Source of the DNA: an uncultured bacterium | Lineage (GTDB): Bacteria; Acidobacteriota; Aminicenantia; UBA2199 | Direction of reading: 5' to 3' | Length of the DNA stretch: 64,000 nucleotides | Assembly (NCBI GenBank): GCA_965371805.1 | Contig: CBDUZW010000005.1 | Coordinates: 28,926-92,925 of the forward strand | Part shown: positions 1-64,000 of the stretch, piece after piece | Layout of the letters: each line of letters opens with the position of its first letter | How positions within the stretch are numbered: position 1 is the first letter of the stretch | The notes under the pieces: model-generated | What the model was told of the DNA's origin: nothing | Databases searched by the model: none | What the model saw: only the letters and a program-made list of their open reading frames with translations | Position numbers and translations under genes: made by a program

Positions 1-1800
1 GCACTCCCGGTTTTTCATACCGCTGCTTTCATTAAAAGCAACACAGGTAACTTTGTCTATTCTGCCTGCAGCAAATTCAAATAATTGTTCCTTCTCAATA
101 TAAAAAATACCATTATTACAGCTCATCCAGAGTTTTCCTGCATCTTCAAGAATCGTATAAATGACATTATCATGTAATCCATTTTGAATAGTAATATGAT
201 TGATCCCCTTTGAATCGATCCAATTTAATCCACCTCCAATTGTACCAACCCAGGCAATATTCTGGTCATCAAAATATAGACCTGTTACAATATTACTACT
301 CAAACCGTCATCCATATCCGTAAAGACAAATTCCTTTCCATCAAATTTAGCCAAGCCTCTTCCTTCAATTTGAAACCATATATTCTTTTGATGATCTTCA
401 GCCATCCCGCGAACTGCATTTATAGCTGCACCCCCAGCTGAAACATAATTCTTAAATACACCATTTTCATATCTGCCAATTCCGGATCCTGTGCCAACCC
501 ACATGACACCATCCGATCCCTTAAATAATGAATATATCTGATCACTGGGTAAACTATGTGCAGGAGCAAATTTTTCAATTTTGTCACCTTTAACGATGCA
601 TAAGCCGCTGCCAATTGTTCCAATCCAGATATTACCTTCCGGACCTTCCATAATTGAGCGGACGACATTACCTTTTACAACATCTTTCCCATCTATAGAT
701 ATAAATGTATCACCTTGCTTTTTATAAATCTCACCTTGATTGGATCCAATCCACAAAGTACCCTGACTGTCTTCAAAAACCGTTCGGATAATATCCGATA
801 TTATACCGTCACTCGGGCCATAAACCGATACTTTTCCATCCCTCAGCCGGCTTAATCCTGAACTTGCTTTGCCAATCCAGAGATTTTTTTCTTTATCTTC
901 AAGAATTGCCTGTATAAAGTTTTTTGACATTCCACTCTTTTCTGAAAAACTGCTTATCTCATTATTATAAATCCGGTTTAACCCCCCATTCTGTGTCCCA
1001 ATCCAGAGATTATTTTGTTTATCCTCTGCAATAGTTGTGATATAGTTTCCCGATAATTTATCATTCCCTTCAAATCGAATAAGTTTTCCGGATGTTTTTT
1101 TAAACAATCCTTTATTCACTGTTCCTATCCAGATGTTTTTTACTTGGTCCATATATAGAGTACTAATCTCACTTTTCAAATCATCCTGGAAATTCAGTGA
1201 TATAAATTTTTCATCTACAAGTTTGTAAAGTTCATCCTTCGTGGAAATTAAAAGGTTTTTATCTATATCAAGAATCATTGAAGTAATATAATTGCTTCCA
1301 TCTGTAATAGGAAGTGGGTATTTAATAAAGCTGCCATTTTTATGCTTAACGACCCCATTATCTGTACCTACCCATAAATCACTTTTATCATCAAATCTCA
1401 GACATCGGATTAAATTAGATGTAAGGCCATTCTCAACTGTTAATAAATCAAATTTATTATTATTATACTTCATAAGGCCTTCATATGTACCAATCCACAA
1501 AAGTCCATTCTTACCTTCAATCAAAGAAGTGATCATACTGCTCTTAAATTCTGGAACATTTTTAATATTGAAAGTAGTCATATTGATTCCATCAAACCTA
1601 ACCACTCCTTCCTGAGTTCCCAGCCAGAGATACCCTTGTCTGGTTTGAATAATAGCAGTTACAGAATTCTGAGGGAGCCCATTTTTATTAGTCCAATTAT
1701 CAATCAAATATTTATTAATTCTCTGTTTTGGATCCAGCCCACTTAAGATCATGTTTAATATAAACAATAATACAAGACTAATAATTATATTTTTCTTCAT
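1..1800 (-). CDS. Two-component-regulator-propeller (Reg_prop) periplasmic sensor protein, N-terminal part; the 3' end runs off the window
   Basis: The reverse complement of 1740-1800 reads MKKNIIISLVLLFILNMILS, a signal/TM segment. It is followed by GLPQNSVTAIIQTRQGYLWLGTQEGVVRFDG and repeated ...LWIGT.. GLNR.. Reg_prop repeats, which continue in frame towards position 1. The ORF track missed it because it is truncated at the window edge. Confidence 0.7.
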   Translation of the reverse strand, partial: MKKNIIISLVLLFILNMILSGLDPKQRINKYLIDNWTNKNGLPQNSVTAIIQTRQGYLWLGTQEGVVRFDGINMTTFNIKNVPEFKSSMITSLIEGKNGLLWIGTYEGLMKYNNNKFDLLTVENGLTSNLIRCLRFDDKSDLWVGTDNGVVKHKNGSFIKYPLPITDGSNYITSMILDIDKNLLISTKDELYKLVDEKFISLNFQDDLKSEISTLYMDQVKNIWIGTVNKGLFKKTSGKLIRFEGNDKLSGNYITTIAEDKQNNLWIGTQNGGLNRIYNNEISSFSEKSGMSKNFIQAILEDKEKNLWIGKASSGLSRLRDGKVSVYGPSDGIISDIIRTVFEDSQGTLWIGSNQGEIYKKQGDTFISIDGKDVVKGNVVRSIMEGPEGNIWIGTIGSGLCIVKGDKIEKFAPAHSLPSDQIYSLFKGSDGVMWVGTGSGIGRYENGVFKNYVSAGGAAINAVRGMAEDHQKNIWFQIEGRGLAKFDGKEFVFTDMDDGLSSNIVTGLYFDDQNIAWVGTIGGGLNWIDSKGINHITIQNGLHDNVIYTILEDAGKLWMSCNNGIFYIEKEQLFEFAAGRIDKVTCVAFNESSGMKNREC

Positions 1801-2039
1801 TCCATTCCTTATAAAATTTTTTTTTTCAAATCTAGACAAACTACCTAACATTGTCGGATAAAAATAAATTTTATAGTAATTAATTCTAAAAATCAATAGT
1901 ACTCGACAAAACATACAAGTATAATTATTTCACTTAAACTCTGTTTATAATTTTTGTTAATATTATTAAAACATCAGGACACACATATATATTCAGATCT
2001 ATGGATGAAGCAATAAGCTGGATAGGAGAATGGACAGTC

Positions 2040-4778
2040 TTATTCTAAATCTTTGAACATTTTAATTAAGGCCATTCTATTATCTATATTCAGTTTTTTA
2101 TATATTTTTGAGTTACTATTCCTTATGGTTCCAGAAGATATAAATAATATATCCTCAATCTCTTTATTCGTTTTTCCTTTTAGAATTAAAAACAAGATTT
2201 CCTCTTCTGTTTTAGTTAAATTATTTTTAGAACATATATTTTTAACCCTTTCCTCGAAGCGAATCTTTAATCTGATTTTTTTTATTCTGCTGCGATATAA
2301 AAAAAACATTAATATCAACACCATCGTAAGTACTAATGCTTTAAACCAGACAGTTTCCCAAAATGGAGGAAGTATTATAATCTTAACACTTGTCCCCTCT
2401 TCATTCCAATATCCGTCATCATTTGAACCTTTTACTCTAAAAGTATATTCTCCATGGGATAAATTAGTATAAGTAGCTCTTCGATTTTTATAATCAGTTT
2501 CTATCCAGTTACTATCTAATCCTTCAAGTTTATATTTATACATATTTTTCTCTGGCTGCCGGTAATTTAATGCAGAAAATTCGAAGGTAAAAATATAATC
2601 AGTATACTCCAGAGTAATCTCTTTTGTAAAATTTATATGCTGCTTCAGTTGAAATTGTTTAGAATCAACTACTTTTTTAGCAACGTTGACAGATTTATTG
2701 AACAGTAAAAAATCAGTAATTAAAACCGGTGGAATAAATTTATTATCTACAACTTTTTCCGGATCAAAAACAGTAAAACCTTCTTCCCCTCCAAAATACA
2801 GTCTGCCCAAAGAATCTTTGAATTTTGCACCATCATTAAATGCATTGCCCTGTAGCCCATCCTGTTTATCATAATTGATAAATATGCCTGTTTTCGGATT
2901 AAACTTATTGATCCCATAATTTGTACTTACCCATAGATATCCTTCATTATCTTCCAGTACAGCATGTATAATTTCATTGAGCAAGCCATTTTTTCGTCCA
3001 TAATATTTGAATGTTTTTTTTTCTCGATCAAATTTATTTAATCCGGTATCTGTTCCAATCCATAAATTTTTTCCCCTATCTTCAAAAAGATCGAAAATAT
3101 GATTGCTACTAAGACTCTGAGGATCATTAATTTGATGTTGGAAAGTGGTGAATGTTTCTGTTTTTTTATTATATTTATTAAGTCCGCCACCGACTGTTCC
3201 TATCCAGATTATACCATTAGAATCTTCAAGAACTGACCAGACATAAGGGCCACTGAGACTTTTTGGATTATCCGGGTCAAAATTATAAGAGGTGTATAGA
3301 TCCTTTTTTTGATCAAATTTATAAAGACCATCACCATCAGTTGCAATCCATAGAGTCCTTTTTGTGTCTTCAAAAACTTGAGTAATCCCCCTTGCAGGAA
3401 AATTATCATGATATTGAATTTTATTAAAAATTTCTTTCTTATTATCAAATTTATAAAGACCATTAAAAGCGCCTACCCACAGATCTCCTTTTATATCTCC
3501 ACTAATACTATAAACATAATTATTGTTTATGTTTTTATTATTATTCGGCTGAAATTGATATAGCTTAAATTTCTCTAAATTTAAATCAGTTTTATTAAGA
3601 CCATTAGATGTTCCTATCCATACATTTCCATTTATACCTTTATAAAAAGAACTAACTGATTTACCACTAAGGCTATTGGCACTATCTGCTTTTTGATTAT
3701 ACTTCGAAAAAAGCATTTTTTTTTTATCAAGTATATTTAGTCCTCCACCATATGTTCCAATCCATAAGATTCCTTCTGCATCTTCAAAAATTGAAGCAAT
3801 GGAATTATTACTTAGACTATCAAGGTTGGCAGTTTGGTGTTGATATTTTGTAAATATTCCCGTTTTTCTATCAAATCTATTAAGGCCGCCACCATATGTT
3901 CCGATCCATAAAATGCCCTCTCTATCTTTAAAGACGGATAATACAAAGTTGTTGCTGATGCTTCTGAAATTTTTAGGGTTCGCTTTATAATTGACAAATG
4001 TGCCAGTAGATGTGTTTAACTTACTGAGCCCACCCCCCTTAGTACCAATCCACAAGATACCTTTCGCATCCTCAAAAATAGATAATACAGGATAATACTC
4101 ATTAATCTTATGTTTATAGTGAGTGAATGTCTCTTTATTTTTATCAAATCTATTGAGACCGCCTCGAGTACCAATCCATATATATTCCCTGCCTTCAAAA
4201 ATATCTCCAATTTCGTCATTATTGAGACTATTAGGATTATCAGCACTATGTTTATAATGTATGAACTTTTCCTTTTTTGTATCAAATTTATTAAGACCGC
4301 CGCTAAATGTTCCAATCCATAATATACCGTCTTTATCTACAAGAATTGAGCTGATAAAATTATTACTGAGACTGTTAGGATTATTCTTTTGGTGCCGATA
4401 ACTTAAAAAAGTTTCACTTTTTTTGTCAAATCTATTAAGTCCGCCACCATCTGTTCCAATCCATAGGATACCGTCTTCATCTTCACAGAGGGCAGTAATG
4501 TAGTTTTTTGTTAGACTAGTATTATCATCAGAGTTATGACGATAGATGGTAAACTTATACCCATCATATTTATTTAATCCATCCATTGTTCCAAACCACA
4601 TAAAACCCTGTTTATCCTGAATGATACAGTTAATGTCTACCTGTGATAGACCATGCTCGATTGAAATCCTTTTGAAATAGTTAGTATCTTTTTTTGCGAG
4701 AGAAAAAACATTTATAAAAATAAATATATAAATTATAAAAAATATTTTACTCTGCCTGTTTCCTGCTATATTTATCAT
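2040..4778 (-). CDS. Transmembrane one-component regulator: Reg_prop repeats + Y_Y_Y domain + TM + C-terminal LuxR/GerE-type HTH
   Basis: 912-aa ORF with about 14 repeats of the motif (D)G.LWIGT..GGLN.FD. It has a Y_Y_Y-like segment (LEYTDYIFTFEFSALNYRQPEKNMYKYKLEGLD...GEYTFRVKG), a TM (ALVLTMVLILMFFLY) and a C-terminus TEEEILFLILKGKTNKEIEDILFISSGTIRNSNSKIYKKL (LuxR HTH). There is no kinase domain. Confidence 0.75.
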   Translation of the reverse strand: MINIAGNRQSKIFFIIYIFIFINVFSLAKKDTNYFKRISIEHGLSQVDINCIIQDKQGFMWFGTMDGLNKYDGYKFTIYRHNSDDNTSLTKNYITALCEDEDGILWIGTDGGGLNRFDKKSETFLSYRHQKNNPNSLSNNFISSILVDKDGILWIGTFSGGLNKFDTKKEKFIHYKHSADNPNSLNNDEIGDIFEGREYIWIGTRGGLNRFDKNKETFTHYKHKINEYYPVLSIFEDAKGILWIGTKGGGLSKLNTSTGTFVNYKANPKNFRSISNNFVLSVFKDREGILWIGTYGGGLNRFDRKTGIFTKYQHQTANLDSLSNNSIASIFEDAEGILWIGTYGGGLNILDKKKMLFSKYNQKADSANSLSGKSVSSFYKGINGNVWIGTSNGLNKTDLNLEKFKLYQFQPNNNKNINNNYVYSISGDIKGDLWVGAFNGLYKFDNKKEIFNKIQYHDNFPARGITQVFEDTKRTLWIATDGDGLYKFDQKKDLYTSYNFDPDNPKSLSGPYVWSVLEDSNGIIWIGTVGGGLNKYNKKTETFTTFQHQINDPQSLSSNHIFDLFEDRGKNLWIGTDTGLNKFDREKKTFKYYGRKNGLLNEIIHAVLEDNEGYLWVSTNYGINKFNPKTGIFINYDKQDGLQGNAFNDGAKFKDSLGRLYFGGEEGFTVFDPEKVVDNKFIPPVLITDFLLFNKSVNVAKKVVDSKQFQLKQHINFTKEITLEYTDYIFTFEFSALNYRQPEKNMYKYKLEGLDSNWIETDYKNRRATYTNLSHGEYTFRVKGSNDDGYWNEEGTSVKIIILPPFWETVWFKALVLTMVLILMFFLYRSRIKKIRLKIRFEERVKNICSKNNLTKTEEEILFLILKGKTNKEIEDILFISSGTIRNSNSKIYKKLNIDNRMALIKMFKDLE

Positions 4779-4871
4779 ACTAAAAAGTTTCCCTTTTTAA
4801 GTTTAATCTATTTTTACGGAAATTACATCCGTTTTGTTTAAAATAAAAAGAAATTTTATCTAAAATAATTA

Positions 4872-5909
4872 TTATTGTATTTTTTCCCGATGAAGTTCGT
4901 ATTCTTCATTTTCCAGGTTTTCCTTGAGATAATAAAAAAAACCTTCATTAAATTTGAACAGTTTTGGCTCAACTCCATTTAAATGTGAGATCATTTCTCC
5001 TTCCCAGGTTTTTGGGAGAAGAACATTTTTAAGTAAATCTCCTTTTTTATTAAAGATCATATATTGTATTTTTTTGTCTTTCTCTTTAAAAGTCTTAATT
5101 ACTAGATTTTCTCCATTATCAAGAATATCCTGTATCTCAGGAAATATTTTAGAATATTTGAAACTGATACGGCTTTTTAATTGTTCAAATCCAAATTGCT
5201 TTACCAGGGGATCATTTTTATATCTATTTAATGCATAATTTTTATTTTCAGTGCTTACCTTTAGTTTTTGAGATTTATTTTTAATCTCTTTTACCAGATC
5301 TCCTCTTTTATTATAGACTTCAATTAAAAAACCTTTATAACTCTTTTCAACATAAACTTCTTCTCCAATTATAGTAAAATGAAGAGAGTCCGGGATCAAT
5401 TCTACTGAATCCAATTGAATATTAGATCTTTGTCTGGCAATTTCCTTGATCTTCTGCATCTTTCCATCATATAGGCTCAACGTTATATATTCTGTCTTTT
5501 TATCCAGACGGTCAATTCCCTTAACTATAAAATTGTCTGCAATTGGTTTAACCTGCAGAGCTAAGAATCTTCCCTTTTTTCTCTCTCTTAGAAACTTCCC
5601 TTCTTGAGAATAGAATATCACCTTATCAAGACTGTCTATTGCTATATTTCCTTTATGCAGGGTAAGCGTATTTGTCAGGAAGGGGCTTGTCTTGATCTCA
5701 CCCGGCCCTTCTCCTTTTCGTGCAAATTTAAATTTGAACTTACCGGATTTTATATCAAAAACTTTGACAGAAGCTCCATCCATAATAAAACCTTTATCAT
5801 TATAAAGAAGAATATCAGTTGGTTTTTCTAATTCTGGTAGATTAGCAACTTTCTCTGCGTTTAAAATAAATCCCATAAAAAGCAAAAAGAATATTAACGA
5901 TTTTTTCAT
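4872..5909 (-). CDS. Secreted/lipoprotein-like beta-propeller-type protein of unknown function (KGEGPGE motif family)
   Basis: 345 aa. N-terminal signal peptide MKKSLIFFLLFMGFILNA. Motif ARKGEGPGEI. Distant paralog of 44712..45719, sharing the signal peptide, the KKGEGP(K/G)E motif and the C-terminal EE(Y/W)ELH. Confidence 0.45.
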   Translation of the reverse strand: MKKSLIFFLLFMGFILNAEKVANLPELEKPTDILLYNDKGFIMDGASVKVFDIKSGKFKFKFARKGEGPGEIKTSPFLTNTLTLHKGNIAIDSLDKVIFYSQEGKFLRERKKGRFLALQVKPIADNFIVKGIDRLDKKTEYITLSLYDGKMQKIKEIARQRSNIQLDSVELIPDSLHFTIIGEEVYVEKSYKGFLIEVYNKRGDLVKEIKNKSQKLKVSTENKNYALNRYKNDPLVKQFGFEQLKSRISFKYSKIFPEIQDILDNGENLVIKTFKEKDKKIQYMIFNKKGDLLKNVLLPKTWEGEMISHLNGVEPKLFKFNEGFFYYLKENLENEEYELHREKIQ

Positions 5910-6033
5910 AATAATTACTCCATTTTATCTAATATTTTAAATATCAAATAAGCCTAAAAAACATTAGATGCAATAATGCCAATAAAAGTTTCGCTTACTT
6001 TAACAAAAAAAAATAACAGAGAATAATTTTGCT

Positions 6034-7413
6034 TTAAATATTATCTAAAGCATTAGAAAGATCTTTAATTATATCATCCGGGTCTTCAATTCCAACAGAG
6101 ATTCTACAGGTTGCTGCTTTAATACTTGCCAGAGCCCGTCCCTCTTCTCCCTGCTGCTGGTGAGTTGAGATTGCATTCAATGTTGCAACAGTTTTTACTC
6201 TACCAAGGTCTGTTGCTCTCCAGATCATTTTAAGGTTATCATAAAAAATACGTGAATTTTTTGAACCATCCGGTGTGTCCTCTTTTATCTCAATAACCAT
6301 CATATATCCGTACATATTTTCATCGGTATCAGCCAATTTCATATATTTTTTTGCAATATCATGTGCTGCATAAGTTTCTAATCCTGGATAATGAACCACA
6401 TCGACTTTAGGATGATTCTGGAGGAATTTTGCAACTTTAAGAGCAGTTTTACTCATTTGGTCAACCCTCATCCTCAATGATCTTAAATCATTTAATGTTA
6501 AAAATGCTGACATTGGACTTATTGCCGGTCCGTTATCTCTGAATGGCCATAACTTTGCCCAGAATGCAAAATTCGCCTTCATTTCCTCTGAACCTATTTT
6601 ACTGACTATATTATTTCTTGAAGTTAATAATCCTATTATAGAGGTACCACTTGCTCCAATAACCTTTGATGCAGACTGTATAACAATATCGGCTCCATGA
6701 ACAATTGGTCTTGTTAAAGCGGGAGATGCACATGTTGCATCAACAATAAGAGGACAATCAAAACTATGTGCAATTTTAGCAACATCTTCGATATCGAAGA
6801 TAGCTACTGCCGGGTTTGAAGGAAACTCCCCATAAACATATCGAGTTTCTTTATCAACTAAGGATTTCCACTCATTAATATCTGTTGAATCTTTTACCCA
6901 TCTAACTTCAATTCCATTTTCTACAAATCGCCTTACCCAGAATTGCTGAAATGTCCCGCCATATACCTTTGCTGACGCAACAATATTTGGTTTTTTATAA
7001 TTATCATCCTTAACTAAAAATGGATCTGTCGCAGTTCTAATGGCTGCCATTCCACTGGCGGTTGCACAGCAACTGGCTAAAATGTCTGAACCATAGGTTT
7101 CAAGCAAGGCAGTAGTTTCTTCAAGGTAAAGAGATGTGGGATTTGCAATTCTTGAATAACACCAGGTCGGCATTTCATAGGCAAGAGCTGCTTCCATATG
7201 ATTGCTGTCTACATATGCTTCCGCAGGACTAAGGTAAACAGGTTCCATTATTGATCCGTAATTATGATTCATTGCCTCTTCAAAATCATAAACACCATGT
7301 GTTGCAATAGTATCAAATTTCCAGCTTTTGGCCTTCTCTATCCGTTTGCTTCTATCAGCCATCATCTCCTTTCCTTTTTCTACCCATTCTTCTTTAGTTA
7401 ATTTTTTATTCAT
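6034..7413 (-). CDS. PLP-dependent Cys/Met-metabolism family enzyme (O-acetylhomoserine sulfhydrylase / methionine gamma-lyase-like)
   Basis: 459 aa. N-terminal YSRIANPT...LEETTALLE. PLP-lysine context IVIQSASKVIGASGTSIIG. C-terminal HYPGLETYAAHDIAKKYM, matching the family signature V.YPGL.SHP.H.LA..QM. Confidence 0.6.
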   Translation of the reverse strand: MNKKLTKEEWVEKGKEMMADRSKRIEKAKSWKFDTIATHGVYDFEEAMNHNYGSIMEPVYLSPAEAYVDSNHMEAALAYEMPTWCYSRIANPTSLYLEETTALLETYGSDILASCCATASGMAAIRTATDPFLVKDDNYKKPNIVASAKVYGGTFQQFWVRRFVENGIEVRWVKDSTDINEWKSLVDKETRYVYGEFPSNPAVAIFDIEDVAKIAHSFDCPLIVDATCASPALTRPIVHGADIVIQSASKVIGASGTSIIGLLTSRNNIVSKIGSEEMKANFAFWAKLWPFRDNGPAISPMSAFLTLNDLRSLRMRVDQMSKTALKVAKFLQNHPKVDVVHYPGLETYAAHDIAKKYMKLADTDENMYGYMMVIEIKEDTPDGSKNSRIFYDNLKMIWRATDLGRVKTVATLNAISTHQQQGEEGRALASIKAATCRISVGIEDPDDIIKDLSNALDNI

Positions 7414-7521
7414 TTATCTCTCCATATTGATTTTTTAAGTTAAATATTAAACAAATGTTGAATATTTGTCAAGAAAATCCCCTCAATACTATAACATTTC
7501 TTCAGCTCATATTCCTACCAA

Positions 7522-8322
7522 TTATTTTTTATCCCAGACTCCGGACCTTAATCCCTCCAGATCAAGAGTTATAAACTTCATTCCCTCTTTTTTACATAAG
7601 TTTAACAGCCGGGATTTAATTTTAAGAATTTTATTAATATTGCCATCTCCAGTCTCAATTCTAATTCCCTCATCTATATATCTGACTCTTACAGGATAGA
7701 CCTCATTATCAACTAGAAAGCCCTCAATTCTGTCAAATTTTCTTATTTGTTTCTCTGAAAGATTTAAATTATAAGGAAATCTTGTTGCAAGGCAAGTTGA
7801 CGATGTAAGGTAATATTCCTCAATGTCCTCTTTTTTTAATAGATTAACTATCTCAGATGAAGTAATTTTTGCATCACTTAATGGTGATATTATTTTTAAT
7901 TCTTCGAGGGCTAAAAGTCCTGGTCTGAACTCATCCAGATCTGAAAAGGTTGTACCATCAAGAACTGCTCCGACTCCCATACTTCTTGCCTTTTCAATAA
8001 TATTATTGAAAATAAAAGATTTGCATAAATAACATCTATTCTCTGGATTTTTGCTGATTTCTTGATTATCCAGAACTTTTAATTCAATTATAATAATATC
8101 CAAATTATATTTTTTTTCAAAATACCCAACTCTTTTTTTATCATTTTCAGCAATAAAATCAGAATTTATAAAAATAATTTTTACATTTTCTTTGCCCAAT
8201 ACTTCTATAGCTGTTTTCATCATAAAGAAGGAATCTTTACCACCTGAAAAAGCGACTACAACTTCGCCAAGGTCTTTTAATATCTTACTCACATCATTGA
8301 TCTTTTTTTTTATATCAGTCAT
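7522..8322 (-). CDS. PP-loop ATP pyrophosphatase of the LarE / TIGR00268 family
   Basis: 266 aa. PP-loop VVAFSGGKDS. RPGL motif. Conserved Cys in STCLATRFPYN. VRVRYIDEGIRIE...TLDLEGLRSG matches the LarE C-terminal half. Confidence 0.65.
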   Translation of the reverse strand: MTDIKKKINDVSKILKDLGEVVVAFSGGKDSFFMMKTAIEVLGKENVKIIFINSDFIAENDKKRVGYFEKKYNLDIIIIELKVLDNQEISKNPENRCYLCKSFIFNNIIEKARSMGVGAVLDGTTFSDLDEFRPGLLALEELKIISPLSDAKITSSEIVNLLKKEDIEEYYLTSSTCLATRFPYNLNLSEKQIRKFDRIEGFLVDNEVYPVRVRYIDEGIRIETGDGNINKILKIKSRLLNLCKKEGMKFITLDLEGLRSGVWDKK

Positions 8323-8396
8323 AATTTATCTCCAAAAATGATTTTAACCTGATATTAAGGATTTTTGCAAATAAATATAACTTCCTGAATTTTTCA

Positions 8397-8565
8397 CCAA
8401 AACCTACTGCAATGCCCGATATGCCCATTCTAACTGTGTAAATTTCAATCGTCTTCATTTCAAAATAGTGAAACTATTCTTCATTCAACTCAATCATTTT
8501 ACTTGTTATAAAGGACATCTCGAGCATTTCGCTACAATTTTGATGAAAACTTCAGAAACGTAGGT
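8397..8565. repeat. Copy A of a ~165-bp diverged direct repeat (copy B at 59694..59860)
   Basis: aaacctactgcaatgcccgatatgcccattctaactgtgtaaatttcaatcgtcttcatttcaaaatagtgaaactatt... aligns with 59694-59860 at roughly 84% identity, about 24 mismatches over about 150 nt, in the same orientation. It sits in the divergent intergenic region upstream of the LarE-like gene. Confidence 0.8.
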
Positions 8566-8602
8566 TTAATAATAACAGTAATTAGTGTATAATTATTCTG
8601 AT

Positions 8603-9106
8603 ATGGAAATAATACCGGATAGAGCTGAATTTAAAAGAGCGGAAGTTGAGAAAATCACAAGTTTATCTGGAAATGTTTTGGATTATTGGGAAGGAGAATT
8701 TTCTGCTTTTTTTCCCAAAAACAAAAATGGAGCAAAGACCTATTTATATAAAGATGTACTAATAATATTACAAATCAAACAATACCTTACAGTTGAAAGA
8801 TTAAATAAAGCTGAAATTAAAGAAAAACTAAAAGAAAATATTGAAATCACAAATAAATTGATTGAGAAAGATACTGAAAAAAATAATTCTTTTAAAAAAA
8901 AACCCCCTGAAGAAATCAAGCAAAAAACAATACATCCAATTGAATCCACTCCAAATATCAAAAATATTAAGCAAAGAAACCCTATACAAGAGCCAAAAGA
9001 GGAAAAGAAAAAACAAAAAAATAATAAAAACCAGCTTAGTATCATCAAACAGGACTTACACAAAATATTGACAATTCTTAAAAATAGTGATAGAAAAGGT
9101 AATTGA
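8603..9106 (+). CDS. MerR-superfamily HTH protein with K/E-rich low-complexity C-terminus
   Basis: The ORF track gives 8585..9106 with a GTG start; the first ATG is at 8603. [16 protein letters not shown] ... [30 protein letters not shown] fits the MerR HTH plus dimerization-helix pattern. Weak assignment. Confidence 0.4.
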
Positions 9107-9107
9107 T

Positions 9108-9184
9108 CGGGGCGTAGCGCAGTCTGGTAGCGCACACGCTTGGGGTGTGTGAGGTCGGTGGTTCGAATCCACTCGTCCCGACCA
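9108..9184 (+). tRNA. tRNA-Pro: tRNA-Pro (anticodon GGG in the best fold; UGG in an alternative register)
   Basis: CGGGGCGTAGCGCAGTCTGGTAGCGCACACGCTTGGGGTGTGTGAGGTCGGTGGTTCGAATCCACTCGTCCCGACCA. 7-bp acceptor stem, U8, D-arm GCGC/GCGC with GG in the loop, anticodon stem CACGC/GTGTG with loop TTGGGGT, T-arm GGTGG-TTCGAAT-CCACT, discriminator A, encoded CCA. Confidence 0.85.
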
Positions 9185-9227
9185 TTAATTTTATTCATTC
9201 AAATTTAGGATCAAATAATGAGGAATA

Positions 9228-9992
9228 ATGAAGACAATTTTAATTACAAATGATGACGGCTACATGTCTGAAGGAATCATTTTACTAACAGAACAACTTC
9301 GGAAAAAATATAATGTTTTTGTTGTCGCTCCAGACAGAGAGAGAAGTGCCATTAGTATGGGTTTAACCTTGAATACCCCATTAAGAATAACACAGGTAGG
9401 AAAACAGAATTTCATTACAACAGGTACTCCAATTGATTGTATTAATCTTGGATTAAAGATTGCACTTCCAGTAAAACCGGATCTTATAGTTTCAGGTATT
9501 AATCATGGAGAAAATGTTTCTGAGGATATTTTTTATTCAGGCACAGTTGCCGGAGCTTTTGCGGGACATCTCCATGAAATAAACTCAATTGCCATTTCTT
9601 TTGCAATCGGAAAAAAGATAAAAACTGTTTCAACGGAACAGTTAAAAGAATCTGCGGTTATTTCTATAAAAGTAATTGATAAAATTATTGAAACAAGTTT
9701 TAATAATAGGGTTTATAATCTTAATATTCCAGTCCCAAATAATGGAACAGTATTAACAACTTATCCTGAAAAAAAAAAATATGTCCCGGATCTAATTGAA
9801 AAAACAGACCCAAGAGGTAGGAAATACTATTGGCTTGGCACCGGCAACCCCCTATACTCAGAAAATTTTGGAAGTGATTCTCATGCTATCAAAAACGGAT
9901 ACATCTCGCTTTCTACACTCAAATATGATCTGAGCTGTAAAGACACAGAATATGGAAAAGTTTTTGAACAAATATCCCAAATTACGGAGTAA
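9228..9992 (+). CDS. surE: 5'/3'-nucleotidase SurE
   Basis: MKTILITNDDGYMSEGI... (NDDG motif), 254 aa, typical SurE length and N-terminus. Confidence 0.85.
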   Translation: MKTILITNDDGYMSEGIILLTEQLRKKYNVFVVAPDRERSAISMGLTLNTPLRITQVGKQNFITTGTPIDCINLGLKIALPVKPDLIVSGINHGENVSEDIFYSGTVAGAFAGHLHEINSIAISFAIGKKIKTVSTEQLKESAVISIKVIDKIIETSFNNRVYNLNIPVPNNGTVLTTYPEKKKYVPDLIEKTDPRGRKYYWLGTGNPLYSENFGSDSHAIKNGYISLSTLKYDLSCKDTEYGKVFEQISQITE

Positions 9993-9997
9993 TTAAT

Positions 9998-10996
9998 ATG
10001 AAAATACTTAACAATCTATTTAATGGAGCAATAATTGGAGTTGCAAATATCATTCCTGGAGTTTCAGGCGGAACAATGGCATTAATACTAGGCTTTTATG
10101 AGAGACTGATTGATGCAATTAATAATATATCCATTCAGACAATAATGATAGTTCTAAAAGCATTTCGATTGAAAAAAGAAAATATCGAAGATCTTAAAGA
10201 AGAGCTTAAACGTATAGATGCTTCTTTTTTAACTACTATATTAATTGGAGCTTTATTTTCAGCTGTATCTTTAGCGAAGCTGATGCCTATACTTTTACAG
10301 GATTTCCATGATCCAACCTATGGATTCTTTTTTGGACTTATCCTTGTTTCTGCCATTTCTCCCTACAAACTTATAAAAAAAAAGAGCCTACCTGTTTTTA
10401 TAATAGCAATAATTGCAATTATTTTAATTGTCTCCGTTACAAATGCAGCATCCGGAGATAAACTTTTAAAAAAGGAACAAAAAAAACTTGAATTGAAACA
10501 GAATAAAATGGTTAAGGAAAACATAAGCCAAGGAGCCAATATTGATATCGGACATCTATTAACTATGTTTGTTTTTGGCGCTATTGGAATATCAGCAATG
10601 ATATTACCCGGAATAAGTGGATCATTTTTACTTCTATTAATGGGTGGGTATATTGATATACTAAACGCAGTTGCAACAAGAAACTTTCCTGTCCTTTTTG
10701 CATTCGCCTTCGGCTGTGTTATTGGGATAGCATTATTCAGCAGACTGATAAATTTTCTTTTAAAAAAATGGCATGATCTTACGATGGGGTTTCTTGTTGG
10801 TCTTGTAACCGGTTCCCTCTGGATGATATGGCCATTTAAAACAACTGCTCTAGTTGGAAAAAAAACTGTATTTCTTTCCAATATGATCCCAAATACAATT
10901 GGCTCAAATGAGTATATTACATTACTGACAACAATTGCAGGTATAGCAATCGTTACAATACTACTTATTGTTGAATCAAAAAGAGAAAAAATATAA
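9998..10996 (+). CDS. DUF368-family polytopic membrane protein (family recently linked to undecaprenyl-phosphate recycling)
   Basis: Internal duplication with IPGVSGGTMALILG in the first half and LPGISGSFLLLLMGG in the second. Many TM segments. Starts 6 nt after the surE stop. Confidence 0.55.
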   Translation: MKILNNLFNGAIIGVANIIPGVSGGTMALILGFYERLIDAINNISIQTIMIVLKAFRLKKENIEDLKEELKRIDASFLTTILIGALFSAVSLAKLMPILLQDFHDPTYGFFFGLILVSAISPYKLIKKKSLPVFIIAIIAIILIVSVTNAASGDKLLKKEQKKLELKQNKMVKENISQGANIDIGHLLTMFVFGAIGISAMILPGISGSFLLLLMGGYIDILNAVATRNFPVLFAFAFGCVIGIALFSRLINFLLKKWHDLTMGFLVGLVTGSLWMIWPFKTTALVGKKTVFLSNMIPNTIGSNEYITLLTTIAGIAIVTILLIVESKREKI

Positions 10997-11020
10997 ATCA
11001 GAATTAAATAATATATGTAG

Positions 11021-11040
11021 AGGCGTTTGGCAAAACGCCC
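11021..11040. terminator. Hairpin between convergent genes (DUF368 + / fbaA -)
   Basis: AGGCGTTT-ggca-AAACGCC(C): 7-8 bp stem. The flanks are only weakly U-rich. Confidence 0.35.
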
Positions 11041-11073
11041 TTATGGTGTCATAAAACGCAGATGGAGTATTTA

Positions 11074-12147
11074 TTAATTCCTGTTTATCGCATTGAGGTC
11101 TTCAAAAGCTATCTTTAACCTTTCTACCATAGATTTTTCTGCCTCTCTTACCCATACCCTTGGATCGTATTTTTTCTTATTCGGTTTGTCCGGACCTTCA
11201 GGATTCCCTATTTGAGACTGGAGATAAGCTTCATTTTTTTTATAGTGCTCCATAACGCCATGCCAGAAGGCCCATTGTGTATCTGTATCAATATTCATCT
11301 TAATTACACCATACGAGATAGCTTCTCTAATTTCATCTCTGCTTGAGCCTGATCCTCCATGAAAAACAAAATCAACTTCATTTTGTGCAGTTTGAAATTT
11401 TTCTCTAATAAAAGACTGGCTGTTCTTCAATATTTTTGGCTCCAACTTTACATTACCGGGTTTATAAACACCGTGTACATTACCAAACGAAGCTGCAATA
11501 GTAAATTGATCACTTATCTTTTTTAAATTTTCATAAGAATATGCCACATCCTCTGGTTGAGTGTATAATAAACTATTATCAACCTCTGTGTTATCAACTC
11601 CATCCTCTTCACCGCCGGTAACGCCAAGTTCAATTTCAAGGGTCATTCCCATGTTTTTCATTCTTTTCAGGTACTGCCCACTAATCGAAATATTGTCCTC
11701 CAGACTCTCTTCTGAAAGATCCAGCATATGGGAGCTGAATAAGGGCTTACCTGTTCTATTAAAATACTCTTCTCCATATTCAAGCATGCCATCGATCCAG
11801 GGTAGAAGTTTTTTAGCAGCATGGTCTGTATGAAGGATCACCGAAACACCATAAGCTTCTGCAAGGGTATTTACATGAAGAGCACCTGAAATTGCACCAA
11901 GAATGGCTGCATTTTGTCCTTCATTTGATAGGGATTTCCCACCGAGAAACTGAGCACCACTATTTGAAAACTGTATAATTATCGGAGAGTTAACCTCTCT
12001 TGCAACCTCAAGAGCTGCATTTATTGAATGAGTCCCAATCGTGTTTACTGCGGGTAATGCAAAATCATTATCCTTTGCAAACCTTAAAACTTTCTGTACA
12101 TCCTTACCTGATACAACACCGGGTTTAACTAAATCTGACACTCCCAT
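11074..12147 (-). CDS. fbaA: Fructose-bisphosphate aldolase, class II
   Basis: MGVSDLVKPGVVSGKDVQKVLRFAKDNDFALPAVNTIGTHSINAALEVAREVNSPIIIQFSNSGAQF is near-collinear with E. coli FbaA; 357 aa. Confidence 0.9.
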   Translation of the reverse strand: MGVSDLVKPGVVSGKDVQKVLRFAKDNDFALPAVNTIGTHSINAALEVAREVNSPIIIQFSNSGAQFLGGKSLSNEGQNAAILGAISGALHVNTLAEAYGVSVILHTDHAAKKLLPWIDGMLEYGEEYFNRTGKPLFSSHMLDLSEESLEDNISISGQYLKRMKNMGMTLEIELGVTGGEEDGVDNTEVDNSLLYTQPEDVAYSYENLKKISDQFTIAASFGNVHGVYKPGNVKLEPKILKNSQSFIREKFQTAQNEVDFVFHGGSGSSRDEIREAISYGVIKMNIDTDTQWAFWHGVMEHYKKNEAYLQSQIGNPEGPDKPNKKKYDPRVWVREAEKSMVERLKIAFEDLNAINRN

Positions 12148-12173
12148 TTTCCCCTCCTATATTATCTTTATTT

Positions 12174-12202
12174 ATAATAAAATTAAAAAATAAAAAAGTC
12201 AA
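12174..12202 (-). promoter_or_regulatory. Sigma70-type promoter for fbaA (TTGACT-17-TATTAT)
   Basis: Reverse complement of 12174-12202 is TTGACT tttttattttttaattt TATTAT. Downstream GGAGGGG RBS before the ATG at 12147. Confidence 0.55.
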
Positions 12203-12436
12203 TATTTAAAAGTTATTGATTTAATATAAATTACCAGGGGATTAAAAAAAATGAGCCCTATTCCCGGACAAAAACTGTAAAAACCGTGTTTTGTAGTCCA
12301 AACCACTACAAAAAAAGTCAAACTTTCCCTACAGATTTTTTTTACAAATTATAATATACATATATTGGATGAAAAATGATTAATAATATACATATTTTAA
12401 ATTATTTGTTGTGTTCAAAAAACATAGGAGGATAAA

Positions 12437-13693
12437 TTGAATAAAAAATTTATTTTAATGATCTTTTTTTGTGCATTAGTATTTTTGCCAACATATACAT
12501 TTGGGGATAATACTAAAAACAGTAAACCTGAAGATGAGATTATTGTACTGAAAAAAGAGATAAGGGAGTTAAAACTGATACTTCAGAAACTATTGCAAAC
12601 TCTACCTCCTTCTCAAACAGAAAAATTTTCACAAATCATTAAGAAACTAGAAAAATCCTTAGAGAAAAAAGAAAACAGGGAAGTCAACTCTGATTCTACA
12701 AGGAAAATCAACAGGTTAAAACAGAAGATCGAAGATGTAAAAGAAGAGCTAAAAGAGCTGAGTGGCGGCGTTCAGTTCAGTGGCTTTTTTGACGTTTCTG
12801 TCTCTACCTACAAAAACAATCCAAATATTTTTGCTCTTGGAGATTTTGAGCTTGATATTGAAAAATCATTTGGAGAAAATTTCCAGGTAGCTGCTGCGCT
12901 GGTTTTTAATGATGATGGTGCAGAACTGGCAGTAGGATTTATTGATTTCCATCTCTTTGGAGGAGCTATAGCTGCTCGTGGTAGATTGTTCACACAAAAG
13001 GGACTTCATATTCAAATCGGCCGATACGATGTCCCCTTTGGAAACGACTGGCAGTATTATGCTTCAGTAGACAGGAAATCTATAACTGCACCCCTGACGA
13101 CTGAGTTTGTCATGGATGGTGGATATAATGATGTTGGTTTACGTATTCTTAGAGGAGCAGTATCTCATAATTATACCCTATACATGTTAAGAGGAATTGA
13201 AGAAGGGTTCTCTTTTGGGGGCAGATTTGGATTAACACCTTTTAACAACCCATATTCTTTGAAGAAGAAAGAATTACAGCAGCTGGAACTTGGTATTTCC
13301 TATATATATGACCAGGGACGTGATGGAAACCGTGAAGAAAAAGCCCTTGCATTTGATTTTGAGAGTGCTATTGGACCGTTTCATTTGCGTGGCGAGTATA
13401 TGAAGAGAGACAATGATATTGATGGAGTTTACTACTCCGGCTTTCATATTTCAGCAGTAATGGATGCAGGAAAAATCATCGATATACCAATAACTCTTTT
13501 TGGTCGCTATGACTGGTTTCAAAGTGAATTAAATGATGTGGAAGAGAAGAATGTCTTGAGCAGGATAACTGCCGGGCTTCATTTTGATCTATTCGAAATT
13601 GCTGTTTTAAAATTTGAATTTCACCATTTTCTTCAAGATAACGAAGAATTTGAAGGAAATTCATTTTTTGCTCAAATAGTTATTACCTTTTAG
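12437..13693 (+). CDS. Outer-membrane beta-barrel (porin-like) protein with N-terminal coiled-coil
   Basis: Signal peptide. Heptad K/E-rich coiled coil at residues ~30-110. Alternating-hydrophobic beta-strand pattern. C-terminus ...FFAQIVITF with a terminal Phe, the OMP signature. Confidence 0.45.
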   Translation: MNKKFILMIFFCALVFLPTYTFGDNTKNSKPEDEIIVLKKEIRELKLILQKLLQTLPPSQTEKFSQIIKKLEKSLEKKENREVNSDSTRKINRLKQKIEDVKEELKELSGGVQFSGFFDVSVSTYKNNPNIFALGDFELDIEKSFGENFQVAAALVFNDDGAELAVGFIDFHLFGGAIAARGRLFTQKGLHIQIGRYDVPFGNDWQYYASVDRKSITAPLTTEFVMDGGYNDVGLRILRGAVSHNYTLYMLRGIEEGFSFGGRFGLTPFNNPYSLKKKELQQLELGISYIYDQGRDGNREEKALAFDFESAIGPFHLRGEYMKRDNDIDGVYYSGFHISAVMDAGKIIDIPITLFGRYDWFQSELNDVEEKNVLSRITAGLHFDLFEIAVLKFEFHHFLQDNEEFEGNSFFAQIVITF

Positions 13694-13702
13694 GAGATAA
13701 AA

Positions 13703-14191
13703 ATGTATGTAAAAAAATTATTGAGATGGTTGATTTTTATTATTGGTTTCTGCAGTTTTATTATCACCTTTAATTTTGCACAATCTGACAAAACGGTTAA
13801 AATTGATAACGAAACTGTTAAAGTCATGCCTTTTGTAAAAGATAATTCATCCTGTCTGGAGTGTCATTCATCAAATGAACTTGAAGCAAAGGGTAATGAT
13901 CTGACCAAAAGCTGTAATACTTTCTGCAATAAATGTCATAATGAAAAACTGGATGATTCACATCATAAGGTAGGAATGGAGATCAGCTTTAAGATCCCAC
14001 CAGATATTGCTCTATTTGAGAATAAGCTGGCATGTGTCTCATGTCATGATCTTAAAAACCAGAGATTTTCAAAAGAGCCTTGGAAATCACAGAGTCTATT
14101 TGGAAGAATGTTCAAGGGTAAATCAAAATATAAGTCCTATTATCTGATATTAAATAATAGGAAAGGCAAACTTTGTAAATATTGTCATTAA
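13703..14191 (+). CDS. Small membrane-anchored tetraheme c-type cytochrome
   Basis: 162 aa. N-terminal hydrophobic anchor. Four CxxCH motifs: CLECH, CNKCH, CVSCH, CKYCH. Confidence 0.65.
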   Translation: MYVKKLLRWLIFIIGFCSFIITFNFAQSDKTVKIDNETVKVMPFVKDNSSCLECHSSNELEAKGNDLTKSCNTFCNKCHNEKLDDSHHKVGMEISFKIPPDIALFENKLACVSCHDLKNQRFSKEPWKSQSLFGRMFKGKSKYKSYYLILNNRKGKLCKYCH

Positions 14192-14203
14192 TAATAAAAT
14201 CAC

Positions 14204-14755
14204 ATGGAGGAAAAAATGAGTGAAGAAAAAAGAAAAATTAAATTAATTAACAGGGACTTTCAGTATAAGTTAATGGCTAAATTTATATTAATAAATGGCT
14301 TAATTTTAGCTCTTTTTGGAGCTATTATTTATGTTTTTTTTAATAGCGAAATAGATACTAACTTAAAATCAGCTACAGCGGCCTATTCCAGTGTAGCTCA
14401 GATGCTTCTACCTATAATTGTGACTTTGTCTGTATTGGCAATATTGATCACATCAATTATAATTATTATGGTTGTATTAAATGCATCACATAAAATTGCA
14501 GGTCCACTCTTTCGCTTCAATAAAGCGCTCAATGAAATTGAAAATAAAAACCTTAAACCATATTCCAATATCAGGGCTAAAGATCAGTTAGGTGGATTAG
14601 CCGATTCGTTTTCAAAAATGACCGATGTTCTCGCTTCTGATGTTTCGAAAATGAAGGAGTTAACCTTGGAACTATCAAATACAGTTATAGACCCAAAGGG
14701 AAAAGAATTGGTTGAAGAATTGTATAAATTAATTTTAAGCTATAAATTAGACTAA
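14204..14755 (+). CDS. TM-TM-HAMP-only membrane protein
   Basis: Two TM helices (FILINGLILALFGAIIYVFF; LLPIIVTLSVLAILITSIIIIMVV). HAMP-like HKIAGPLFRFNKALNEIENKNLKPYSNIRAKDQLGGLADSFSKMTDVL. No output domain. Confidence 0.5.
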   Translation: MEEKMSEEKRKIKLINRDFQYKLMAKFILINGLILALFGAIIYVFFNSEIDTNLKSATAAYSSVAQMLLPIIVTLSVLAILITSIIIIMVVLNASHKIAGPLFRFNKALNEIENKNLKPYSNIRAKDQLGGLADSFSKMTDVLASDVSKMKELTLELSNTVIDPKGKELVEELYKLILSYKLD

Positions 14756-14770
14756 AAAAGGAGAAAAAAA

Positions 14771-15562
14771 ATGAGAAATTTTAAGACAGTGATCTATTCA
14801 TTTGTTTTAGTTATTCTGGGAGTTATGTTCTCAACAAATTTACCTGGAGAATCTAAAGTAAAAAAATCAAGTCCTGATCAGACTATAAAGCAGCTTAAAG
14901 CTGGAAATGAAAGGTTTGTTGAAGGAAAAAGTATACATCCACATACAAATTCTGCCCGTTTAAAACAGGCCGGGACAGAAAACCAGGGAGATCATGCTTA
15001 TGCAACTGTTATTACCTGTTCAGATTCCAGAGTACCGGTAGAGCTTTTATTTGATGCAGGCGTTATGGATATTTTTGTTATCAGGGTTGCCGGCAATGTC
15101 TGTGATGTAGATGAGATAGGATCAATAGAATATGGGCTAGCCCATGTAAATACTCCAGTACTTGTTGTTCTAGGCCACACTCAGTGTGGAGCTGTAACTG
15201 CTGTTACTCATGCTGTTCATGGAACTGGACATGCTTTAGAAAGAAATATTCCTCCTCTAGTAGATAATATTGAGCCTGCAGTACGCCGTGCGATATCTGC
15301 TCATCCTGATGTCAAAGGGAATAATATTATTCCATATGCCATAGAAGAAAATGTCTGGCAGGGTATTGAGGATCTGTTTATGGAGAGTCCTTCGACTAGA
15401 AATCTGGTAAAACAGGGCAAAACTAAGGTTGTTGGAGCTATTTATGATGTCGGCACAGGAAAGGTACATTGGCTGTCAGAATTAACAGTTCAAAACATAC
15501 TTAATAAAGTAAACTCCTCATCAAAAAGAGCAATGAATGCAATGGCAAAAAGTGGCCATTAG
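14771..15562 (+). CDS. Secreted beta-class carbonic anhydrase
   Basis: Signal peptide. Beta-CA zinc-ligand motifs CSDSRV and GHTQCGAV. 263 aa. About 88% identical to the N-terminal domain of the next ORF, a tandem duplicate. Confidence 0.75.
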   Translation: MRNFKTVIYSFVLVILGVMFSTNLPGESKVKKSSPDQTIKQLKAGNERFVEGKSIHPHTNSARLKQAGTENQGDHAYATVITCSDSRVPVELLFDAGVMDIFVIRVAGNVCDVDEIGSIEYGLAHVNTPVLVVLGHTQCGAVTAVTHAVHGTGHALERNIPPLVDNIEPAVRRAISAHPDVKGNNIIPYAIEENVWQGIEDLFMESPSTRNLVKQGKTKVVGAIYDVGTGKVHWLSELTVQNILNKVNSSSKRAMNAMAKSGH

Positions 15563-15580
15563 AAGTAAGGAGAGATTAGT

Positions 15581-18331
15581 ATGAAGAGTATAAATAAAAA
15601 TATATTTTTAGTTATTATGATTTTATTATTTAGTTCAACAATCTTACAACTTTTTGGGGAGAGTACATCAAAAAAACCAAGTCCGGATGAAATAATCAGA
15701 ATGTTAAAGGATGGAAACAACAGATTTGCTACAGACAAAGGAATCTACCCCAATATAAGTACAGCCCGTCTAAGGCAGGCAGGTACTGAAAACCAGGGAA
15801 ATCATGCATATGCGACTGTAATCACATGTTCAGATTCCAGGGTACCTGTAGAGCTTCTATTTGATGCAGGAGTTATGGATATTTTTGTTATCCGTGTTGC
15901 AGGTAATGTATGCGATGTGGACGAAGTCGGATCGATCGAATATGGCCTTGCACATGTAAATACTCCCGTCCTTGTTGTTCTTGGTCATAAACAGTGTGGG
16001 GATGTGACTGCTGTAACTCATGCTGTTTTTGGTACAGGACATGCACTTGAACGTAATATACCACCACTGGTAGACAATATCGAACCGGCAGTCCGCCGTG
16101 CAATCTCCGCTCACTCAGATATTAAAGGGGATAATATTATTCCTTATGCAATTGTAGAGAATGTCTGGCAGGGTATAGATGACCTTTTTATGAAAAGCCC
16201 TTCAACCAGAAATCTTGTCCAGAGTGGAAAAGTCAAGGTAGTAGGAGCGATTTATGATGTTGGGACCGGAAAGGTGGAGTGGCTTCCACAATCGAAAACT
16301 GATCAAATCCTGAGAAAGGTAAATTTGTCCTCAGGACGTGCGATTGAACCAATGGCAGGATCTGAACATAAGTCAGGAAAGGATAAAACTACTTCCCATG
16401 AAGTAAAAAGTGAACATGAAACAAAAAATGTAAGTCAGGGTACAACAAGTGCTCATAAGGAAAGCAGTTATATAAAAAAAGATATATTAAGCAAATCGAA
16501 AAGAGCCCAGAGCAGAGATTCCGGTTACTCTGCAATCACCTGGCTATTTATTTTTCTTGGAATAACATTTGCCGGAGGAATCTTATTATTTATATTTAAA
16601 GGAGGCGAGAATATGAGTATAAAAAATTTAAAAGTAGGCACCAAGATCTTTGGCATGGTATTGATAATCTTAATTTTCTTAGTAATAACTACAATAGTAA
16701 GTATAGGAAAGTTGGGTTCTATTGGCGAAGAGATAAAACAGATTGCACATGAGGATATACCTTTAATTGAGTCTATAACAAAGGTTACAATGCATCAATT
16801 GGAGCAGTCGGTCTTGTTTGAAAGGGCACTGCGGTTTGGTGAGACCAAAAACAAAGAGGGTCTCAAAGAGGCAGAAAAAGAATTCGAAAAAATTTCAAGT
16901 TTAGTTGATGAAGAAATTAAAGAAGCCGAAAAGGTGGCGGAAGAGGCAGTAAAGAAATCCTTACATCCTGAAGAAAAAAAAGAATTCGAAGATATTTCAG
17001 ATCAACTTAAGGTAATCGAAAAGGAACATGGCAATTATGAGAGACATGTTGCAGAAGTATTTGAATTTCTCAACCGGGGAGAGCTTCATAAGGCAGAGGC
17101 AAAATCTGAAAATATTGAAAAGGAAGAGAAACAGTTGAATGAGGAATTGGGGAAACTCCTAAATGAAATTGAAAAATTTACCGAAAATTCTACATTAACC
17201 GCTGAAAAAGATGAAAAAGCTGCAGTAAAGTTTATTCTAATTCTAGGTTTCTTTGCAGTAATAATTGGTTCATTGCTGGGATTTTTTATAACCAGAATGA
17301 TCACTGTTCCAATAAGAAAAGCTATGAATATAGCAGATGACCTTGCCAAAGGTGATCTGAGTATGGAAATAGTGGAAATGGGAAAAGATGAGACGGGACA
17401 ATTAATGGCATCCCTAAAACTTATGGTTGAAAATTTGAGGGGCATAGTGTTTGAAATACAGACAGCCTCTGAAAATGTTGCTTCGGGCAGTGAAGAGTTG
17501 AGTGCATCGGCTCAATCTTTAGCCGAAGGTTCAACAGAACAGGCTTCATCAGCAGAGGAGATATCCTCTTCAATGGAAGAGATGGGAGCAAATATACAAC
17601 AGAATACAGATAACGCAAACCAGACTGAAAAACTATCAACAAAAGCATCTGCAAATGCAAAGGATAGCGGGGAAGCAGTAACCGAAGCAACTTCAGCAAT
17701 GAAAGAGATAGCCGGCAAGATAAATATAATTCAGGAGATAGCCAGACAGACCAATCTGCTTGCCTTGAATGCAGCAATTGAAGCTGCAAGAGCAGGGGAA
17801 CACGGAAAGGGATTTGCAGTTGTTGCCTCAGAAGTCAGAAAACTGGCTGAAAGAAGTCAGAGTGCTGCTGAAGAGATAACCGAACTTACCAAGAATAGTC
17901 TCGGAGTTGCGGAGAAAGCTGGAGAAATGTTAAATATCCTTGTTCCCGATATTGGCAAAACAGCTGATCTGGTTTCAGAAATAACTGCATCAAGTACCGA
18001 ACAGAATCAGGGAGCGGGTCAGATCGTAAAGGCCATAAATGAGCTTGATAAAGTTGTGCAGGCTAATGCAGGTTCGTCAGAGGAGATGGCATCAACATCA
18101 GAGGAACTTTCATCCCAGGCACAGCAGTTACAATCAACAATATCATTTTTTAATATTGGCAATGAAAGATCACGAGCACAAACCTCTTTCCAGCAGAAAA
18201 GAGCCCCTCAAACTCCAGCAAGAGCAACTATGGTTCAACCTGCAAAGCAGCTGAAACCAAAAACAGGTGGAATGAAACTTGACATGGGATCAGGCACAGA
18301 CAAAGAAGATGGTGATTTTGAGAGATTTTAA
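15581..18331 (+). CDS. Beta-carbonic anhydrase domain fused in frame to a methyl-accepting chemotaxis protein (signal peptide-CA-TM | TM-4HB-like-TM-HAMP-MCP signalling domain). Alternatively two genes with no intervening stop: CA 15581..~16610 and MCP from ATG 16614
   Basis: N-terminal 250 aa duplicates the upstream CA ([14 protein letters not shown]). Then a linker, [23 protein letters not shown], and an internal AAAGGAGG-N6-ATG at 16614 giving the MCP-like start [21 protein letters not shown] ~190-aa helical periplasmic domain, TM, HAMP ([17 protein letters not shown]...), and the canonical MCP core [41 protein letters not shown]. Confidence 0.7.
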
Positions 18332-18393
18332 AAAGACTTATTGACATTTAAGGATGCAAAGTTTAAAGTATTTATTTAAAATTTATAATTAAT

Positions 18394-18424
18394 AAAAGGG
18401 TAGATATTTTGTCTGCCCTTTTTA
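18394..18424 (+). terminator. Rho-independent terminator after the MCP gene
   Basis: aaaaGGGTAGA-tattttg-TCTGCCCttttt: 7-bp stem with one G.U pair, followed by a T5 tract. Confidence 0.6.
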
Positions 18425-18439
18425 AGGAAGGAGAAAATA

Positions 18440-18928
18440 ATGGAAAAAAATGAATTAATTGATGACGGACAATTATTCACATTTATGTTGAGTAATGAAA
18501 TATATGGAATAGAAATATCTAAAGTCCGTGAGGTTATGGACTTTAAGAAGATAACAACAGTACCGAAGACGCCTGATTTCATGAAGGGCGTGATTAATCT
18601 CCGGGGAGGTGTTGTTCCTGTTATTGATCTGAGATTAAAATTCGGGATGGATGAGACAGAAAAAACCGTTGATACCTGTATCATTATTGTTGATATAACA
18701 GTTGATGGAGAAAAGACCTTTATCGGTGCTTTGGCGGATTCGGTAAAAGAGGTTATTACTATTGAGCCGGAGAATATTGAACCTGCACCAAAGATAGGGA
18801 CAAAACTCGATACGGATTTTATTAAAGGCATGGGTAAACATGATGATGAATTTGTAATAGTTCTGGATATAGAAAAAATATTTACAACAGAAGAACTTGT
18901 AGCCGTAAAAGAGATAGCTAAGGATTAA
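18440..18928 (+). CDS. cheW: Chemotaxis coupling protein CheW
   Basis: 162 aa; QLFTFMLSNEIYGIEISKVREVM...KGVINLRGGVVPVIDLRLKFG is the CheW signature. RBS AAGGAAGGAG. Confidence 0.85.
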   Translation: MEKNELIDDGQLFTFMLSNEIYGIEISKVREVMDFKKITTVPKTPDFMKGVINLRGGVVPVIDLRLKFGMDETEKTVDTCIIIVDITVDGEKTFIGALADSVKEVITIEPENIEPAPKIGTKLDTDFIKGMGKHDDEFVIVLDIEKIFTTEELVAVKEIAKD

Positions 18929-18951
18929 CAAAACAATTCTAATACATTAAA

Positions 18952-18974
18952 CAGGGCGTATAGAATACGCCCTG
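18952..18974 (+). terminator. Strong hairpin after cheW (CAGGGCGTA-tagaa-TACGCCCTG)
   Basis: Perfect 9-bp GC-rich stem. The downstream tract is A-rich rather than T-rich, so intrinsic-terminator function is uncertain. Confidence 0.4.
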
Positions 18975-19127
18975 AATTAAAAACATTAAATCACAGAAGG
19001 TCTTATCAATATCAATAAATTGCATTTTATATGCCAATATACTTGATGAGGCAAATAATCTATCAAAAAACCTTCCCTCATTTTAACTATTAATGTATAA
19101 TTATAAAACCTGATTATTGGAGCATAA

Positions 19128-21356
19128 ATGATAGATAAAGCTGAAAATTTACTTAAAGATGTATTTGGATATGATTCATTCAGATTCGTACAGAAAGCGG
19201 CAATTGAAAATATTTTAAAGGGAAATGATACTCTTATCATAATGCCTACAGGTGGCGGAAAATCCCTCTGTTATCAGATCCCGGCTCTAATATTTGATGG
19301 ATTAACCATAGTTATTTCACCATTAATTTCGCTAATGAAAGATCAGATCGAGCAACTTAAACAAAACGGAATTAACGCTGTCATGTTGAATAGTTCATTG
19401 TCTTATGAAGAGTATCAACTCAATGTGGATTCAATTAGAGATGGAGAGGTAAAACTATTATACCTTGCTCCGGAAACATTATTAATGCATAAAACAATAG
19501 AACTTTTAAAAACCCGGAAGGTCTCCTGTTTTACAATTGATGAAGCACATTGTATATCTGAATGGGGACATGATTTCAGACCGGAATACAGACAATTAAT
19601 GGAAGTAAGAGAGATGTTTGCAGATACAATTTGTATAGCTTTAACAGCAACTGCAACTGAGAGAGTTAGAGTCGATATAAAGAACACACTTAATCTCCAG
19701 GGCTCAAGTGAATTTATCTCTTCATTTGACCGGAAAAACCTTTTTCTAAAAATAATTGAAAAAAATGATCCCAAAAACCAATTATTACATTTTTTAAAAA
19801 ATTTCAGCAGGAATGACCCGGGAATTATATACTGTTTTTCAAGAAAACAGGTTGATTCAATTTCAGAATTTTTAAATAAACATGGATACCTGGCACGCCC
19901 CTACCATGCGGGATTAGATACAGAAGATCGAAAAAAAAATCAGGAAAAATTCCTGAGAGATAAGGTGCAGATAGTCGTTGCAACAATAGCCTTTGGGATG
20001 GGAATCAACAAAACCAATGTAAGATTTGTTATTCACTATGATCTTCCTAAAAATATTGAATCATATTACCAGGAGATCGGGCGTGGAGGACGTGATGGAC
20101 TTAGAGCAGAATGCTTACTGCTTTTTGGATATGGTGATTCAAAAAAGATTGAATACTTTATTGAACAGAAAGAGGGAAATGAAAAAATAAATGCTATTAA
20201 TCATCTGAAAGAGTTGTTAAGCTTTGTTGATTCTATAAAATGCCGCAGAATCCCCCTTTTAAACTATTTTGGAGAGCATTATCCGGAAGAAAATTGCGGG
20301 ATGTGCGATAATTGTGTTGAAGAAAAAGAGGATCTGGTCAATATGACCGATATAGCAAAAAAACTTTTTACATGTATCATTCAAACAGGCAATATGTTTG
20401 GTCCAACACATTTAATTGATGTATTAAGAGGATCTCAATCGCAAAAAATAAAAAAATTTAATCATGACCATTTAGAGATATATGGGACAGGGAATGATCT
20501 ATCAAAAAAACAGTGGTTTTCAATTTCCAGGCAACTTATAAAAAAAGGGCTTCTATATCAGGATCCGGAGTATGGTGGATTGAAAATCACTCAGACAGGT
20601 AATAAAGTCATCTATGAGGGAGAAACCTATTTCGGAATAATCCCAAAGGAAGAGAAGAAAATAAAAAAATCAAAAAAGCAAAAAGGTATCACAATTGAAC
20701 TTGATGAACAGGATTTAGATCTATTTGAAGCCCTCAGAAAAAAAAGAAAAGAAATCGCTGCAATTTTGAATGTCCCTCCATTTGTCGTATTCTCAGATAA
20801 ATCATTAGTTGACATGACAGATAAAAAACCATTGAGCAATGACAAATTCTTAGAGATAAATGGTGTAGGAAACCAGAAGATGGAGAAATATGGCAAGTCT
20901 TTTATCTCTGTCATCAAAAAGTACTCTTCAGACAAACAAAATGGCAAAGAGGAAGAGTTTCCGGAAGAAGATCCAGAATCATATTATGAGAATAGTTTTG
21001 ATATTGTTGAAACAGATTCAAATACCAAATATCAGAAAAAACCAAAAATAAGAAAATACACACTGGTTGGAGACAGGTTTAATGATGGTGTAGATATGGA
21101 TGAATTATGCTCTCTTTTTAAGATAAAGCAGGACACAGTATTTAATAATCTCTACAAATACCTTCAGGATGGACATACGATCAATCCGGACCAGATACTG
21201 GCCTATTCAGGACTTGATACTCAGAGCCAGAAACAGGCAATACAATGTTTCAGAGAACTCGGTACAGAAAACGTATCACCTGTTTATGAAAAAATGAATG
21301 GACAAATAAACCATCATGAATTAAGAATTATTCAACTATATTTACTATGTAAATAA
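19128..21356 (+). CDS. recQ: ATP-dependent DNA helicase RecQ (with extended C-terminus)
   Basis: MIDKAENLLKDVFGYDSFRFVQKAAIENILKGNDTLIIMPTGGGKSLCYQIPAL; DEAH box FTIDEAHCISEWGHDFRPEY; zinc-binding CxxC region; HRDC-like segment. 742 aa. Confidence 0.9.
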   Translation: MIDKAENLLKDVFGYDSFRFVQKAAIENILKGNDTLIIMPTGGGKSLCYQIPALIFDGLTIVISPLISLMKDQIEQLKQNGINAVMLNSSLSYEEYQLNVDSIRDGEVKLLYLAPETLLMHKTIELLKTRKVSCFTIDEAHCISEWGHDFRPEYRQLMEVREMFADTICIALTATATERVRVDIKNTLNLQGSSEFISSFDRKNLFLKIIEKNDPKNQLLHFLKNFSRNDPGIIYCFSRKQVDSISEFLNKHGYLARPYHAGLDTEDRKKNQEKFLRDKVQIVVATIAFGMGINKTNVRFVIHYDLPKNIESYYQEIGRGGRDGLRAECLLLFGYGDSKKIEYFIEQKEGNEKINAINHLKELLSFVDSIKCRRIPLLNYFGEHYPEENCGMCDNCVEEKEDLVNMTDIAKKLFTCIIQTGNMFGPTHLIDVLRGSQSQKIKKFNHDHLEIYGTGNDLSKKQWFSISRQLIKKGLLYQDPEYGGLKITQTGNKVIYEGETYFGIIPKEEKKIKKSKKQKGITIELDEQDLDLFEALRKKRKEIAAILNVPPFVVFSDKSLVDMTDKKPLSNDKFLEINGVGNQKMEKYGKSFISVIKKYSSDKQNGKEEEFPEEDPESYYENSFDIVETDSNTKYQKKPKIRKYTLVGDRFNDGVDMDELCSLFKIKQDTVFNNLYKYLQDGHTINPDQILAYSGLDTQSQKQAIQCFRELGTENVSPVYEKMNGQINHHELRIIQLYLLCK

Positions 21357-21401
21357 TTAAAATATCTTTCCTCAGTCTGTATCTAATTAAAAATTAAGGG
21401 T

Positions 21402-22460
21402 CTAATCAAGTTGCTCCTTCAATCTCTCTTTATCTGACATTCTGCTTTCCAGTTTCCGCATATAGGTAAATGCTTTTCTATTGCCAAATTTGGTATAAGA
21501 CATTTGAGCCCATTTGTATGCTCTATCAAATTTCCCCTTTAATTCAGCAGCAAAGGCAAGATTATATGCCGCCCTTCCAGCTATTTTCGGATCATCATGC
21601 TTTAGAAGTGATTTCCATATTCGAGTAGCGCCACTCCAGTCATCTGCTTTAACATAACGCTTTGCCTCTTCTAAACCCGGATCCCCCTTGACATAAAAAT
21701 CTCTATAAACATTTATCCAGGTTGGAGAGATCCTTATTCCATACTGAATACCTGAGTTAAATCCTGAAACATTGATAGCTTCCCTTTTTGTTGGTAATCT
21801 GTATAGAGCCTTTCTTTTTGTTTTGCCTGTTGAACTCCATGCTTTTCTGTCACGAAAGGTATTCATATCAACTATACTGCTGGTTGCAGGATCATATATT
21901 CTCCACCCTGAGTTTACATCAATATATAGATCCGCATAATATTTGGGTACCAGTACTTTTTTTTTCTTATCTGTACCCTTTATTTTAATTTTTTTCTTTT
22001 TTAATTTTCTTTCAACATCAATAGAAATATTTGAATCAAATGTTTCAAGAACGATCAAAGCATCTACTCTATACTTATTACAGATATTTCTAACTGTGCT
22101 CCAGTTTAACTGCCTTGCAAATCTTCTTGTACCTGTCCCTCTCAGCCTCTCTCCCCTGATAATTACAGAAGTAAATCTTGGAGAGTCATTTAATTTGCCG
22201 GCAAGGCCATTGATGCATTTATCCGCACCTTCTCTATCTGCAAAAATCTGTTCACCAGTGACAAAACCTTCAAGAAAATTGATCACTTTTCTTCTACGTG
22301 CAGGTATAGTTCTATTGATAATACCTATATGCTTAATCTCTTTTGTAATGCTAATCTCTGCTGGTACCAGTATCTCAAGCGGCACAGAAGATGTTGAACA
22401 TGAAACAAAAAAAGATACAACTAAAACTAACGGCAATAGTACTAACTTTATATTTTTCAT
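21402..22460 (-). CDS. Hypothetical lipoprotein with C-terminal TPR-like helical region
   Basis: Signal peptide plus lipobox (VVSFFVSCSTSS). K-rich middle. C-terminal helical repeats (AGRAAYNLAFAAELKGKFDRAYKWAQMSY). Confidence 0.4.
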   Translation of the reverse strand: MKNIKLVLLPLVLVVSFFVSCSTSSVPLEILVPAEISITKEIKHIGIINRTIPARRRKVINFLEGFVTGEQIFADREGADKCINGLAGKLNDSPRFTSVIIRGERLRGTGTRRFARQLNWSTVRNICNKYRVDALIVLETFDSNISIDVERKLKKKKIKIKGTDKKKKVLVPKYYADLYIDVNSGWRIYDPATSSIVDMNTFRDRKAWSSTGKTKRKALYRLPTKREAINVSGFNSGIQYGIRISPTWINVYRDFYVKGDPGLEEAKRYVKADDWSGATRIWKSLLKHDDPKIAGRAAYNLAFAAELKGKFDRAYKWAQMSYTKFGNRKAFTYMRKLESRMSDKERLKEQLD

Positions 22461-22466
22461 AAAAAG

Positions 22467-22495
22467 ATTGTAAAAAAAATAAAAAAAAAAGTCAA
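22467..22495 (-). promoter_or_regulatory. Sigma70-type promoter (TTGACT-17-TACAAT); the -10 box ends 6 nt before the ATG, a possible leaderless transcript
   Basis: Reverse complement: TTGACT ttttttttt atttttttt TACAAT ctttttATG. Confidence 0.4.
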
Positions 22496-22758
22496 TGATA
22501 GCATTAATTTATTTCTTAAACAGACAACCTTTCCCCAATTTTTACGTATAATTTATTTATTACCTAAGTTTAGCGATTGTTTTGGATGAAGAGGTTAAGA
22601 ATGTTGTTGCCAGAAGGTTTACCAAAACCGCAAATGTACTATTGAGTACATTGAGGATTTTTGAAAACCCTTATGGTGCAACAAGCTTTGATCTATTCGC
22701 CGAAAGAATCACTCAATTTAGGTATTATATCTTTTAATTAATAAAATAAGGAGGATTT

Positions 22759-25700
22759 ATGTTAAATTTTAAAAATGGAATTTTCATTTCCATGTTATTA
22801 ATGTTTTTTTTAGTTTCTAATGGAGCATCCCAATCCACATTAATGCTCACACAACCGGCCGTAAGTAAAACAAACATAACATTTAGTTATGCAAATGATC
22901 TCTGGGTTGCAGATCTGAATGGGAAAAATCTCAGACGTTTAACTTCTGCTTCAGGTGTAGAAACAAATCCATTTTTTTCTCCAAATGGCAAATATATTGC
23001 CTTTAGCGGGAATTACGATGGAAACACAGATGTATATTTGATCCCTGTAGAGGGTGGAATACCAAAACGTCTGACCTGGCATCCAATTGGAGATACTGTC
23101 AGAGGTTTTTCCAGTGATGGAAAAAAAGTGATCTTTGCGTCCAATCGTTTTGCCGCAACAAGAGGAAGAGCAAAATTATATTCAGTTTCTTTAAAAGGTG
23201 GATATCCGATGCCTTTGGAATTGCCTTTCGCAAACAAACTCACCTACAGCCCTGATGGTGCCTATATTGCCTACATTCCTTATGCAGAGGTTTATAATCA
23301 GTGGAAAAATTATAGAGGAGGAACTTATACTCAAATATGGATATTCTCTCTCAAAACTAAGAAAATTGTAAAAGTTCCCCAACCCGCGGGACGCTGCAAT
23401 GACACTGATCCTTTCTGGCTAAACGGAAAGATCTATTTTAGATCCGACCGAAATGGAGAGTTTAATCTATTCTCTTATAATGTAAAAAGCCAAAAATTAG
23501 TCCAATTAACCAGGTATAAAAAATTTCCAATACTAAATATGAATGCAAATGCTGGAAACCTTGTCTTTGAACAGGCTGGAAGAATCATAAAATATAATTT
23601 AAAAAACAATTCTTCAACCCCTATACAAATTAAAATTGCATCGGATCTGAAAGAGGTCAGGATAAGATATAGTAGTAATCCAAGGTTTATTCGTTCAGGC
23701 AGTATTTCCCCCAGTGGTGCAAGAGCTGTATTTGGATATCGTGGCGAGATAATTACCGTCCCTGCCAAAAAAGGAGATCATCGAAATCTGACAAATACAG
23801 TGTCGGTACATGAAAGATTTCCTTCCTGGTCACCGGATGGCAAAAGAATCGCCTATTTTTCAGATATGGGAGGAGAATATATACTTAAAATTGCCCCTCA
23901 ATCCGGAAAGGGTGAATCGAAAAATTATAAAATTCCAGGTGCTGGTTTTTACACAAGTATTTCATGGTCCCCCGATAATCAAAAACTTTGCTTTACGGAT
24001 AATGCCCGTAACATTTTTTGGCTGGATATTAAATCAGGAAAGATCTTAAAAATCGACAGTGAGCCTCATTATGCTCCGGGAACCTATGGATCCATGATAG
24101 GTAGATGGTCTCATGATTCTAAATGGATTACATACCATCTCAATAATACAACTAAAATGAGTCAGGTATATGTATATTCTATAAAGTCGGGAACATCTCG
24201 ATTACTAACTGATGGCCTCAGTGATATATCTGAGCCTATATTTGACCCAAGTGGTAAATACATGTACTTTCTGGTTTCTACTGATGCGGGCCCGATTAAA
24301 CACTGGTTTGAGATGTCCAATTCAGATAAGAGGATGAGCAGCACTATTTATCTTGCCACATTACAACAAAAAACACTTTCTCCTCTCGCTAAGGAGAGTG
24401 ACGAAGAATCAGTAAAGGAAAAAAAGAAAAAAACTGATGATAAGAAAAAAAAGGCAGGGAAAAAGGCAAAGAAGAAAGAAGAGTTTAAAATTGATTTTGC
24501 AAATTTGGAGCGGCGTATTATTGCCTTACCAATAAAAAAAGGAATATACTTCAATTTACAAATCGGAAAAACTGGCGATATCTACTATCTGCAGTTTGAT
24601 CCTGAAAGCCGAAGTAGTGCTTTACACCATTATTCCCTAAAAAAAAGAAAGGATGAGGTTTTAGGTTCCGGAATACGTGATTACCAACTTTCTGCTGACA
24701 ATAAAAAAGTGCTGGTCCGATACAGAAGAGGATGGTCAATTGTTCCACTTGGAAAGATTAAACCGGGAAAGGGCAAGTTATCAACAGGCAAATTTTCTGT
24801 TAAAGTTAATCCAAAAGCTGAATGGAACCAAATTTTTAAAGAAGCATGGAGAATAAACAGGGATTACTTTTATGACACCAATATGCATGGTGCTGATTGG
24901 AATGCCATGTATAAAAAATATGAAAAATTCCTTCCCCATCTAAGTTGCAGACAGGATTTGAATAGAGTCATCCAATGGATGTGCAGTGAGCTGGGTGTAG
25001 GGCATCATCGAGGCGGTGGTGGAGAATTTATAGATCAAGCTAAAAGAATCCAGGTTGGATTATTGGGTGCAGATTATGAAATCGTAAATAATAGATACAA
25101 ATTCAAAAAAGTTTACGGCGGATTAAACTGGAACCCTGATTTAAGATCGCCACTAACAGAACCTGGAGTTAATGTAAAAGCCGGAGAATTTCTTTTTAAA
25201 GTTGATGGCAAAGCAATAAAATATCCGGAAAATGTCTTTAAATATTTTGAAAACAAAACAGGTCAAATCATAGAACTATCCATCAGTTCTGATGTTCAGG
25301 GTACCAAAATTCGAAAAGTGAATATTGTCCCTGTAAACCAGGAATTTACATTACGAAATAGAGACTGGGTAGAGAAAAACCTTGCCTATGTAACAAAAAA
25401 GACCAATGGCAGAGTAGCCTATGTTTATGTACCAAATACAGCAGGAATGGGGCATACATATTTTAAACGTTATTTTTACCCGCAGAGCAATAGAGAAGCG
25501 ATCATTGTTGATGAGAGATTTAACGGCGGCGGTCAGATCGCGGATTATTATATCGATATGCTGAAAAAGGATTACAGCTGCAGTTGGGCTTACCGTTATG
25601 GAAAGGACCAGCATTCACCATCTTCCGGTATTTTCGGACCCAAAGTTTTATTAATAAATGAAATGGCAGGCTCCGGTGGAGATCTCTTCCCATGGATGTG

Positions 25701-26022
25701 GAGACAGGCCAAACTGGGTAAAATGATCGGCACACGAACATGGGGTGGACTGGTTGGCGTATTGGGATATCCGGTCTTAATGGATGGCGGAAGAATAACT
25801 GCTCCTAATGTAGGATTCTGGACTGAAAAAGAAGGATTTTCAGTTGAAAATGAAGGAGTTGCTCCTGATATAAAAGTGGAACAGACACCAAAACTTATGC
25901 TTATGGGCAAAGATCCTCAACTTGATAGAGCGATTGAAGAGGTAATGAAAGAATTGAAAAAAAATCCAGTAAAAAAACCAAAACGACCACCATTTCCAAT
26001 AAGAGGAAATAATAAAAAATAA
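22759..26022 (+). CDS. Tricorn-protease-like multidomain peptidase (N-terminal beta-propellers + PDZ + S41 C-terminal peptidase domain)
   Basis: 1087 aa. Signal peptide. TolB-like repeats (NDLWVADLNGKNLRRLTSASGVETNPFFSPNGKYIAFSGNYDGNTDVYLI). The C-terminal half has S41-like architecture. Length and order match tricorn protease. Confidence 0.75.
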   Translation: MLNFKNGIFISMLLMFFLVSNGASQSTLMLTQPAVSKTNITFSYANDLWVADLNGKNLRRLTSASGVETNPFFSPNGKYIAFSGNYDGNTDVYLIPVEGGIPKRLTWHPIGDTVRGFSSDGKKVIFASNRFAATRGRAKLYSVSLKGGYPMPLELPFANKLTYSPDGAYIAYIPYAEVYNQWKNYRGGTYTQIWIFSLKTKKIVKVPQPAGRCNDTDPFWLNGKIYFRSDRNGEFNLFSYNVKSQKLVQLTRYKKFPILNMNANAGNLVFEQAGRIIKYNLKNNSSTPIQIKIASDLKEVRIRYSSNPRFIRSGSISPSGARAVFGYRGEIITVPAKKGDHRNLTNTVSVHERFPSWSPDGKRIAYFSDMGGEYILKIAPQSGKGESKNYKIPGAGFYTSISWSPDNQKLCFTDNARNIFWLDIKSGKILKIDSEPHYAPGTYGSMIGRWSHDSKWITYHLNNTTKMSQVYVYSIKSGTSRLLTDGLSDISEPIFDPSGKYMYFLVSTDAGPIKHWFEMSNSDKRMSSTIYLATLQQKTLSPLAKESDEESVKEKKKKTDDKKKKAGKKAKKKEEFKIDFANLERRIIALPIKKGIYFNLQIGKTGDIYYLQFDPESRSSALHHYSLKKRKDEVLGSGIRDYQLSADNKKVLVRYRRGWSIVPLGKIKPGKGKLSTGKFSVKVNPKAEWNQIFKEAWRINRDYFYDTNMHGADWNAMYKKYEKFLPHLSCRQDLNRVIQWMCSELGVGHHRGGGGEFIDQAKRIQVGLLGADYEIVNNRYKFKKVYGGLNWNPDLRSPLTEPGVNVKAGEFLFKVDGKAIKYPENVFKYFENKTGQIIELSISSDVQGTKIRKVNIVPVNQEFTLRNRDWVEKNLAYVTKKTNGRVAYVYVPNTAGMGHTYFKRYFYPQSNREAIIVDERFNGGGQIADYYIDMLKKDYSCSWAYRYGKDQHSPSSGIFGPKVLLINEMAGSGGDLFPWMWRQAKLGKMIGTRTWGGLVGVLGYPVLMDGGRITAPNVGFWTEKEGFSVENEGVAPDIKVEQTPKLMLMGKDPQLDRAIEEVMKELKKNPVKKPKRPPFPIRGNNKK

Positions 26023-26041
26023 CAAATATATGATTTAGAAG

Positions 26042-26078
26042 AAGTAGCAGAAATTGAACTTAATTTCTGCTACTTTTT
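26042..26078. terminator. Bidirectional rho-independent terminator between convergent genes
   Basis: GTAGCAGAAATT-gaactt-AATTTCTGCTAC, a perfect 12-bp stem, then TTTTT. Confidence 0.7.
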
Positions 26079-26095
26079 CGAATATTCCAACAGAA

Positions 26096-27775
26096 CTATT
26101 TATTCTTCATATTTTTCTTTTTAAGATTAGATATCAATTTTATAATAGCTAGAAAAGGCAGTAAAAATATAAAAATAATTCCTCCATAAGAAGTTACGGC
26201 AACATTTCTGTTTAAAATAAGATCCATTCCAAAGTTTGAGAATGGGTTATCATTAATGAGATAAGCCCAGGTTGATGATGGCCGGCTCAATCCTTCCTTT
26301 TTGGGATCAAAATCATCCAGAGACAGTTCCAAATCCTCATAGGTACTTTTTGATTTTTTTGTAATTATTGCAATTAATGTTTTAAATTCATTATGAACCT
26401 GATTTCTATATTGATCCAATGGTTGGACGCCTCCATATCTCATGAGATGTATCCCCTCTTTTATTGCAATTACCCTTTCAAGAAAGTTGCTCCATACTTG
26501 ATCTATATAAAACAAAATAACATATTTTTCTACCTCTCTAATTTTCTCTAATGAATTATTTTTCAGGAGTAAATCATACTTATTGGAACTCAATACTGAC
26601 ACATTAAATATACTAGTATTGCTCTTTAGAATATCTGTCCTTAGTTTCTCAAATATTTCCCTTTGCAACTCTGTGATATTTGAGTAATCCCATAGAGTCT
26701 TTCTGATCTCAAAATTATCGCTCTCTATTATTCTCTGAGCCCTGTTTATCTCTTTTGCAATAAAATGATCTGCTATTGCTTCCTGACTATCCCGGGGCCA
26801 GAATCTTTCTGGGATTATATTATCCAGACGATATCTTTTTATCAAATCATCATCCATACTAATGAAAAACTCGGATACTCCAGGATCCCCCTGCCTTCCG
26901 GCTCTTCCTCTCAGCTGATTATCAATCCGCCTGCTCTCATGTCTGTTTGTCCCGATGATATAAAGCCCACCTGTTTTAGATACAAATTTATATTCCTCTT
27001 TTGATCCAGCCCCCAGATGAATATCAACTCCTCTACCTGCCATATTGGTTGATATTGTTATCTTATAGGGTCTCCCTGCCTCAGCAATGATTTTTGCTTC
27101 CTGTTCATGGTTTTTTGCATTTAAAACACTATGAACGATATCTCTGTCTCTTAACTGCGAACTTAATAATTCCGATTCATAGACGCTTCCAGTCCCGATT
27201 AACACCGGCTGACCTTTTTCATTTATTTCAATTATTTTTTCTAATAAAGCCTTGTCTTTCGCTTCTTTTGAGGAATATATCCTATCCGTTTTATCTATTC
27301 TTCTATTTTTTTTATTAGGCGGAATTATCGTTATCTTAAAATTATAAAAAGAAAAAAACTCACTGGCAGCTTGAACAGCAGTAGCTGTCATACCTGAAAG
27401 ATTTGGATACAGTTTTACAAAATGCTGTATGGTTATTGAGTTAAATATGATTCCTTCTTCATTAATAAAAAGATTTTCTTTCAGTTCTACAGCCTTATGA
27501 ATACCATGAGGCCATCTTCTTTTATCAGCAATTCTTCCAGTAAATTGATCTATAATCTCAATTTTCCCATCCTTTATAATATAGTCCTTATCTTTTTCTA
27601 ATAATACCTTTGCATGCAGGGCTAAATTTACAGCGATAAAGGTTTTTTGGTTCTCAATGGCAAATATATTGGATATACTAAAATGTTTTTCAATCAGAGC
27701 CCAAATGCCGCATAGCTCACAATTCAGACTGGATCTTATACTGGCTAATGAAGTATTCGCAGGTGAACGATTCAA
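26096..27775 (-). CDS. secA: SecA homolog lacking the N-terminal ~300 aa (no NBD1 / Walker A); retains PPXD-NBD2-helical scaffold, with an atypical hydrophobic C-terminal tail
   Basis: HFSISNIFAIENQKTF aligns to SecA ~HFSVDEKSRQVNLTERG. RWPHGIHKAVELKE; NBD2 TNMAGRGVDIHLG...GGLYIIGTNRHESRRIDNQLRGRAGRQGDPGVSEFFISMDDDL; IRA1 LMRYGGVQPLDQYRNQVHNEF. All three frames upstream (27776-27840) contain stops. The C-terminus lacks the zinc finger and ends in a TM-like GGIIFIFLLPFLAIIKLI. Confidence 0.6.
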   Translation of the reverse strand: MNRSPANTSLASIRSSLNCELCGIWALIEKHFSISNIFAIENQKTFIAVNLALHAKVLLEKDKDYIIKDGKIEIIDQFTGRIADKRRWPHGIHKAVELKENLFINEEGIIFNSITIQHFVKLYPNLSGMTATAVQAASEFFSFYNFKITIIPPNKKNRRIDKTDRIYSSKEAKDKALLEKIIEINEKGQPVLIGTGSVYESELLSSQLRDRDIVHSVLNAKNHEQEAKIIAEAGRPYKITISTNMAGRGVDIHLGAGSKEEYKFVSKTGGLYIIGTNRHESRRIDNQLRGRAGRQGDPGVSEFFISMDDDLIKRYRLDNIIPERFWPRDSQEAIADHFIAKEINRAQRIIESDNFEIRKTLWDYSNITELQREIFEKLRTDILKSNTSIFNVSVLSSNKYDLLLKNNSLEKIREVEKYVILFYIDQVWSNFLERVIAIKEGIHLMRYGGVQPLDQYRNQVHNEFKTLIAIITKKSKSTYEDLELSLDDFDPKKEGLSRPSSTWAYLINDNPFSNFGMDLILNRNVAVTSYGGIIFIFLLPFLAIIKLISNLKKKNMKNK

Positions 27776-27799
27776 AACCAGCGGGATCGGCTTTCAATT

Positions 27800-28274
27800 A
27801 AACAGTCAGATAACCAAACAATTATTTTTTCATATATTTTTCAGAAACACAGGAGCAATTTTTTATGATGAAGAAAACCCCTTTGCCGGACGTGCTAATA
27901 GGGCGTCACTTTCTCTTGATTATCAGCCATTTGAAAAAATCAGCAACAGTATAAGTCTTTCTTACTCAAATTTTATCAGAAGCTCAGATAGTGAAATAGA
28001 ATATGATTATACTATTGTGAGAAATTATACAACTTTTCAATTGAATAAATACCTGTTTTTCAGAGGTATTGTTGAATATAATTTTTATAAAAAAATTCTC
28101 CAATTGGATTTTCTGGCATCCTTCACCTATATACCCGGTACCGTAGTGCATATAGGCTATGGATCAATTTTTGAAAAGCAGAAATGGGATGACAATAATT
28201 ATGTTAATAGTGATAGATTCATGGAAAATCATAGAGCATTCTTTTTTAAGGTTTCATACCTGTGGAGACTATAA
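27800..28274 (+). pseudogene. C-terminal fragment of an outer-membrane beta-barrel protein (no N-terminus or signal peptide)
   Basis: Alternating beta-strand pattern YDYTIVRNYTTFQLN / FFRGIVEYNFY / LDFLASFTYIPGTVVHIGYGSIF / AFFFKVSYLWRL. The 5' part of the tracked ORF 27657..28274 is antisense to the secA fragment. Confidence 0.3.
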
Positions 28275-28358
28275 TAATTCTTAGTGGATCTCCGAAAGAG
28301 CTACTTGATTTACCTTTATAATACTTATATAATCATCTCATATTGGAGGCAACACTAA

Positions 28359-28649
28359 ATGATTATTCGAATGGTTAAAATGACTATAGAAGAATCCCGA
28401 AGTAAGAATTTTAAGAAATTCACAGACTCAATTGCTGATTCGATTAAAGAATTTGAGGGTTGTATGCATTTGAAAATATTACAGGAGATACATAAAGATA
28501 ATATTTTTTTTTCCTACAGTATCTGGAAAACTGAGAAAAATCTAAATGCTTATAGAAGTTCCGAGTTTTTTAAAGCTACCTGGTCTAAAGCAAAAACTTT
28601 TTTTTGTATGCCTGCAGAGGCCTGGTCATTTAATGCACCTGAAGAATAG
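28359..28649 (+). CDS. ABM-domain (antibiotic biosynthesis monooxygenase-like) small protein
   Basis: 96 aa; ferredoxin-like beta-alpha-beta pattern with aromatic residues typical of ABM/Dabb proteins. Weak call. Confidence 0.4.
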   Translation: MIIRMVKMTIEESRSKNFKKFTDSIADSIKEFEGCMHLKILQEIHKDNIFFSYSIWKTEKNLNAYRSSEFFKATWSKAKTFFCMPAEAWSFNAPEE

Positions 28650-28847
28650 ACTTTGAATGTCAAGGTAGCAAAATTAACATATGGAATATAATGAAGCTCC
28701 AATAATAAGACTACAATCTGCAAGATTCTTTATTCTTAATTGTTAATATGATATGCTTTAAAATTATAAACTTTTCTATTCCTTAAATGAAAATCTTGAA
28801 ATTGATATGTAAATAGAAAGTTTTAATAGTAGGAGGTTTTAATTAAA

Positions 28848-29549
28848 ATGCAAGCAAGTAAAAAAATCTTATCAATCCTGGCAATATCTATATTATTTTT
28901 TTTGTGCGGATGGTCCAGTAGTTTAACTCCTGTCTCCTTTAATAAGACCTATCTAAATCTTGAACTGACATTAACATCTCAACAACAAGACAAAATAGTC
29001 AAACTATTTATAATGTTGAAAAAGCAGAAGATCAATGACTACCAACTTTATAAATCAAATCCTACTGCTCTTTATAGAACCGCACAGCAAAGAATTCGGA
29101 TGCAGGACACTATCATTTTAAACCTGCTTGATACAACACAGAGACAAAGGTTTAAACATCTACAATTATTAAGAGATAAGAACAATGAGTTTTTCATTAT
29201 TAATGAAACTCTTTTTCCTGATGAAAAGCAATCTCTACTTATACAAGACATTCTTGAAGGATATAAAAAAAAAGCAAAAATAATGATGGCATTATTAGAA
29301 TCAAGGGGAAAAGAAAAATACTTCATGAACTCCGATGATGGAGGAGGTATTAGAGGCAGAGGTAGAGGCAGAAGAATGAGCGGAAGTCGGGGTATGAAAA
29401 AAAACAGCCCAATGGAAAGCCTTAATAAGAAAAAATTTAAAGAGATAGAAATTCTATTAACTGAATCTCAGAAAAAATTATATTCTAAAGTAAAGAGCAT
29501 AATCAAAAAAGAACAGAAAAAAAAGTGGCAGAATGATCAAAATAAGTAA
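28848..29549 (+). CDS. Periplasmic LTXXQ-motif protein (Spy/CpxP-like) with a Gly/Arg-rich segment
   Basis: Signal peptide. LTxxQ motifs (LELTLTSQQQDK; LLTESQKKLYSK). GGGIRGRGRGRRMSGSRG low-complexity region. Confidence 0.4.
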   Translation: MQASKKILSILAISILFFLCGWSSSLTPVSFNKTYLNLELTLTSQQQDKIVKLFIMLKKQKINDYQLYKSNPTALYRTAQQRIRMQDTIILNLLDTTQRQRFKHLQLLRDKNNEFFIINETLFPDEKQSLLIQDILEGYKKKAKIMMALLESRGKEKYFMNSDDGGGIRGRGRGRRMSGSRGMKKNSPMESLNKKKFKEIEILLTESQKKLYSKVKSIIKKEQKKKWQNDQNK

Positions 29550-29567
29550 AACTATATAGTTACAAGC

Positions 29568-30473
29568 TTATCCTTTTTCTGTCAGGTATACGCCATATAA
29601 AACAGCAATTGATCCAGCGATGAGAGAGAGTCCAATAATCTCTCCAAGAAAGATAGCTGCAAATATCTGTGTTGTTGGAGGTATTGCATATAGATATACT
29701 CCAACTTTTTGAGATTCAGTATGCTGTAAGGCAAAAAAATAGAGAAGTGTTGCAAGAAAAGAGCAGGTTATACCAAGAAATAATACAGCTGCCCAGGCTT
29801 TTATTGGAACTTCAGAAAGAATTATAGAATGTTTAGTAAGATCATAGATACCTACCGGGGCCATATATAATGTCCCAATTAGAGTTATAAGCATTGTCAG
29901 ATCGAGAGCACCCATTTTTTGGGTCATCTTCTTCCCCAATACAGTGAATAATCCCCACATAGAGATACTGGAAAACACTAGAAGATCCCCAAGCAGATGT
30001 CCCTCCAAATTAAAATCAAGTAAAGTATCAAAACCAATAACAGTTAAAACACCGATCAAGGCAAGCATAATTCCGGTAAATTTTTTTAAACTCAGTTTTT
30101 CACCAAGAAAAAAAATTGCTATAACTGTTATTGTTAGAGGAGCAGTAACAGCATAAATACTTGCATTCGAAGCAGTAGTAAACTGCAAACCGATTGTTTG
30201 CAAGGAATAGTGTAAACCCGAACCAAAAACGCTCAGAACAATAATACTCCTGAGCCAGGATCCCCCTAAATACCTGATCTTTGTTCCTTTTATGTAAACC
30301 CAAATCAAAAAACATATAGAAGACACTACTAATCGGGCAAAAACTACAAAGAGTGGCGGCAGTGAGGCTAATGCAACCTTTGTCGCAATAAAAGAAATTG
30401 CCCAGAACAAAACAGCAATCATTAATGCGCCATGTATCTTAATACCACTTATTTTCTTTTCCATAGAATACAA
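29568..30473 (-). CDS. EamA/DMT-family transporter
   Basis: 301 aa, about 10 TM segments in two halves with the EamA-like pattern. Confidence 0.65.
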   Translation of the reverse strand: MYSMEKKISGIKIHGALMIAVLFWAISFIATKVALASLPPLFVVFARLVVSSICFLIWVYIKGTKIRYLGGSWLRSIIVLSVFGSGLHYSLQTIGLQFTTASNASIYAVTAPLTITVIAIFFLGEKLSLKKFTGIMLALIGVLTVIGFDTLLDFNLEGHLLGDLLVFSSISMWGLFTVLGKKMTQKMGALDLTMLITLIGTLYMAPVGIYDLTKHSIILSEVPIKAWAAVLFLGITCSFLATLLYFFALQHTESQKVGVYLYAIPPTTQIFAAIFLGEIIGLSLIAGSIAVLYGVYLTEKG

Positions 30474-30568
30474 TTATAACAAAATTAACGAAGTAGACAA
30501 GATAAATTAAAATGGAAATAAAAAACATTTTTTATTGAATTAAAGTTTCATCTTAGATAAAATAAGAT

Positions 30569-31909
30569 ATGAAAATAGAAATGAATGAAGATACGTTTTT
30601 GCTACTTTCTGAAGATAGAGCAGTAGGACACCATTTTCAAATATCAAATATTAAATTATATAGATGGTTGGTATCACTATTGTTTTTTCCATTACTTTGC
30701 TTTCTCCCATTTCTAATATACAATTCTTACTACTTAAAATATTTAGGTGCGTGGATAGCAGCGCCTATTTTGGGTACAATGTGGTTTCTGCGAAATAAAA
30801 AATTTACAAGTGATAATTTCAATATATTATTAAGAATTTCATTGATATTATTATATATTTTTCTATTAGGTAATAGTCTTAATCTATTAGACACTCCAAC
30901 AGAAATAAGAATTGGTATAGCCTATATATATCCTTTTTTATTGATCTTTTTCAGGTTGAGACCTTCTGATTCTATATTTATCTATCTTTTTCTTCTTATT
31001 ATAAACCTTTTTGATTTTTTTATACCATATCAACCAGAAAGTATTTTAATGCTATTATCTTTAATCATTACATATGCAGTTTTTTTTGGGATTGCCATTA
31101 GCATGGCAATAATGAAGAAAAAAAAGTTTCTTAAAAGTTGGCGAAAAGAGGTTAAAAAAAACAAAGATCGCTTAAGAATGAAACTGGAACTAGAGCGAGC
31201 CAAAGAGATTCAACTTGAAATGCTTCCAAAATCATTGCCATCATCAGATAAATTAGATATTGCCTGGAGATCTTTACCTGCTACTGAAGTAGGTGGAGAT
31301 TATTATGATTCTTTTAAATTAGGTGAGCAGCAGGTTGCGCTGGTTGTTGGAGATGTTTCAGGTCATGGATTAGCGAGTGGTTTGGTTTTATCAGGAACCA
31401 GAGCAGGCCTTCACTTACTTCATGATAGTAAAACGACACCGGCAGAAGTTCTGATTCGCCTGAACAGAATGATGAAAAAAACAACAGATAAAAAGACATT
31501 TATGACGATGGTATATACTTCATTTAATTTTTCAAATAATATTATGACTCTGGCAAATGCCGGCCATACGCCTGTTTTACATTATAATTCACAAAATGAG
31601 AATATAAACGAGATCAGACAGCCATCCCTCCCATTAGGAAGTAGAAACAACGCTCAATATAAGGAGATCGATGTTCCATTCAAGACAGATGATATTTTTC
31701 TGTTTTATTCAGATGGATTAACCGAAGCGATGAATTCAGATAATCAACAATATGATGAAATAAGGTTTCTGGATTGTTTTAAAAATCTGGTTTCAGGAAA
31801 AATTCATGTGCAGGAAATATTAGATTCAATATTAACAGATGTGGATATTTTTTGTGAGGGTGTAGAGCAAAAAGATGACATAACACTAGTAGTCGTAAGA
31901 ATAAAATAA
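30569..31909 (+). CDS. Membrane-anchored PP2C-type (SpoIIE/RsbU-like) serine phosphatase
   Basis: N-terminal multi-TM domain. Then EIQLEMLP...ATEVGGDYYDSF...ALVVGDVSGHGLASGL...FLFYSDGLTEAMN...DDITLVVVRI. Confidence 0.75.
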   Translation: MKIEMNEDTFLLLSEDRAVGHHFQISNIKLYRWLVSLLFFPLLCFLPFLIYNSYYLKYLGAWIAAPILGTMWFLRNKKFTSDNFNILLRISLILLYIFLLGNSLNLLDTPTEIRIGIAYIYPFLLIFFRLRPSDSIFIYLFLLIINLFDFFIPYQPESILMLLSLIITYAVFFGIAISMAIMKKKKFLKSWRKEVKKNKDRLRMKLELERAKEIQLEMLPKSLPSSDKLDIAWRSLPATEVGGDYYDSFKLGEQQVALVVGDVSGHGLASGLVLSGTRAGLHLLHDSKTTPAEVLIRLNRMMKKTTDKKTFMTMVYTSFNFSNNIMTLANAGHTPVLHYNSQNENINEIRQPSLPLGSRNNAQYKEIDVPFKTDDIFLFYSDGLTEAMNSDNQQYDEIRFLDCFKNLVSGKIHVQEILDSILTDVDIFCEGVEQKDDITLVVVRIK

Positions 31910-31938
31910 TCTTATTTTATTTCAAGATACAAACTTTA

Positions 31939-33090
31939 TTATTTTAATAATTCTCCAATAATTTCTGCTACTCTATTTAATTGTTTATTTGTTATTGTGA
32001 GGGGTGGCAAAAGTCTTAATACTGTTGATCCGGCTGGTAATGTTAAAACGCCTTGTTCAATAAGTTTTAAAATATAGGATTTCACTTTCTCTTTCAGTTC
32101 AATTCCTACCATTAGTCCAAGTCCTCTGATATCTCTCACTTTTGACATATTTTTTTGCTTTAGAATATCAAATAGATAAACCCCTTTTTCTTTTGCACTT
32201 TTTATCAACTCCTTATCTTCAATATAGTTAAGTGTTGCCAGCCCAGCAGCACAGGCTAATGGATTTCCACCAAAGGTACTCCCATGATTTCCAAGTGGAG
32301 GCTTAATAATATCTGAACATAGAACTGCTCCCATGGGCATACCGCCGGCAATCCCTTTAGCTATACATAAGATATCAGGCTCCAACTCATGATGATCAGA
32401 AGCAAACATCTCCCCAGTTCTACCAAAGCCAGTTTGAATTTCATCAATAATTAATAAAACACCCATATCTGTACATAGATTTCTCAATTGTTTAATAAAT
32501 GAATTATCCGCAACATTTACTCCTCCCTCACCCTGAACAATTTCAATTACCACTGCTGCTGTATTTTCATTTATTTTCTCTTTAAAACTCTCTATATTAT
32601 TAAAAGATGCAAAGCTGATATTCGGAAGAAGTGGCTCAAAAGGTTTTCTATAAGCAGGATTAAAGGTGATACTCAATGATCCATGAGTCCTTCCATGAAA
32701 GCCCCTTTTAGCTGCTACAAAATGATTTTTCCCAGTCGTAAATTTTGCAAACTTAATAGCTGCCTCAATACTCTCAGTACCGGAATTACAGAGAAAAACC
32801 CGGGTTAAATTTTCCGGAGCAGAAGATATCAACTTCTCCATAAACCGCCCCCTGATGTCATTATAAAATGTCCCGGGACAGGAAATGAGCTCATCGACCT
32901 GGGTTTTCAAGGCCTCAGAAATGTACGGATTATTATGCCCAATATTCATCACACCATGTCCTCCCACACAATCAATATACTCCTTTCCGTTTTCATCCCA
33001 AACCAGTGCCGAATCACCTTTAACTAAGGCTAGGTCTCTTTTTGGATAAACATTAAAGGAATATTTGTCTTCAAGAATTCTCATATTCAT
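31939..33090 (-). CDS. lysJ: Class-III aminotransferase, LysJ/ArgD-type
   Basis: 383 aa. ...LVKGDSALVWDENGKEYIDCVGGHGVMNIGHNNPYISEALKTQ... PLP-Lys region. Overlaps the lysZ start by 4 nt. Confidence 0.75.
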   Translation of the reverse strand: MNMRILEDKYSFNVYPKRDLALVKGDSALVWDENGKEYIDCVGGHGVMNIGHNNPYISEALKTQVDELISCPGTFYNDIRGRFMEKLISSAPENLTRVFLCNSGTESIEAAIKFAKFTTGKNHFVAAKRGFHGRTHGSLSITFNPAYRKPFEPLLPNISFASFNNIESFKEKINENTAAVVIEIVQGEGGVNVADNSFIKQLRNLCTDMGVLLIIDEIQTGFGRTGEMFASDHHELEPDILCIAKGIAGGMPMGAVLCSDIIKPPLGNHGSTFGGNPLACAAGLATLNYIEDKELIKSAKEKGVYLFDILKQKNMSKVRDIRGLGLMVGIELKEKVKSYILKLIEQGVLTLPAGSTVLRLLPPLTITNKQLNRVAEIIGELLK

Positions 33091-33890
33091 TCTATTACCG
33101 TACCCACAAATGCAAAAGCACCTTCAAGTGGTTTTTCTATCCTTCCATCAGCTATTATCACCCTCTTTACCTCATTTTCAAACATTTTTTTTAATGAATA
33201 AAGTTTCCGTTTGATCCTTCCTTTTGATTCCGCTTCCCAGGTTGTTAACTCTTCTCTATTCATTCTTTTTACTACCATATTTTCATTATATGGATCTTTC
33301 AAAAAACCTTTTGCTTCTATTAGATGAACGACTGTCTCTGATTTGAGACTCTTCTGTAATAAAGATACGATATCATCATTTTCACTATTGATGGCATAAC
33401 CGTTTTCATCAATAATCGGAACCGTAAGGACAGGCATATAGCCCTGATCAAGAAGGCTATGTAGTAGCTTAATATTTATTTTGTCAGGTTTACCGGAAAA
33501 ATCTCTTAGAATCTTCTTCTTTCCATTTTCCATGATCTTGATTCCCTTATTTCTTCTCCCCTGGATCAATCTTCCATCAAGCCCGCATAAACCTATGGCA
33601 TTAATAGCCTTTTGTTGACAAAGTTCAACTATCCTTTTATTTCGAATACCGGCATAAGCCATCATTTGTAGATCTATCAATTCCTGATCAGAAACCACAC
33701 TACTATAACCTGAAAGGGATGTTACCACATTTTTTGTATATCCTGTTTTTTCAGCAAGTTCATCCCTTAGACTATTTGCACCATGCACAATTATACACCT
33801 CTTGTTTATCCCCTTTAGTCCTTCAATAATACCTTCCAGGTTTATGCTGGCTCCTCCACCAATTTTAATTATCATTATCTTATCTTCCAT
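33087..33890 (-). CDS. lysZ: Amino-acid kinase LysZ (ArgB-like, LysW-substrate kinase)
   Basis: 267 aa. MIIKIGGG...VHGANS...GLCGLDGRLIQGRRNKGIKIMENGKKKIL...GRIKRKL...VKRVIIADGRIEKPL is collinear with Thermus LysZ. Confidence 0.75.
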   Translation of the reverse strand: MEDKIMIIKIGGGASINLEGIIEGLKGINKRCIIVHGANSLRDELAEKTGYTKNVVTSLSGYSSVVSDQELIDLQMMAYAGIRNKRIVELCQQKAINAIGLCGLDGRLIQGRRNKGIKIMENGKKKILRDFSGKPDKINIKLLHSLLDQGYMPVLTVPIIDENGYAINSENDDIVSLLQKSLKSETVVHLIEAKGFLKDPYNENMVVKRMNREELTTWEAESKGRIKRKLYSLKKMFENEVKRVIIADGRIEKPLEGAFAFVGTVIE

Positions 33891-33893
33891 CTC

Positions 33894-34540
33894 TTATCTC
33901 CTTTCTATCACCAGAATTGTTTTATTCTTTACCGGTTCCCATCCACTGTCCATAGGGAACTTCTCTGAACAGACTATAATAGAAGAGCCTGTCTCTTTTT
34001 TCTGAAGAGAGAAGTATTCTGTATCCTCATTATAAAAACTATTAATATAAATATTCTCTGAATCTAACATTATATAGTTCATTGCTCTAATATATTCTGT
34101 TCTTTTTTCTATTATCTTATTGCTTTTCTTTATGGCTTCCAGTAATCCGTTTTTATCAAATGTTTTTATAAAATTAAATATTTTTTCTGCCCCAATACGG
34201 CCCTTTACTTTAAGTTTAACCCCTCTTAGCTCCCCATTAAAAGCAAAACTATAATCATCTTCAAGAAAAGGCATATTATGTTCAATAGGTTTTAATACAT
34301 CATTAAACGCACTTCGTGCATGCACCAGTATCAAACTTGATCTTCCAAAGAGATCGAGATTATCTTCCCATATAGGATTCAGGTTATGATAAAAGTTTCG
34401 TACATTATTTTTATAATAACATATGCCCCATCCATCTCCCTGATATTCTTTACTGGTTTTTGCTATCTCTGCAAATTTATGTAAATATTCCGCTATATCA
34501 AATTCATTTTCTGAATTTATTAATAAAAGTCTGCACATAG
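33894..34540 (-). CDS. Class-II glutamine amidotransferase-type Ntn hydrolase (YafJ/EgtC-like, GATase_4)
   Basis: Probable start M-C-R-L-L-L, with the nucleophile Cys directly after Met, at 34538. The tracked ORF extends to 34595. GDGWGICYY motif. About 215 aa. Gaps of 8 nt to lysY and 3 nt to lysZ. Confidence 0.6.
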
Positions 34541-34548
34541 AAGTTCTT

Positions 34549-35631
34549 TTAAACTGGATGCAGTCCCGGAAATTCCAGTCCTGTTCTTTCATCAAAACCC
34601 ATCATTATATTTAATGCCTGTAATGCCTGTCCTGCAGCTCCCTTCATAAGATTGTCTATTGCACCAATCACAATTAAACGATTTGTTCCTTTATCCTTTA
34701 CAAATCCAATATCACAATAATTGGACCCGGCCAATAGTTTTGGTTCAGGTAATCTATAGATCCCATCTCCCTCCTTTACGATCCTTATAAATGGCTCTGC
34801 CCCATAATGTTTCCTGTATATTTTCCAGATCGCCTTCTCATCCAGATCCTCTTTCAAAAAAACATGGGACAGAGATTGGATACCTCTTACCATATCGATA
34901 GAGGTAGCCGAAAAATGAATTTTGAAATCCTCAGAAAACCCGAGTTCCTGATCCATTTCAGCAATATGCCGATGTCCGGAAGGTTTATAAGTCCTAATGG
35001 CACCACTTTTTTCAGGATGATGAGATGCAGCTGAATGAAGATTGCCCCCTTCACTGGACCCAACCTTTACCTCGGTTACAGTTCTGTCCGTCACAACTAT
35101 TCCTTCTTTATATAAAGGATAGAGTGGAAGAATAGTCGCGGTAGCATTGCATCCAGCGCTTGATATATATTTTGCTTCTTTCATTTCTTCTCTATACAGT
35201 TCAGGTATTCCGTAAACAAAATCTTTAAGCAGGTCCAGTTCCAGATGGGGAGTATCATTCCATTTTTCATAATGAGATGGATTTTTTGCCCTGAAATCCC
35301 CACTCAGATCAATGATATTTGGCGCCAATTTCATATATTTTCTTATATTTTTTTGAGAATTACCATGAGGCAGGGATAGAAATAACAGGTCACAAGTTTC
35401 CAGATCATCTATGGAACAAAATTTCAAATTTGTGATTTTTCTTAGATTCGGATGGATTTTTGAGACCGCTTTTCCAACATATCTTTCAGATGTAACTTGA
35501 GCAATCTCTGCATATGGATGAAAAAGCAATAATCTTAGCAACTCACCTCCAGCATAACCGGATCCTCCAGCTATGGCAATCTTCAGTTTTCTATCTGTTT
35601 CCATTATTCTCACGAGCTTCATTAACAACAT
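34549..35631 (-). CDS. lysY: N-acetyl-gamma-glutamyl-phosphate-reductase-like LysY/ArgC
   Basis: [34 protein letters not shown]. Catalytic-Cys region SSAGCNATA. 360 aa. Confidence 0.8.
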
Positions 35632-36448
35632 AAGCTGCTATCAACTCAGGAATATTAACACCTGTCGGCTTAATACTATTCTTAAATTCCATAGTATAGT
35701 TTACCTCACAAACCATTAATTCTTGATCAGACTCAAAAAGATCAACGGCAACAATGCCTCCTCCGACTGCCTTTGCAGCATCCAGAGATAGTTTTTCAAG
35801 CTCGGGAGTCAATGGACAATTACTTGCAACAGCACCTTTTGCAGTGTTGGTTATCCAATGATCAGATGTTCTGTATATTGCAGCAATACATTTATCTCCA
35901 ACCACAAAGCTACGTATATCTCTTCCTTTTTTTTGAACAAATTTCTGTATATAAAAGATTGAATGATGATATGTACCCAGGACAGTTTTATGCTCAAGGA
36001 TCGCTTCAGCACTGTCCTTATCATTTATTTTTGAGAGAAGCCTTCCCCAGGATCCAACTGCAGGTTTTAATACCACCGGATATCCCATCTCCTCTATTGC
36101 CTCCAGAGCTGATTGTTCAGTAAATGCAATTCTTAGCTCAGGCTGTGCTACTCCATATTCTTTAAGAGAAATAGACGTAAGCAGTTTGTCTCCACAAACA
36201 GTCGCCACATCAGAACTATTAATACATTTTATTCCCATACTCTCGAATAATCTTAATGCATGAAGCGCTCTGGAGTGGTTTATGCTCCTTTCTATCACTG
36301 CATCAAAATCAAAACCATTTTTCCCAAGATTAAATACAACCTCACGGTCATCAACCATAACGATTTCAATATCTTCAAATTTTTTAAACTCTTCCAATAG
36401 TAATTTTTCCTCTTTTCTTATAAGAGAATGTAAAAATCCGATTTTCAT
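35591..36448 (-). CDS. lysX: ATP-grasp ligase LysX (RimK-like; ligates substrate to the LysW C-terminal Glu)
   Basis: ...[95 protein letters not shown]...[29 protein letters not shown] is near-collinear with Thermus LysX. Confidence 0.85.
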
Positions 36449-36459
36449 TTTATCTCCTT

Positions 36460-37623
36460 TCAGGCAGAGACCTTTTGTTTTGTCTCATTTAATATATACC
36501 TGACAATTATTTGTAATTCTGAATTCTCAACAACTCTACCCCGTTGTCCTACTTCTTTAACTTTATTTAAAACCTTTTCCAAAAGACTTATGTCGGGATC
36601 TGAATAACCAATCCCTTCCATTGAGTATCTAACTGCAGCAATTCCTGACATATGATCCAGCGATATAACAGGTTCTTTTCCCAGTAACTCTGGTGAAAGA
36701 CTCTGGTAATGTATTGGATTACGAATCGCTGCCTGAGTATGCACACCAGCGCAATGAGTAAATGCATTCTTCCCTGTAACTGGAAAATTAACAGGAATCG
36801 GGATTCTCGAATACCTGCTGACCAGATCATATAGTTCAACCAGTCTTTCAAAATCCCATTTTTTATCATAGCCAAAATCTGTTGCCAGAACAGCAAGTAA
36901 GGTAGCCAGATCAACTATCCCAGCCCTCTCTCCTAATCCCATAACTGATGTATCTATAATAGTTGCTCCTCCCCTAAGGCCATCAATCGCATTTGCAAGC
37001 GCCAAACCTCTATCATTATGGCAATGAACTGCAATTTCCGGTTTTAGCCCCATCGAGAAAAGCCCGTCTTTTAACCTAGCTACATAATCACACATGTTTT
37101 TTTTTGTACCCGGGACCATATAGCCGGTTGTATCTGCAACACTTATAATGTCCGCTCCAGCTTTAACCGCTTCTGACGCAGCAAAGATAACATTGTCAAA
37201 TTGAGATCTTACAGTATCTTCCGGTGTATATCTGATAAGTATTTCCGGATTTGTCTCTTTTGTATATTTGATAATATCAGTAATTTTTTCAACAACATCC
37301 TTTAATTTTTTTGAGGATTCTTTTAATCTTAGATCGGAGACACAATAAAATATTCCGATAAAATCAACCCCGCATTTTAGAGCAAGATCAACATCTTTTC
37401 TTAAAGACCGTGAATGTGCCCCTGTTCTTGCTTTCAATTTAAGTTTAGAAATTCCTTTTACTGCATTTAAGATCTCATTTGTTACTGCCGGATGACCGGT
37501 TTCAATGATATCAACACCTATTTCATTTAGAAGTTCTGCAATTTTAGTTTTTATATGAACATCAAAATAAACACCGGGAGTCTGTTCCCCCTCCCGAAGT
37601 GTTGAATCAAGTATTTTAACCAT
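36460..37623 (-). CDS. HMGL-family synthase, homocitrate-synthase-like (LeuA/NifV/HCS family)
   Basis: [15 protein letters not shown]...; [35 protein letters not shown]; 387 aa with no LeuA regulatory domain. Confidence 0.7.
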
Positions 37624-37796
37624 TATTCACCCCAATCTTCATCTTCAGTAGGTGCCTCTTGGACTTTAAACGGATTTGTACCAATAACTTCAAGCTCAGT
37701 TCCACAATCTGTACATTCGATTAATTCTCCTGAAACAGTACCATCTGACATCTCCAATAAAAAATCGCATACCGGACATTCTGTTTGATTACTCAT
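37623..37796 (-). CDS. lysW: Amino-group carrier protein LysW
   Basis: 57-aa ORF, below the track threshold: MSNQTECPVCDFLLEMSDGTVSGELIECTDCGTELEVIGTNPFKVQEAPTEDEDWGE. CxxC...CxxC zinc ribbon plus the hallmark acidic C-terminus ending EDWGE. The TAATG stop/start overlaps the downstream gene. Confidence 0.8.
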   Translation of the reverse strand: MSNQTECPVCDFLLEMSDGTVSGELIECTDCGTELEVIGTNPFKVQEAPTEDEDWGE

Positions 37797-37882
37797 AATA
37801 TTCTCCTTTATTTATAACTTATTTGTTTTAGTCTCAATACCTTTCATATTGAAAAACCATTTTAAGTATAAATAGGATTTTG

Positions 37883-37908
37883 TGTCAAAAAAAACGAATA
37901 TTTTGACA
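37883..37908. promoter_or_regulatory. Palindrome TGTCAAAA-N10-TTTTGACA in the divergent lysW / ACT-gene promoter region
   Basis: Perfect 8-bp inverted arms. Each arm contains TTGACA and could serve as the -35 box of one of the two divergent promoters. Confidence 0.4.
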
Positions 37909-37937
37909 ATTTTTATTGTTTATGTTAAATATATAAC

Positions 37938-38591
37938 ATGATAACAATTTCAGAAGAGATAAAAAAGATTGTTCTGTCCTCTCCGTTCCTGGAAGAGGGA
38001 ATACTGAAAGGGATTATAAACCTGTCTGCATTGGCCAGGGAGATAAAACCTCAAATAGAAAAAACACTTATGAGAAAATTGAGTGACAGTGCTATTTTAA
38101 TGGCATTGAAAAGATTTTCTGATAACCTGGAGGGAGAGACATTTATTGCTATTGAAACAAAAAAAAAATTAGGCGATATTTCTGTAAGATCCAATCTTAT
38201 GGAATTTACTTTTCTAAAGTCAGATACTATTTTTGAAAAGCAGAAACTTCTAATGATGGGAATAGAGAACAAAAGAGATAATTTTTTTACTTTTACACAG
38301 GGAATCTATGAGCTTACAATAATATCCGGAACCGATCTCGAAGAGCAGATTGAAGATGTTTTTAAAGGAGAAACCCTTAAAAAAAAACTCTTAAACTTGT
38401 CAGCCATCATTATAAAACTCCCCCCTGAATCTGTAGATCAGCCGGGGGTTCACTACTCCATACTAAAACAACTAGCATGGAACAAAATAAATGTAGTTGA
38501 AGTAGTATCAACATTTACCGAGTTCATTGTCATTTTAAGCAGAAAGGACATAGACAGAGCATTCTCAATCCTGCTCAATTTCCTGTCATAA
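37938..38591 (+). CDS. Small ACT-domain-like ligand-binding protein (uncertain)
   Basis: 217 aa. C-terminal LNLSAIIIKLPPESVDQPGVHYSILKQLAWNKINVVEVVS resembles an aspartokinase-type ACT fold. No DNA-binding domain recognised. Confidence 0.35.
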   Translation: MITISEEIKKIVLSSPFLEEGILKGIINLSALAREIKPQIEKTLMRKLSDSAILMALKRFSDNLEGETFIAIETKKKLGDISVRSNLMEFTFLKSDTIFEKQKLLMMGIENKRDNFFTFTQGIYELTIISGTDLEEQIEDVFKGETLKKKLLNLSAIIIKLPPESVDQPGVHYSILKQLAWNKINVVEVVSTFTEFIVILSRKDIDRAFSILLNFLS

Positions 38592-38798
38592 AATATTTTC
38601 TAATTCCTTTTCATTTCTTTATTATAACTTTAGCCATTATTACAATTGATTGTAATTTATCCATATCGAATTAAGTAATTTCCCTGAATTTGCATAAGAC
38701 CGTTGCATCATAAGACTATATAGAAATTCTAAATCTGTCTGCAATTCAGAAATTACATTTATTAGCACATATATTTCAGATGATTTGACATTTTTTAG

Positions 38799-39149
38799 CA
38801 CATAAATAGTATAAAGAACAACAAACTTTTTTCTGAATATAATGGTGCTTTTATTGAAAATTATGTGGCTACTGAACTAATTAAAACAAGATATGAAGAA
38901 TTGTATTATTGGACAAGTGAACACAAAGCAGAAGTAGATTTTATTATATCTAATAATGACAATGAGATTATTCCAATAGAGGTAAAAAGTGGGTTTAGCA
39001 GGGAAAAGAAGAGTTTAAAAGTTTATATTGAAAATTACAAACCAAAAATATCTATAAGACTATCACCAAGAAATTTTACAAAAGATGGTAGTTTTGCAAA
39101 TATTCCTCTTTATGCAATTCCTTTTCTTACTTGGAAGAATAAATATTGA
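38799..39149 (+). pseudogene. C-terminal remnant of a DUF4143-type AAA ATPase gene
   Basis: In frame from 38799 without a start: ...LFSEYNGAFIENYVATELIKTRYEELYYWTSEHKAEVDFIISNNDNEIIPIEVKSG... is the typical C-terminus of AAA_14+DUF4143 proteins. The N-terminal ~250 aa, including the P-loop, is absent. Confidence 0.5.
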
Positions 39150-39152
39150 GCA

Positions 39153-40205
39153 CTACCTGTTTTCCTGCCTGAGTTTATTCCACTCTTTCTGGTTAACCGG
39201 AATACTTTCTATTTCCTGTTCTGATTTTTTTACCAGACTCAAAGCATCCGTTGGACAGGAGACAACACAAACACCACATCCATAACATAAACTGGTATTT
39301 ACCACTACTTTTTCATCTATGATTCTTAATGCATCAAATTGACATTTTTGCGTGCATAACCCACAGCCAATACAGAGGTCAGTATCATCTTGTACAATAT
39401 ATGAAGATTTTGCAACTGAATTTGTGGTCCCAAATTCTTTTGCAGCTCTTATTATCCCACAGGAACATGTACAGCAATTGCATATATAGGTAATCCCATC
39501 CTGCTTATTACTGGTAGTAGGGACCAGACCTTCTAAACTGGCCTCTTTCATTTTTTTTATGAATTCCTCTTTTGAAATAGTCTCTATTTTGTCAGTATTC
39601 TTAAATGCATTCTCTTTAGTATTAAAGGCAAGACAATTATGAACACTATGATCACAACCTTCACCAATAAGCCTTTTTTGTACTCTGCAAATACAGTCAA
39701 GAACACCGAATGATTTTGCGCCATCAAGATATTCATTCACATTTTCATACTGTAAAATATCTATATTAACAGGTATGGTCAAATTTACAGGTATTATTCT
39801 ATGAACAGAAGGAACAATATCAGTGATTTTCCCAAAAGCTTCTTTATAATATTTTTCAAATAGATGGGCAAATTTCTCACTTATTCTCCCATTCTGATTT
39901 TCATAGAAACCAACTACAAAGGGGATCAGTTTAAAGCCGAGCCCGGTCTCCATTTTTTCAATTTCAATTAGCCCTTTTCTCACCATTCCCTTTAATATCA
40001 CAAAAACCTCTCGTTCCGATTCTTCTGTTTTTTCCGAGATCGATTTAGATATTGAAGGCTGGTCATTTAGCAAGATTGCAATTTCAGCTTCTTTATTTGT
40101 AAAGAGTTCTGCAAGAAGTTCCAGTTCTACACCACTCTTAGTTTCAGGAAACCGGTTTGGAAGTTCATCAAGCTTTTCCGCCAATATTTTATAATTTGTT
40201 TTCAT
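39153..40205 (-). CDS. Fe-S protein with two 4Fe-4S ferredoxin-type cluster motifs
   Basis: CIGCGLCTQKCQFDA and CYGCGVCVVSCPTDA, plus additional Cys clusters (CNCCTCSCG). Confidence 0.5.
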   Translation of the reverse strand: MKTNYKILAEKLDELPNRFPETKSGVELELLAELFTNKEAEIAILLNDQPSISKSISEKTEESEREVFVILKGMVRKGLIEIEKMETGLGFKLIPFVVGFYENQNGRISEKFAHLFEKYYKEAFGKITDIVPSVHRIIPVNLTIPVNIDILQYENVNEYLDGAKSFGVLDCICRVQKRLIGEGCDHSVHNCLAFNTKENAFKNTDKIETISKEEFIKKMKEASLEGLVPTTSNKQDGITYICNCCTCSCGIIRAAKEFGTTNSVAKSSYIVQDDTDLCIGCGLCTQKCQFDALRIIDEKVVVNTSLCYGCGVCVVSCPTDALSLVKKSEQEIESIPVNQKEWNKLRQENR

Positions 40206-40363
40206 ATTTTAATTATAACCTAAGTTTTAGCATTTGTGTACAGATAGTGCTTTCTCTACTTTATAAAATAATTATATCTGATAAAATTTTATTTAAAAAA
40301 AGAAAAAAGTATAGTACAATTTAAAATGATGATGAAAAACAGCAGTCATTATAAAGACAACCA

Positions 40364-42940
40364 ATGATAAAACAACAAAACAAAATCTATCCATTTACAA
40401 TTTTATCTATCCTCTTTATCCTTTTCTCAAATCTGCCTGCTCAAAATAATACAATAAATTTCCAACATCTATCTTTGGAAGACGGATTGTCGCATAGCAC
40501 TATAAATTGCATTTTTCAAGATAGCAGGGGATTTTTATGGTTTGGAACAGATGATGGTTTAAACAGATATGACGGTTATAATTTTAAAATATTCTTAAAT
40601 GATCCTGAAAAACCTGGAACAATCTCCAGTAATCGCATTAGAGGAATATGCGAAGATGAGGATGGGAATCTCTGGATTGGGACATTTGGTGGATTAAATA
40701 CATTTAATATTAGAACAGGGCGCTTTGCCTCCTATACATTTCATCCTGATATAGAATCAAGACAAAATATAATATGGTCAATGGCTATAAATGATGGATT
40801 CCTATGGGTCGGGACTGAATCCGGATTGATAAAGTTTAATACTAAATCAAAAAAATATAATAACTATAAATTAAATTCAACTCAGTCCAAATTTCAAAGG
40901 AAAACTTTCATAACCATAGTATACATAGATAACTCAAAAAAAATCTGGATTGGAACTAAACATAACGGTTTATATACATTTAAAGAAACAACAAATTCAA
41001 TTGTTCCTTTTAAATATAAACATTCAAAAAACCCGAGTTTCAGAAGTATTAGAAATCTATTCAAAGACCAATCCGGCATATTATGGATCGGCACAGAGTA
41101 TGGAGGTTTAATCAAATATAACAGTCAAAATCAAGAACCTACTTTTTACAAACATATCCCCGGGATTAAGGGATCTATAAGCAGTAATGACATACAATCG
41201 ATATTTGGAACAAAATCAGGAGATCTGTGGATTGGGACCAATGCAAATGGCTTAAACAAGTATAATTCTGCAACAAACAGTTTCACCCTGTACGAACATG
41301 ATCCCAAAAATGCAAACAGCATTAGTCATAACAGTATTCTTTCAATGTATGAGGACAATTCAGGGGTTTTATGGATTGGAACTTATGCAGGAGGGATAAA
41401 CACACTTAACAAAAGTAAAAAAAGATTCGATGTCTTAAAAAATGAACCTGGGAATCCAATCAGCCTCAGTAACAGTACAGTATTTTCAGTTTATGAAGAG
41501 TCTAATGGAATAATCTGGATAGGCACTATTACAGGTTTAAACAGATATGATAGTAAGAATAATCTTTTTAAAGTATATAGTCACGACAAAAACAACCCTA
41601 AAAGTATTAGTCATAATGTTGCAAGAGCTATTTATAAAGATGATAAAGGAAATTTATGGATAGGAACTGATAATGGACTAAATAAATTTAATAGAGAGGA
41701 TGAGACATTTTCTATCTATAGAAACGCCATTACCATTAAGAACTATTCATCCAATTGGCAGAACATAATCCGTTCAATTATTGCTGATAATTCAGGAAAA
41801 CTTTGGATAGGAACACAAAATGGGATCTGTACATTTGATGAAAAAAAAGAACAATTTACATATTATAGATATGATGAAAATAATCAAAACAGTCTTTCAT
41901 CAAATACAGTCAGAGTATTATTAAATGACAGAGACGGTCTTATATGGATAGGCACTGAGAATGGATTAAATAAATTTAATCCAGAAACAAAAGAATTTTT
42001 CATTTATAAACACAACCCCAAAAACCCGCATAGCATTAGTAGTGATAATATCTATAGTATCTTAGAAGATAAAAAAGGTCTGATTTGGATTGGAACAAAA
42101 AAAGGATTAAATGCTTTAAACAGAAAAACAGGTCTATTTACAAACTATACAGAACATGACGGATTGGGAAATGATATTGTATACTGCATTCTTGAATCTA
42201 ACGACAATAATTTATGGCTCAGTACTGATAAAGGCATAACAAAGGCATATAATAGCTTAAAAAACATTGACTCATCAGTAAAAGATCAAAAATTGAAATT
42301 TAGAAATTTTGATATAAAAGATGGTGTGCAGGGACATGAGTTTAATTCAGGCGCCTCATTCAAAAGTAATAAGGGAACTTTGTACTTTGGAGGAATGAAT
42401 GGATTAAATATATTTGACCCGGAAAAAATAATGACTGATAACAGCTATATTCCGCCTGTAGTCTTAACTGAGTTCAGATTATTTTCTGAAAAAATATCCA
42501 TACACTCAAGGATCGATGGAAAAACCATATTAAGTAAGCCAATAGAATTGACAGAAAAAATAGTACTTCCTTATAATGCAAACTATATCTCCTTTAAATT
42601 CACAGCATTAGATTTCACTTGCACAAAAAACAATAAATTTGCCTATATGATGAAAGGATTAAGCAATGAATGGCACTACCTTGGCACAAAAAACGAACTT
42701 GATTTTCATCTTTCTCCAGGAACATTTATTTTAAACATAAAAGGTTCAAATAGTGACCATGTCTGGAATGAAAATGGAGTATCGATAACAATCATTATAA
42801 ATCCCCCTTTTTGGACTACAATATGGTTTAGAATAGCCGTTTCCATGTTTGTCTTTTTAGTGATATTTTCACTATACAGAGTCAGAATATACAATATTAA
42901 AAAAAAAATATCCAACTCAGCAACCATAATGAACAATTAA
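40364..42940 (+). CDS. Hybrid sensor, part 1: signal-Reg_prop repeats-Y_Y_Y-TM; terminated prematurely after an A10 homopolymer (42899..42908)
   Basis: GLSHSTINCIFQDSRGFLWFGTDDGLNRYDG and 13 or more further propeller repeats. Y_Y_Y segment and TM TIWFRIAVSMFVFLVIF. The stop falls 11 codons after the A10 tract. Confidence 0.7.
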   Translation: MIKQQNKIYPFTILSILFILFSNLPAQNNTINFQHLSLEDGLSHSTINCIFQDSRGFLWFGTDDGLNRYDGYNFKIFLNDPEKPGTISSNRIRGICEDEDGNLWIGTFGGLNTFNIRTGRFASYTFHPDIESRQNIIWSMAINDGFLWVGTESGLIKFNTKSKKYNNYKLNSTQSKFQRKTFITIVYIDNSKKIWIGTKHNGLYTFKETTNSIVPFKYKHSKNPSFRSIRNLFKDQSGILWIGTEYGGLIKYNSQNQEPTFYKHIPGIKGSISSNDIQSIFGTKSGDLWIGTNANGLNKYNSATNSFTLYEHDPKNANSISHNSILSMYEDNSGVLWIGTYAGGINTLNKSKKRFDVLKNEPGNPISLSNSTVFSVYEESNGIIWIGTITGLNRYDSKNNLFKVYSHDKNNPKSISHNVARAIYKDDKGNLWIGTDNGLNKFNREDETFSIYRNAITIKNYSSNWQNIIRSIIADNSGKLWIGTQNGICTFDEKKEQFTYYRYDENNQNSLSSNTVRVLLNDRDGLIWIGTENGLNKFNPETKEFFIYKHNPKNPHSISSDNIYSILEDKKGLIWIGTKKGLNALNRKTGLFTNYTEHDGLGNDIVYCILESNDNNLWLSTDKGITKAYNSLKNIDSSVKDQKLKFRNFDIKDGVQGHEFNSGASFKSNKGTLYFGGMNGLNIFDPEKIMTDNSYIPPVVLTEFRLFSEKISIHSRIDGKTILSKPIELTEKIVLPYNANYISFKFTALDFTCTKNNKFAYMMKGLSNEWHYLGTKNELDFHLSPGTFILNIKGSNSDHVWNENGVSITIIINPPFWTTIWFRIAVSMFVFLVIFSLYRVRIYNIKKKISNSATIMNN

Positions 42941-42999
42941 ATAGACAGATTTTAGAAAAAGAACTTGCAGAAAAAGAGACAAAAAAACTTCAAAATTAT

Positions 43000-44481
43000 A
43001 TGAGCAATATTATTGATTCAATGCCTTCAATTTTGATTGGAATAGATGCTTTTGGTAAGGTGACTCAATGGAATAAAACCACAGAACAAACTACTGGAAT
43101 TAGTGCTTCAGCTGCTCAGGGACAAAATCTTTCCGTTGTATTCCCCAGGATTGAATCTGAAATAAAGAATATTATTGACAGTATTCAATCCCGGGAAACA
43201 ATCCGGAAGTTAAAAAAGACCCATAATAATGAAGACTTGTTATTTGAAAACTTGACGGTCTATCCTTTAACAGCTGACGACATAAAAGGTGCTGTGATAA
43301 GGATTGACGATGTTACTAGAGAAAAAAAACTGGAAGAGCAATTGAGTCAAAGCCAGAAAATGGATGCAATCGGACAACTTGCAGGCGGTATTGCACATGA
43401 TTTCAATAATATGCTTGGAGGAATAATGGGAGCTGCCGAGCTCTTAAAACTCCCCAAAAGAAATATTGATCAGAAAGGGATAGAATTAGTTGATCTTATT
43501 CTTATTGCTTCGAAACAGGCAGCAGATCTAACAGCTAAATTATTAGCACTTGGTCATAAAAGTAAAGTATTTTCAACTGTGGTAGATATACATAAGATCA
43601 TAGATGACACCATTGCAATATTAAATAGAACAATAGACAGAAAGATAAAACTTATTTTAACAAAAGAAGCAGAAAGTCATAACGTAATTGGTAATAGTTC
43701 AAGCTTACAAAATATTCTTCTAAACCTGGGAATAAATGCAGCGCATGCAATGACTGATAGTGGCATAATTCAGATTAAAACAAAAAACAGTAAACTGGAC
43801 AAATCTTATTGTGAGTTCAGTCCATTTGATATTAAACCTGGCGAATATATTGAAATTGAAATAAGGGACTCCGGTTGTGGAATTTCAAGTGAGAATATGA
43901 AGAAAATCTTCGAGCCATTTTTTACCACAAAAGATCAGGGTAAAGGATCCGGACTCGGCTTAGCTGCTGTCTATGGAACAGTAAAATCTCATCAAGGAGC
44001 TGTAACAATAGACAGTTTATTAAATGTAGGTACATCCTTTCATGTATTTCTTCCATGTTCAAAAAAAACTGCTGATCCTGAACACAGTGATGTTGAAATA
44101 CAATATGGGACAGGTCAGATCCTCCTCATTGATGATGAAAAAATCATCAGAAAAACCGGCAAAGGAATGCTTGAAGAGATGGGATATAAGGTTATCACAG
44201 CAAAAAATGGTAAAGAAGGTGTTGATGTATACAGAAATATGTATAAAGAAATTGACATTATAATAATGGACATGATTATGCCTGAGATGAATGGACGTGA
44301 AGCTTTCTTAAAAATGAAAGAGATAAACAAAAACTGCAAGGTGATAATAGCATCCAGTTTTGCAAAAAAAGAGGTGCTTGATGAATTGGATAAAGCTGAT
44401 TTGTCCGGTTTTATAAGCAAACCCTTTAACTATCCTGAAATGGGGAAATTGATATCTGAGGTCTTATCAAAAGAACATTGA
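43000..44481 (+). CDS. Hybrid sensor, part 2: PAS-HisKA-HATPase_c-REC; its frame is open upstream to the A10 tract and is probably continuous with 40364..42940
   Basis: PAS (IGIDAFGKVTQWNKTTEQTTG). H-box AHDFNNMLGGIMG. G-boxes DSGCGIS...GSGLGLA. Receiver ILLIDDEKIIR...IIMDMIMPEMNG. The frame reads ...IQLSNHNEQLNRQILEKELAEKETKKLQNYMSNII back to 42909. Confidence 0.7.
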   Translation: MSNIIDSMPSILIGIDAFGKVTQWNKTTEQTTGISASAAQGQNLSVVFPRIESEIKNIIDSIQSRETIRKLKKTHNNEDLLFENLTVYPLTADDIKGAVIRIDDVTREKKLEEQLSQSQKMDAIGQLAGGIAHDFNNMLGGIMGAAELLKLPKRNIDQKGIELVDLILIASKQAADLTAKLLALGHKSKVFSTVVDIHKIIDDTIAILNRTIDRKIKLILTKEAESHNVIGNSSSLQNILLNLGINAAHAMTDSGIIQIKTKNSKLDKSYCEFSPFDIKPGEYIEIEIRDSGCGISSENMKKIFEPFFTTKDQGKGSGLGLAAVYGTVKSHQGAVTIDSLLNVGTSFHVFLPCSKKTADPEHSDVEIQYGTGQILLIDDEKIIRKTGKGMLEEMGYKVITAKNGKEGVDVYRNMYKEIDIIIMDMIMPEMNGREAFLKMKEINKNCKVIIASSFAKKEVLDELDKADLSGFISKPFNYPEMGKLISEVLSKEH

Positions 44482-44524
44482 AAACAAATTTATTTTTAAC
44501 ATTATACATTTAAATAGCAGAACA

Positions 44525-44555
44525 AAGAGACTTGTTCTTGAAGAATAAGTCTCTT
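44525..44555. terminator. Hairpin between convergent genes (AAGAGACTT-N13-AAGTCTCTT)
   Basis: Perfect 9-bp stem with a T-rich tract a few nt downstream. Confidence 0.4.
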
Positions 44556-44711
44556 ATGAGTAATTTTTATCCTAAACTATTTAATTTCATTGACATTAAG
44601 TTGCCACCACTTCTACAAACGCCATACTTGAAGTTAAAATAATTATAATGAATAGAATAAATAGCTTCATTTTCATTTTAGTTTCTCCTGTTATTGTTTT
44701 ATATCTTATTT

Positions 44712-45719
44712 CTAAAATTTATTCTCATGAAGTTCCCACTCTTCGGTTTCCTCATTTTCGATAAGTTGTATCAATTTTTCATTTCTTATATCAAATGGAT
44801 ATGGGCGAATCCCATCTCTTAGCTTTAAGTTTATAAAAGCCTCCTTAATCAATTTACCCTTTAAATCATAAATTAATGTTTCATACTTTTTATTCTCTTT
44901 TTTATAGGTTATTAAGTAAAGAATATCGTTTGAAACAATTATATTCATAAGTTTTGGAAAAAACTCTGGAAAAACAAACCTGTCTTTAATTCTATCATAT
45001 ATCCCGACAGGCATATTTTTTTTCATTAATTTTCGCATCTCTTTTTCAGTATTACTTGAAAGTTTCACCTTCTTTTTAACAAGTGGTATTGATAATTTTC
45101 TTTTTCCCATATCATCAAAGACCCCTAGATCACCTGTATCACTCATTGCATATATCAGGTCCTTATAGACATAAAAGAGTACTGAACTTGCCATTCCGAA
45201 CACATCCATTTTGTTAAAACTTCCAACAGGGAATTTGGATAATGCCCTGCCCTTTTTTAAGTCTTTGTCAAAAAGACTGATCATTGAATATAATTTAGTC
45301 TCCACAGAAGTCATACTGGATCCGACAAATCCCTTTTTCAATGGAAAATAATTTGGAATAGACATGGCACCAGTGGTCTTTATCTCTTTTAAATATTTCC
45401 CCTCTTTTGTAAAGAACGAAACCTTTCCCTGGCTATTAATCAGGATAGACTCAGCTGAAGGAACAATTCTAGCTACATTACCAATGAACTCTTTAGGCCC
45501 CTCACCCTTTTTTCCAAATTTTTTAATGAGTTTATAATCCTTTAATGAATAAATATAAACAGTTGTTCCCTCTGCAACATAGAGTCTTTCACTATCAGAG
45601 ATTATAAATTCCGGCTTCATAACCTCACCTAATGTCGCAATAACCTCTCCAAAAACCATTCCGGTTGCCAAAAAAGTTAAATTTAATAAAACTAAAATAA
45701 CTAAAATAATTTTTTTCAT
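44712..45719 (-). CDS. Secreted/lipoprotein-like beta-propeller-type protein, paralog of 4872..5909
   Basis: Signal peptide MKKIILVILVLLNLTFLATG. KKGEGPKEF motif. C-terminal EEWELHENKF. Confidence 0.45.
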   Translation of the reverse strand: MKKIILVILVLLNLTFLATGMVFGEVIATLGEVMKPEFIISDSERLYVAEGTTVYIYSLKDYKLIKKFGKKGEGPKEFIGNVARIVPSAESILINSQGKVSFFTKEGKYLKEIKTTGAMSIPNYFPLKKGFVGSSMTSVETKLYSMISLFDKDLKKGRALSKFPVGSFNKMDVFGMASSVLFYVYKDLIYAMSDTGDLGVFDDMGKRKLSIPLVKKKVKLSSNTEKEMRKLMKKNMPVGIYDRIKDRFVFPEFFPKLMNIIVSNDILYLITYKKENKKYETLIYDLKGKLIKEAFINLKLRDGIRPYPFDIRNEKLIQLIENEETEEWELHENKF

Positions 45720-45747
45720 CTTCTTCTCCTTGTCTTAGTGTACTAGA

Positions 45748-45776
45748 ATTGTAGTACAAAAACCTCGTTTTGTCAA
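45748..45776 (-). promoter_or_regulatory. Sigma70 promoter TTGACA-17-TACAAT for 44712..45719
   Basis: Reverse complement: TTGACA aaacgaggtttttgtac TACAAT. Preceded by a second ATTGACT and an A/T tract. RBS AAGGAGAAG. Confidence 0.55.
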
Positions 45777-46013
45777 TAAAAAAAATAAAAAAAGTCAATC
45801 TCCCCCTATATACAACAACAATTCAAATATATACTATATGCAGTAAAATAAAGTTTTTATAAAAAGCAATCATTACTATAGTTTTTTTAATATTCAATCA
45901 AGGTTTAAAACAGTCAAAAACAATACTTCTAATTAATTTATTGACTTTCTTCAACACTTTAAAGTACAATCTTAATTACCGTTTGAGTATTCAAACAACA
46001 AAAAGTTCAAAAT

Positions 46014-47540
46014 ATGGGAGTAATATCTATGAAAAAACTTATACCTATAGCTTTTATTATCTGCTCTTTTCTATTTCCTACTACCGGATATGGAAAAACT
46101 AATTCTGTAGTTAAAAAGATCATTGAAATTGGAAAAAACGATAACAGAACAATGAAACATCTTGATGTGCTCTGTCATAGATTTGGTGGTAGACCTATTG
46201 GATCAGCTGCTTATGATAATGCAGCAGAATGGGTCGGTAAAAAGTTCAAGGAATGGGGTATGAAGGTTGAATATGATGAGGCAGGCACACTCCCTGTTGG
46301 TTTTAACAGAGGACATTGGACCGGAAAAATGACATCTCCCAGAACTATGCACTTGCATTTTGCAACCCCCTCCTATACAGCTGGTACAAAAGGCAAGCAG
46401 GTTGCTCCGGCAGTCTTGGAACCTAAGGATGAAAAAGAATTTCAAAGAAAAAAAAAAAAGATCAATGGCGCATGGGTATTGCTGAACTTTCCTGAGATCG
46501 ACAAAACAAAAAAAGTTAAAAAAGTTAATTATTGGGAACGGAGAAAAATAAGAGAGGAAGAGAGAAAAAAAATACAGAAAAGAATAGATAAACTGGAAAA
46601 AGCAGGTGCTTTAGGCGTAATTGAACCAGCAAAGATCCCAATACAGGCAATGTATAATAAAGAAGTTTTTAAATGGAAATCATGGAATGATCTTCCAAAT
46701 ATTTGTCAAATCAAATTAGATGAACATCAATTTGCAGAAATCAAACAAATGATAATAGAAAGACAGAGAGTCGTTCTGGAAATTGACATCCGAAATTATT
46801 TTAAAATGGGTCCGGTAAAATATCATAATGTAATTGGCATTATTCCCGGGACAAAATATCCAAATGAATATGTAATATTAGGGGGCCATCTGGATTCATA
46901 TGATGTTGCAACCGGAGCAGTCGATAATGGTAATGGGACAACAACATCAATGGAAGCAGCAAGGTTAATTATGGCTGCCGGTGGGAAACCTAAACGGACA
47001 ATTCTTATCTGTTTATGGGCAGGAGAAGAGTTTGGACTTCTAGGTTCCCAGCATTGGGTAAAAAAATACAAAGGTAAATTAGCAAAAATTTCAGCAATGT
47101 TCAACCGGGACGGTGGACCAACTGTACCGGAAAGTTTAAGTGTTTCAGAAGCAATGTGGAAAGATATGGAAAAAATTTGTAAGCCTGTAAACAACATAAA
47201 CCCGGACTTTCCTTTTAAACTAACCAAAAGAAAACCACGAACAAGACCAAAAAATATAGGCGGTTCCGACCATGTCCCATTTGCAATGAAAGGAGTTCCA
47301 TCAATGGGTTTTAGAAATGGTGATCCTAAAGGTTATGATTTCCGTTACAGTGAGATCTGGCATACAGAAAATGATTATTATCAGAAAAGCATTGCCGAAT
47401 ACCAAAACCATGCTTCCATAGTTAATGCAGTCGTCATTTATGGTATTGCAAACCTGAAACATCAATTGGATAGAACCGGCTACTATCTTCCTGACGAAAA
47501 ACCAGTTAAAAAGAAAAAAAAGAAAGAAAAAAAGAACTAA
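46014..47540 (+). CDS. M28-family peptidase (aminopeptidase) with signal peptide
   Basis: HNVIGIIPGTKYPNEYVILGGHLDSYDVATGAVDNGNGTTTSMEAARLI...WAGEEFGLLGSQHW. The zinc ligands H, D, E and the EE motif are present. Confidence 0.75.
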   Translation: MGVISMKKLIPIAFIICSFLFPTTGYGKTNSVVKKIIEIGKNDNRTMKHLDVLCHRFGGRPIGSAAYDNAAEWVGKKFKEWGMKVEYDEAGTLPVGFNRGHWTGKMTSPRTMHLHFATPSYTAGTKGKQVAPAVLEPKDEKEFQRKKKKINGAWVLLNFPEIDKTKKVKKVNYWERRKIREEERKKIQKRIDKLEKAGALGVIEPAKIPIQAMYNKEVFKWKSWNDLPNICQIKLDEHQFAEIKQMIIERQRVVLEIDIRNYFKMGPVKYHNVIGIIPGTKYPNEYVILGGHLDSYDVATGAVDNGNGTTTSMEAARLIMAAGGKPKRTILICLWAGEEFGLLGSQHWVKKYKGKLAKISAMFNRDGGPTVPESLSVSEAMWKDMEKICKPVNNINPDFPFKLTKRKPRTRPKNIGGSDHVPFAMKGVPSMGFRNGDPKGYDFRYSEIWHTENDYYQKSIAEYQNHASIVNAVVIYGIANLKHQLDRTGYYLPDEKPVKKKKKKEKKN

Positions 47541-47721
47541 TATAGTTTAATAAAAACTTTATAAATCTACGCCTTTTTTTAGAAGATGTCTATTTGTAAA
47601 TTCTATTAATAATTTACATTAAATAAACTTTAATTTTTTTGATGTTAAAGAATAAAACACTCTTACTTTTTGTGAATAACTCAGTAAAATAAATGTAGAT
47701 TTGCATACACTTTTCTATAAC

Positions 47722-47750
47722 TTGACATTTGCAAATAAAGACCATAAAAT
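47722..47750 (+). promoter_or_regulatory. Sigma70 promoter TTGACA-17-TAAAAT upstream of dcp
   Basis: cTTGACAtttgcaaataaagaccaTAAAATc; RBS AAGGAGGGG before the ATG at 47787. Confidence 0.5.
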
Positions 47751-47786
47751 CAACTTTATATATAGATTTTAAGGAGGGGTAAAACA

Positions 47787-49958
47787 ATGAAAAAATTAAC
47801 TTTATTATTAATTCTAGCAAGTTTAATCTTTTTCTATTCCTGTGGAACAGAAAAAAAATCAGAAGAAGTAAAAACGCAGAAAAAAGAGGTAAATAAAGAG
47901 ATGAAAACTGAAGTAAAAGCTGAAACTAATCCATTTTTCAGTAATTTTGATACACCTTTTAATGTTCCACCATTTGATAAAATTAAGGTAAAACATTATC
48001 TACCAGCCATAAAAGAGGGTATTAAAAGACAGCAGACTGAAATAGATGAGATCGTTAATAACACCGAGCCCCCTACTTTTACCAACACAATTGAAGCCTT
48101 GGAAAAAAGTGGTTCAATGCTAAAAAGTACAAATAACATATTTGGTATACTTATATCATGCATGACAAATGAGGATATGCAGAAAGTAGCAAAAATAATT
48201 GCACCATTATTATCAAAAAATACTGATAGTATTAATCTGAATGAAAAACTTTTTAATCGTATAAAAACAGTAAAAGATCAGAGTGATAAATTTAATTTGT
48301 CAGGCGAACAATTAAAAATGTTAAATGATTATTATAAAGAGTTCGTAAGAGGTGGCGCTAATTTAAAGGGTGAGCAAAAAGCTCGTTTTAAAAAAATTAA
48401 TGAAGAACTCTCTGTATTAAGTTTAAAATTTGGAGACAATATTTTAAAAGAAACAAATAACTTCAAAATGATTTTAGATAAAAAAGAAGATCTTGCCGGT
48501 CTACCCCAATCCAGCATTGATGCGGCTGCCCAAACAACAAAAGAATCAAAACTTGAGAACAAATGGGTTTTTACAATCCAGAAGCCAAGCCTCATTCCCT
48601 TTCTCCAATACTCAAAAAAACGTGAATTAAGAGAAAAAATGTATAAAGCTTATACTAGCAAGGGTGATAAAAATGACGAATTAGACAATAAAAAGTTCAT
48701 TTTGGAAATTATCACATTACGGGCTGAAAAGGCTAATTTATTAGGATTTGAATCTCATGCTCATTTCGTTTTAGATGATAATATGGCAAAAACTCCAGAA
48801 AAGGTTGAAGAGTTCCTTATGAAATTATGGACACCTGCATTGGAACTAGCTAAGAGAGAGAGAGCAGAGCTTCAGGAAATGATAAAAAAGGATGGGGGAA
48901 ATTTCAAATTAGAAGCATGGGACTGGTGGTATTATTCAGAAAAATTAAAAAAAGAAAAATATGCTCTGGATGATGAGCAATTACGTCCATATTTCAAACT
49001 TGAAAATGTAAGAGATGGGGCTTTTGCTGTTGCGACAAAACTCTTTGATATTACATTTACTGAATTAAAAGACATTACTACTTATCATAAAGATGCAAAA
49101 GCATTTGAAGTTAAAGATATCAAAGGCGCTCATGTAGGCGTTTTATATGTAGATTATTTCCCACGAGCCAGTAAGCAGGGTGGCGCCTGGATGGAAGCAT
49201 TCAGAAAGCAATCCAATCGATCCGGAAAAATGATCCGGCCTGTAATCTCTAATAATGGAAATTTTTCTAAGCCAACTGCCGACAAACCATCATTATTGAA
49301 TTTCGAAGAGGTAAATACTTTATATCATGAATTTGGTCATGCCCTTCATGGTTTATTATCACAATGTACCTATGGAAAAACCTCAGGTACCTCTGTTGCC
49401 CTGGATTTTGTTGAGTTACCTTCACAGATCATGGAAAACTGGACATCTCAACCGGAAGTATTGAATATGTATGCAAAACATTATAAAACAGGTGAAGTTA
49501 TTCCACAGGAGCTTGTAAATAAAGTAAAAAAGGCCAGTCTTTTTAATCAGGGTTTTGGAACAGTTGAATACCTGGCAGCATCACTTTTAGATTTAAAATG
49601 GCATCAATTAAAAAGTATAGAAGGAATAACAGATGTTAATAAATTTGAAAATGAATATTTGAAAAAGATAGGATTAATTCCAGAAATCGCATCCCGTTAC
49701 CGTTCAACATATTTTGCACACATTTTTTCGGGTATGTATTCTGCAGGTTATTACAGTTATATCTGGGCAGAAGTCCTAGATGCTGATGCATTTGAAGCAT
49801 TTAAAGAAAAAGGAATATTTGACAAAGAAACAGCTACATCTTTCAAACAGAATATTCTTGAAAAAGGTGGTACAGAAGAAGCAATGACACTTTATAAAAA
49901 ATTCCGGGGCAGAGAACCAAAAGTAGAACCAATATTGAAAAAAAGAGGACTTAAATAA
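47787..49958 (+). CDS. dcp: M3-family peptidyl-dipeptidase (Dcp/oligopeptidase A-like), lipoprotein
   Basis: Lipobox LIFFYSCG. HEXXH HEFGHALHGLLS. 723 aa with thimet/M3 architecture. Confidence 0.8.
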   Translation: MKKLTLLLILASLIFFYSCGTEKKSEEVKTQKKEVNKEMKTEVKAETNPFFSNFDTPFNVPPFDKIKVKHYLPAIKEGIKRQQTEIDEIVNNTEPPTFTNTIEALEKSGSMLKSTNNIFGILISCMTNEDMQKVAKIIAPLLSKNTDSINLNEKLFNRIKTVKDQSDKFNLSGEQLKMLNDYYKEFVRGGANLKGEQKARFKKINEELSVLSLKFGDNILKETNNFKMILDKKEDLAGLPQSSIDAAAQTTKESKLENKWVFTIQKPSLIPFLQYSKKRELREKMYKAYTSKGDKNDELDNKKFILEIITLRAEKANLLGFESHAHFVLDDNMAKTPEKVEEFLMKLWTPALELAKRERAELQEMIKKDGGNFKLEAWDWWYYSEKLKKEKYALDDEQLRPYFKLENVRDGAFAVATKLFDITFTELKDITTYHKDAKAFEVKDIKGAHVGVLYVDYFPRASKQGGAWMEAFRKQSNRSGKMIRPVISNNGNFSKPTADKPSLLNFEEVNTLYHEFGHALHGLLSQCTYGKTSGTSVALDFVELPSQIMENWTSQPEVLNMYAKHYKTGEVIPQELVNKVKKASLFNQGFGTVEYLAASLLDLKWHQLKSIEGITDVNKFENEYLKKIGLIPEIASRYRSTYFAHIFSGMYSAGYYSYIWAEVLDADAFEAFKEKGIFDKETATSFKQNILEKGGTEEAMTLYKKFRGREPKVEPILKKRGLK

Positions 49959-49975
49959 TTATATTAGTTTGAAAT

Positions 49976-50018
49976 ATCATCTGGTAGCAGAAAACAATAA
50001 ATTCTCCTGCCAGATGAT
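49976..50018. terminator. Inverted repeat between convergent genes (ATCATCTGG...CCAGATGAT)
   Basis: 9-bp perfect stem, extendable by about 5 more pairs. The flanks are not clearly U-rich. Confidence 0.3.
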
Positions 50019-50048
50019 AATGATATAGAATTCAATATAGTTTTTTAC

Positions 50049-51437
50049 TCATTGATCTGTAGACTTATCTTCTATTATATTCAATTGTTCCATTCGATAG
50101 CGTAATATACGCTCACTAATCCCAAGAATTTTTGCAGACTTTACTTTAATACCGCCAGTTAGTCTTAAAGCCTCGCCGATATATTTTCTTTCTATAGATT
50201 CAATTACTTCAGGTAGTTTTCTACCGGAATGGACCAGATCCAGTTCAAATTGATCGTCTTTATTGAGAAATACCCCAATATCTTCATCGTCCAGATAATC
50301 AGAATTAGTAAGAATCACAGCTCTTTCTATCAAATTCTCCAACTCCCTTATATTTCCTGGAAAATGGTAATTAATAAGATTTTTTAAAGTATTTCTTTTT
50401 ATTCCCTTAATTATTTTATTTTCCCTCGTTGAAAATTTTAAAATGAAAAAATCTATCAGACAGGGAATATCTACTTTTCTTTCTCTCAAACTTGGGACAT
50501 CTATTCTGATCACATTTAGTCTATAAAACAGATCTTCCCTGAATTTCTTTTCTCTGACAAGATCTTCCATCTTTTGATTTGTTGCAGCAATTATTCTCAC
50601 ATCAGTTTTTACTGGCGTTGAAGAACCAAGCCTATACACTTCCTTATCTTGAATTGCCCTTAATATTTTCACTTGAGATGATATAGCAAGGTCTCCAATT
50701 TCATCTAAAAACAAAGTGCCTTTATGTGCAGCTTCAAATTTCCCTATTAACCTTCTATCAGCTCCAGTAAAGGATCCTTTTTCAGCTCCGAACAGCTCTG
50801 ATTCTAAAAGGGTTTCTGGAATTGCTGCAATGTTAATTTTAACCATTGGAGCGCTTTTTCTGTCTGATGCATTATGAATTATATCTGCAATTCTATCTTT
50901 TCCAGTCCCGGTTTCTCCACCAATCAATACTGTTGCTTCACTTTTAGCAACCTTCAATGCCATTTTGACTATTTTTTTCATTTTTCTGGAATTACAAATA
51001 AACTCTTTATCAGGTAAAACATCCTTTACCAACTCTTTCAGTCGTTCTACTTCAAGATTTAAGTTTAAAAATTCTATTGTTTTTTTTACTCTTAATAATA
51101 ATTCTTCTTTTTTTACCGGTTTACGTATAAAATCAAATGCACCATTTTGCATTGCCTCTACGGCCAGTTCAAGATTTCCAAAAGCAGTAACCATTATAAC
51201 TTTAGTTATCGGAGAGTTTTCCTGTATCTTTGGTAAGATATCCAATCCGGTCATATCACCCAATTTGTAATCAAGCAATAAAATATCAAAAACTTTTTCA
51301 TTAAATCTTTCTAAAAAATCACTGCCTGATTTAAATGTAGTTACATCAAATCCTTCATTAACAAGAATATCCCTGCTTAGATTTCTATGTAACTCTTCAT
51401 CATCAATAATGCCTATAATAATCAAGTTCTTATCCAT
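50049..51437 (-). CDS. Sigma54-dependent response regulator (NtrC family: REC-AAA+ sigma54 activator-Fis HTH)
   Basis: REC (IIGIIDDEELHRNLSRDILVNEGF...LLDYKLGDMTG). Walker A GETGTGKD. ESELFGAEKGSFTGA (GAFTGA). C-terminal HTH AKILGISERILRYRM. Confidence 0.85.
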   Translation of the reverse strand: MDKNLIIIGIIDDEELHRNLSRDILVNEGFDVTTFKSGSDFLERFNEKVFDILLLDYKLGDMTGLDILPKIQENSPITKVIMVTAFGNLELAVEAMQNGAFDFIRKPVKKEELLLRVKKTIEFLNLNLEVERLKELVKDVLPDKEFICNSRKMKKIVKMALKVAKSEATVLIGGETGTGKDRIADIIHNASDRKSAPMVKINIAAIPETLLESELFGAEKGSFTGADRRLIGKFEAAHKGTLFLDEIGDLAISSQVKILRAIQDKEVYRLGSSTPVKTDVRIIAATNQKMEDLVREKKFREDLFYRLNVIRIDVPSLRERKVDIPCLIDFFILKFSTRENKIIKGIKRNTLKNLINYHFPGNIRELENLIERAVILTNSDYLDDEDIGVFLNKDDQFELDLVHSGRKLPEVIESIERKYIGEALRLTGGIKVKSAKILGISERILRYRMEQLNIIEDKSTDQ

Positions 51438-51786
51438 ATATTTTTATATCATAAAAATATAAAAATTGCCAGTTTTACAACTCTTATAATACAGCTCATC
51501 AAAAATTATCATTTTAAATTCTTTATCCCTACAGGTTGTCCAGCTAATCCATTACTTATAATTTAGAAGCCTGGATAAGAGTAATAGTCAATCAGATTAA
51601 AGGATTATATTCATTTACATGTTATTGATTTTAATAATATATTATTAATCTCCAGTACTTCCAATAATTCATATTAATGGTTTCTTCATTTCCTCATTCC
51701 TTTATATAAAAGATTATAAGCTATTATTTAAAATAAATTTGTTTTGTTTCAAGATTTTTTTTTAAAATTCATTTTTCTTCTCCTTT

Positions 51787-53433
51787 CTATCTGTTAATTG
51801 TGAACCTTTTACTGCATGAATTATCCCGTTCATTAATTTCCTCAATAGTATTGTCAGGATCTACAGTCACAATCATTCTATACCTTTTTCCTTTTTTAAA
51901 TATACATGAAAATGATCTTGTATCAAATAAAATTCCACCTTGTTTTTTAATTGTAAGTTTGATGTTTAGATGATAAGTCTGACCACCTGTTATTAATGGG
52001 ATAATTGAATCGTGTTCCTTTTCACAAAATACATCGCCATCAACAGACTTGATCTCAAGTTTTACTTTAACGTTTCGTAAACTTGCACTTGAATCAACTC
52101 CATAACTACCACTAAACTTATATTTTCTGCCAATTTTGGTAACTCTTACCGAAAAACATGTAATTGTAAGGTTTTTCCAAGAAACAGAAATAGTTTTTGT
52201 ATTATTGCTCTCATCTGATTCGGGTATTCTTAAATTTGAATCTATCATACATGAGATAGTCTTATTGACCCTTCCTTCTAGAAAAAGACTTAATCCAATT
52301 AATGATACATCTTTAATAACACCTTTGCTCAGGTTTAGCCATTTAGTGACTCGTTTTACGGGAGAAACAGCCATAAATTCAATATTTCCTCTAAAGTTTG
52401 AATTATTGCTTCTTACTCTGGCATGAAGCCTTCCATTATCTGCAAAAATTTCTACTATTTCCAGATCTGTGACTGTAGAAGCACCTTGCTGGGGACTAAC
52501 ATCAGTTGTCTTAATCTCAAAGTCTCTGCTTCTACCGGAAATTTCTCCCTGTTCAACTCTAATAAAGTAATTTCCAGATTCAAAATCTGAAGGGATTTGC
52601 CAGTCAAATCCAGATGCGTTATACCTTATACTTTCTATAATAGTAATTCCACCTGATCCATCGGCCTTTCTTAAGTTGACTCTTACATTTCCGGTAATTC
52701 CTACTGCCCGCCATCTTCCTGATATGGTGGCACCCCTGGAACTTCTCAGAACTTGAGAATGTTGGACAGTAATTGACGACGGAAGTGATGCAGCTATACT
52801 AAAAATGGAAGAATCGTCTCCAACAAGATTGTCTATTGTTTTGACTCTGATTGTATAACTCCCATTGGCAACACTATTTGGGACATTCCAGCTAAAACTT
52901 CCATCATTTGTAGTACTATTTGAAATATCTAAAATCTTTGTTGTCCCTGCTGGATTATACAAACGGATCTTTACTGATGCATCTTGAGGTCCAGATTTTG
53001 TCCATTGGATGTTATATGAGCCCCCTTTTGCTACAGTTTCACTTAATACTGGTTTTGTTACTGTAATTGTAGCAGCTGGAGATGGAACATCTGAAATTGT
53101 AAAAACTCCACTATCATCCCAAGTTACATTGTCAAGGGTTTTTACTCTAACAACATAATTGCCATTTGCTACACTATTTGGGACCGGCCAAGAAAAACTT
53201 CCATTATTTGCTGTACTATTTGTAATATCTAAAATCTTTATTGTACCTGCTGTATTATACAAGCGGATCTTTACTGATGCATCTTGAGATCCAGATTTTG
53301 TCCATTGTATAGTATAAGGACTCCCTTTTACTACAGTTTCACCTGATGCAGGTTTTGTAACTGTTATAGTAGCAGCTGACAACATTCCCATAGTTATAAT
53401 TATAACTAACATAAATAATAATAATCTTTTCAT
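51787..53433 (-). CDS. Secreted protein with three tandem ~90-aa Ig-like (Kre9/KNH-like) repeats and a C-terminal CARDB-like domain
   Basis: Likely start MKRLLLFMLVIIITMG with a GGAGGG RBS. The tracked ORF extends to a TTG at 53484. Repeats ATITVTKP.SGETV.KGS.Y.IQWTKSG.QDASVKIRLYN.AGT.KILDI.NST.N.GSFSW.VPNSVANG.Y..RVKT. Confidence 0.45.
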   Translation of the reverse strand: MKRLLLFMLVIIITMGMLSAATITVTKPASGETVVKGSPYTIQWTKSGSQDASVKIRLYNTAGTIKILDITNSTANNGSFSWPVPNSVANGNYVVRVKTLDNVTWDDSGVFTISDVPSPAATITVTKPVLSETVAKGGSYNIQWTKSGPQDASVKIRLYNPAGTTKILDISNSTTNDGSFSWNVPNSVANGSYTIRVKTIDNLVGDDSSIFSIAASLPSSITVQHSQVLRSSRGATISGRWRAVGITGNVRVNLRKADGSGGITIIESIRYNASGFDWQIPSDFESGNYFIRVEQGEISGRSRDFEIKTTDVSPQQGASTVTDLEIVEIFADNGRLHARVRSNNSNFRGNIEFMAVSPVKRVTKWLNLSKGVIKDVSLIGLSLFLEGRVNKTISCMIDSNLRIPESDESNNTKTISVSWKNLTITCFSVRVTKIGRKYKFSGSYGVDSSASLRNVKVKLEIKSVDGDVFCEKEHDSIIPLITGGQTYHLNIKLTIKKQGGILFDTRSFSCIFKKGKRYRMIVTVDPDNTIEEINERDNSCSKRFTINR

Positions 53434-53479
53434 TTTTCCCTCCAAAAATGTATTTTCAAATTTCTCACATAAAACATAC

Positions 53480-53495
53480 AGCAAAAAATATGCCA
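53480..53495 (-). promoter_or_regulatory. Sigma54 (-24/-12) promoter TGGCAT-N5-TTGCT upstream of the secreted repeat-protein gene
   Basis: Reverse complement of 53480-53495 is TGGCATatttTTTGCT, close to the consensus TGGCAC-N5-TTGCA, about 47 nt upstream of the ATG. Upstream inverted repeats (GACAAG-GCTATATATAGC-N6-CTTGTC at 53549-53578; CAAACAA-N6-TTGTTTG at 53579-53598) are candidate enhancer sites. Confidence 0.45.
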
Positions 53496-53708
53496 GATAT
53501 AAATATTTTCTATTTAAAAAATCAATATTGTTTTATATAACAGAGATAGACAAGGCTATATATAGCTCTGGGCTTGTCAAACAAAAATAATTGTTTGTTA
53601 ATTTATAATTGATTTCAAAATGTATTAATTCAATTCTGACAATTTTGTTGTTTTTTCAACAAATTTGTTGGATTTACATATAGCTCAATCTGTTTGTTTT
53701 AAATCAAA

Positions 53709-56700
53709 TTATGTAGAATAATTGTCTTTAACAGGAAGAAGGACATAAAAAATGCTTCCTTTGGGAAAATTGTTTAGATAACCGATTGTTCCATCATGTG
53801 CTTCTATAATAAGCCGGGCTACTGCCAGGCCCAGACCGGTACCCTTAATTGAGGAAATCTGGTCTTTTTTTAATTGATAATATTTATCAAAAAGGTATTG
53901 GACACTTGCTTTATCAACTCCTGATCCTTCATCAATCACTGAAAACTCTTGAAAAACAGCATTATCTTTGATGGTCTTATTTAATCTTAGAGTAATCCAA
54001 CCATTTTTTGGAGAATATTTTAAGGCATTTGTCAACAGGTTATTAACTAATTGGGTCATACGCATCTGATCCAGTAAAATAGGCTGCAGATTTTCAAATT
54101 CAGTCTTGATTTGGAGGTTTCTATTTTTTAAAAGGGGTATCATCAAAGATACAGAATCTTCAATAATGCTCTGAAAAGGAATTATCTCTTTAGATAGAAT
54201 CATTTTTCCTGATTCAAATTTAAAAACATTTAAAATATCATCAATTATTTTCAACATTATGTCTGCTGATTTTGTAATAACATTATTTATTTTTTTGATA
54301 TTCTCCTTATCAGGTTGTTCATTTAAAACACTTGAATATCCCACTATATTATTAAGAGGACTTCCAAGATCATGTACGAGCATAGCAACAAAATCTTTCT
54401 TTAACTTGAGCTCACTTTTTAAATGATCTCTTTTCAATCTTGATTTTATTACCCTTATTCTTATTCTATAAAAAGTAAATATAATAAATAAAAATGCTAA
54501 GACTAATATTCCCTTAAACCATATTCTTTGCCAGAAAGGAGGTGTAATAGTGATAAGAAGTTTCGCCCCTTTCTTATTCCAGATGCCATCATTATTGGTC
54601 CCCAAAACCTTAAAAACATATTCTCCCGGATCCAGATTTGTATAAGAGACAAATCTACGAGCACCTGAATTTATCCACTCAGAGTCAAGACCCTCTAATT
54701 GATAGGAATATTTGCTTTTCCCGGAAATACGGTAATCGAGAGCAGCGAATTTAAAAGAAAAAAAATTTTCTTTATATGATAATACAATTTTATTTGTATA
54801 ATTTATTGGGTTTTTTAAGAATAAACTGGATTCATGATCAACAGGTTTATTAAATAATTGAAATTCAGTAATCAAGATTTCAGGTTTATATTGGTTATCT
54901 ACAATTTCTTCAGGTTTAAATATATTAAACCCATTGATGCCGCCAAATAACATTTCATTGTTTTTCCTTTTAAAACAAGCTCCCTGATTAAATTCATTAC
55001 TCTGCAAACCATCCCCTTGATCATAATTTTTAAATGTTTCAGATTTTGGATCAAATTTTGACAAGCCCAGATTGGTACTGAACCATAGAAGGCCCTTTTC
55101 ATCCTCCAATAATCCATAAATTACTTCATTGCTCATTCCATTTTTACTGTTAAATCTAACAAATTTTTTTAATTCTCTATCAAATTTGTTTAATCCCCCA
55201 TAAGTTCCAATCCATAAAGAGCCTGATTTATCTTCATAAATAGTAGTGATAATATTATTACTTATACTATTTTTGTCACCTTGAATATTTTTAAAATGAG
55301 TGAATTTATTTTTTTGAACATCAAACTTATTTAATCCTCCTCCGGATGTCCCAACCCAGAAATTGTTTAGTTTATCATTGTATATGGATAATACATAATT
55401 ATGACTTAAACTTGTCGGATCTCCAGGAATGTTTTTATAATGTGTGAACTTTTTTAAGATTGGATCAAATTTGTTTAAACCTCCAAGTTCTGTTCCAATC
55501 CAGATAATGCCTTCTTTATCTTCATATAATTTCCAAATTAAATTATCACTTAAACTATCCGGATCATTACTATTGGATAGAAAATGTACAAATTGGTTCG
55601 TTTCTTTGTTTAACATATTTAATCCACCACCATAAGTACCAACCCATAAAACGCCTTTTCTATCTTCTAATATTGATACCACAGCATTATTGTTTAAACT
55701 ATATGGATCTTTTGGATCATGAAGATATTGCTTATATTTATTTTTATATCTATCAAATCGATTTAAACCGCCCAGATAAGTGCCTATCCATATTATTTTT
55801 GAACGATCTTCATAAAGAGCCCATATATAATTATCACTAAGTTCATTTTCACCATCTGATTCATTGCAAAAATGTAAAAATTTCTTCCTATTTAAATCTA
55901 ATCTATTTACCCCTCCACCAAATGTCCCTATCCAAAGGATACCAGAATCATCCTCAACAATCGATAAGATTGAATTATGACTAATACTTCTTGAGTTTTT
56001 TATCGAATTTTTGAAATGTGTAAATGTATTAGTTTTGCGATTATATCTGTTCAATCCATCTCTATATGTACCAACCCATAGATCTCCATCTGTATCTTCA
56101 TAGATTGTTGAAACACTATTATTGCTTAAACTTTTACTATCAATTGGATTATTTATAAATTTAATAAACTGATCTGTTTTGGAATTATATAGATTGACAC
56201 CTCCCAATGCAGTACCAATCCAAAGTGATTTATGACTATCCATAAATACAGTTTGGATATAATTATCAGATAAGCTTTCAAGATTATCTTTTTGACTCTT
56301 ATAAACATCAAATATATTGTTTTTCTGATTATATCTATTTAATCCACCACCATAAGTTCCAACCCAAAGGTTTCCAAATTTATCTTCACAAATTGAAGTA
56401 ACATAGTTATGACTCAAACTTCTGGAATTGAGAGGATCATTTTTATTATGTGAAAAGTCACCTCTTATTTTTGAAAATTTATTCACCCCACCATTCCGGG
56501 TTCCAATCCACAATGTATTTGATGAGTCTCCATATAGACAGGTAATAAAATTACCACTTATGCTCCTTGGATTACCAGAAATATTTTTATAATGTTCAAA
56601 TCTCTCATTTTGAGGGTCATATCTATTAAGTCCCCCACCATGTGTTCCTATCCATATTATCCCATCTTTATCTTCAAAAATTGCCAGGATATAATTATTA

Positions 56701-57065
56701 CTAATGCTATTAATATCATTTAAATTATTTTTAAATATTTTAAATGAGTATCCATCATATCTGTTCAAACCGTCCTCAGTTCCAAACCACATAAATCCCT
56801 GTTTATCCTGTAATACACAAAATACAGAATTTTGTGAAAGACCATTATCAATTGACAGACTATCAAATTTTATATTATTTTCCCCTTGAACAGTACAGAT
56901 AAAACCTACAAAAAATATTACAATCAAAAAAAAAAGTACTCTATCTTTTTTTCTAAGCATACAAATATAATACCTTAAAAAAAACAAATTGTTAACACTT
57001 AAATTAAAAATATTGCAAAATCCCTCTGAATTCCACCTACTACATAAATGTAAACAAAGTGACAA
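53709..57065 (-). CDS. Reg_prop/Y_Y_Y transmembrane sensor histidine kinase (HisKA + HATPase_c, no receiver)
   Basis: Likely start MLRKKDRVLFFLIVIFFVGF. About 14 propeller repeats. Y_Y_Y. TM ILVLAFLFIIFTFY. H-box LVHDLGSPLNNI. G-box SVIDEGSGVD...GTGLGLAV. Confidence 0.75.
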   Translation of the reverse strand: MSLCLHLCSRWNSEGFCNIFNLSVNNLFFLRYYICMLRKKDRVLFFLIVIFFVGFICTVQGENNIKFDSLSIDNGLSQNSVFCVLQDKQGFMWFGTEDGLNRYDGYSFKIFKNNLNDINSISNNYILAIFEDKDGIIWIGTHGGGLNRYDPQNERFEHYKNISGNPRSISGNFITCLYGDSSNTLWIGTRNGGVNKFSKIRGDFSHNKNDPLNSRSLSHNYVTSICEDKFGNLWVGTYGGGLNRYNQKNNIFDVYKSQKDNLESLSDNYIQTVFMDSHKSLWIGTALGGVNLYNSKTDQFIKFINNPIDSKSLSNNSVSTIYEDTDGDLWVGTYRDGLNRYNRKTNTFTHFKNSIKNSRSISHNSILSIVEDDSGILWIGTFGGGVNRLDLNRKKFLHFCNESDGENELSDNYIWALYEDRSKIIWIGTYLGGLNRFDRYKNKYKQYLHDPKDPYSLNNNAVVSILEDRKGVLWVGTYGGGLNMLNKETNQFVHFLSNSNDPDSLSDNLIWKLYEDKEGIIWIGTELGGLNKFDPILKKFTHYKNIPGDPTSLSHNYVLSIYNDKLNNFWVGTSGGGLNKFDVQKNKFTHFKNIQGDKNSISNNIITTIYEDKSGSLWIGTYGGLNKFDRELKKFVRFNSKNGMSNEVIYGLLEDEKGLLWFSTNLGLSKFDPKSETFKNYDQGDGLQSNEFNQGACFKRKNNEMLFGGINGFNIFKPEEIVDNQYKPEILITEFQLFNKPVDHESSLFLKNPINYTNKIVLSYKENFFSFKFAALDYRISGKSKYSYQLEGLDSEWINSGARRFVSYTNLDPGEYVFKVLGTNNDGIWNKKGAKLLITITPPFWQRIWFKGILVLAFLFIIFTFYRIRIRVIKSRLKRDHLKSELKLKKDFVAMLVHDLGSPLNNIVGYSSVLNEQPDKENIKKINNVITKSADIMLKIIDDILNVFKFESGKMILSKEIIPFQSIIEDSVSLMIPLLKNRNLQIKTEFENLQPILLDQMRMTQLVNNLLTNALKYSPKNGWITLRLNKTIKDNAVFQEFSVIDEGSGVDKASVQYLFDKYYQLKKDQISSIKGTGLGLAVARLIIEAHDGTIGYLNNFPKGSIFYVLLPVKDNYST

Positions 57066-57204
57066 AATTGTCAGTCCCTACATAACACAAAACCTGTCTC
57101 ACAATAATTAAACAGCAATATAGGACGTTACTAGAAAGACATTTTCACAATTTTTCTTTGGCATATTACTTGCATTGAAATATATTAATTAAAGGGAGAA
57201 AAAA

Positions 57205-57708
57205 ATGAAAAAAAAAATTAAAGTTTTGATGTTTCTTGGAACAATGTGTTTAGTATTGGTAATAATGCAGCCGCTTTCAGCTTTTAACCAGGCAAACGTA
57301 ATGAAGAAACCCATAAAACCATTAAAGTTTGCTGTAGACGTTTATATAAGGGCAATTTCAGTTGAGCAATGTCTTTGTGAAAATGATTTAAGCCGCAATT
57401 TTAATGCCCTCGCACCTAAAAAAGTTGCAGTTATCCTCTACAATGAACACACAAGAAGTGTAAAGGTTGAAACAACACTCACATACTATAATCTTGCCAA
57501 CAAAAAAATAACAATAAAAAGGATTTCTGATCTACCCTCAAAAAGAACAAGATGGGTTACTTTTATAAATTCTTACAAATTGATAAAAAAATCATCACGT
57601 ATCTCTGCCTATATAAGAATAATAGATAGTAGATATTCTGACAAAAACACATCCAATAACAAAAAATCAATAAAAGAATGTCCCCATATGTTGAATAGAA
57701 AAATCTAG
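57205..57708 (+). CDS. Hypothetical secreted protein
   Basis: Signal peptide MKKKIKVLMFLGTMCLVLVIMQPLSA. No recognisable domain. Confidence 0.35.
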   Translation: MKKKIKVLMFLGTMCLVLVIMQPLSAFNQANVMKKPIKPLKFAVDVYIRAISVEQCLCENDLSRNFNALAPKKVAVILYNEHTRSVKVETTLTYYNLANKKITIKRISDLPSKRTRWVTFINSYKLIKKSSRISAYIRIIDSRYSDKNTSNNKKSIKECPHMLNRKI

Positions 57709-57908
57709 AAAAATGTTTTAGATATATCCTTACCTGAGGGAATAGATTAAGAGGTTATATCCTTTTCAGATATGCATAGGCAATTTCCTCTTTTCCTTTA
57801 GAAATACTAGATTGGCCTTCTTCATACGAGATTTTATTAATTAAAGGTTTAATTTAATAGACTTTAAATTGTTTTTTTGATAAATTTTCATTTAAAAAGG
57901 AGACAATA

Positions 57909-59081
57909 ATGACTTACTTTACTCATCTGGAATGTGGAAATTGTGGAAAGATTCTCAATAAAGACAAAATTTGGAATCTATGCCCGGATTGCTCAAAGCC
58001 TTTACTTGCAAGATATGATCTTAAAAGAGCAGGAAAAATAATTGACAGAGATCAGCTTAAACTAAGAGACCAGACTATGTGGAGATATAGAGAGTTATTG
58101 CCGGTAGCCGATGCATCAAAGATCGTTACCCTTGGAGAAGGAGGAACCCCACTTCACCGGGCTAAAAACCTTGAAAATCTGATAGGATTCAAGAATGTCT
58201 ATATAAAAGATGAAGGCGTTAATCCAACAGGCTCATTTAAAGCCAGAGGACTGGGAATGGCCGTTTCCAGAGCTCACGAACTGGGAATAAAATCACTTTC
58301 GATCCCAACAGCCGGGAATGCTGGTGGTGCAATGAGTGCCTATGCTTCTCTTGCTAAAATGGAAGCACATGTATTTATGCCCGCAGATGTCCCAAAACCA
58401 TTCATAAACGAATGTAAGGTTCTCGGGGCTACAGTTACACTGATAGATGGAGTCATAACTGACTGTGGAAAAGCTGCTGCTTCTGAGCTTAAAAAATTCA
58501 ACCGATTTGATGTGTCCACTCTAAAAGAACCATATAGAATTGAAGGCAAAAAAACTATGGGTTATGAGCTGGCCGAACAAATGGAATGGAAACTTCCAGA
58601 TGTAATTGTTTATCCAACTGGTGGTGGAACCGGACTAATTGGAATGTGGAAAGCCTTTGATGAGATGGAACAATTAGGATGGATAGGATCAAAAAGGCCC
58701 CGGATGGTTTCAGTTCAATCAGAAGGCTGTGCTCCAATAGTAAAAGCATTTGAAAAAGGTGAAAAGTTTGCAGAATTCTGGAAAGATGCCGCTACTATCG
58801 CAGATGGGATGAGGGTCCCGGCAGCTGTTGGAGATTTTCTGATTTTAAAAGCACTGGAGGAAAGTAATGGATTTGCCCTTACTGTGAGTGATAAGGATAT
58901 ATTAAAATACTCAAAATTAATGGGAGATACCCAGGGTATATTTCCGGCTCCTGAAGGAGCAGCAACTTTAGCTGCATTAATAAAAATGATATCAAAAAAA
59001 CTTATAAAAAATGGAGACAGTGTCGTACTTTTTAACACAGGAAGCGGTCATAAATACTCTCAGATATGGGATAATATTTAA
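57909..59081 (+). CDS. thrC: Threonine synthase
   Basis: N-terminal Cys-rich LECGNCGK...CPDCSKPL. PLP site GSFKARGLGMAVS. 390 aa. Confidence 0.8.
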   Translation: MTYFTHLECGNCGKILNKDKIWNLCPDCSKPLLARYDLKRAGKIIDRDQLKLRDQTMWRYRELLPVADASKIVTLGEGGTPLHRAKNLENLIGFKNVYIKDEGVNPTGSFKARGLGMAVSRAHELGIKSLSIPTAGNAGGAMSAYASLAKMEAHVFMPADVPKPFINECKVLGATVTLIDGVITDCGKAAASELKKFNRFDVSTLKEPYRIEGKKTMGYELAEQMEWKLPDVIVYPTGGGTGLIGMWKAFDEMEQLGWIGSKRPRMVSVQSEGCAPIVKAFEKGEKFAEFWKDAATIADGMRVPAAVGDFLILKALEESNGFALTVSDKDILKYSKLMGDTQGIFPAPEGAATLAALIKMISKKLIKNGDSVVLFNTGSGHKYSQIWDNI

Positions 59082-59117
59082 TTGGTAGTGTGTAATGATG
59101 TTAGATATTTACCAAAA

Positions 59118-59510
59118 CTACTTATTTACTAATGCTTTAACAACATTTGTAAGCTGATCAAATGAGTATGGTTTTTCAATATAACTGACATTCTTATATT
59201 TTAAAATTTCATCTATGCTATCATCTTTTTTTGTGCCGGAAGCAATTAAGACTTTTATATCCTCATTATGTTTTTTTATCTCAGTTAGAACTTCAATACC
59301 TGATTTTCTTGGCATCATAAGGTCAAGAATTATAAAACTCAATTCTTCTTTATTTTCAATAAAAACTCTAATACCTTCCTCTCCATCCTCAGCATGGATA
59401 ACATCAAATCCCATTTCCGAAAGAATAGCTGCAGCGACTTTTCTTATAATTGGTTCATCATCAACAACTAGTGCAAGTTCTTTATAATTATGTTTGTGAT
59501 TTTTTTTCAT
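59118..59510 (-). CDS. Stand-alone CheY-like response-regulator receiver
   Basis: LALVVDDEPIIRKVAAAILSEMGFDVIHAEDGEEG...IILDLMMPRKSGIEVL...VLIASG; 130 aa. Confidence 0.8.
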   Translation of the reverse strand: MKKNHKHNYKELALVVDDEPIIRKVAAAILSEMGFDVIHAEDGEEGIRVFIENKEELSFIILDLMMPRKSGIEVLTEIKKHNEDIKVLIASGTKKDDSIDEILKYKNVSYIEKPYSFDQLTNVVKALVNK

Positions 59511-59693
59511 ATTAATTTTTCTTTTAAAGTAACCAACCTCTTTTCTGATTTTTTCTTTTCATTCTTCCAAAAAAGCAAAAAGAGAAAGGAAATAAAATAA
59601 AGAAGAATAAGAAAAAACCTTTTTCTTTTCATTATTTTATTATAACAAAAAAAAAAAAAAGTACAATTATAATATATACCTAAATTTTTAATC

Positions 59694-59860
59694 AAAACCT
59701 ACTGCAATACTCAATATGCCCATTCTAACTGCATAAACCTCAATCATCTTCATTTCAAAATAGTGAAACTATTATTCATTCGATTTAATCGCTTTACTTG
59801 TTATAACGATCATCTTGAGCATTTCGTGACAATTTTGATGAAAATTTTAGGATATAAGAA
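59694..59860. repeat. Copy B of the ~165-bp diverged direct repeat (copy A at 8397..8565)
   Basis: See copy A. Preceded by an A15 tract at 59651-59665. Confidence 0.8.
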
Positions 59861-59906
59861 AAAAAATCTTGCGTTTTAGTAATATTTTTTTAAAAACTCA
59901 CTTTTT

Positions 59907-60890
59907 TTAACTGAGCCGCTTATTATTTTTCAGCCATGGAAGTTGATCTAAGTCTACATTTCCACCAGAAAGAATAATTCCTGTTTTCTTGTCTTTCACA
60001 TCTATTGCACTAGATAAAATAGCAGCTAAAGGGACCGCTGAAGAAGGCTCAACTATGATCTTCATCCTCTCCCATATCAATCTCATTGCTTCAATTATGG
60101 AATCCTCATCAACTCTGACAATACTGTCAAAATAGTGTCTTATTATATGAAAGGTTTTATCTCCCAGTGAGGTTAAAAGACCATCAGCTATAGTTTTTGG
60201 GTTTACAGAAGGAAATATTTTGCCCTCATAAAATGATCTGTAGGCGTCATCTGCCATAGCCGGCTCAGCAGCAATAACCTCTGTTTCAGGAAACATTGAT
60301 TTAACAATAATTCCGGTTCCACTTGCTAATCCTCCTCCCCCTACAGGAACAATTACTTTATCAAGCTTTCCCACCTCATTTAATAACTCCATACCTGCAG
60401 TCCCCTGACCGCTGATGATCTGGTAATTATTATAGGGATGGATAGATGTTGCTCCTGTTTTATTTACTATCTCTTTTAAAGTATCCTCTCGCGCTTTTAA
60501 AGTTGGTTTACAAAATGTAATTATTGCGCCATAACCCTCAACTGCCCTCTTTTTTATTTCCGGTGCTGTTTCCGGCATAGCTATATAGGCTTTTACGCCT
60601 CTGTATCTTGCAGCCAATGCTAGAGCTGCTGCATGATTGCCGGAGGAATGTGTAGCAACACCTTTTTTGATTTCTTCTTTACTTAGAGAAAACACTGCAT
60701 TTACAGCACCTCTTATCTTAAATGCTCCAACCTTCTGAAAATTCTCACATTTAAAAAAGATATTTCCACCTGTAATTTTATTTATTGCCGAACTTGTTAA
60801 TACAGGTGTATTGTGAATATATGGTTTAATTAGACTCGCTGCTTTTATAATGTCATCTTGACTTGGAATTTTCATTTTGTTTATTTCCAT
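59907..60890 (-). CDS. PLP-dependent threonine/serine dehydratase-family enzyme (fold-type II, no ACT domain)
   Basis: FKCENFQKVGAFKIRGAVNAV. Gly-rich loop VPVGGGGLASG. 327 aa. Confidence 0.7.
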   Translation of the reverse strand: MEINKMKIPSQDDIIKAASLIKPYIHNTPVLTSSAINKITGGNIFFKCENFQKVGAFKIRGAVNAVFSLSKEEIKKGVATHSSGNHAAALALAARYRGVKAYIAMPETAPEIKKRAVEGYGAIITFCKPTLKAREDTLKEIVNKTGATSIHPYNNYQIISGQGTAGMELLNEVGKLDKVIVPVGGGGLASGTGIIVKSMFPETEVIAAEPAMADDAYRSFYEGKIFPSVNPKTIADGLLTSLGDKTFHIIRHYFDSIVRVDEDSIIEAMRLIWERMKIIVEPSSAVPLAAILSSAIDVKDKKTGIILSGGNVDLDQLPWLKNNKRLS

Positions 60891-60898
60891 TTGCTATT

Positions 60899-61663
60899 TC
60901 AAGAACGAAGATATGATGCACCATTTACATCAATAATTCCTCCAGTGAGAAATTCCGTTCCATCAGAAGCAAGAAATAACACAGTTCTTGCAATCTCCTC
61001 AGGTTTTGCAACTCTTCCCAATGGACTCTGATTTCTTATACTGTCACCAAGCGGGCCATTCAGGATATCTAATGCCATATCAGTCTCAACAAATCCCGGA
61101 GCTATAGAATAAACATAAACATTATCCTTTGCCAGAGCTTTAGCCATTGACTGACTAAAAGAGTTCAGACCACCTTTACTTGCTCCATAAGCAGGTGCCT
61201 CAGGTTCCCCTCTAAATGCCCCCCTGGATGAGATATTTATTACTTTGCCGCCACCATTTTTCTGCATTTCTTTTGCCGCACAATAAGTAATATTTACAGG
61301 CGCAATAAGATTAATTTTAATTGTACGATCCCATTTTTTCTTCCATTCCTCATAGCTGGTCCCGGAAGGAGGATGTTCTTCAAATATCCCGGCATTATTT
61401 ACAACTATGTCAATTCCGCCTAATTTCTCTACAACTTGTTGAACAAGAATTAGTGGTGTCTCCTCTAAAAAGAGATCTCCTTTTATCAAGATATGGCCCG
61501 TACCTTCAAGACTCTTCAGTGCATCCTTTGCAATAGTATCATTTGAATTATAATGAACCGCTACTTTCGCCCCGGCTTTTGCAAACATGGCAGCAGTTTC
61601 AAGTCCTATGCCTCTGGATGATCCGGTTATCAAAACCCTTTTTTTTTCAAAATTAAATTTCAT
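60899..61663 (-). CDS. Short-chain dehydrogenase/reductase (FabG-like)
   Basis: TGSSRGIGLETA...NNAG...catalytic YGASKGGL. Confidence 0.8.
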   Translation of the reverse strand: MKFNFEKKRVLITGSSRGIGLETAAMFAKAGAKVAVHYNSNDTIAKDALKSLEGTGHILIKGDLFLEETPLILVQQVVEKLGGIDIVVNNAGIFEEHPPSGTSYEEWKKKWDRTIKINLIAPVNITYCAAKEMQKNGGGKVINISSRGAFRGEPEAPAYGASKGGLNSFSQSMAKALAKDNVYVYSIAPGFVETDMALDILNGPLGDSIRNQSPLGRVAKPEEIARTVLFLASDGTEFLTGGIIDVNGASYLRS

Positions 61664-61763
61664 ATTTCCTCCAAATCAGTTTATAAATAATAACCAAATT
61701 TCAACTAAATGTATAGCACTCATTTTCTACAAAATTATAACTAATCTTTTTCATTAAAAATAA

Positions 61764-63125
61764 TTGAAAAAAAAAGTTTATTGTCCTATAATTATTCTTA
61801 TGAAAAGGATGATACTTTTAATAATCTGTTTATTAAGTATTTCACTTCACGCTGATATTGTAAAACTGAAAATATCGGGTCCAATCGAATCTATTACTGA
61901 CGAATATATAACCGACTCATTTAAAACAATAAATTCAATGTCCGAAGTTGATCTTGTGATAATTGAAATCGATACTCCAGGAGGATTTGATACATCTATG
62001 CGGTCTATAATCAAAATCATATTCAGTTCTCCTGTCCCGGTAGTAACATTCATCTCCCCTCAGGGTGCAAGAGGCGCATCAGCTGGATTTTTTATTTCAA
62101 TTTCTGCAGATATAGCTGCAATGGCGCCAGGAACAAACATGGGAGCAGCACACCCTGTTTCAATCTTTCCCATCAGCCAGCCAAAAGAGGATGAGAAAAA
62201 TAAAAAAAATACGGAAAAAGAGTCCCAAAAAAATAATAGTATAATGATGGATAAAGTTACAAACGATGCAATCTCCTATATAAAATCCATTGCTAAAACC
62301 CGTGGACGTAATACCCGGTGGGCTATGAAAGCTGTAAGTGATAGCAAATCATATACAGCAGATGAATGCCTTGAAAACAACTTAATTGATTATATAGCAG
62401 CAGATATTAAGCAGCTCCTGGAAAAACTCGATGGAAAAGAGATTATAATGCTTAATGGGAAAAAATTTACTCTGAGTCTAAAAAACAAAAACATAATTGA
62501 AATCGAACTGACTTTTCGTCAAAAGTTTCTAAAAACAATTACAAACCCAAGTCTGGCTTATCTATTATTTATACTTGGAATTGCAGGACTTTATCTGGAA
62601 TTTACTCATCCCGGAGCTATACTTCCGGGAATTATTGGTGGTATATGTCTTTTAATTGCCTTTCTATCATTCCAAATACTTCCAATAAACTATATAGGTT
62701 TACTTCTAGTCCTCCTTTCAATAGGGCTATTTATTGCAGAAATAAAAATTCAGGGATTCGGAATATTAGGAATCGGAGGAATTGTATCATTTTTTCTTGG
62801 TTCTATTATGCTCATAGATGGACCGATCCCTGAGATGAGGCCATCTATGTCACTTATAGCAATTTTATCTATATGTTTCGGATCGACCATCCTTTTTCTT
62901 ACTTATAAAGTTTTTCAGGCAATGAAGAAAAAAGCTTTTTCAGGTGGAAATGCTTTTATAGGCAGGATTGGGATAACAAAATCTGAAGTCTCCTCTATGG
63001 GAGGAACTGTTTTTATTAATGGAGAATGGTGGAATGCCATTTCAGAGGATCATATAAAAAGAGGTAAACAGGTTAAGATTATATCTGTAAAGGAATTATT
63101 ACTTACCGTTGCAGAAGAAAAATAA
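61764..63125 (+). CDS. NfeD-like membrane-bound ClpP-class serine protease
   Basis: Signal peptide. Periplasmic ClpP-like domain (IEIDTPGGFDTSM...GASAGFFISISADIAAMAPGTNMGAAHP). Several TM segments. C-terminal OB-like domain. 453 aa. Followed by an SPFH gene. Confidence 0.7.
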   Translation: MKKKVYCPIIILMKRMILLIICLLSISLHADIVKLKISGPIESITDEYITDSFKTINSMSEVDLVIIEIDTPGGFDTSMRSIIKIIFSSPVPVVTFISPQGARGASAGFFISISADIAAMAPGTNMGAAHPVSIFPISQPKEDEKNKKNTEKESQKNNSIMMDKVTNDAISYIKSIAKTRGRNTRWAMKAVSDSKSYTADECLENNLIDYIAADIKQLLEKLDGKEIIMLNGKKFTLSLKNKNIIEIELTFRQKFLKTITNPSLAYLLFILGIAGLYLEFTHPGAILPGIIGGICLLIAFLSFQILPINYIGLLLVLLSIGLFIAEIKIQGFGILGIGGIVSFFLGSIMLIDGPIPEMRPSMSLIAILSICFGSTILFLTYKVFQAMKKKAFSGGNAFIGRIGITKSEVSSMGGTVFINGEWWNAISEDHIKRGKQVKIISVKELLLTVAEEK

Positions 63126-63144
63126 AATACCTGAGTTGAGACTA

Positions 63145-63324
63145 AGGGCTCGAGTATAAATTAGTTGGGTAATTAGACGATGATAGTGGGTCGATATTTG
63201 AGCGGCATCAGTGATGCTGGTATTAACTAACCTTAAGCATATTAGGTATATGTGTATGGTTCGTTAACGAAGAAGATCGGTTCAATATCAAGTGTAAAAT
63301 CCAAGTTATTTATACTTGAGCCCT
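63145..63324. repeat. 16-bp inverted repeat (AGGGCTCGAGTATAAA / TTTATACTTGAGCCCT, one mismatch) enclosing ~148 nt of relatively GC-richer sequence between nfeD and the stomatin gene
   Basis: Arms at 63145-63160 and 63309-63324. The interior contains further small hairpins, for example GCATCagtGATGC. Confidence 0.6.
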
Positions 63325-63351
63325 AAATCAATTCAGGTAATAGGAGGCACG

Positions 63352-64000
63352 ATGTATCCACTTGCTATTATTGGAGGTTTTTTTCTATTCCTGCTTTTAA
63401 ATTGGATTAAAGTTTTTAATGAGTATGAAAGAGGAGTTGTATTCAGACTTGGGAGATTGGTGGATAAACCAAAAGGTCCAGGTCTTGCTCTGATTTTTTT
63501 CCCTATAGACCGAGTTGTAAGAGTAAGCTTGAGAACCATCGTTCTGGATGTACCTCCTCAGGATGTTATTACAAAGGACAATGTCTCTTTAAAAGTCAAT
63601 GCAGTTGTCTACTGTAGAGTACTAAATCCCAACAGAGCAATAATGGAGGTAAAAGACTATCTATATGCAACTTCACAACTTTCTCAAACAACACTGAGAT
63701 CTGTACTGGGACAGGTTGAGCTAGATGAGTTGCTCTCAGAAAGAGAAAAACTAAATATGAAACTCCAGTCAATTATTGACGAACATACTGATCCATGGGG
63801 TGTAAAAGTATCAATGGTTGAGATCAAATATGTGGATCTTCCGATAGAAATGCAGAGATCAATGGCAAAACAGGCTGAAGCAGAGAGAGAAAGAAGAGCA
63901 AAAGTCATTCATGCTGAAGGTGAATATCAGGCTTCAGAAAAACTTCTTCAGGCTGCAAAAAAAATATCCCAGGACCCCTCAACCCTGCAATTAAGATACC
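63352..64000 (+). CDS. SPFH/band-7 (stomatin-like) protein, N-terminal part; continues past the window end
   Basis: [46 protein letters not shown]...[19 protein letters not shown]...[12 protein letters not shown]. Typical NfeD-stomatin operon. Confidence 0.8.

Follow-up and report, generated by a model that had tools for sequence, protein, structure and literature searches.

Within the 64,000 nucleotides analysed here, referred to as the window, a diverged sequence of less than 200 bp is present twice in the same orientation, and the question that this raises is whether it is a gene for a structured RNA, a regulatory leader shared by two downstream genes, or a mobile element. The initial annotation had left these three possibilities standing side by side, the last of them as an old MITE-like element, and had proposed searches of Rfam and of related genomes for further copies. 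It is the MITE that is upheld, by the ends of the element, its 5 bp duplications, its copies elsewhere, the empty sites in relatives, the nesting of one copy in another and a parent in the IS1380 family, while the leader and the host ncRNA gene are not. The repeats are very probably a MITE that has no transposase of its own and shares its ends with an IS1380-family element, which would move it.

That the direct repeat is real is seen from a repeat search of the window, which pairs 8370-8555 with 59665-59850 at 83% identity over 186 nt, approximately 51.3 kb apart. In pairwise alignment the homology between the two copies, here called A and B, starts and ends abruptly. The limits given at first were off by about 10-15 nt, and between the true ends of the element, at 8384-8556 and 59679-59851, 147 of 173 positions (85%) are identical, so that the diverged pair of same-orientation copies about 51 kb apart, as originally described, is sustained over 173 bp. 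A family HMM run over the window finds copies A and B only, both on the minus strand, which is taken here as the sense strand. Both are indeed intergenic and lie upstream, in the minus-strand sense, of a minus-strand ORF, which is LarE-like for copy A and has a receiver domain for copy B. The core that had been called perfectly conserved is identical in A and B over 23 nt, and this 23 nt sequence occurs twice in the window and in none of 100 shuffles of it. There is nothing special about it, however, as the apex has two versions across the family; a 27 nt run of matches is not improbable at 85% identity (about 0.2, by our own estimate).

Copy A is 173 bp in length (8384..8556, minus strand), scores 160 bits against the family HMM over model positions 2-173, and has sharp homology edges in the alignment of 29 copies. 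Its 5' terminal inverted repeat, TCTGAAGTTTTCATCAAAAT (8537..8556, minus strand), is recognised from the alignment of copies and is of the IRL type, matching the left ends of the IS1380-family elements L030-L036. Its 3' terminal inverted repeat, ATTTTGGTGAAAAATTCAGG (8384..8403, minus strand), is placed by the same alignment and by comparison with IS ends, and is of the IRR type. The flanking 5-mers, ACGTT upstream (8557..8561, minus strand) and AAGTT downstream (8379..8383, minus strand), agree at 4 of 5 positions and are read as a degenerate target-site duplication. The 8 bp pair aaacctac/gtaggttt, which the initial annotation took to be the terminal inverted ends of copy A, is not at the termini, since 8401-8408 is internal and 8561-8568 is in the flank; the two halves, one inside the 3' arm of the MITE and one in the flanking DNA, match by chance. 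Nor are terminal inverted ends confined to copy A, as had been thought, the real ones being about 20 nt long and present in both copies.

The spacer that holds copy A is between a PP-loop/LarE-like ORF (7522-8322, minus strand) and a MerR-type ORF (8585-9106, plus strand). In the loci L001 and L002, whose LarE-like proteins are the nearest ones available for comparison (72% and 68% identity), the gene order SurE, MerR-like, LarE-like, sulfhydrylase is kept and the syntenic spacer between the MerR-like and LarE-like genes is only 92-118 nt, with no trace of the element. Compared with these, the window has approximately 190 extra nt between ATTAAACC and ATTTGCAA. The insertion is just upstream of a promoter-like sequence of the LarE-like gene, TTGCAA-18-TAAAAT, and this site is conserved in the spacer of the relatives, which would mean that the LarE-like gene probably retains its own promoter.

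In the case of copy B, also 173 bp (59679..59851, minus strand; 154 bits, model positions 1-173), the 5' terminal inverted repeat CCTAAAATTTTCATCAAAAT (59832..59851, minus strand) and the 3' terminal inverted repeat GTTTTGATTAAAAATTTAGG (59679..59698, minus strand) are likewise placed from the alignment of copies and comparison with IS ends, with the last 17 nt of the latter found unchanged at the right end of the IS1380-family elements L030-L033. The target-site duplication is exact here, with TATAT upstream (59852..59856, minus strand) matching TATAT downstream (59674..59678, minus strand) at 5 of 5 positions. The spacer is between a PALP-enzyme ORF (59907-60890, minus strand) and the receiver-domain ORF (59118-59510, minus strand; PF00072). 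For this site there is a much closer relative, L037, with 88-90% nucleotide identity on either side, and at the corresponding position it reads GTACAATTATTATTTATAATAAAAG..., the element being absent and the target present once where the window has TATAT on both sides. A promoter-like site lies across the junction between copy B and its flank (59666..59695, minus strand), with a -35 sequence TTGATT in the 3' end of the MITE and, after an 18 nt spacer, TATAAT in the flanking DNA. The site is no more than a match to the consensus, at 10 of 12 positions, and is directed toward the ORFs that end at 59118. A scan for terminators around both copies found none.

The comparison of L037 (2569-5903) with the window (59118-59695) shows a further difference, in that L037 has a gene for a 792-aa hybrid histidine kinase and a gene for a 328-aa protein, and the window is without about 2.9 kb of this region. 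The ORF at 59118-59510 (minus strand), previously described as CheY-like, looks like the leftover receiver domain of the 792-aa hybrid histidine kinase, and of the 328-aa protein, the window ORF at 59507-59695 retains no more than the N-terminus (MKRKRFFL...). The edge of the deletion is approximately 100 nt from copy B.

Beyond the window, at least 24 further unique copies are present on separate contigs of the metagenome Ga0256845 and in the MAG CAYOTE01. A search of the GTDB representative genomes for exact matches to the 21 nt apex gave 3 loci, all in CAYOTE01, and a two-block pattern that avoids the apex gave 23 contigs, all from Ga0256845, several of which are identical to the CAYOTE01 loci. 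In the metagenome copies the two blocks, TTATAACAAGT and ATTGCAGTAG, do not vary, but this is only because the search pattern required both. Against viral contigs the two-block pattern had 0 matches. Additional diverged or truncated copies are found in the metagenome loci by the family HMM. The search for further copies in related genomes has thus yielded a multi-copy family with duplications and unrelated gene contexts. The Ga0256845 host is related to the organism of the window, with a similar GC content of 32-33% and 75% protein identity over one overlapping gene fragment; the window host is at approximately 33% GC and its nearest named protein relatives are from Aminicenantes/Acidobacteriota MAGs.

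When 29 occurrences are aligned, homology is sharply limited to the stretch between CCTGAAATTTTCATC... and ...GATTAAAATTTTAGG, and the flanks are unrelated. The first and last homologous bases across these occurrences are such that the element starts exactly CCTGAAATTTTCATCAAAATTG and ends exactly GATTTTGATTAAAATTTTAGG. Its terminal inverted repeats are approximately 20 bp, CCTGAAATTTTCATCAAAAT...ATTTTGATTAAAATTTTAGG on the minus strand of the window, with 19 of 20 positions paired when G·T is counted. Each of the 26 unique copies is 172-176 bp long, and there is no transposase gene, the internal ORFs being of 21-38 codons only and neither conserved nor coding-like. Of 25 unique copies, 10 have the same 5 bp on both sides and 5 others have flanks that agree at 4 of 5 positions, where offset controls give 0.4% and 4%, respectively. 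The duplicated 5-mers are AT-rich, including TTAAA, TATTA, TTATA, TATAT, GATAA, and others. By this same comparison of flanking 5-mers, about 10 of the 25 copies are without a recognisable duplication.

One copy has inserted into another, at L010:183-355, with the duplication AGAAT. The nested arrangement (L010 136-484) explains why L006 (1-144) seems to open with a tandem partial 3' arm. At two other loci, L024 (4295-4316) and L028 (1492-1508), the start of the MITE 5' end (12-14 nt) recurs directly after the 3' end and the 5 bp duplication, giving a 17 nt direct repeat made up of the duplication and the start of the terminal repeat, and an end-to-end junction with a 5 nt spacer. These junctions may be the remnant of a tandem dimer or of an insertion beside a solo end. 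Beside these two copies with a second terminus there are ordinary genes only and no transposase.

Of the roughly 26 copies, 4 have a tRNA gene at a distance of approximately 100 nt or less (L004 1919-2074, L006 5417-5489, L016 1754-1905, and L020 1838-1910), and copy A of the window is 550 nt from the tRNA at 9108-9181. This proximity is apparently above chance, the rough expectation being about 1, and suggests that the flanks of tRNA genes are tolerated or preferred as targets by the MITE.

The ends of the MITE are shared with IS1380-family elements, found at L019 and L030-L036. At L019 a copy of the MITE (623-795) is inside a transposase gene, with the duplication TTAAA, and removal of the element together with one TTAAA leaves an uninterrupted frame of 440 aa. 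The repaired frame matches the NCBIfam model NF033539, 'IS1380 family transposase', at 184.2 bits (cutoff 180) and Pfam PF13701 at 2.4e-25. The right end of this IS, ...TTGATTAAAATTTTAGG, is approximately 160 nt past the stop codon and is identical to the 3' end of the MITE. The transposase gene itself (L019 139-1692) has a frameshift in a poly-A run near its start and is some 70 aa shorter internally than relatives of 510 aa, and is therefore a dead copy. When the IS1380 transposase was sought by tblastn in the 64 kb window and all of the loci, L019 gave the only match, with none in the window. Intact relatives of the transposase, of approximately 510 aa and 65-84% identical, are present on short contigs and carry PF13701. 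On the left the intact IS begins CCTGA(A/T)TTTTCATCAAAGTTG..., and on the right it ends ...GTTGATTAAAA(A)TTT(C/A)AGG. By type, the 5' end of the MITE is a left end of the IS (..TTTTCATCAAA..) and the 3' end a right end (..TTGATTAAAA..), which would mean that the sense strand of the MITE is the strand that codes for the transposase in the IS. Internally the MITE has no similarity to the IS and it is therefore the ends alone that connect the two. On the short metagenomic contigs of the fetched loci, the copies of the IS have no clear 5 bp duplications of their own. In L033 (1869-1913; GCA_003704735.1, a contig of 1982 nt), an IS right end is joined to a left end via TATTT (...TTTAGG-TATTT-CCCTGA...), as would be expected of a circular or tandem form, although it could be an artefact of repeat assembly.

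The features seen in the repeat are those of a MITE, with small size, terminal inverted repeats, a fixed 5 bp duplication, dispersed copies that differ in presence and absence, and termini shared with an autonomous element. Derivation from the IS1380 family is indicated by the candidate parent transposase, which belongs to that family, and by a 5 bp duplication like that of ISEcp1. The element would have retained only the ends of approximately 20 bp that a transposase recognises, and the transposase would be supplied in trans by an IS1380-family IS with the same ends. This enzyme would excise or copy the element and insert it into AT-rich intergenic DNA, where a staggered cut of the target, followed by repair, would leave a 5 bp direct repeat on each side. 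The presence of a nested copy and of a cleanly interrupted gene gives indirect support to mobilization in trans by what is a putative partner. To our knowledge, no mechanism of transposition has been established for the IS1380 family. Copies A and B are probably inert resident insertions, and any effect on the host is likely to be limited to the transcription of neighbouring genes.

The repeat has one further property, which is that it folds on one strand better than on the other. The minus strand of copy A forms one long imperfect hairpin at -56.3 kcal/mol (z = -6.1) and that of copy B one at -41.5 kcal/mol (z = -3.55), compared with -31.5 and -22.9 kcal/mol for the respective plus strands. 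In all 26 unique copies the sense-strand fold is the better (mean -47.6 versus -29.2 kcal/mol), with 5-11 G·U pairs versus 0-4, and for copy A the asymmetry is also seen with DNA parameters (-26.5 versus -16.6). The consensus rod has 55 pairs, with 95.1% of cells paired and 13 pairs showing double, compensatory changes. At column pair 61/119 there are 11 copies with A-U and 11 with G-C; at column pair 58/122 the metagenome copies have U-A, and copies A and B both have A-U. The five measures of the rod are all above each of 500 shuffles and every slid control (34-50% paired), although a palindromic transposon gives the same signal and, as the copies are related by descent, the shuffle control overstates the significance. 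Within the rod there are 188 G·U cells against 15 A·C cells, and this excess, like the compensatory changes, is found in variants that copies have in common. Among variants private to one copy, there are 9 G·U, 10 A·C, and 39 other mismatches, so that no bias towards pairing is seen. The fact that private changes ignore pairing is read here as meaning that the resident copies are not constrained and are not RNAs with a function for the host.

It was the rod that first brought to mind a 6S-like RNA, an idea that was dropped once multiple copies with target-site duplications appeared. More generally, the two copies might be paralogous genes for a host small RNA, such as a 6S-like rod, acting in trans, and the strand-specific fold of about 175 nt in both copies (z of -6.1 and -3.55) and the two compensatory differences between the window and the metagenome copies would fit this. 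Against it, there are dozens of copies per genome with terminal inverted repeats and target-site duplications, the element is also seen within another copy and within a transposase gene, and both positions in the window are empty in relatives, which makes this explanation very unlikely. Rfam at the gathering score, applied to the window and 20 related loci, returns tRNAs only (in the window, 9108-9181), with no family overlapping any copy, and in E-value mode the best match to either copy is a plant miRNA-precursor model, whose 22.5 bits fall far short of its gathering score of 230. The structured ncRNA of the initial annotation, as a host gene, thus has no Rfam match and no conserved position. 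Less likely still is a cis-regulatory leader or riboswitch shared by the downstream LarE-like and receiver-domain genes, for which it can be said that both window copies are upstream of a gene on the same strand. Across the family there is no such preference, as the 22 copies with two neighbours are in 12 divergent, 2 convergent, and, among tandem contexts, 3 sense and 5 antisense positions. The neighbouring genes are unrelated, with none in common, the orthologues of these same two genes in relatives are without the element, Rfam has no match, and at copy A the promoter-like site that is conserved with relatives is downstream of the insertion.

The chances of a small protein or type I toxin being encoded are as slight as those of a leader. 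The candidate is an ORF of 21 codons, MK(T/M)IE..RMG..IAVGF(D/Y), that is open with the same stop in copy B and 11 metagenome or MAG copies. In copy A it has the same start, the shared stop is lost and the frame continues into the flank. A difference of 1 nt makes the start ATG-CAG-TGA in the other subfamily (12 copies), and a further 2 copies lack the ATG, which leaves the ORF broken in 14 of 26. Variable sites are at codon positions 1, 2, and 3 in the numbers 10, 12, and 6, and there is therefore no excess at third positions. Copies A and B differ from each other by 2 synonymous and 6 non-synonymous changes, and no Shine-Dalgarno sequence can be read before the ATG. This ORF and the one on the opposite strand were rejected as genes, being neither conserved nor coding-like. 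The view taken at the outset, that substitutions are not concentrated at third codon positions and that a conserved small protein is unlikely, is in agreement with these counts. A MITE mobilized by an IS1380-family element remains the preferred reading for both copies.

Whether the hairpin of such a MITE does anything is a separate matter. Its body may also be functional, in that the sense RNA or single-stranded DNA must fold into the rod for propagation or regulation, for instance as a transposition intermediate, as a processed small RNA, or as an RNA that would pair with the transcript of the parent IS at its end. This is suggested by the advantage of the sense-strand fold in 26 of 26 copies, also with DNA parameters for copy A, by 95.1% pairing with 13 compensatory pairs that 0 of 500 shuffles reach, by 188 G·U against 15 A·C, and by the correspondence of the MITE sense strand to the transposase-coding strand of the parent IS. 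There is also a precedent in bcr1, a mobile repeat with 5 bp direct repeats and compensatory changes at the RNA level (PMC3184786). Against it, changes private to single copies have no pairing bias, there is no bias in orientation to host transcription (tandem contexts being 3 sense and 5 antisense), template-switch correction of a quasipalindrome yields compensatory changes without selection, and strand-biased mutation could add to the G·U excess. On balance, a function for the hairpin is considered doubtful. Our reading of the pairing is that transposing lineages were constrained to keep a hairpin on one strand. The hairpin may come from an RNA, from a single-stranded DNA stage, from template-switch correction together with strand-biased mutation, or from a structured ancestor. 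Simple cut-and-paste of a duplex element does not require selection for a hairpin on one strand, and the fold is left unexplained by it. It may tentatively be proposed, as something improbable though well short of negligible, that the family is propagated or controlled via a full-length hairpin of the transposase-coding strand, with pairing selected, and G·U or G·T tolerated, in transposing lineages and not in residents. Were this true, it would point to an IS1380-family element passing through a stage as single-stranded RNA or DNA, and a real constraint on the hairpin would offer a handle on how such elements move.

The Correia element has a duplication of TA, as opposed to 5 bp in the MITE described here, and TIMEs carry Tn3-type inverted repeats of 38 bp beginning GGGG. 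The features by which a MITE is defined, among them the capacity to fold into a long stem-loop (PMC3184786), are all present in the repeat. The bacterial MITEs known as Correia or nemis elements of Neisseria, ERIC, and RUP resemble the present element in being under 200 bp, without transposase, and multi-copy and intergenic, with terminal inverted repeats, flanking direct repeats and a long stem-loop fold (PMC3184786), but they differ from it in sequence, termini and host. Similar in size is bcr1 of the Bacillus cereus group, which is approximately 155-170 bp, has 5 bp flanking direct repeats and a distribution that is not conserved between relatives, and in which compensatory changes keep the fold and structural stability varies between copies (PMC3184786). 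The window MITE differs in being a single rod with a clear IS parent by its termini. The Tn3-derived TIMEs are also non-autonomous, with duplications of 5 or 6 bp and AT-rich targets (PMC4133298), whereas the termini of the window MITE are approximately 20 nt, begin CCTGAAA and match IS1380-family ends. ISEcp1, of the IS1380 family, makes AT-rich direct repeats of 5 bp, and has CCTAGATTCTACGT as its IRL, the left end starting CCTAGA (PMC2887853, PMC6061673). ISEcp1 and its IS1380-family relatives share with the window element the 5 bp AT-rich duplication, a start of CCT(A/G)(A/G)A and an end of ...TTTAGG (PMC6061673, PMC2887853), and they differ from it in that the window element is 173 bp, has no transposase ORF and has an unrelated interior. 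In a literature search of incomplete coverage, no published account of a MITE with an IS1380-family origin came to light.

For annotation, the consequence is that both stretches should be masked as a mobile repeat and not entered as an ncRNA or leader, and the family consensus offers a means of marking at least 25 further copies in related uncultured bacteria of AT-rich composition. As the evidence stands, the finding is a routine one for mobile elements, tying a MITE to the IS1380 family, members of which, such as ISEcp1, matter in the spread of resistance genes.

There are other repeats in the window. The ORFs at 2040-4778 (minus strand), 40364-42940 (plus strand), and 53709-57065 (minus strand) contain periodic repeats of 144 nt (48 aa) that cross-match on both strands, the first of these ORFs encoding a two-component regulator propeller / Y_Y_Y / LuxR-type protein. 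Two more pairs of direct repeats (D6 and D7), of approximately 280-300 nt and 75-80% identity, are present at 14845-15144 and 15655-15954, and at 52800-53078 and 53100-53378, and are probably inside or between adjacent paralogous ORFs.

Follow-up and report, generated by a model that had tools for sequence, protein, structure and literature searches.

The locus described here raises the question of whether a chemoreceptor can carry its own carbonic anhydrase (CA), and of what such a receptor would sense. In the window, which is the whole stretch of 64,000 nucleotides that was analysed, two beta-class CA genes stand in tandem, and the second runs on in frame into a methyl-accepting chemotaxis protein (MCP). 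The features are as follows, with TM denoting a transmembrane segment.

12437..13693, + strand, 418-aa ORF with an outer-membrane-protein look (ORF call)
13703..14191, + strand, 162-aa cytochrome with four CxxCH motifs (tetrahaem; Paired_CXXCH_1, 23.1 bits against a cutoff of 20.6 bits)
14204..14755, + strand, 183-aa protein with two TMs, HAMP-like in its C-terminal part, 15 nt 5' of CA1
14771..15562, + strand, CA1, 263-aa ORF for a free-standing, predicted secreted beta-class CA (Pro_CA, 128.6 bits)
15581..18331, + strand, CA2-MCP, uninterrupted 916-aa ORF for a beta-CA fused to an MCP (Pfam domains, family-wide architecture)
15581..15658, + strand, putative N-terminal export signal of CA2-MCP, residues 1-26 (hydropathy)
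15659..16366, + strand, CA2 catalytic domain, residues 27-262 (Pro_CA, 118 bits; AF2 pLDDT >90)
15827-15829, 15986-15988 and 15995-15997, + strand, codons of the CA2 zinc site (C83, H136 and C139, respectively)
16367..16531, + strand, linker of CA2-MCP, residues 263-317, low-complexity, K/S/T/E/H-rich and predicted to be disordered
16532..16702, + strand, TM hairpin of CA2-MCP: TM 318-340, short basic loop, TM 352-374 (hydropathy; AF2 helices 318-340 and 352-421)
16598..16615, + strand, possible second start: internal AAAGGAGG at 16598-16605, then in-frame ATG (M345) at 16613-16615 (sequence)
16703..17233, + strand, four-helix-bundle ligand-binding domain, predicted to be periplasmic, residues 375-551
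17234..17440, + strand, last TM (552-570; hydropathy) and HAMP (569-620; 36.8 bits)
17633..18130, + strand, MCP signalling domain, Pfam core residues 685-850, hairpin tip 720-756
18314..18328, + strand, C-terminal pentapeptide DFERF, which terminates a disordered tail (sequence)
18440..18928, + strand, cheW (coupling protein), 108 nt 3' of the receptor gene (CheW, 129.4 bits)

The two ORFs and the uninterrupted 916-aa reading frame reported in the first-pass annotation were confirmed by the ORF calls, with no stop codon in the frame. CA2-MCP has the order putative signal peptide, beta-CA, linker, TM, basic loop, TM, four-helix-bundle sensor, TM, HAMP and MCP signalling domain. Its hydrophobic segments (residues 4-22, 321-339, 356-374 and 552-570, by hydropathy) fit the topology that had been claimed, namely a periplasmic CA followed by a linker and a TM, and then by an MCP made up of a TM, a 4HB-like domain, a TM, HAMP and the signalling domain. 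The cheW gene was also found downstream, as described before. As the extra TM is basic on its periplasmic side too, the predicted topology rests on the putative signal peptide and the MCP convention.

The domain Pro_CA (PF00484; cutoff 25.7 bits) was matched at residues 78-232 in both CA1 (128.6 bits) and CA2 (118 bits), over the full profile (positions 1-156) in each case. Residues C83, D85, R87, H136 and C139 were present in the two copies and invariant in an alignment of 49 family sequences, in agreement with the intact zinc-ligand set noted previously: the Cys-His-Cys ligands and the Asp-Arg dyad are retained in both. The solved structure nearest to CA2 was that of Rv3588c from M. tuberculosis (2A5V/1YM3, E 2e-22). 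For NF011765 (PRK15219), the nearest of the NCBI subfamily models, CA1 and CA2 scored 137.4 and 123.8 bits, respectively, under the curated cutoff of 221, and are thus relatives of that subfamily and not members. The tandem copies are real, but their identity, given earlier as ~88%, was 75% over 263 aa and 90.6% over the 170-aa catalytic core at the protein level, and 73% overall and 80% in the core at the nucleotide level. The same codon was used at just 51% of the identical residues, which indicates that the duplication is old and has been under purifying selection. In a crude CA tree, CA1 and CA2 were sister copies. A fragment 93% identical (P0125) spans CA residues 1-183 alone, not the junction.

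The N-termini of CA1 and CA2 consist of a basic n-region and a hydrophobic h-region of about 19 residues (hydropathy), which is consistent with the signal peptides claimed for both (residues ~1-27 in CA1). Such an N-terminal hydrophobic segment was also present in most fused homologues. The candidate cleavage sites in the window lie between LFG and ES and between LPG and ES, and family members often have AxA-like sites. The secretion of a beta-CA had been regarded as unusual. This was not supported, since GTDB species representatives contained at least 590 loci of the signal-peptide-bearing clade, most of them free-standing genes, and secretion is therefore ordinary in it. Beta-CAs with signal peptides have been noted earlier (PMC5746736).

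The receptor portion was matched in Pfam by MCPsignal at residues 685-850 (108.9 bits, cutoff 34.6) and by HAMP at residues 569-620 (36.8 bits, cutoff 25), and the hairpin tip (720-756) was invariant across the family in the 49-sequence alignment. The sensor domain scored just under the cutoffs of 4HB_MCP_1 (21.7 against 27 bits) and TarH (18.7 against 25.2 bits). In the AF2 model, helices 352-421, 425-459, 463-498 and 502-589 (pLDDT >90) form an antiparallel four-helix bundle between the TMs, and a model of the sensor domain only had a pLDDT of 88.8. The best Foldseek matches were Vc1313, PcaY_PP, Tar and NarQ, with target TM-scores up to 0.87 and all E >0.001; these are generic four-helix-bundle sensors, and the fold search gave no hint of a ligand. 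Relatives of the sensor, most of them unfused, numbered 744 at E<=1e-30 in an exhaustive profile search, against 3 matches in an uninformative word-indexed search that used the sensor alone. Methylation-type EE/QE motifs occur in the sequence. C-terminal pentapeptides of the NWETF type are CheR/CheB docking motifs, and DFERF has the form of such a motif; x[FWYH]xx[FWYH] ended 50 of the 108 fused homologues.

Between the two halves, residues 260-317 had pLDDT <50 (AF2), and in homologues the linker ranged from 16 to 288 aa (mostly 34-118) with no conservation of sequence. A disordered, length-variable and unconserved segment fits a tether and not an allosteric connector. The TM hairpin that follows was common to the entire fused family, and its second TM (352-374) is the MCP's own first TM. 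At 33% GC, stop codons are expected at about 7% of codons, and an open stretch of 81 codons with a clean TM helix before the MCP start is unlikely to arise by chance (~0.002 by our own estimate).

Of the 120 best database relatives, 108 combined Pro_CA with MCPsignal (PF00015), all with the same layout and with 1-3 CA domains, which argues against a missed stop. A genuine fusion, one of the two readings offered earlier, is therefore upheld, as the layout recurs family-wide and the che linkage is conserved: many of the fused relatives belong to che operons, as do three of the four homologues looked up. The fused relatives come from several phyla, the carriers being Desulfobacterota, Zixibacteria, Planctomycetota and Ignavibacteria-like organisms, and one of them is from the isolate Desulfopila aestuarii (DSM 18488), in which a free CA lies directly 5' of the fused gene, which has the form CA-CA-MCP. 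Ten of the best 80 CA loci from named genomes were fused as well. Both CxDxR and HxxC were kept in 145 of 145 fused CA domains, and the CA domain was the best-conserved part of the fused protein in the 49-sequence alignment. Two receptors with sensors of this family have, in the place of the beta-CA, an alpha-class CA, which is not homologous to it. Split versions also exist, with a CA gene adjoining MCP and CheW genes at two loci (L027 and L029), which suggests that the CA may act in trans. On crude trees, the fusion state changed at least nine times for the sensor and at least 18 times for the CA, which points to repeated gain or loss of fusions, and in at least 13 clades of the sensor tree the fused architecture has persisted or arisen anew. 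No paper on a CA-MCP fusion receptor turned up in full-text literature searches; the architecture is recurrent yet apparently undescribed.

On balance, we consider it probable that the locus encodes a free periplasmic CA (CA1) and a single-chain CA2-MCP, in which the tethered CA equilibrates CO2 beside the sensor and thereby enables the sensing of CO2/bicarbonate. The uncatalysed hydration of CO2 is slow relative to the timing of chemotaxis. CO2 would get into the periplasm freely, and hydration taking tens of seconds would be too slow for chemotactic comparisons made over ~1 s. The second CA, if exported as predicted, would hang by a flexible tether of ~55 residues from the extra membrane helix, which would pair with the first TM of a chemoreceptor that is in other respects an ordinary Tar-like one. 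Probably dimerised via the receptor dimer, and perhaps together with CA1, this CA would equilibrate CO2 with HCO3- and H+ at the sensor. The sensor would then read bicarbonate or local pH and relay the signal to CheW/CheA by way of TM4, HAMP and the hairpin tip, with adaptation through methylation. Here the export, the enzyme activity, the ligand and the behavioural output are all predictions from sequence. CO2/bicarbonate chemosensing is a reasonable inference, and the alpha-class CA found at the same position strengthens the case. We propose more tentatively, as a possibility somewhat short of probable, that the proteins of this family are bacterial CO2 chemoreceptors working by built-in enzymatic conversion, in which a tethered CA (beta, or alpha in some relatives) makes, from a gas that permeates membranes, the ionic ligand of a conventional sensor domain.

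An alternative that is unlikely is that the fusion in this lineage is recent and functionally incidental: a membrane-anchored periplasmic CA would be made beside a separate MCP translated from the ATG at 16613, and the receptor would sense something unrelated to CO2. A strong Shine-Dalgarno sequence and an ATG had been claimed at an MCP-typical start, and both are present, but the ATG is at 16613 and not at 16614. AAAGGAGG, with a perfect AGGAGG, lies 7 nt 5' of this in-frame ATG (M345), whereas no such Shine-Dalgarno was seen in the 13 other fused genes checked, so that it is unique among the 14 examined. Starting at M345 would give a stand-alone MCP of 572 aa, and the perfect signal could make this CA-less receptor the main product. 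However, AAAGGAGG may be there only because it encodes the loop's semi-conserved KGG, and with no stop in between, ribosomes initiating at 15581 must yield the fusion protein. Under the main reading, the internal start may add a CA-less receptor isoform. The nearest relatives of the receptor part are ordinary unfused MCPs (54-56% identity), of which P0051, P0064 and P0070 begin at or a few residues from the equivalent of M345, and no CA gene adjoins any of these three. On the sensor tree, the window sensor is likewise nearest to ordinary unfused MCPs, as a singleton among them, and CA2 is sister to CA1, so the fusion in the window's own lineage looks young. Because the sensor family is mostly unfused and its fold offers no ligand clue, the sensor may indeed detect something unrelated to CO2. 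Nevertheless, the linker and TM module is exactly that of the whole fused family and is not translated intergenic DNA, and the recurrence of the architecture in at least 13 clades is at odds with an incidental event.

It is distinctly unlikely that the CA domain is itself the sensor, with anion/bicarbonate binding or a pH-dependent change of oligomer altering the receptor packing or the TM hairpin, and with catalysis secondary or absent. Such a role would suit the closest solved relative, Rv3588c, which reportedly shifts between dimer and tetramer with pH, and the variants in which two or three CA domains stand in tandem; but the retention of all catalytic residues in the 145 fused beta-CA domains speaks for catalysis. 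In the alpha-CA fusions, the first zinc-binding His is replaced (Q in P0140, D in P0149), as in inactive CA-related proteins, so the CA fold there may bind and not catalyse. A disordered tether of variable length is nevertheless a poor membrane link for such a sensor, a complete conventional sensor domain is still present, and split pairs of CA and MCP genes exist.

That the CA is fused for its placement at the array or pole, in a metabolic or pH-buffering role that generates no signal, is very unlikely. MCPs gather at cell poles, and most of the CA clade consists of free periplasmic enzymes with no link to chemotaxis. However, MCPs are the sole fusion partners among the loci seen, such fusions have recurred with alpha- as well as beta-class CAs and within che operons, and no conserved metabolic partner genes were found near the related CA loci. 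Finally, an assembly or sequencing artefact (a stop or frameshift lost between two genes) is extremely improbable, and the earlier alternative of two genes with a missed boundary stop is rejected: although the window comes from a metagenome-type assembly and a truncated secA-like ORF elsewhere in it (26096..27775) shows sequence oddities, the fusion recurs throughout the family (108 of the 120 best relatives), the exact 916-aa product is on record in NCBI, ENA and Logan (an exact-sequence look-up placed it and CA1 on a 126-kb contig), and the junction codes for a linker and a TM, as expected.

The proposed CO2-sensing receptor can be compared with several known systems. Residues 345-916 of CA2-MCP form a complete receptor of the Tar/Tsr type (4HB_MCP_1/TarH; Tar, PcaY_PP, Vc1313), with TM, four-helix bundle, TM, HAMP, hairpin, methylation-type motifs, pentapeptide and an adjacent cheW. 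It differs in the predicted exported enzyme domain, the tether and the extra TM ahead of the receptor, and we know of no characterised Tar/Tsr-class receptor with a catalytic periplasmic module, nor did the papers searched contain one. With the Rv3588c-type beta-CAs (2A5V, 1YM3), CA1 and CA2 have the fold, the Cys-His-Cys zinc site and the Asp-Arg dyad in common; unlike these and the NF011765 enzymes, they bear a predicted export signal, and one of the two is joined covalently to a receptor. In eukaryotes, CO2 sensing with CA involves the extracellular Car4 of mammalian sour-taste cells, CAII of GC-D olfactory neurons, and fungal Nce103 with adenylyl cyclase. The logic would be common to both, as CA converts a hard-to-bind gas into protons and bicarbonate, on which a conventional sensor can act, but the proteins and pathways are unrelated, and in CA2-MCP the enzyme and the sensor are in one polypeptide. 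Periplasmic binding proteins aid chemoreceptors indirectly, as in MBP-Tar and LsrB/LuxP-Tsr. There, an accessory periplasmic protein widens the detection of a four-helix-bundle receptor, as is proposed here, but the accessory of CA2-MCP is a covalently tethered enzyme in place of a binding protein. In addition, Felce and Saier reportedly described, in 2004, SulP-family anion transporters fused to beta-CA. These likewise place a CA on a membrane protein handling bicarbonate, but the partner is a transporter and the CA cytoplasmic, whereas the partner in CA2-MCP is a signalling receptor.

If the CO2-sensing reading is true, CA2-MCP would be the first chemoreceptor known with its own ligand-generating enzyme, and a convergent counterpart of the CA-dependent CO2 sensing of animals and fungi. 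Little is understood of how motile bacteria detect gradients of CO2/bicarbonate. Both respiration and fermentation universally yield CO2, and autotrophs use it as a substrate, so that it would make a strong cue in sediments, in biofilms and in syntrophic consortia, the habitats of the Desulfobacterota, Zixibacteria, Planctomycetota and Ignavibacteria-like carriers. The CA-MCP family provides a concrete candidate receptor, including one in the cultured isolate Desulfopila aestuarii DSM 18488. The design would be general, in that an enzyme tethered to a receptor renders an undetectable molecule detectable. Moreover, the module (signal peptide, enzyme, linker and one TM before a standard receptor) looks portable and may serve biosensor engineering.

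For the genes upstream of CA1, the 183-aa protein gave weak NCBIfam matches to the TM2-HAMP region of MCPs/kinases (E 4e-7 to 7e-3) and no match to Pfam HAMP. It had been presented as a HAMP-only membrane protein upstream of the locus. That it is part of the conserved association is not supported by the data, because HMMs of this protein, the outer-membrane-like protein and the tetrahaem cytochrome had no match in the 87 related loci (L001-L087). Its membership of the system is doubtful, and the upstream genes, which have no counterpart in the related loci, are not counted in it. The other cytochrome profile matches of the 162-aa protein were weak. The ORF spacers upstream of CA1 are 9-15 nt, and the genes for the 418-aa outer-membrane-like protein and the cytochrome are possibly cotranscribed. 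No cheA was seen in the examined part of the window.

No relative was recovered when metagenomes were scanned with residues 230-420, the region of the junction. In the two relatives closest by RecQ (75% and 73% identity), the locus is absent beside recQ on their contigs, so synteny is of no help in checking the junction. The window RecQ has at most 75% identity to metagenome proteins and about 54% to those of Cloacimonadota, Calditrichota, KSB1 and other lineages. The GC content of the CA and MCP genes is slightly raised (0.37-0.40 against 0.33), which is no clear sign of recent transfer. Promoter and terminator scans of the locus gave nothing usefully above background. The sole strong hairpin of the terminator scan, at 18952-18974, was called on the minus strand; a palindromic stem at this place could close the plus-strand unit too.

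The open reading frames (ORFs) called on the plus strand of the window were closely spaced from 12437 to 18928, in the following order:

12437..13693 (+), 418-aa protein with the look of an outer-membrane protein (signal peptide, coiled-coil-like N-terminus and C-terminal Phe)
13703..14191 (+), 162-aa tetrahaem cytochrome with four CxxCH motifs
14204..14755 (+), ORF for a 183-aa HAMP-like protein with two transmembrane segments (TMs) and weak HAMP matches
14771..15562 (+), CA1, a free beta-carbonic anhydrase (CA); 263-aa ORF with Pro_CA at residues 78-232 (Pfam)
15581..18331 (+), CA2-MCP, a beta-CA (CA2) joined to a methyl-accepting chemotaxis protein (MCP); 916-aa ORF with Pro_CA at residues 78-232, HAMP at 569-620 and MCPsignal at 685-850 (Pfam)
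18440..18928 (+), cheW, following the 916-aa ORF after a gap of 108 nt

The three genes directly 5' of CA1 were separated from each other and from CA1 by spacers of 9-15 nt. The Pfam search gave zero matches for the 418-aa protein. The 183-aa product had been called a HAMP-only protein in the first-pass annotation; it was indeed a membrane protein with two TMs, but its HAMP identity was weakly supported. The two CAs had been reported as about 88% identical. The tandem pair was confirmed, but the identity was 75% overall and 91% over a 170-residue core, and many synonymous differences were found in the codon comparison.

The hydrophobic segments of the 916-aa protein were located by hydropathy at residues 4-22, 321-339, 356-374 and 552-570. 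Based on these segments, the chain is predicted to run from an export signal through a CA outside, a TM in, a short basic loop inside, a TM out, a sensor outside and a TM in, to HAMP and the signalling domain inside. Together with the Pfam domain order, this predicted topology agreed with the earlier proposal of a periplasmic CA. 4HB_MCP_1 and TarH scored slightly under their Pfam cutoffs at residues 347-537, and in the AF2 model the CA domain and the four helices of the sensor had pLDDT values above 90, compared with below 50 for residues 260-317. The sensor domain (residues 375-551) had near-invariant E, R and H positions at E414, R415, R418, H483 and E487 of the 916-aa protein. Methylation-type motifs were present in the sequence of the receptor part. 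Furthermore, the protein ended in DFERF, and a docking-type pentapeptide, x[FWYH]xx[FWYH], ended 50 of the 108 fused homologues.

The protein database search with the 916-aa query showed that PF00484 and PF00015 occurred together in 108 of the 120 relatives listed, which is the Pro_CA and MCPsignal combination that the first-pass annotation had proposed to look for. In the motif and hydropathy survey, most relatives shared a layout of a hydrophobic N-terminal signal, one to three CA domains with the CxDxR and HxxCG motifs, two adjacent TMs, about 180 or about 290 periplasmic residues, a last TM and the MCP. The source names placed the family in Desulfobacterota, Planctomycetota, Zixibacteria, Spirochaetes and Eisenbacteria. 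In the alignment of 49 sequences, the CA domain was the best-conserved part, with the zinc ligands (earlier noted as intact) and the Asp-Arg dyad invariant. The linkers of the homologues varied from 16 to 288 residues, mostly 34-118, and were not conserved in sequence. The TM hairpin was present in every homologue aligned. In addition, the 916-aa sequence was recorded identically in NCBI, ENA and independent Logan assemblies, on a 126-kb contig, and no stop codon was found in the scan of the CA-to-MCP junction of the ORF. The CA-MCP fusion is thus real, not two genes. The alternative of a stop codon missed at the gene boundary was ruled out by the family-wide layout, the identical records and the conserved hairpin.

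Tandem arrays of complete beta-CA domains were also observed within single chains. Three domains were fused to an MCP in P0001 and P0008, and two in P0002, P0004, P0012 and others, while P0044, P0049 and P0026 were free-standing double or triple CAs. The window pair of CA1 and CA2-MCP resembles the two-CA version divided over two genes. The pairing is mirrored in Desulfopila aestuarii DSM 18488, where a free 260-aa CA lay directly 5' of a CA-CA-MCP gene.

Complete che operons enclosed three of the four homologues looked up, and the fourth stood alone. The CA-domain profile scan of GTDB species representatives detected this CA clade at no fewer than 590 loci. The best 80 comprised 10 intact CA-MCP fusions, one broken fusion and about 65 free-standing CAs of 250-360 aa. 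Accordingly, exported beta-CAs of this type are, judging from their signal peptides, common. The earlier view that a secreted beta-CA is unusual does not hold for this clade, and beta-CAs with a signal peptide have been noted previously (PMC5746736). Free CAs adjoined cheW or MCP genes at three of the best 80 loci (L013, L029 and L049). At a further one, a Melioribacteraceae MAG (L027:5074-8800) encoded a free 263-aa CA, 70% identical to CA1; a gap of 29 nt separated it from the gene for an 801-aa MCP, whose sensor domain was different and longer, and cheW came next. The order in a Pirellulales MAG (L029:5332-9373) was cheW, CA, cheW and an MCP with 4HB and a CZB zinc-binding domain. These two loci are split versions of the association. 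The broken locus, L050:5929-8987 from an uncultured delta proteobacterium MAG, contained, within a che operon, a 725-aa ORF with a CA and then, in different frames, two short pieces of MCP signalling domain. Frameshifts, due to sequencing error or in a pseudogene, have probably broken up a fused gene here.

No counterparts of the three genes directly 5' of CA1 (outer-membrane-like, cytochrome and HAMP-like) were found in 87 related loci (L001-L087). The 12.4-18.9 kb cluster may be an insertion or variable region, because the whole of it was absent beside recQ in relatives with RecQ 73-75% identical (L088, L089/L090). The DUF6340 gene 3' of recQ appeared conserved in L088.

An alpha-class CA (PF00194, E about 1e-37 to 1e-40) took the place of the beta-CA in the N-terminal extensions of two representatives recovered with the sensor profile, P0140 (912 aa) and P0149 (1244 aa). 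These chains ran from a signal and the CA through a long His-rich linker and two TMs to the sensor, and were otherwise laid out like the beta-CA fusions. The catalytic competence of both is uncertain, because two of the three zinc-binding His were kept but the first was Gln in P0140, as aligned to solved bacterial alpha-CAs, and Asp in P0149. The grafting of two unrelated CA folds at the same site of the same receptor family is hard to explain otherwise than by a role in CO2/bicarbonate chemistry. The tethers of P0140 and P0149 and the window linker (16367-16531) were rich in His, Lys, Ser, Thr and Glu, with His very abundant in the alpha-CA fusions. Proton buffering or metal binding by these tethers is conceivable.

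The MCP half of the window protein (residues 345-916) was closest to the unfused MCPs P0051, P0064 and P0070, with 54-56% identity, compared with just 42-50% to the corresponding halves of fused proteins. The start of each of these three MCPs coincided with the counterpart of M345, an in-frame Met of the 916-aa protein, or lay at most a few residues from it, and none had a CA neighbour. The exhaustive search with the TM-sensor-TM profile gave 744 cluster representatives at E<=1e-30. The best 150 were mostly unfused; in about a dozen the N-terminus was extended by roughly 340-550 residues, and in about 20, including P0102, P0131, P0147 and P0157, by 100-180 residues. No recognisable domain was found in the ten shorter extensions that were scanned with Pfam. 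In P0102, the sole one inspected by sequence, a signal peptide was followed by low-complexity sequence and the TM hairpin. The short-extension receptors look like CA-less stubs or carriers of a small module of undefined kind. In the neighbour-joining trees, which are crude, the window sensor was a lone fused tip amid unfused ones, and CA1 and CA2 were mutual closest relatives. Fused and free states were interspersed; the minimum number of changes between the two was 9 on the sensor tree and 18 on the CA tree. Crude as the trees are, they clearly point to gain and loss of the fusion on repeated occasions.

A Shine-Dalgarno sequence and ATG had been noted at the MCP-typical start. Both were present, but the ATG was at 16613 rather than 16614, with AAAGGAGG at 16598-16605. 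This perfect Shine-Dalgarno with an in-frame ATG in the hairpin loop was found in the window gene only and was absent from the 13 other fused genes examined. It may be the relic of a second start, or one that still yields a CA-less receptor. Another possibility is that it reflects the AAA GGA GGx codons for a semi-conserved KGG in the loop. A recent incidental fusion, with the working receptor made from the internal start, would fit the family-wide pattern less well than enzyme-assisted sensing, but may apply to the window gene.

Enzyme-assisted sensing is the most likely function of CA2-MCP, in view of the conserved catalytic residues, the floppy tether, the complete sensor kept, the split CA/MCP gene pairs, the replacement of the CA class and the che-operon linkage. 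The tethered CA, possibly partnered by CA1, would equilibrate CO2 with bicarbonate and protons beside the four-helix-bundle sensor. The sensor would detect one of the products and signal via HAMP to CheW/CheA. The kinetic argument for an enzyme is that uncatalyzed CO2 hydration takes tens of seconds, against about a second for a chemotactic comparison. CO2 sensing dependent on Car4, CAII and Nce103 offers a parallel. The fold search showed a generic likeness of the sensor to the Tar, PcaY and NarQ bundles, which gave no ligand clue. The CA domain itself might be the direct sensor in the window protein, but this fits the family-wide pattern less well. Mere localisation of the CA to the receptor array also fits the family-wide pattern less well. 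An assembly artefact fits that pattern less well too.

Both the CA half and the MCP half are from well-known families, and some homologues have already been auto-annotated as 'methyl-accepting chemotaxis protein/carbonic anhydrase'. No description or test of a CA-MCP receptor was found by full-text search of the literature, with one key review outside the search. These receptors make bacterial CO2 chemotaxis directly testable.

The GC content of the window was 33%. Its Reg_prop/Y_Y_Y sensors and Tricorn-like protease recall the FCB group, and an affiliation with that group is a guess based on such genes. A SecA-like ORF of 558-565 aa at 26096-27775 (-) started within the preprotein cross-linking domain and lacked the N-terminal ~250 aa, including the first nucleotide-binding domain. 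No upstream ORF of at least 80 aa continued the reading. A truncated copy, a pseudogene and an assembly join are all conceivable. The window also encoded a protease and three large Reg_prop/Y_Y_Y beta-propeller sensors; among the sensors, one had no recognised output domain, one had a LuxR-type HTH and one had a histidine-kinase output:

2040-4778 (-), Reg_prop/Y_Y_Y beta-propeller sensor
22759-26022, Tricorn-like protease
40364-42940 (+), Reg_prop/Y_Y_Y beta-propeller sensor
53709-57065 (-), Reg_prop/Y_Y_Y beta-propeller sensor

Follow-up and report, generated by a model that had tools for sequence, protein, structure and literature searches.

In the 64-kb stretch of DNA analysed here, which we call the window, the 3' part of a SecA2-like gene on the minus strand and the 3' part of a gene for a CBM9 and DUF5916 outer-membrane barrel protein on the plus strand diverge from a single breakpoint at 27687-27700. 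The arrangement is likely to be a deletion scar, in which two neighbouring genes, each deprived of its 5' portion, have been brought into contact. The remnants are both dead: the SecA2-like piece has lost Walker A, the DEAD motif, half of the PPXD, its start codon, leader and promoter, and the barrel piece has kept only a third of the barrel and neither signal peptide nor CBM9 domain. Together they are an ordinary pair of dead gene fragments, and the two open reading frames (ORFs) called across them, of 559 and 205 aa, are artefacts, each crossing the junction into DNA antisense to the other remnant. A sequence-only reading of the locus had described two 5'-truncated remnants meeting at one breakpoint, a description that holds now that the junction has been mapped from both sides, and had offered three causes: a deletion or rearrangement breakpoint, a decayed paralogous secA copy, or a chimeric join in the assembly. 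The first of these is the best fit.

The called minus-strand ORF occupies 26096-27775 (559 aa, TTG start), and its SecA2-like part, delimited by tblastn, blastn, domain maps and structure match, occupies 26096..27694, corresponding to residues 276-806 plus the stop codon of the closest relative, P0002, which is full length at 806 aa. In tblastn, residues 276-797 of P0002 align to 27694-26129 with 78% identity, 0 gaps and no frameshifts, and blastn against the corresponding locus of a relative, L001, gives 75.6% identity over 1555 nt; similarity to relatives lies far above chance level (E = 0). The homology ends at 27694, inside the PPXD, and upstream of 27694-27700 there is no similarity to P0002 or L001. 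The sequence-only reading was right that the frame is collinear with SecA, but it placed the start of the collinear part at about residue 300, and the actual start is residue 276 of P0002. The second half of the PPXD, NBD2, the helical scaffold and wing, and the native C-terminal tail are all kept. Pfam finds P-loop_SecA (7e-67) and SecA_SW (3e-21) in the called ORF, whereas SecA_PP_bind is matched at profile positions 40-110 of 110 only, so that the PPXD is incomplete, and SecA_DEAD at its last 44 positions only (246-289 of 290). The best match of the remnant among solved structures is Mycobacterium tuberculosis SecA2 (4uaq, residues 282-766). The matches listed in a contig scan with the remnant were generic SecAs at 36-45% identity, from CPR bacteria among others.

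What is missing is the front third of the protein. The Walker A and DEAD/Walker B motifs are absent from the remnant and have no copy elsewhere in the window; residues 1-275 of P0002, which contain the GEGKT Walker A and VDEADFILIDEA, have zero tblastn matches across the window, which holds no second SecA. The absence of a Walker-A-containing NBD1 is confirmed, as is the closure of the minus-strand frames upstream of the ORF, with stops in 3/3. Since NBD1 is missing, the product of the remnant cannot serve as a working translocase ATPase, as the earlier reading had also concluded. The ORF reaches its called length through a spurious 5' extension at 27695..27775 on the minus strand, 27 codons from the TTG that are antisense to the DUF5916 remnant and are not secA2 sequence. 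No Shine-Dalgarno-like sequence is evident to the eye before this TTG.

The gene from which the remnant derives is a putative accessory SecA2-type paralogue and not the housekeeping secA, because its full-length relative P0002 passes the SecA2 model TIGR04221 (754.8 bits against a cut-off of 725). The window ORF aligns at profile positions 263-754 of 762 and scores 506.4 bits, below the cut-off, and is therefore a fragment of a member rather than a member. Viability need not suffer from the loss of such a gene. Proteins of this SecA2-like family are about 800 aa long and come from organisms named by their sources as uncultured Aminicenantes, Acidobacteriota and Planctomycetota; those members listed with a shorter length either carry a partial label or come from incomplete genes on short contigs.

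The C-terminal tail of the remnant, VAVTSYGGIIFIFLLPFLAIIKLISNLKKKNMKNK, is hydrophobic, with a Kyte-Doolittle 19-mer maximum of 2.44. By hydropathy the hydrophobic segment of the coding region runs from V525 to I548 of the called ORF (26132..26203, minus strand), and it is followed by a Lys-rich end (26099-26131). The zinc-finger motif CxC...C[HC] is absent from the window tail and from 103/103 relatives, and a hydrophobic 19-mer follows the WTYLIND motif in 73 of the 103; a similar tail is seen in P0002, P0004, P0007, P0011, P0016, P0022 and P0071. Judged by this distribution the hydrophobic tail is native to the SecA2-like family, and by its hydropathy the segment is probably a membrane anchor. 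It had been noted before that the tail is hydrophobic and without a zinc finger, and this stands; the accompanying idea that the usual tail had been replaced does not, the tail being native in P0002 and in the 73 relatives.

Upstream of the full-length SecA2-like relatives we observed a short reading frame (uORF) resembling an arrest peptide with a RAPP/RGPP motif, in 5/5 relatives examined. In these five it is 71-82 aa long, begins with a hydrophobic stretch, carries R[AG]PP close to its C-terminus and ends 51-130 nt before the SecA2-like start. The window contains no uORF in which an N-terminal targeting segment is combined with an R[AG]PP-type motif at the C-terminal end, and since all five full-length relatives have one, its place was probably in the deleted part. 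Arrest-peptide uORFs with RAPP/RGPP are known upstream of sec genes, as in SecM, ApdA/ApdP and the RQH family (PMC10987492, PMC10951233). It is possible, though we advance it only tentatively, that the family represents a class of SecA paralogue for which we found no description: a SecA2-like ATPase of about 800 aa, with a hydrophobic, probably membrane-anchoring tail instead of a zinc finger, with an upstream RAPP/RGPP uORF of small, membrane-targeted type that probably gives induction by ribosome stalling under impaired secretion, and spread over uncultured Aminicenantes, Acidobacteriota and Planctomycetota. In the literature searched there was no account of a tail-anchored SecA2 or of SecA2 from Aminicenantes, which is not proof of novelty. 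If such a class exists, the window would show a lineage that is losing the system, which would accordingly be dispensable. With its tail-anchor-like C-terminus and its uORF the family is a candidate for studying accessory Sec ATPases in didermic uncultured phyla, and this by-product, which concerns DNA beyond the window, has a wider interest than the remnant itself.

On the other side of the junction the plus-strand frame is open over 27588-28274, and the barrel remnant within it (27701..28274, with a start that may lie as early as about 27695) comprises the last ~190 of ~740 residues and the stop codon, as identified by homology and a structural model. From about 27696 the frame matches DUF5916-type proteins (best E-value 6e-75), of which two bear the name DUF5916 at NCBI, and tblastn with this piece reaches 1e-88; identity to the C-terminal ~200 residues of CBM9 and DUF5916 proteins is 48-64%. 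The full-length relatives have 737-753 aa and are matched by the window over their last ~200 residues only, from about residue 518-545, and the N-terminal ~545 residues are not in the window. Pfam detects CBM9_1 and DUF5916 in the full-length protein of L135 and gives no hit in the window fragment, the Pfam DUF5916 model stopping short of this C-terminal part. An AlphaFold2 model of the fragment is all-beta (pLDDT 93.4), and its top fold matches are all outer-membrane barrels (TodX, FadL, porins, NanC and OmpG). The conserved motifs SFTYIPGT and FFKVSYLWR[FL] are both kept, the protein ending in KVSYLWRL. The 205-aa ORF has neither signal peptide nor CBM9 domain. Its N-terminus, MANILDILKCFS, is antisense secA2 sequence: frame translations and a profile test show a spurious 5' extension at 27657..27694 on the plus strand, consisting of the ATG and 12 codons antisense to the secA2 remnant, and this ATG at 27657 is the only one. 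Homology, the all-beta model and the position of the ATG in antisense DNA together uphold the earlier description of an outer-membrane protein C-terminal fragment without a start or signal peptide of its own.

The change from secA2-derived to DUF5916-derived DNA was located from both sides. Reading downwards, identity to L001 begins at about 27696-27700 and is at background level above; reading upwards, similarity to the DUF5916 profile is clear from 27702, marginal for FSIRA at 27687-27701 (p=0.008) and none below 27687. The DNA possibly common to both genes at the junction is thus at most ~10 nt, a possible microhomology. A longer dual homology of ~35-70 nt, which would have indicated a repeat-mediated join, was considered since tblastn stretched the DUF5916 alignment down to 27627-27660, and was rejected because the position-specific profile gives no signal below 27687 (p = 0.15-0.8). 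The junction region has no repeat copy of 17 nt or more in the rest of the window; an exact 16-nt repeat (27656-27671 and 22984-22999), rich in A+T and not located at the junction, was judged to be due to chance. There is no mobile element at the junction, the tetranucleotide signature is even across it (r >= 0.96), and a promoter and terminator scan near it returned 20 sites against 14.5 +/- 3.2 expected.

Neither remnant shows signs of erosion. In a genome of 33% G+C, 532 codons of secA2 and 190 of DUF5916 remain open; 138 of the 139 invariant columns of secA2 are kept, as are 50 of the 51 DUF5916 columns conserved at 95% or more; and in a relative-rate test the secA2 remnant and P0002 are balanced with 12/13 outgroups, with no acceleration. 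As neither has begun to decay, the event was recent.

An intact gene for a tricorn-like/S41 protease (22759..26022, plus strand; NCBIfam TolB-propeller and C-terminal-processing-peptidase models) is convergent with the secA2 remnant, from which it is separated by a 73-nt spacer (26023-26095). Four relatives (L135, L156, L128 and L157) have an orthologue of this protease, 53-57% identical, at a distance of 6.7-7.9 kb upstream of a full-length DUF5916 gene and on the same strand; with 32 loci of relatives long enough to show such an arrangement, the frequency is 4 of 32. Where DUF5916 is most similar (L087), the linkage is not seen. The protease is the only gene of the window linked to DUF5916 in relatives. 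Given this linkage in four relatives, both sides of the junction come from one ancestral neighbourhood, and a local deletion of at least ~3 kb is favoured over a random assembly chimera. SecA2 occurs in 0/80 DUF5916 loci and DUF5916 in none of five SecA2 loci examined, so that, with the two genes adjacent in no relative, the order before the deletion is a reconstruction. The closest SecA2 locus, L001, shares secA2 itself with the window and shows no further synteny, and a PD40 protein adjoining secA2 in L167, considered as a counterpart of the window protease, proved unrelated.

The ancestral order would have been the tricorn-like protease (plus strand), a full-length SecA2-like gene of ~800 aa (minus strand), probably preceded by an arrest-peptide uORF like that of the relatives, possibly further genes, and a CBM9 and DUF5916 gene of ~740 aa (plus strand). 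A single illegitimate recombination, with a microhomology of at most ~10 nt, would have removed everything from secA2 codon 275 through about DUF5916 codon 545, leaving the two 3' parts diverging from the junction. The loss may be put at no less than ~3 kb: secA2 would account for 0.83 kb plus leader and promoter, and DUF5916 for ~1.65 kb plus promoter. That the cause was a deletion within the cell and not a fault of assembly is our inference, as are the size and content given for the lost segment.

An assembly error deserves the most attention among the alternatives, though we regard it as unlikely: a metagenome assembler would have joined two places, or skipped a stretch, of the same or a closely related genome in which both genes are intact. 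The window does appear to be metagenome-assembled, the exact junction 30-mer has no match in the independent JGI metagenome collection, and the intact preservation of both remnants is just what an artefact would equally produce. The junction-spanning 559-aa product is recorded by NCBI, ENA and Logan, which suggests that more than one assembly pipeline recovered it; these are its only records, and they trace to one 126-kb contig. Yet a random join would not place DUF5916 beside the same-strand upstream protease that is its neighbour in four relatives, and this conserved linkage of both flanks disfavours the chimeric join that had been proposed earlier. The common region at the junction is too short for a k-mer join, the window offers no repeat of 17 nt or more to serve instead, and composition is uniform over the join. 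Such a break should also leave an orphan N-terminal piece of secA2, expected from this organism at near 78% identity to P0002, and none is on record: a search of 5.8 billion proteins with the N-terminus of P0002 gave none above 60% identity, although P0002 itself was unlisted there and the completeness of the search is uncertain.

The same search bears on the further alternatives. An inversion or translocation between a secA2 site and a DUF5916 site, with the 5' halves brought together at a reciprocal junction elsewhere, would yield exactly two 5'-truncated genes diverging from one point, and only 64 kb of the genome is visible; but neither 5' half is within the window, no N-terminal secA2 fragment of the expected identity turned up among proteins that include the contig's own products, and the protease and DUF5916 keep the linkage and orientation they have in relatives, which a deletion preserves and the inversion of one flank does not. 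We consider such a rearrangement quite improbable. Still harder to credit is a functional short gene, in which a tail-anchored SecA2 part without NBD1 is expressed from the TTG at 27775 or from an internal start, for instance as a regulator, or works as one half of a split SecA2 whose N-terminal half is encoded elsewhere. The frame is long and intact, with all conserved residues of NBD2 and scaffold, and SecA split into N- and C-terminal fragments can reassemble in vitro; against this, the break interrupts the PPXD instead of falling between domains, the ORF opens with 27 codons antisense to DUF5916 and without an evident ribosome-binding site, the gene has lost its native leader and promoter, and no partner N-terminal half is on record. 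The shorter family members are partial, and a conserved short form in a close relative, which the earlier reading had named as one observation that would speak against its own view, was not found, the sole close relative being full length. That the abutting gene was cut by the same event points to damage rather than design. Least probable of all is an old secA paralogue in slow decay with gradually eroded ends. The gene is indeed a paralogue and is incomplete, but its 532 codons carry no frameshift or stop, its invariant columns and evolutionary rate are undisturbed, its C-terminal tail is native rather than eroded, and it is cut off abruptly, at the very point where the neighbouring remnant also ends; we do not uphold the decayed-copy proposal.

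A deletion scar of this kind bears chiefly on annotation. In public databases the 559-aa "SecA" and a hypothetical protein of 205 aa are entered as proteins and would be better flagged as pseudogenes, and neither called product is evidence for an unusual SecA without NBD1. For this lineage, the deletion would mean that the SecA2-like paralogue and the DUF5916 barrel protein are dispensable.

Compared with known systems, the locus resembles deletion-generated pseudogene pairs, formed by illegitimate, microhomology-mediated deletion in bacterial genomes: two neighbouring genes end at the same junction, a mobile element is absent, and the join shows a few shared bases at most. It has nothing distinctive beside them, the microhomology and the deleted length being estimates. 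With CBM9 and DUF5916 proteins (PF06452 and PF19313) the barrel remnant shares the C-terminal ~200 residues and the barrel-strand fold, but it is the last quarter only, the signal peptide, the CBM9 domain and most of the barrel being missing. The arrest-peptide uORFs of sec genes are like the uORF of the relatives in position, hydrophobic N-terminus and R[AG]PP, by which analogy stalling is putative; they differ from the window, where the region is deleted. The secondary SecA_DEAD proteins of the PVC group, which have no SecA_SW and adjoin type I secretion genes (PMC4452313), were considered and set aside as a different family. Housekeeping SecA (TIGR00963 and PRK12904) has the same domain order from the PPXD on, and its NBD2 motifs TNMAGRG.DI and RGRAGRQGDPG are conserved in the remnant; against the TIGR00963 cut-off of 800 bits, however, P0002 scores 724 and the window ORF 449.8, both below, and housekeeping SecA has a metal-binding domain that the SecA2-like family is without, the window copy being also without NBD1. 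Accessory SecA2 of mycobacteria (TIGR04221, 4uaq) is likewise of ~800 aa and without a C-terminal zinc finger, and P0002 passes its cut-off; it differs in that the window copy represents the C-terminal two thirds only, and in that the aligned region of M. tuberculosis SecA2 is without the hydrophobic tail and basic end that most members of the SecA2-like family carry.

The window is densely coded at ~33% G+C, and its minus strand holds a called SecA-like ORF of 559 aa with a TTG start (26096–27775), in which Pfam finds P-loop_SecA (7e-67), SecA_SW, SecA_PP_bind only over profile positions 40–110 of 110, and just the final 44 of the 290 profile positions of SecA_DEAD. Stops close all three minus-strand frames upstream; this closure and the extent of the domains agree with the sequence-only reading, which had correctly described a SecA without NBD1. 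Among the 5.8 billion proteins searched, the sole close relative is P0002, a full-length protein of 806 aa with 78% identity, followed by hundreds of metagenome proteins of ~780–830 aa at 44–51% identity, whose sources, where names are given, read 'accessory Sec system translocase SecA2' and Aminicenantes, Acidobacteriota or Planctomycetota. P0002 passes the NCBIfam SecA2 model TIGR04221 (754.8 bits, cut-off 725) but not the housekeeping SecA models; the window ORF covers positions 263–754 of 762 in TIGR04221 (506 bits), and among solved structures its best match by sequence is to M. tuberculosis SecA2 (4uaq, residues 282–766). In tblastn, P0002 residues 276–797 align to window 27694–26129 at 78% identity without gaps, and residues 1–275, which include Walker A (GEGKT) and the VDEAD box, find no match throughout the 64 kb. 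At the DNA level, window 26140–27690 shares 75.6% identity with the gene of P0002 (locus L001). By sequence comparison, the parent of this remnant is a SecA2-type paralogue in the TIGR04221 sense and not the housekeeping secA. A multi-copy family of ~335–345 aa with only a faint TolB_like Pfam match has four copies around the SecA2-like gene of L001 (148–1110, 5376–6410, 8476–9507 and 13832–14842), its neighbours on either side among them, and two in the window, at 4872–5909 and 44712–45719, both on the minus strand.

The C-terminus of the remnant, a hydrophobic segment (26132–26203, minus strand) followed by a basic end, had been taken as a replacement for the zinc finger, a view that did not survive comparison with the family: P0002 and most others have the same kind of tail, and a zinc-finger motif occurs in none of the 103 relatives with a complete C-terminus. 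In P0002 and more distant members a conserved STWTYLINDNPF motif precedes a hydrophobic stretch of ~20–25 residues and a Lys/Arg-rich end (likewise P0004, P0007, P0011, P0016, P0022 and P0071), and 73 of the 103 relatives have in their tails a hydrophobic 19-mer with a Kyte-Doolittle value of at least 1.6. Being so widely shared, the tail belongs natively to the family; one planctomycete subgroup ends instead in a tail that is short, basic and amphipathic. Hydropathy suggests that the tail is a membrane anchor and the family a putative tail-anchored accessory SecA, of which we found no description in the searchable literature, which is no proof of novelty.

On the plus strand a frame is open across 27588–28274, from which an overlapping ORF of 205 aa (27657–28274) was called. 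From ~27696 on, this frame has many protein matches (E down to 6e-75), two of them labelled DUF5916 by NCBI. Full-length DUF5916 genes in the fetched loci encode 737–753 aa with CBM9_1 and DUF5916 domains; of these products, just the final ~200 residues have a match in the window. The short lengths of most DUF5916 proteins in the databases (200–300 aa) are artefacts, partly of long-read frameshifts and otherwise of partial genes on short contigs; in frameshift-ridden long-read assemblies a 410-aa CBM9_1+DUF5916 ORF directly precedes a 243-aa piece. In three long ENA contigs (L082, L083 and L084; samples ERZ25039459, ERZ25039514 and ERZ25039515) many genes, among them RuvB, PilM, Peptidase_C69 and DUF5916, are broken into neighbouring pieces on one strand, a pattern typical of frameshifts left uncorrected in long reads. 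A confident AlphaFold2 model of the window fragment (pLDDT 93.4) has 13 beta strands and matches only outer-membrane barrels in the PDB (TodX, FadL, NanC, OmpG and porins), with TM-scores of 0.37–0.58, modest as expected for a partial barrel. The matches, the model and the folds all bear out the earlier description of a C-terminal piece of an outer-membrane protein, with neither start nor signal peptide.

Followed along the minus strand, in falling window coordinates, the DNA shows only background identity to L001 until 27700, and from ~27696 the identity rises to 10–13 of 15. Tblastn stretched the DUF5916 alignments to 27627–27660, implying a long stretch of dual homology, which was ruled out with a position-specific profile built from 72 distinct relatives and compared with every peptide from the six reading frames of the window: QMPHSSQFRLDLIL, from 27702 upwards, reaches 29.8 bits (p ~2e-5), FSIRA (27687–27701) is marginal (p = 0.008), and below 27687 the signal is background throughout (p = 0.15–0.8). 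Together the rise in identity and the profile bounds place the join at 27687–27700, with at most ~10 nt possibly common to both sides. The two called ORFs overlap only because each stays open into antisense sequence of its neighbour as far as the next stop; the N-terminal 27 residues of the '559-aa protein' and the N-terminal 12 of the '205-aa protein' are no real protein sequence. No repeat of at least 17 nt matching the junction region lies elsewhere in the window, and no mobile-element gene adjoins the junction. A 16-nt exact direct repeat on the plus strand (blastn-short E = 0.002), with one copy in the secA2 remnant near the junction (27656–27671) and the other where the protease gene begins (22984–22999), was judged to be chance, being A+T-rich and off the breakpoint.

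When 80 DUF5916 loci from metagenomes were queried with every large window ORF, the sole strong neighbour in common was the tricorn-like protease adjoining the secA2 remnant (22759–26022). Its orthologues (53–57% identity) lie 6.7–7.9 kb upstream of the 3' part of DUF5916, on the same strand, in four of the 32 loci long enough to show it (L135, L156, L128 and L157). In L135 (100–10672) and L156 (166–10672) the plus-strand protease is followed by a minus-strand BlaR1-type M56 peptidase, other genes (including, in L135, an aldo-keto reductase) and the plus-strand CBM9+DUF5916 barrel gene; the order is conserved in a subset of high-G+C relatives, L128 and L157 also having the protease upstream, and may reflect a functional neighbourhood of envelope proteolysis. 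By this linkage the two sides of the junction come from a single ancestral neighbourhood and keep its relative orientation, an arrangement that is preserved by a local deletion, but not by a random chimeric join or by inversion of one flank. On the opposing side, the closest SecA2 locus has no synteny with the window, and secA2 and DUF5916 stand side by side in none of the relatives.

The junction is probably the scar of a recent local deletion, in which a single illegitimate recombination would have removed no less than ~3 kb between two genes in divergent orientation: 0.83 kb of secA2 with its leader and promoter, ~1.65 kb of DUF5916 with its promoter, and possibly further genes. Neither 5' half is present in the window, and a protein database search with the N-terminus of P0002 returned nothing above 60% identity, against ~78% expected from this organism, with P0002 itself unlisted and the candidate filter imperfect. 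Two non-functional 3' remnants would be left. SecA needs NBD1 for ATP binding and hydrolysis, and an outer-membrane barrel depends on a signal peptide and on being closed, so neither remnant could do its original job; a functional short or split gene is very improbable.

The secA2 remnant has 532 open codons and, of the 139 columns that do not vary among 14 relatives, retains 138; its private changes are balanced with those of P0002 for 12 of 13 outgroups, and the barrel remnant keeps 50 of 51 columns at least 95% conserved among 80 relatives. Such pristine remnants exclude the long-decaying secA paralogue that had been proposed, leaving old decay the least credible reading, and point to a recent event or, with lower probability, to an artefact. 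An assembly artefact, which undecayed remnants would also fit, is unlikely, since a random chimeric join would not keep the ancestral protease–DUF5916 arrangement; inversion or translocation is still less likely, inversion of one flank being at odds with the kept orientation. Tetranucleotide composition is uniform across the join (r ≥ 0.96). NCBI, ENA and Logan all list the 559-aa product that spans the junction, a hint that the junction was recovered by more than one pipeline; against this, the JGI collection has no match to the junction 30-mer. The original observation is confirmed and its interpretation supported in part: of the readings offered, a deletion breakpoint fits best, the zinc-finger replacement and the decayed paralogue having fallen. 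A deletion scar with two gene remnants, here probably of a secA2-like accessory gene that is non-essential and of a gene for a DUF5916 barrel, is an ordinary phenomenon, and the practical value of the finding lies in annotation.

Elsewhere in the window, a 916-aa protein (15581–18331, plus strand) unusually fuses a beta-carbonic anhydrase (Pro_CA, residues 78–232) to a full chemoreceptor (4HB_MCP, HAMP, MCPsignal), which could link CO2/bicarbonate chemistry to chemotaxis signalling. Three large two-component-regulator-propeller/Y_Y_Y paralogues (2040–4778, minus; 40364–42940, plus; 53709–57065, minus), one with a GerE DNA-binding end, were recognised, two by Pfam and the third solely by matching the same loci.

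Among known systems, the secondary SecA_DEAD proteins of PVC bacteria, which are without SecA_SW and adjoin type I secretion genes, form a different family from that of the secA2 remnant (PMC4452313). All five full-length SecA2-like loci examined have an ORF of 71–82 aa upstream of the ATPase gene on the plus strand, ending 51–130 nt before its start (L001 9728–9949, L085 7635–7880, L086 7674–7922, L167 2628–2870, L168 2723–2938), and each encodes a peptide with one or two hydrophobic segments at its N-terminus and, near the C-terminus, R-A-P-P or R-G-P-P. The window has no such RAPP/RGPP uORF because the region upstream of secA2 would have been deleted. These uORFs share the signature of ribosome arrest peptides of the RAPP type, which sense secretion and induce the sec genes downstream of them (PMC10987492, PMC10951233), and this likeness suggests that the intact SecA2-like family may be a stress-induced accessory ATPase.

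Follow-up and report, generated by a model that had tools for sequence, protein, structure and literature searches.

A stand-alone Ntn hydrolase encoded within bacterial LysW operons is a candidate for releasing lysine from its carrier protein

The initial annotation of the window, i.e., the whole 64-kb stretch of Aminicenantia DNA analyzed here, had described seven tightly packed minus-strand ORFs at 31939–37796, and all seven were recovered at these positions. They run in the order lysW, a homocitrate synthase-like gene (HCS), lysX, lysY, an Ntn hydrolase gene, lysZ, and lysJ, with a 1-nt overlap between lysW and HCS, an 11-nt gap between HCS and lysX, an overlap between lysX and lysY, gaps of 10 nt and 3 nt on the lysY and lysZ sides of the Ntn hydrolase gene, and a 4-nt overlap between lysZ and lysJ. 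Dozens of unrelated genomes share this gene order with varying flanking genes, and the arrangement is far beyond chance. The lysW gene (37623–37796) encodes a 57-aa zinc-ribbon amino-group carrier protein with the C terminus EDEDWGE, which matches PF21344 (E = 1e-14) and TIGR01206 (56.3 bits versus a cutoff of 53.2) and aligns end to end with the solved LysW proteins of Thermus (3wwl), T. kodakarensis (5k2m), and S. tokodaii (3vpb). The lysX product (35591–36448) is an ATP-grasp ligase that scores 342 against TIGR02144 (LysX_arch; cutoff 276) and is predicted to load an amino acid onto the γ-carboxylate of the LysW C terminus, while lysZ (33087–33890) encodes a [LysW]-aminoadipate kinase of the AA_kinase family (NF010659, 228.8 versus a cutoff of 223). 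The proposal that this is a genuine LysW operon holds. The lysY gene (34549–35631) encodes an ArgC-type [LysW]-aminoadipyl-phosphate reductase with Semialdhyde_dh and Semialdhyde_dhC_1 domains (TIGR01850 [argC], 377 bits); its homologues are 348 aa long, and translation probably begins at either 35604 or 35622. Finally, lysJ (31939–33090) encodes a class-III aminotransferase (Aminotran_3, E = 3e-113) annotated as [LysW]-aminoadipate semialdehyde transaminase, whose top NCBIfam match, LysJ_Th_th (446 bits), falls under the equivalog cutoff, and which scores 441 against the argD subfamily model (cutoff 410).

The homocitrate synthase-like enzyme (36460–37623; 387 aa, HMGL-like plus HCS_D2 domains) lacks the LeuA regulatory domain and reaches no NCBIfam equivalog cutoff. 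Homocitrate synthases take the top four places among its PDB matches, with 6ktq (233 bits) followed by 2ztj, 3a9i, and 3ivs, and the IPMS structure 3rmj (150 bits) ranks behind them. Similarly, LysX was closest to the LysX structures of S. tokodaii (3vpd, 282 bits) and Thermus (1uc8, 254 bits), well ahead of ArgX (3vpb, 160 bits). LysX and LysZ both score above cutoff in NCBIfam models of the lysine pathway, and the LysZ model names aminoadipate. Judged by these similarities, the product of the operon is most likely lysine, made via α-aminoadipate.

Upstream of lysW, an AAAGGAG ribosome-binding site precedes the ATG, and a promoter-like TTGACA-18-TAAAAT element (37859–37888, minus strand) matches 11 of 12 consensus positions, although it is only suggestive, since the regional count of such sites does not exceed the shuffled expectation. 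On the plus strand, a divergent gene (37938–38591) encodes a 217-aa protein with a weak C-terminal ACT-like match (ACT_7, E = 8e-4, under the cutoff) and no match in an NCBIfam search. In 28 further loci, drawn from diverse lineages, a homologue of this gene (32–53% identity) is arranged head-to-head with lysW; the product may be a partner of the LysW operon or its regulator.

The gene between lysY and lysZ (33894–34538) encodes a 214-aa protein beginning with Met-Cys-Arg; we placed its start at the conserved Met-Cys, while the longest ORF reaches 34595. Its earlier description as a stand-alone, class-II-GATase/EgtC-like Ntn hydrolase was borne out by a PF13230 (GATase_4) score of 29.4 against a cutoff of 23, and the AF2 model (pLDDT 89.8) gave EgtC (4zfl) as the top predicted fold match (TM 0.81). 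EgtC, the Ntn amidohydrolase of the ergothioneine pathway (4zfj, 4zfk, 4zfl), is likewise a stand-alone single domain of ~215–230 aa with a Met-Cys-Arg start, and it cleaves a γ-glutamyl amide with a bulky leaving group. However, identity to EgtC is only 13–15%, the score against the EgtC model TIGR03442 is 38 bits (cutoff 219), and no egt genes were found near the operon. Similarity to E. coli YafJ was detected by hhalign with 94.5% probability. Conserved residues of the family are C2, R3, H73, R75, N101, G102, G116, and K119, and the catalytic Cys-Arg-Asn-Gly set is intact: with YafJ and the glutaminase domains of PurF and GlmS, the protein shares the Ntn fold, Cys1 (C2), the α-carboxylate-binding Arg (R75), and the Asn-Gly oxyanion hole (N101-G102). 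Unlike these enzymes, family members occur exclusively in the context of LysW operons and, in the YafJ alignment, carry Gly116 in place of the Asp of the T-D-S-E motif (Gly in 103 of 105 family representatives), an Asp that EgtC, which acts on a small molecule whose glutamyl α-amine is free, retains (STVDSA). This assignment comes from the YafJ alignment, and the hhalign alignment to EgtC is offset by four residues; in the EgtC register, the aligned family position is likewise not a conserved acid. We take the Asp to be the binder of glutamine's free α-amino group, as D127 in PurF and D123 in GlmS. Its loss would fit a glutamyl residue whose α-amine is peptide bonded, e.g., at the C terminus of a protein. 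Family members are ~214-aa stand-alone proteins throughout, and neither a synthase domain nor a synthase partner was found; apparent fusions of the gene to lysY or lysZ proved to be frameshift artefacts with the neighboring gene. The family's pI (median 7.6) is not consistently basic, which counts against a LysW partner insofar as a basic surface might suit the very acidic LysW.

Relatives of the hydrolase are encoded by at least 547 GTDB species. In LysW neighborhoods the gene is strikingly conserved: the 80 best genome loci all have it, as do 22 of the 23 Gln-type metagenome operons (those with a Gln-ended LysW, see below) that could be assessed. Among the best 80 loci, which come from Ignavibacteriota, Calditrichota, Bacteroidota, KSB1, Thermodesulfobacteriota/Deltaproteobacteria, Binatia, Planctomycetales, Gemmatimonadota, Aminicenantia, and Gammaproteobacteria, the gene lies between lysY and lysZ in every case where both neighbors can be seen; altogether it occurs inside LysW operons of more than 10 bacterial phyla. 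Distant members (27–36% identity) are still found in LysW operons, at positions that are sometimes shifted: one locus has the order W-Ntn-X-Y-Z (L161) and another W-HCS-X-Y-Z-J-Ntn (L160, 27% identity), in which the hydrolase gene takes the position of LysK in Pyrococcus. Pairwise distances of the hydrolase track those of LysX, LysY, LysZ, and LysJ (r = 0.82–0.87), and it has diverged to a similar extent. In Delta/Binatia-type operons HCS is missing and an extra aminotransferase is present. A literature search returned no publication on an Ntn gene in LysW operons; for the homologous locus of Caldithrix abyssi, only LysWXZYJ and Hcs are named, in a genome paper that points to non-orthologous displacement as a possibility in lysine synthesis (PMC5317091).

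The LysW lysine systems of Thermus thermophilus and of Thermococcales/Sulfolobales have the same EDWGE zinc-ribbon carrier, four carrier-dependent enzymes, and homocitrate synthase, the canonical cluster of Pyrococcus furiosus being HCS-HacA-HacB-W-X-Y-Z-J-M20. In contrast, the operon described here lacks the M20 enzyme LysK, has the Ntn hydrolase gene between lysY and lysZ, and is not clustered with homoaconitase or HICDH genes; some operons of this type also encode a Gln-ended carrier. LysZ is ~30% identical to LysZ of control operons, as against 49–61% among Ntn-type genome loci. The reported absence of LysK was reproduced: neither the operon nor the 64-kb window holds an M20 ArgE/LysK-type ORF by phmmer with E. 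coli ArgE, a probe that detects Thermus LysK (5xoy), and the only related peptidase in the window is an M28 aminopeptidase on the opposite strand (46014–47540). Of the 80 genome loci, 79 have no M20 gene within 10 kb, and no Gln-type locus has one. Chloroflexi-type LysW operons (L194, L196, L197) have neither an in-cluster M20 gene nor the Ntn gene, so absence of M20 from an operon is weak evidence alone. The findings that the initial annotation had named as contrary to its reading (a small ORF outside the LysW models, a hydrolase with a synthase partner and no conservation beside LysW genes, or a lysK gene adjoining the operon) did not turn up within the 64-kb window, and the small ORF does match LysW models.

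A LysW ending in EDWGQ instead of EDWGE, and its link to the Ntn gene, is a new observation. We found 72 genuine LysW genes with an EEEDWGQ end (43 clusters at 80% identity) in loci of 26–72% GC. The Ntn gene was present in 22 of the 23 assessable Gln-type operons versus 0 of 6 control operons (Fisher p = 1.5e-5), while Gln-ended LysW occurred in 4 of 67 Ntn-type genome loci versus 0 of 116 intact controls from 120 sampled (Fisher p = 0.017), the controls in both comparisons not being an unbiased sample. The one exception, L123, has unrelated genes at the expected Ntn position, and a few Gln-type LysW genes belong to argG-argH-lysW-argX-like clusters whose visible part has no Ntn gene. LysX should be unable to charge a Gln-ended LysW before deamidation.

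From the observed gene content, synteny, residues, and co-occurrence, we infer a substrate and two roles for the hydrolase: on balance, it is probably a LysW C-terminal γ-glutamyl-amide hydrolase that both releases lysine and matures Gln-ended LysW. Lysine would be made from 2-oxoglutarate by the α-aminoadipate route, with intermediates tethered to LysW. Homocitrate synthase would start the chain, with homoaconitase, homoisocitrate dehydrogenase, and aminoadipate transaminase presumably encoded elsewhere; LysX would ligate the α-amino group of aminoadipate to the γ-carboxylate of the LysW C-terminal Glu, and LysZ, LysY, and LysJ would convert tethered aminoadipate to tethered lysine. Cys1 of the hydrolase, exposed once Met is removed, would then attack the γ-carbonyl of the C-terminal glutamyl amide and expel the amine (lysine), and hydrolysis of the γ-glutamyl thioester would regenerate LysW-Glu. 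The same activity on a C-terminal Gln, the simplest such amide, would mature LysW to its Glu form by one deamidation.

Alternatively, the hydrolase may only mature or repair the LysW C terminus, acting on Gln-ended LysW, on LysW-Gln formed from activated LysW and ammonia, or on mis-charged carrier, while lysine release could fall to an M20 ArgE/LysK homologue encoded at another locus. The Gln-type LysW/Ntn association supports action on the LysW C terminus but is by itself no demonstration of lysine release, and other bacteria, namely those with the three Chloroflexi-type operons above, have LysK outside the cluster. Arginine loci of C. abyssi hold scattered homologues of other pathway proteins (PMC5317091), and Thermus LysK also acts on arginine-pathway substrates (PMC12998189), and one M20 enzyme might therefore suffice for the two pathways. 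Yet 63 of 67 (~94%) Ntn-type operons retain the Ntn gene with a Glu-ended LysW, the hydrolase diverges about as much as the core enzymes, more than expected of an occasional repair function, and the occurrence of the operon in more than 10 phyla is easiest to understand if every LysW-specific step is encoded. We regard a purely maturing or repairing role as rather unlikely, though a serious competitor.

The family's Pfam GATase_4 membership, its conserved Cys-Arg-Asn-Gly glutaminase set, and the database name of its relatives ("class II glutamine amidotransferase") would suit a free-glutamine glutaminase or small-molecule γ-glutamyl amidase that leaves LysW untouched and provides ammonia or a glutamate donor for LysJ or aminoadipate transaminase. 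This is improbable given a ~214-aa stand-alone protein family-wide with no synthase domain or partner and a near-invariant Gly in place of the α-amino-binding Asp (YafJ alignment); moreover, a general glutaminase would not be expected to be confined to LysW operons or paired with Gln-ended LysW, and we know of no ammonia-requiring step in the aminoadipate/LysW route. Least probable of all, in our estimate, is a secondary-metabolite-type carrier pathway, as in Streptomyces, in which the hydrolase tailors or off-loads a non-proteinogenic amino acid. Carrier-protein pathways to non-proteinogenic amino acids exist (PMC11726168 and PMC9303977), the HCS stays under all NCBIfam equivalog cutoffs, and Delta/Binatia-type operons have another aminotransferase and no HCS. 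However, the gene set is exactly that of primary metabolism (W, X, Z, Y, and J plus HCS), LysX and LysZ exceed lysine-model cutoffs, the characterized enzymes nearest to HCS and LysX are lysine enzymes, no tailoring enzymes were found nearby, and a housekeeping role agrees with the wide spread of one conserved cassette among free-living anaerobes and MAGs.

If the Ntn hydrolase does release lysine, it would catalyze the same reaction as that of LysK (5xoy), hydrolysis of the amide between the γ-carboxyl of the LysW C-terminal Glu and the α-amino group of lysine. LysK is a metal-dependent M20 enzyme, whereas the protein described here has an unrelated Ntn fold with an N-terminal Cys; it would thus be a metal-independent, non-homologous analogue of LysK, and its activity on Gln would let lineages carry Gln-ended LysW genes.

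The seven tightly packed genes that the initial annotation had placed in an operon for LysW, a small amino-group carrier protein (AmCP), all lie on the minus strand, just as it described them, and each of its seven family assignments was supported by profile searches against Pfam and NCBIfam. The small ORF taken for lysW (37623-37796) indeed matches the LysW models PF21344 (E = 1e-14) and TIGR01206 (56.3 vs. a cutoff of 53.2), and its product is a small carrier of the zinc-ribbon type; an acidic ...EDWGE tail forms its C terminus, and alignment with 3wwl, 5k2m, and 3vpb extends to the final residue. It is followed by a homocitrate-synthase-like gene (36460-37623; HMGL-like and HCS_D2 domains), by lysX (35591-36448), which passes the LysX equivalog model TIGR02144 (342 vs. 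276), and by an ArgC-type lysY (34549-35631; TIGR01850 score 377). The gene for a class-II-amidotransferase-type Ntn hydrolase comes next (33894-34538, counted from a conserved Met-Cys); its match to Pfam GATase_4 (PF13230; 29.4 bits vs. a gathering threshold of 23) covers the N-terminal half of the protein only. The operon closes with lysZ (33087-33890), which passes the "[LysW]-aminoadipate kinase" model NF010659 (229 vs. 223), and lysJ (31939-33090), of the ArgD/LysJ subfamily (argD subfamily model, 441 vs. 410). Junctions between genes are small overlaps or gaps of 3-11 nt, and lysW is preceded by a TTGACA-18-TAAAAT site and an AAAGGAG ribosome-binding site, while an Rfam search found no riboswitch, leader, or other element near the operon.

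A convergent SpoIIE phosphatase gene borders the operon on one side and a divergent gene for a 217-aa protein (37938-38591, plus strand) on the other. The latter protein shows just a weak ACT-like match and none in NCBIfam; its gene stands head-to-head with lysW in 28 loci from diverse lineages, at 32-53% identity. The protein could be a regulator of the operon or its partner.

We then considered which product the operon might make. The best PDB matches of the synthase are homocitrate synthases (6ktq at 233 bits, then 2ztj and 3ivs), with isopropylmalate synthase 3rmj at 150 bits, and LysX matches Sulfolobus tokodaii LysX at 282 bits, Thermus LysX at 254 bits, and ArgX at 160 bits. Since both proteins are thus closest to lysine-pathway enzymes, we read the operon as serving lysine synthesis via alpha-aminoadipate, with the middle steps presumably encoded elsewhere. 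In line with the initial annotation, no homoaconitase (aconitase-family) or homoisocitrate dehydrogenase (Iso_dh) gene was detected among the window ORFs scanned with Pfam; these steps and that of the transaminase may be encoded elsewhere in the genome or shared with enzymes of leucine synthesis or the TCA cycle.

The operon agrees with the known LysW lysine pathway in the carrier and in LysX, LysZ, LysY, and LysJ, but differs in LysK, the M20 metallopeptidase that normally frees lysine from LysW. The reported lack of LysK in the operon extends to the whole 64-kb window: there was no M20 deacylase among 39 further ORFs scanned with Pfam across it (six of them also against NCBIfam), and phmmer with E. 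coli ArgE, a probe that detects Thermus LysK (5xoy), gave no match within it. An M28 peptidase (46014-47540) was rejected as a LysK substitute, being of another family, on the opposite strand, 8 kb distant, and without an ArgE match. Among 80 homologous genome loci, the ArgE probe found no ArgE/LysK-type ORF in 79, and the sole M20-like ORF lies 8.5 kb off on the opposite strand.

Several other genes of the window deserve mention in their own right. A beta-carbonic anhydrase gene (14771-15562, plus strand) is followed by one for a protein of 916 aa in which a carbonic-anhydrase domain is fused to HAMP and MCP signalling domains (15581-18331, plus) and by cheW (18440-18928, plus); the fusion protein is a chemoreceptor whose carbonic-anhydrase-like sensor possibly responds to CO2 or bicarbonate. 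The SecA ORF (26096-27775, minus) has just 559 aa, without the N-terminal motor domain, and the GEGKT Walker A motif occurs nowhere in the window. It overlaps an opposite-strand ORF of 205 aa (27657-28274, plus), which has no Pfam match and resembles, by eye, the C-terminal portion of an outer-membrane protein; what lies at ~27.7 kb is either a pair of truncated genes, a rearrangement, or a junction of the assembly. A 94-aa ORF (38865-39149, plus) matches the C-terminal end of DUF4143 alone (profile positions 115-160) and is probably what is left of a larger gene with DUF4143. Three large proteins combine a two-component-regulator propeller with Y_Y_Y (2040-4778, minus; 40364-42940, plus; 53709-57065, minus), one of them with a LuxR output and one with a histidine-kinase output; proteins of this kind are typical of the FCB group.

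To return to the Ntn protein, a homology search retrieved 1720 proteins, and a scan of one genome per species found a relative in at least 547 GTDB species. Named homologues belong to Ignavibacteria, Melioribacter, Calditrichaeota, and Bacteroidota and are labeled in databases solely as "class II glutamine amidotransferase." Two homologous loci share the order lysW-homocitrate synthase-lysX-lysY-Ntn-lysZ-lysJ within unrelated flanks. Comparison of the ORFs called across the 80 best loci with the window proteins placed the Ntn gene inside a LysW operon in all 80, and between lysY and lysZ wherever both flanks were visible, bearing out the co-occurrence that the initial annotation had proposed to look for. 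The taxa represented include Rosettibacter primus (a cultured isolate), Rhodothermaceae, Cytophagia, KSB1, Planctomycetales, Gemmatimonadota, Aminicenantia, Gammaproteobacteria, and, through complete chromosomes, Thermodesulfobacteriota and Binatia. Pairwise distances of the Ntn proteins correlate with those of LysX, LysY, LysZ, and LysJ (r = 0.82-0.87), and the Ntn protein has diverged about as much as LysJ and LysZ.

The operons vary in their remaining genes. Loci of the FCB group have the homocitrate synthase gene after lysW; Ntn loci of the Delta/Binatia type are without it and have an additional class-III aminotransferase upstream. This aminotransferase, of 473 aa and ~31% identical to LysJ, is encoded just upstream of lysW (for example, in L055 at 6326-7747) and occupies the same position in L065, L067, L070, L072, L073, L077, and L081 (Thermodesulfobacteriota/Deltaproteobacteria/Binatia-type). 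Two lysX paralogues occur in L011, L043, L080, and L115, a pairing that hints at dual use in lysine and arginine synthesis.

The family consists of single-domain proteins of ~214 aa that begin Met-Cys-Arg, a start kept in 29/29 aligned homologues, and among the 94 representatives with a residue there, 93 have the Cys that would serve as N-terminal nucleophile. A public entry for the identical protein has 232 aa (33894-34595, minus strand), its start lying 18 codons ahead of this Met-Cys. Such a start would leave the nucleophilic Cys inside the chain, and almost every homologue opens with MCR; the longer version is therefore probably an annotation error or, alternatively, a sign of a short propeptide. 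R75 is present in 105/105 representatives, N101 in 103, and G102 in 102, with further conservation at H73, G113, and G116-A-E/Q-K119. Searching the PDB with the single sequence yielded chance matches only, and a profile search was required; no family member was among the PDB structures searched, and there is neither a solved structure nor a specific NCBIfam model for the family. The AF2 model, a confident one (pLDDT 89.8, pTM 0.90), has the Ntn alpha-beta-beta-alpha fold, and its best Foldseek matches are EgtC structures (TM 0.81), followed by the YafJ-like 1te5 and 3mdn and then by the glutaminase domains of PurF and GlmS, all with a probability of 1.0. EgtC is a stand-alone gamma-glutamyl-amide hydrolase, and the Ntn protein likewise stands alone. 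However, it scores just 38.1 bits against the EgtC model TIGR03442 (cutoff, 218.65), and the egtA/B/D neighborhood of EgtC is missing, the neighbors being LysW-pathway genes in every locus.

With the class-II amidotransferases (the GATase_4 family and its Ntn fold), the protein shares the N-terminal Cys, the Arg, and the Asn-Gly oxyanion hole, but it lacks the motif Asp and a synthase partner. R75 and N101-G102 align with HIRQ/HNGQ of YafJ and VRSA/HNG of EgtC, and in PurF the corresponding class of residue, Arg73, holds the substrate alpha-carboxylate (PMC7953260). In an hhalign comparison with E. coli YafJ (probability, 94.5%), G-R-I-G-A-E-K of the family pairs with G-E-T-D-S-E-K, so that the Asp of the T-D-S-E motif falls on Gly116, which is Gly in 103/105 representatives, down to 28% identity. 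The alignment to EgtC (sequence verified vs. 4zfk) is offset by four residues in the Gly116 helix relative to that with YafJ, and the family position aligned in this register likewise has no conserved acid. With hhalign, neither the GlmS nor the PurF glutaminase domain of E. coli could be usefully aligned to the family, only YafJ and EgtC being alignable, and a YafJ query did not retrieve EgtC from the PDB. In PurF (D127) and GlmS (D123), the motif Asp binds the free alpha-ammonium of glutamine. Since a protein C terminus has a free alpha-carboxylate but an acylated alpha-amine, the Arg would be needed and the Asp would not; the retention of one and loss of the other are therefore what would be expected, from the alignments, of an enzyme acting on the C-terminal glutamyl of a protein. 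No coupled synthase or acceptor domain was seen across the family, and apparent Rosetta-stone fusions were rejected, the longer entries being frameshift read-throughs into lysY or lysZ. Whole-protein pI has a median of 7.6 (range, 5.3-9.5), so that a basic surface for the acidic LysW is not seen at this level; this speaks neither for nor against LysW binding.

The carrier itself provided a further line of evidence. Four of 67 Ntn-type genome loci, each from a different lineage, encode a LysW that ends ...EEDWGQ-stop rather than ...EDWGE-stop (L001, 6530-6703; L008, 6658-6825; L048, 6618-6785; L066, 1812-2045). A metagenome scan for EEEDWGQ-stop gave 105 stretches, and 72 genuine zinc-ribbon LysW genes of this Gln type were found among the 80 of them listed, corresponding to 65 distinct sequences, which form 43 clusters at 80% identity, with a locus GC of 26-72%. 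The Ntn gene is present in 22 of these Gln-type loci and missing from one assessable locus (i.e., one whose lysY is complete and followed by 700 nt or more); an M20 gene is present in none. Among the 22, the Ntn gene follows lysJ in L160, which is the LysK position in Pyrococcus, and lysW in L161. In the exception, L123, the space between lysY and lysZ is taken up by genes for a CarboxypepD_reg protein and a secreted alpha/beta-hydrolase. A few Gln-type genes sit in argG-argH-lysW-lysX-like clusters with no lysY, lysZ, or lysJ in view and are uninformative. As controls, we sampled 120 LysW representatives nearest those of Thermus, Thermococcus, and Sulfolobus (three-sequence profile): none of the 116 intact ones is Gln-ended, all ending in Glu (115 as EDWGE); the remaining four carry truncations or frameshifts. 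In six control operons, the Ntn gene was found in 0/6 and an in-cluster M20 gene in two. The Gln type is thus enriched in Ntn loci relative to control LysW (Fisher p = 0.017), as is the Ntn gene in Gln-type relative to control operons (Fisher p = 1.5e-5), although neither sampling was unbiased. A gene-encoded C-terminal Gln is new among the amino-group carrier proteins.

The simplest account of these sequence and model data is that the Ntn enzyme would hydrolyze gamma-amides on the C-terminal glutamyl residue of LysW. With lysine as the leaving group, it would perform the LysK reaction, LysW-gamma-Lys -> LysW + lysine; with ammonia, it would mature the Gln-ended LysW. Since LysX, an ATP-grasp ligase, needs the gamma-carboxylate, a Gln-ended carrier should be inert, and remain uncharged, until its gamma-amide is hydrolyzed; it would be a pro-carrier, chargeable only once deamidated. 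An ammonia-releasing activity would explain why the Glu-to-Gln change in LysW has been repeatedly tolerated in exactly the Ntn operons. The main rival would confine the enzyme to such maturation or repair and leave lysine release to an M20 enzyme elsewhere in the genome. Chloroflexi-type LysW operons (L194, L196, and L197) have no LysK in the cluster, so LysK can sit outside, and the genome paper of Caldithrix abyssi mentions pathway homologues in arginine loci (PMC5317091). However, ~94% of the Ntn-type operons have an ordinary Glu-ended LysW and still keep the gene. For this reason, and because the constraint on the Ntn gene is comparable to that on the core enzymes and the cassette has spread as a unit through more than 10 phyla, the release role is favored, though unproven.

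Support for the idea in the initial annotation that the Ntn enzyme replaces LysK is comparative and structural, coming from the operon context, the intact catalytic set, and the M20-free loci; release by a distant M20 enzyme competes with it. Less likely, the protein could be a free-glutamine glutaminase or a secondary-metabolite tailoring enzyme. We regard it as an even bet that the family is a new one of metal-free Ntn cysteine hydrolases specific for gamma-amides on a carrier protein's C-terminal glutamyl, a nonhomologous counterpart of LysK in a widespread bacterial form of the LysW pathway and a "carrier maturase" for Gln-ended LysW. As to LysK, the proposed role would be that of a functional analogue and not of a homologue.

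Our literature search found no paper linking LysW/AmCP with an Ntn hydrolase, GATase, EgtC, or YafJ; one match on "lysW" was the name of an unrelated transporter. The C. abyssi genome paper flags possible nonorthologous displacement in lysine synthesis (PMC5317091), the same gap, and its supplement does not mention LysK or genes of the locus. If the proposal is correct, it would supply a clean pair of analogous enzymes, an M20 metallohydrolase and an Ntn thiol hydrolase, for one reaction, the first class-II-amidotransferase-fold enzyme known to take a protein C terminus as its glutaminyl substrate, and a function for a large protein set now labeled just "class II glutamine amidotransferase." Gln-terminated LysW offers a natural and simple assay substrate, and a metal-independent carrier-release enzyme may be of use in engineered carrier-protein pathways. 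The last step of LysW-dependent lysine synthesis would be filled in Ignavibacteriota, Calditrichota, many Bacteroidota, Desulfobacterota, Binatia, and others, organisms that auxotrophy predictions based on lysK would wrongly score as lysine auxotrophs.
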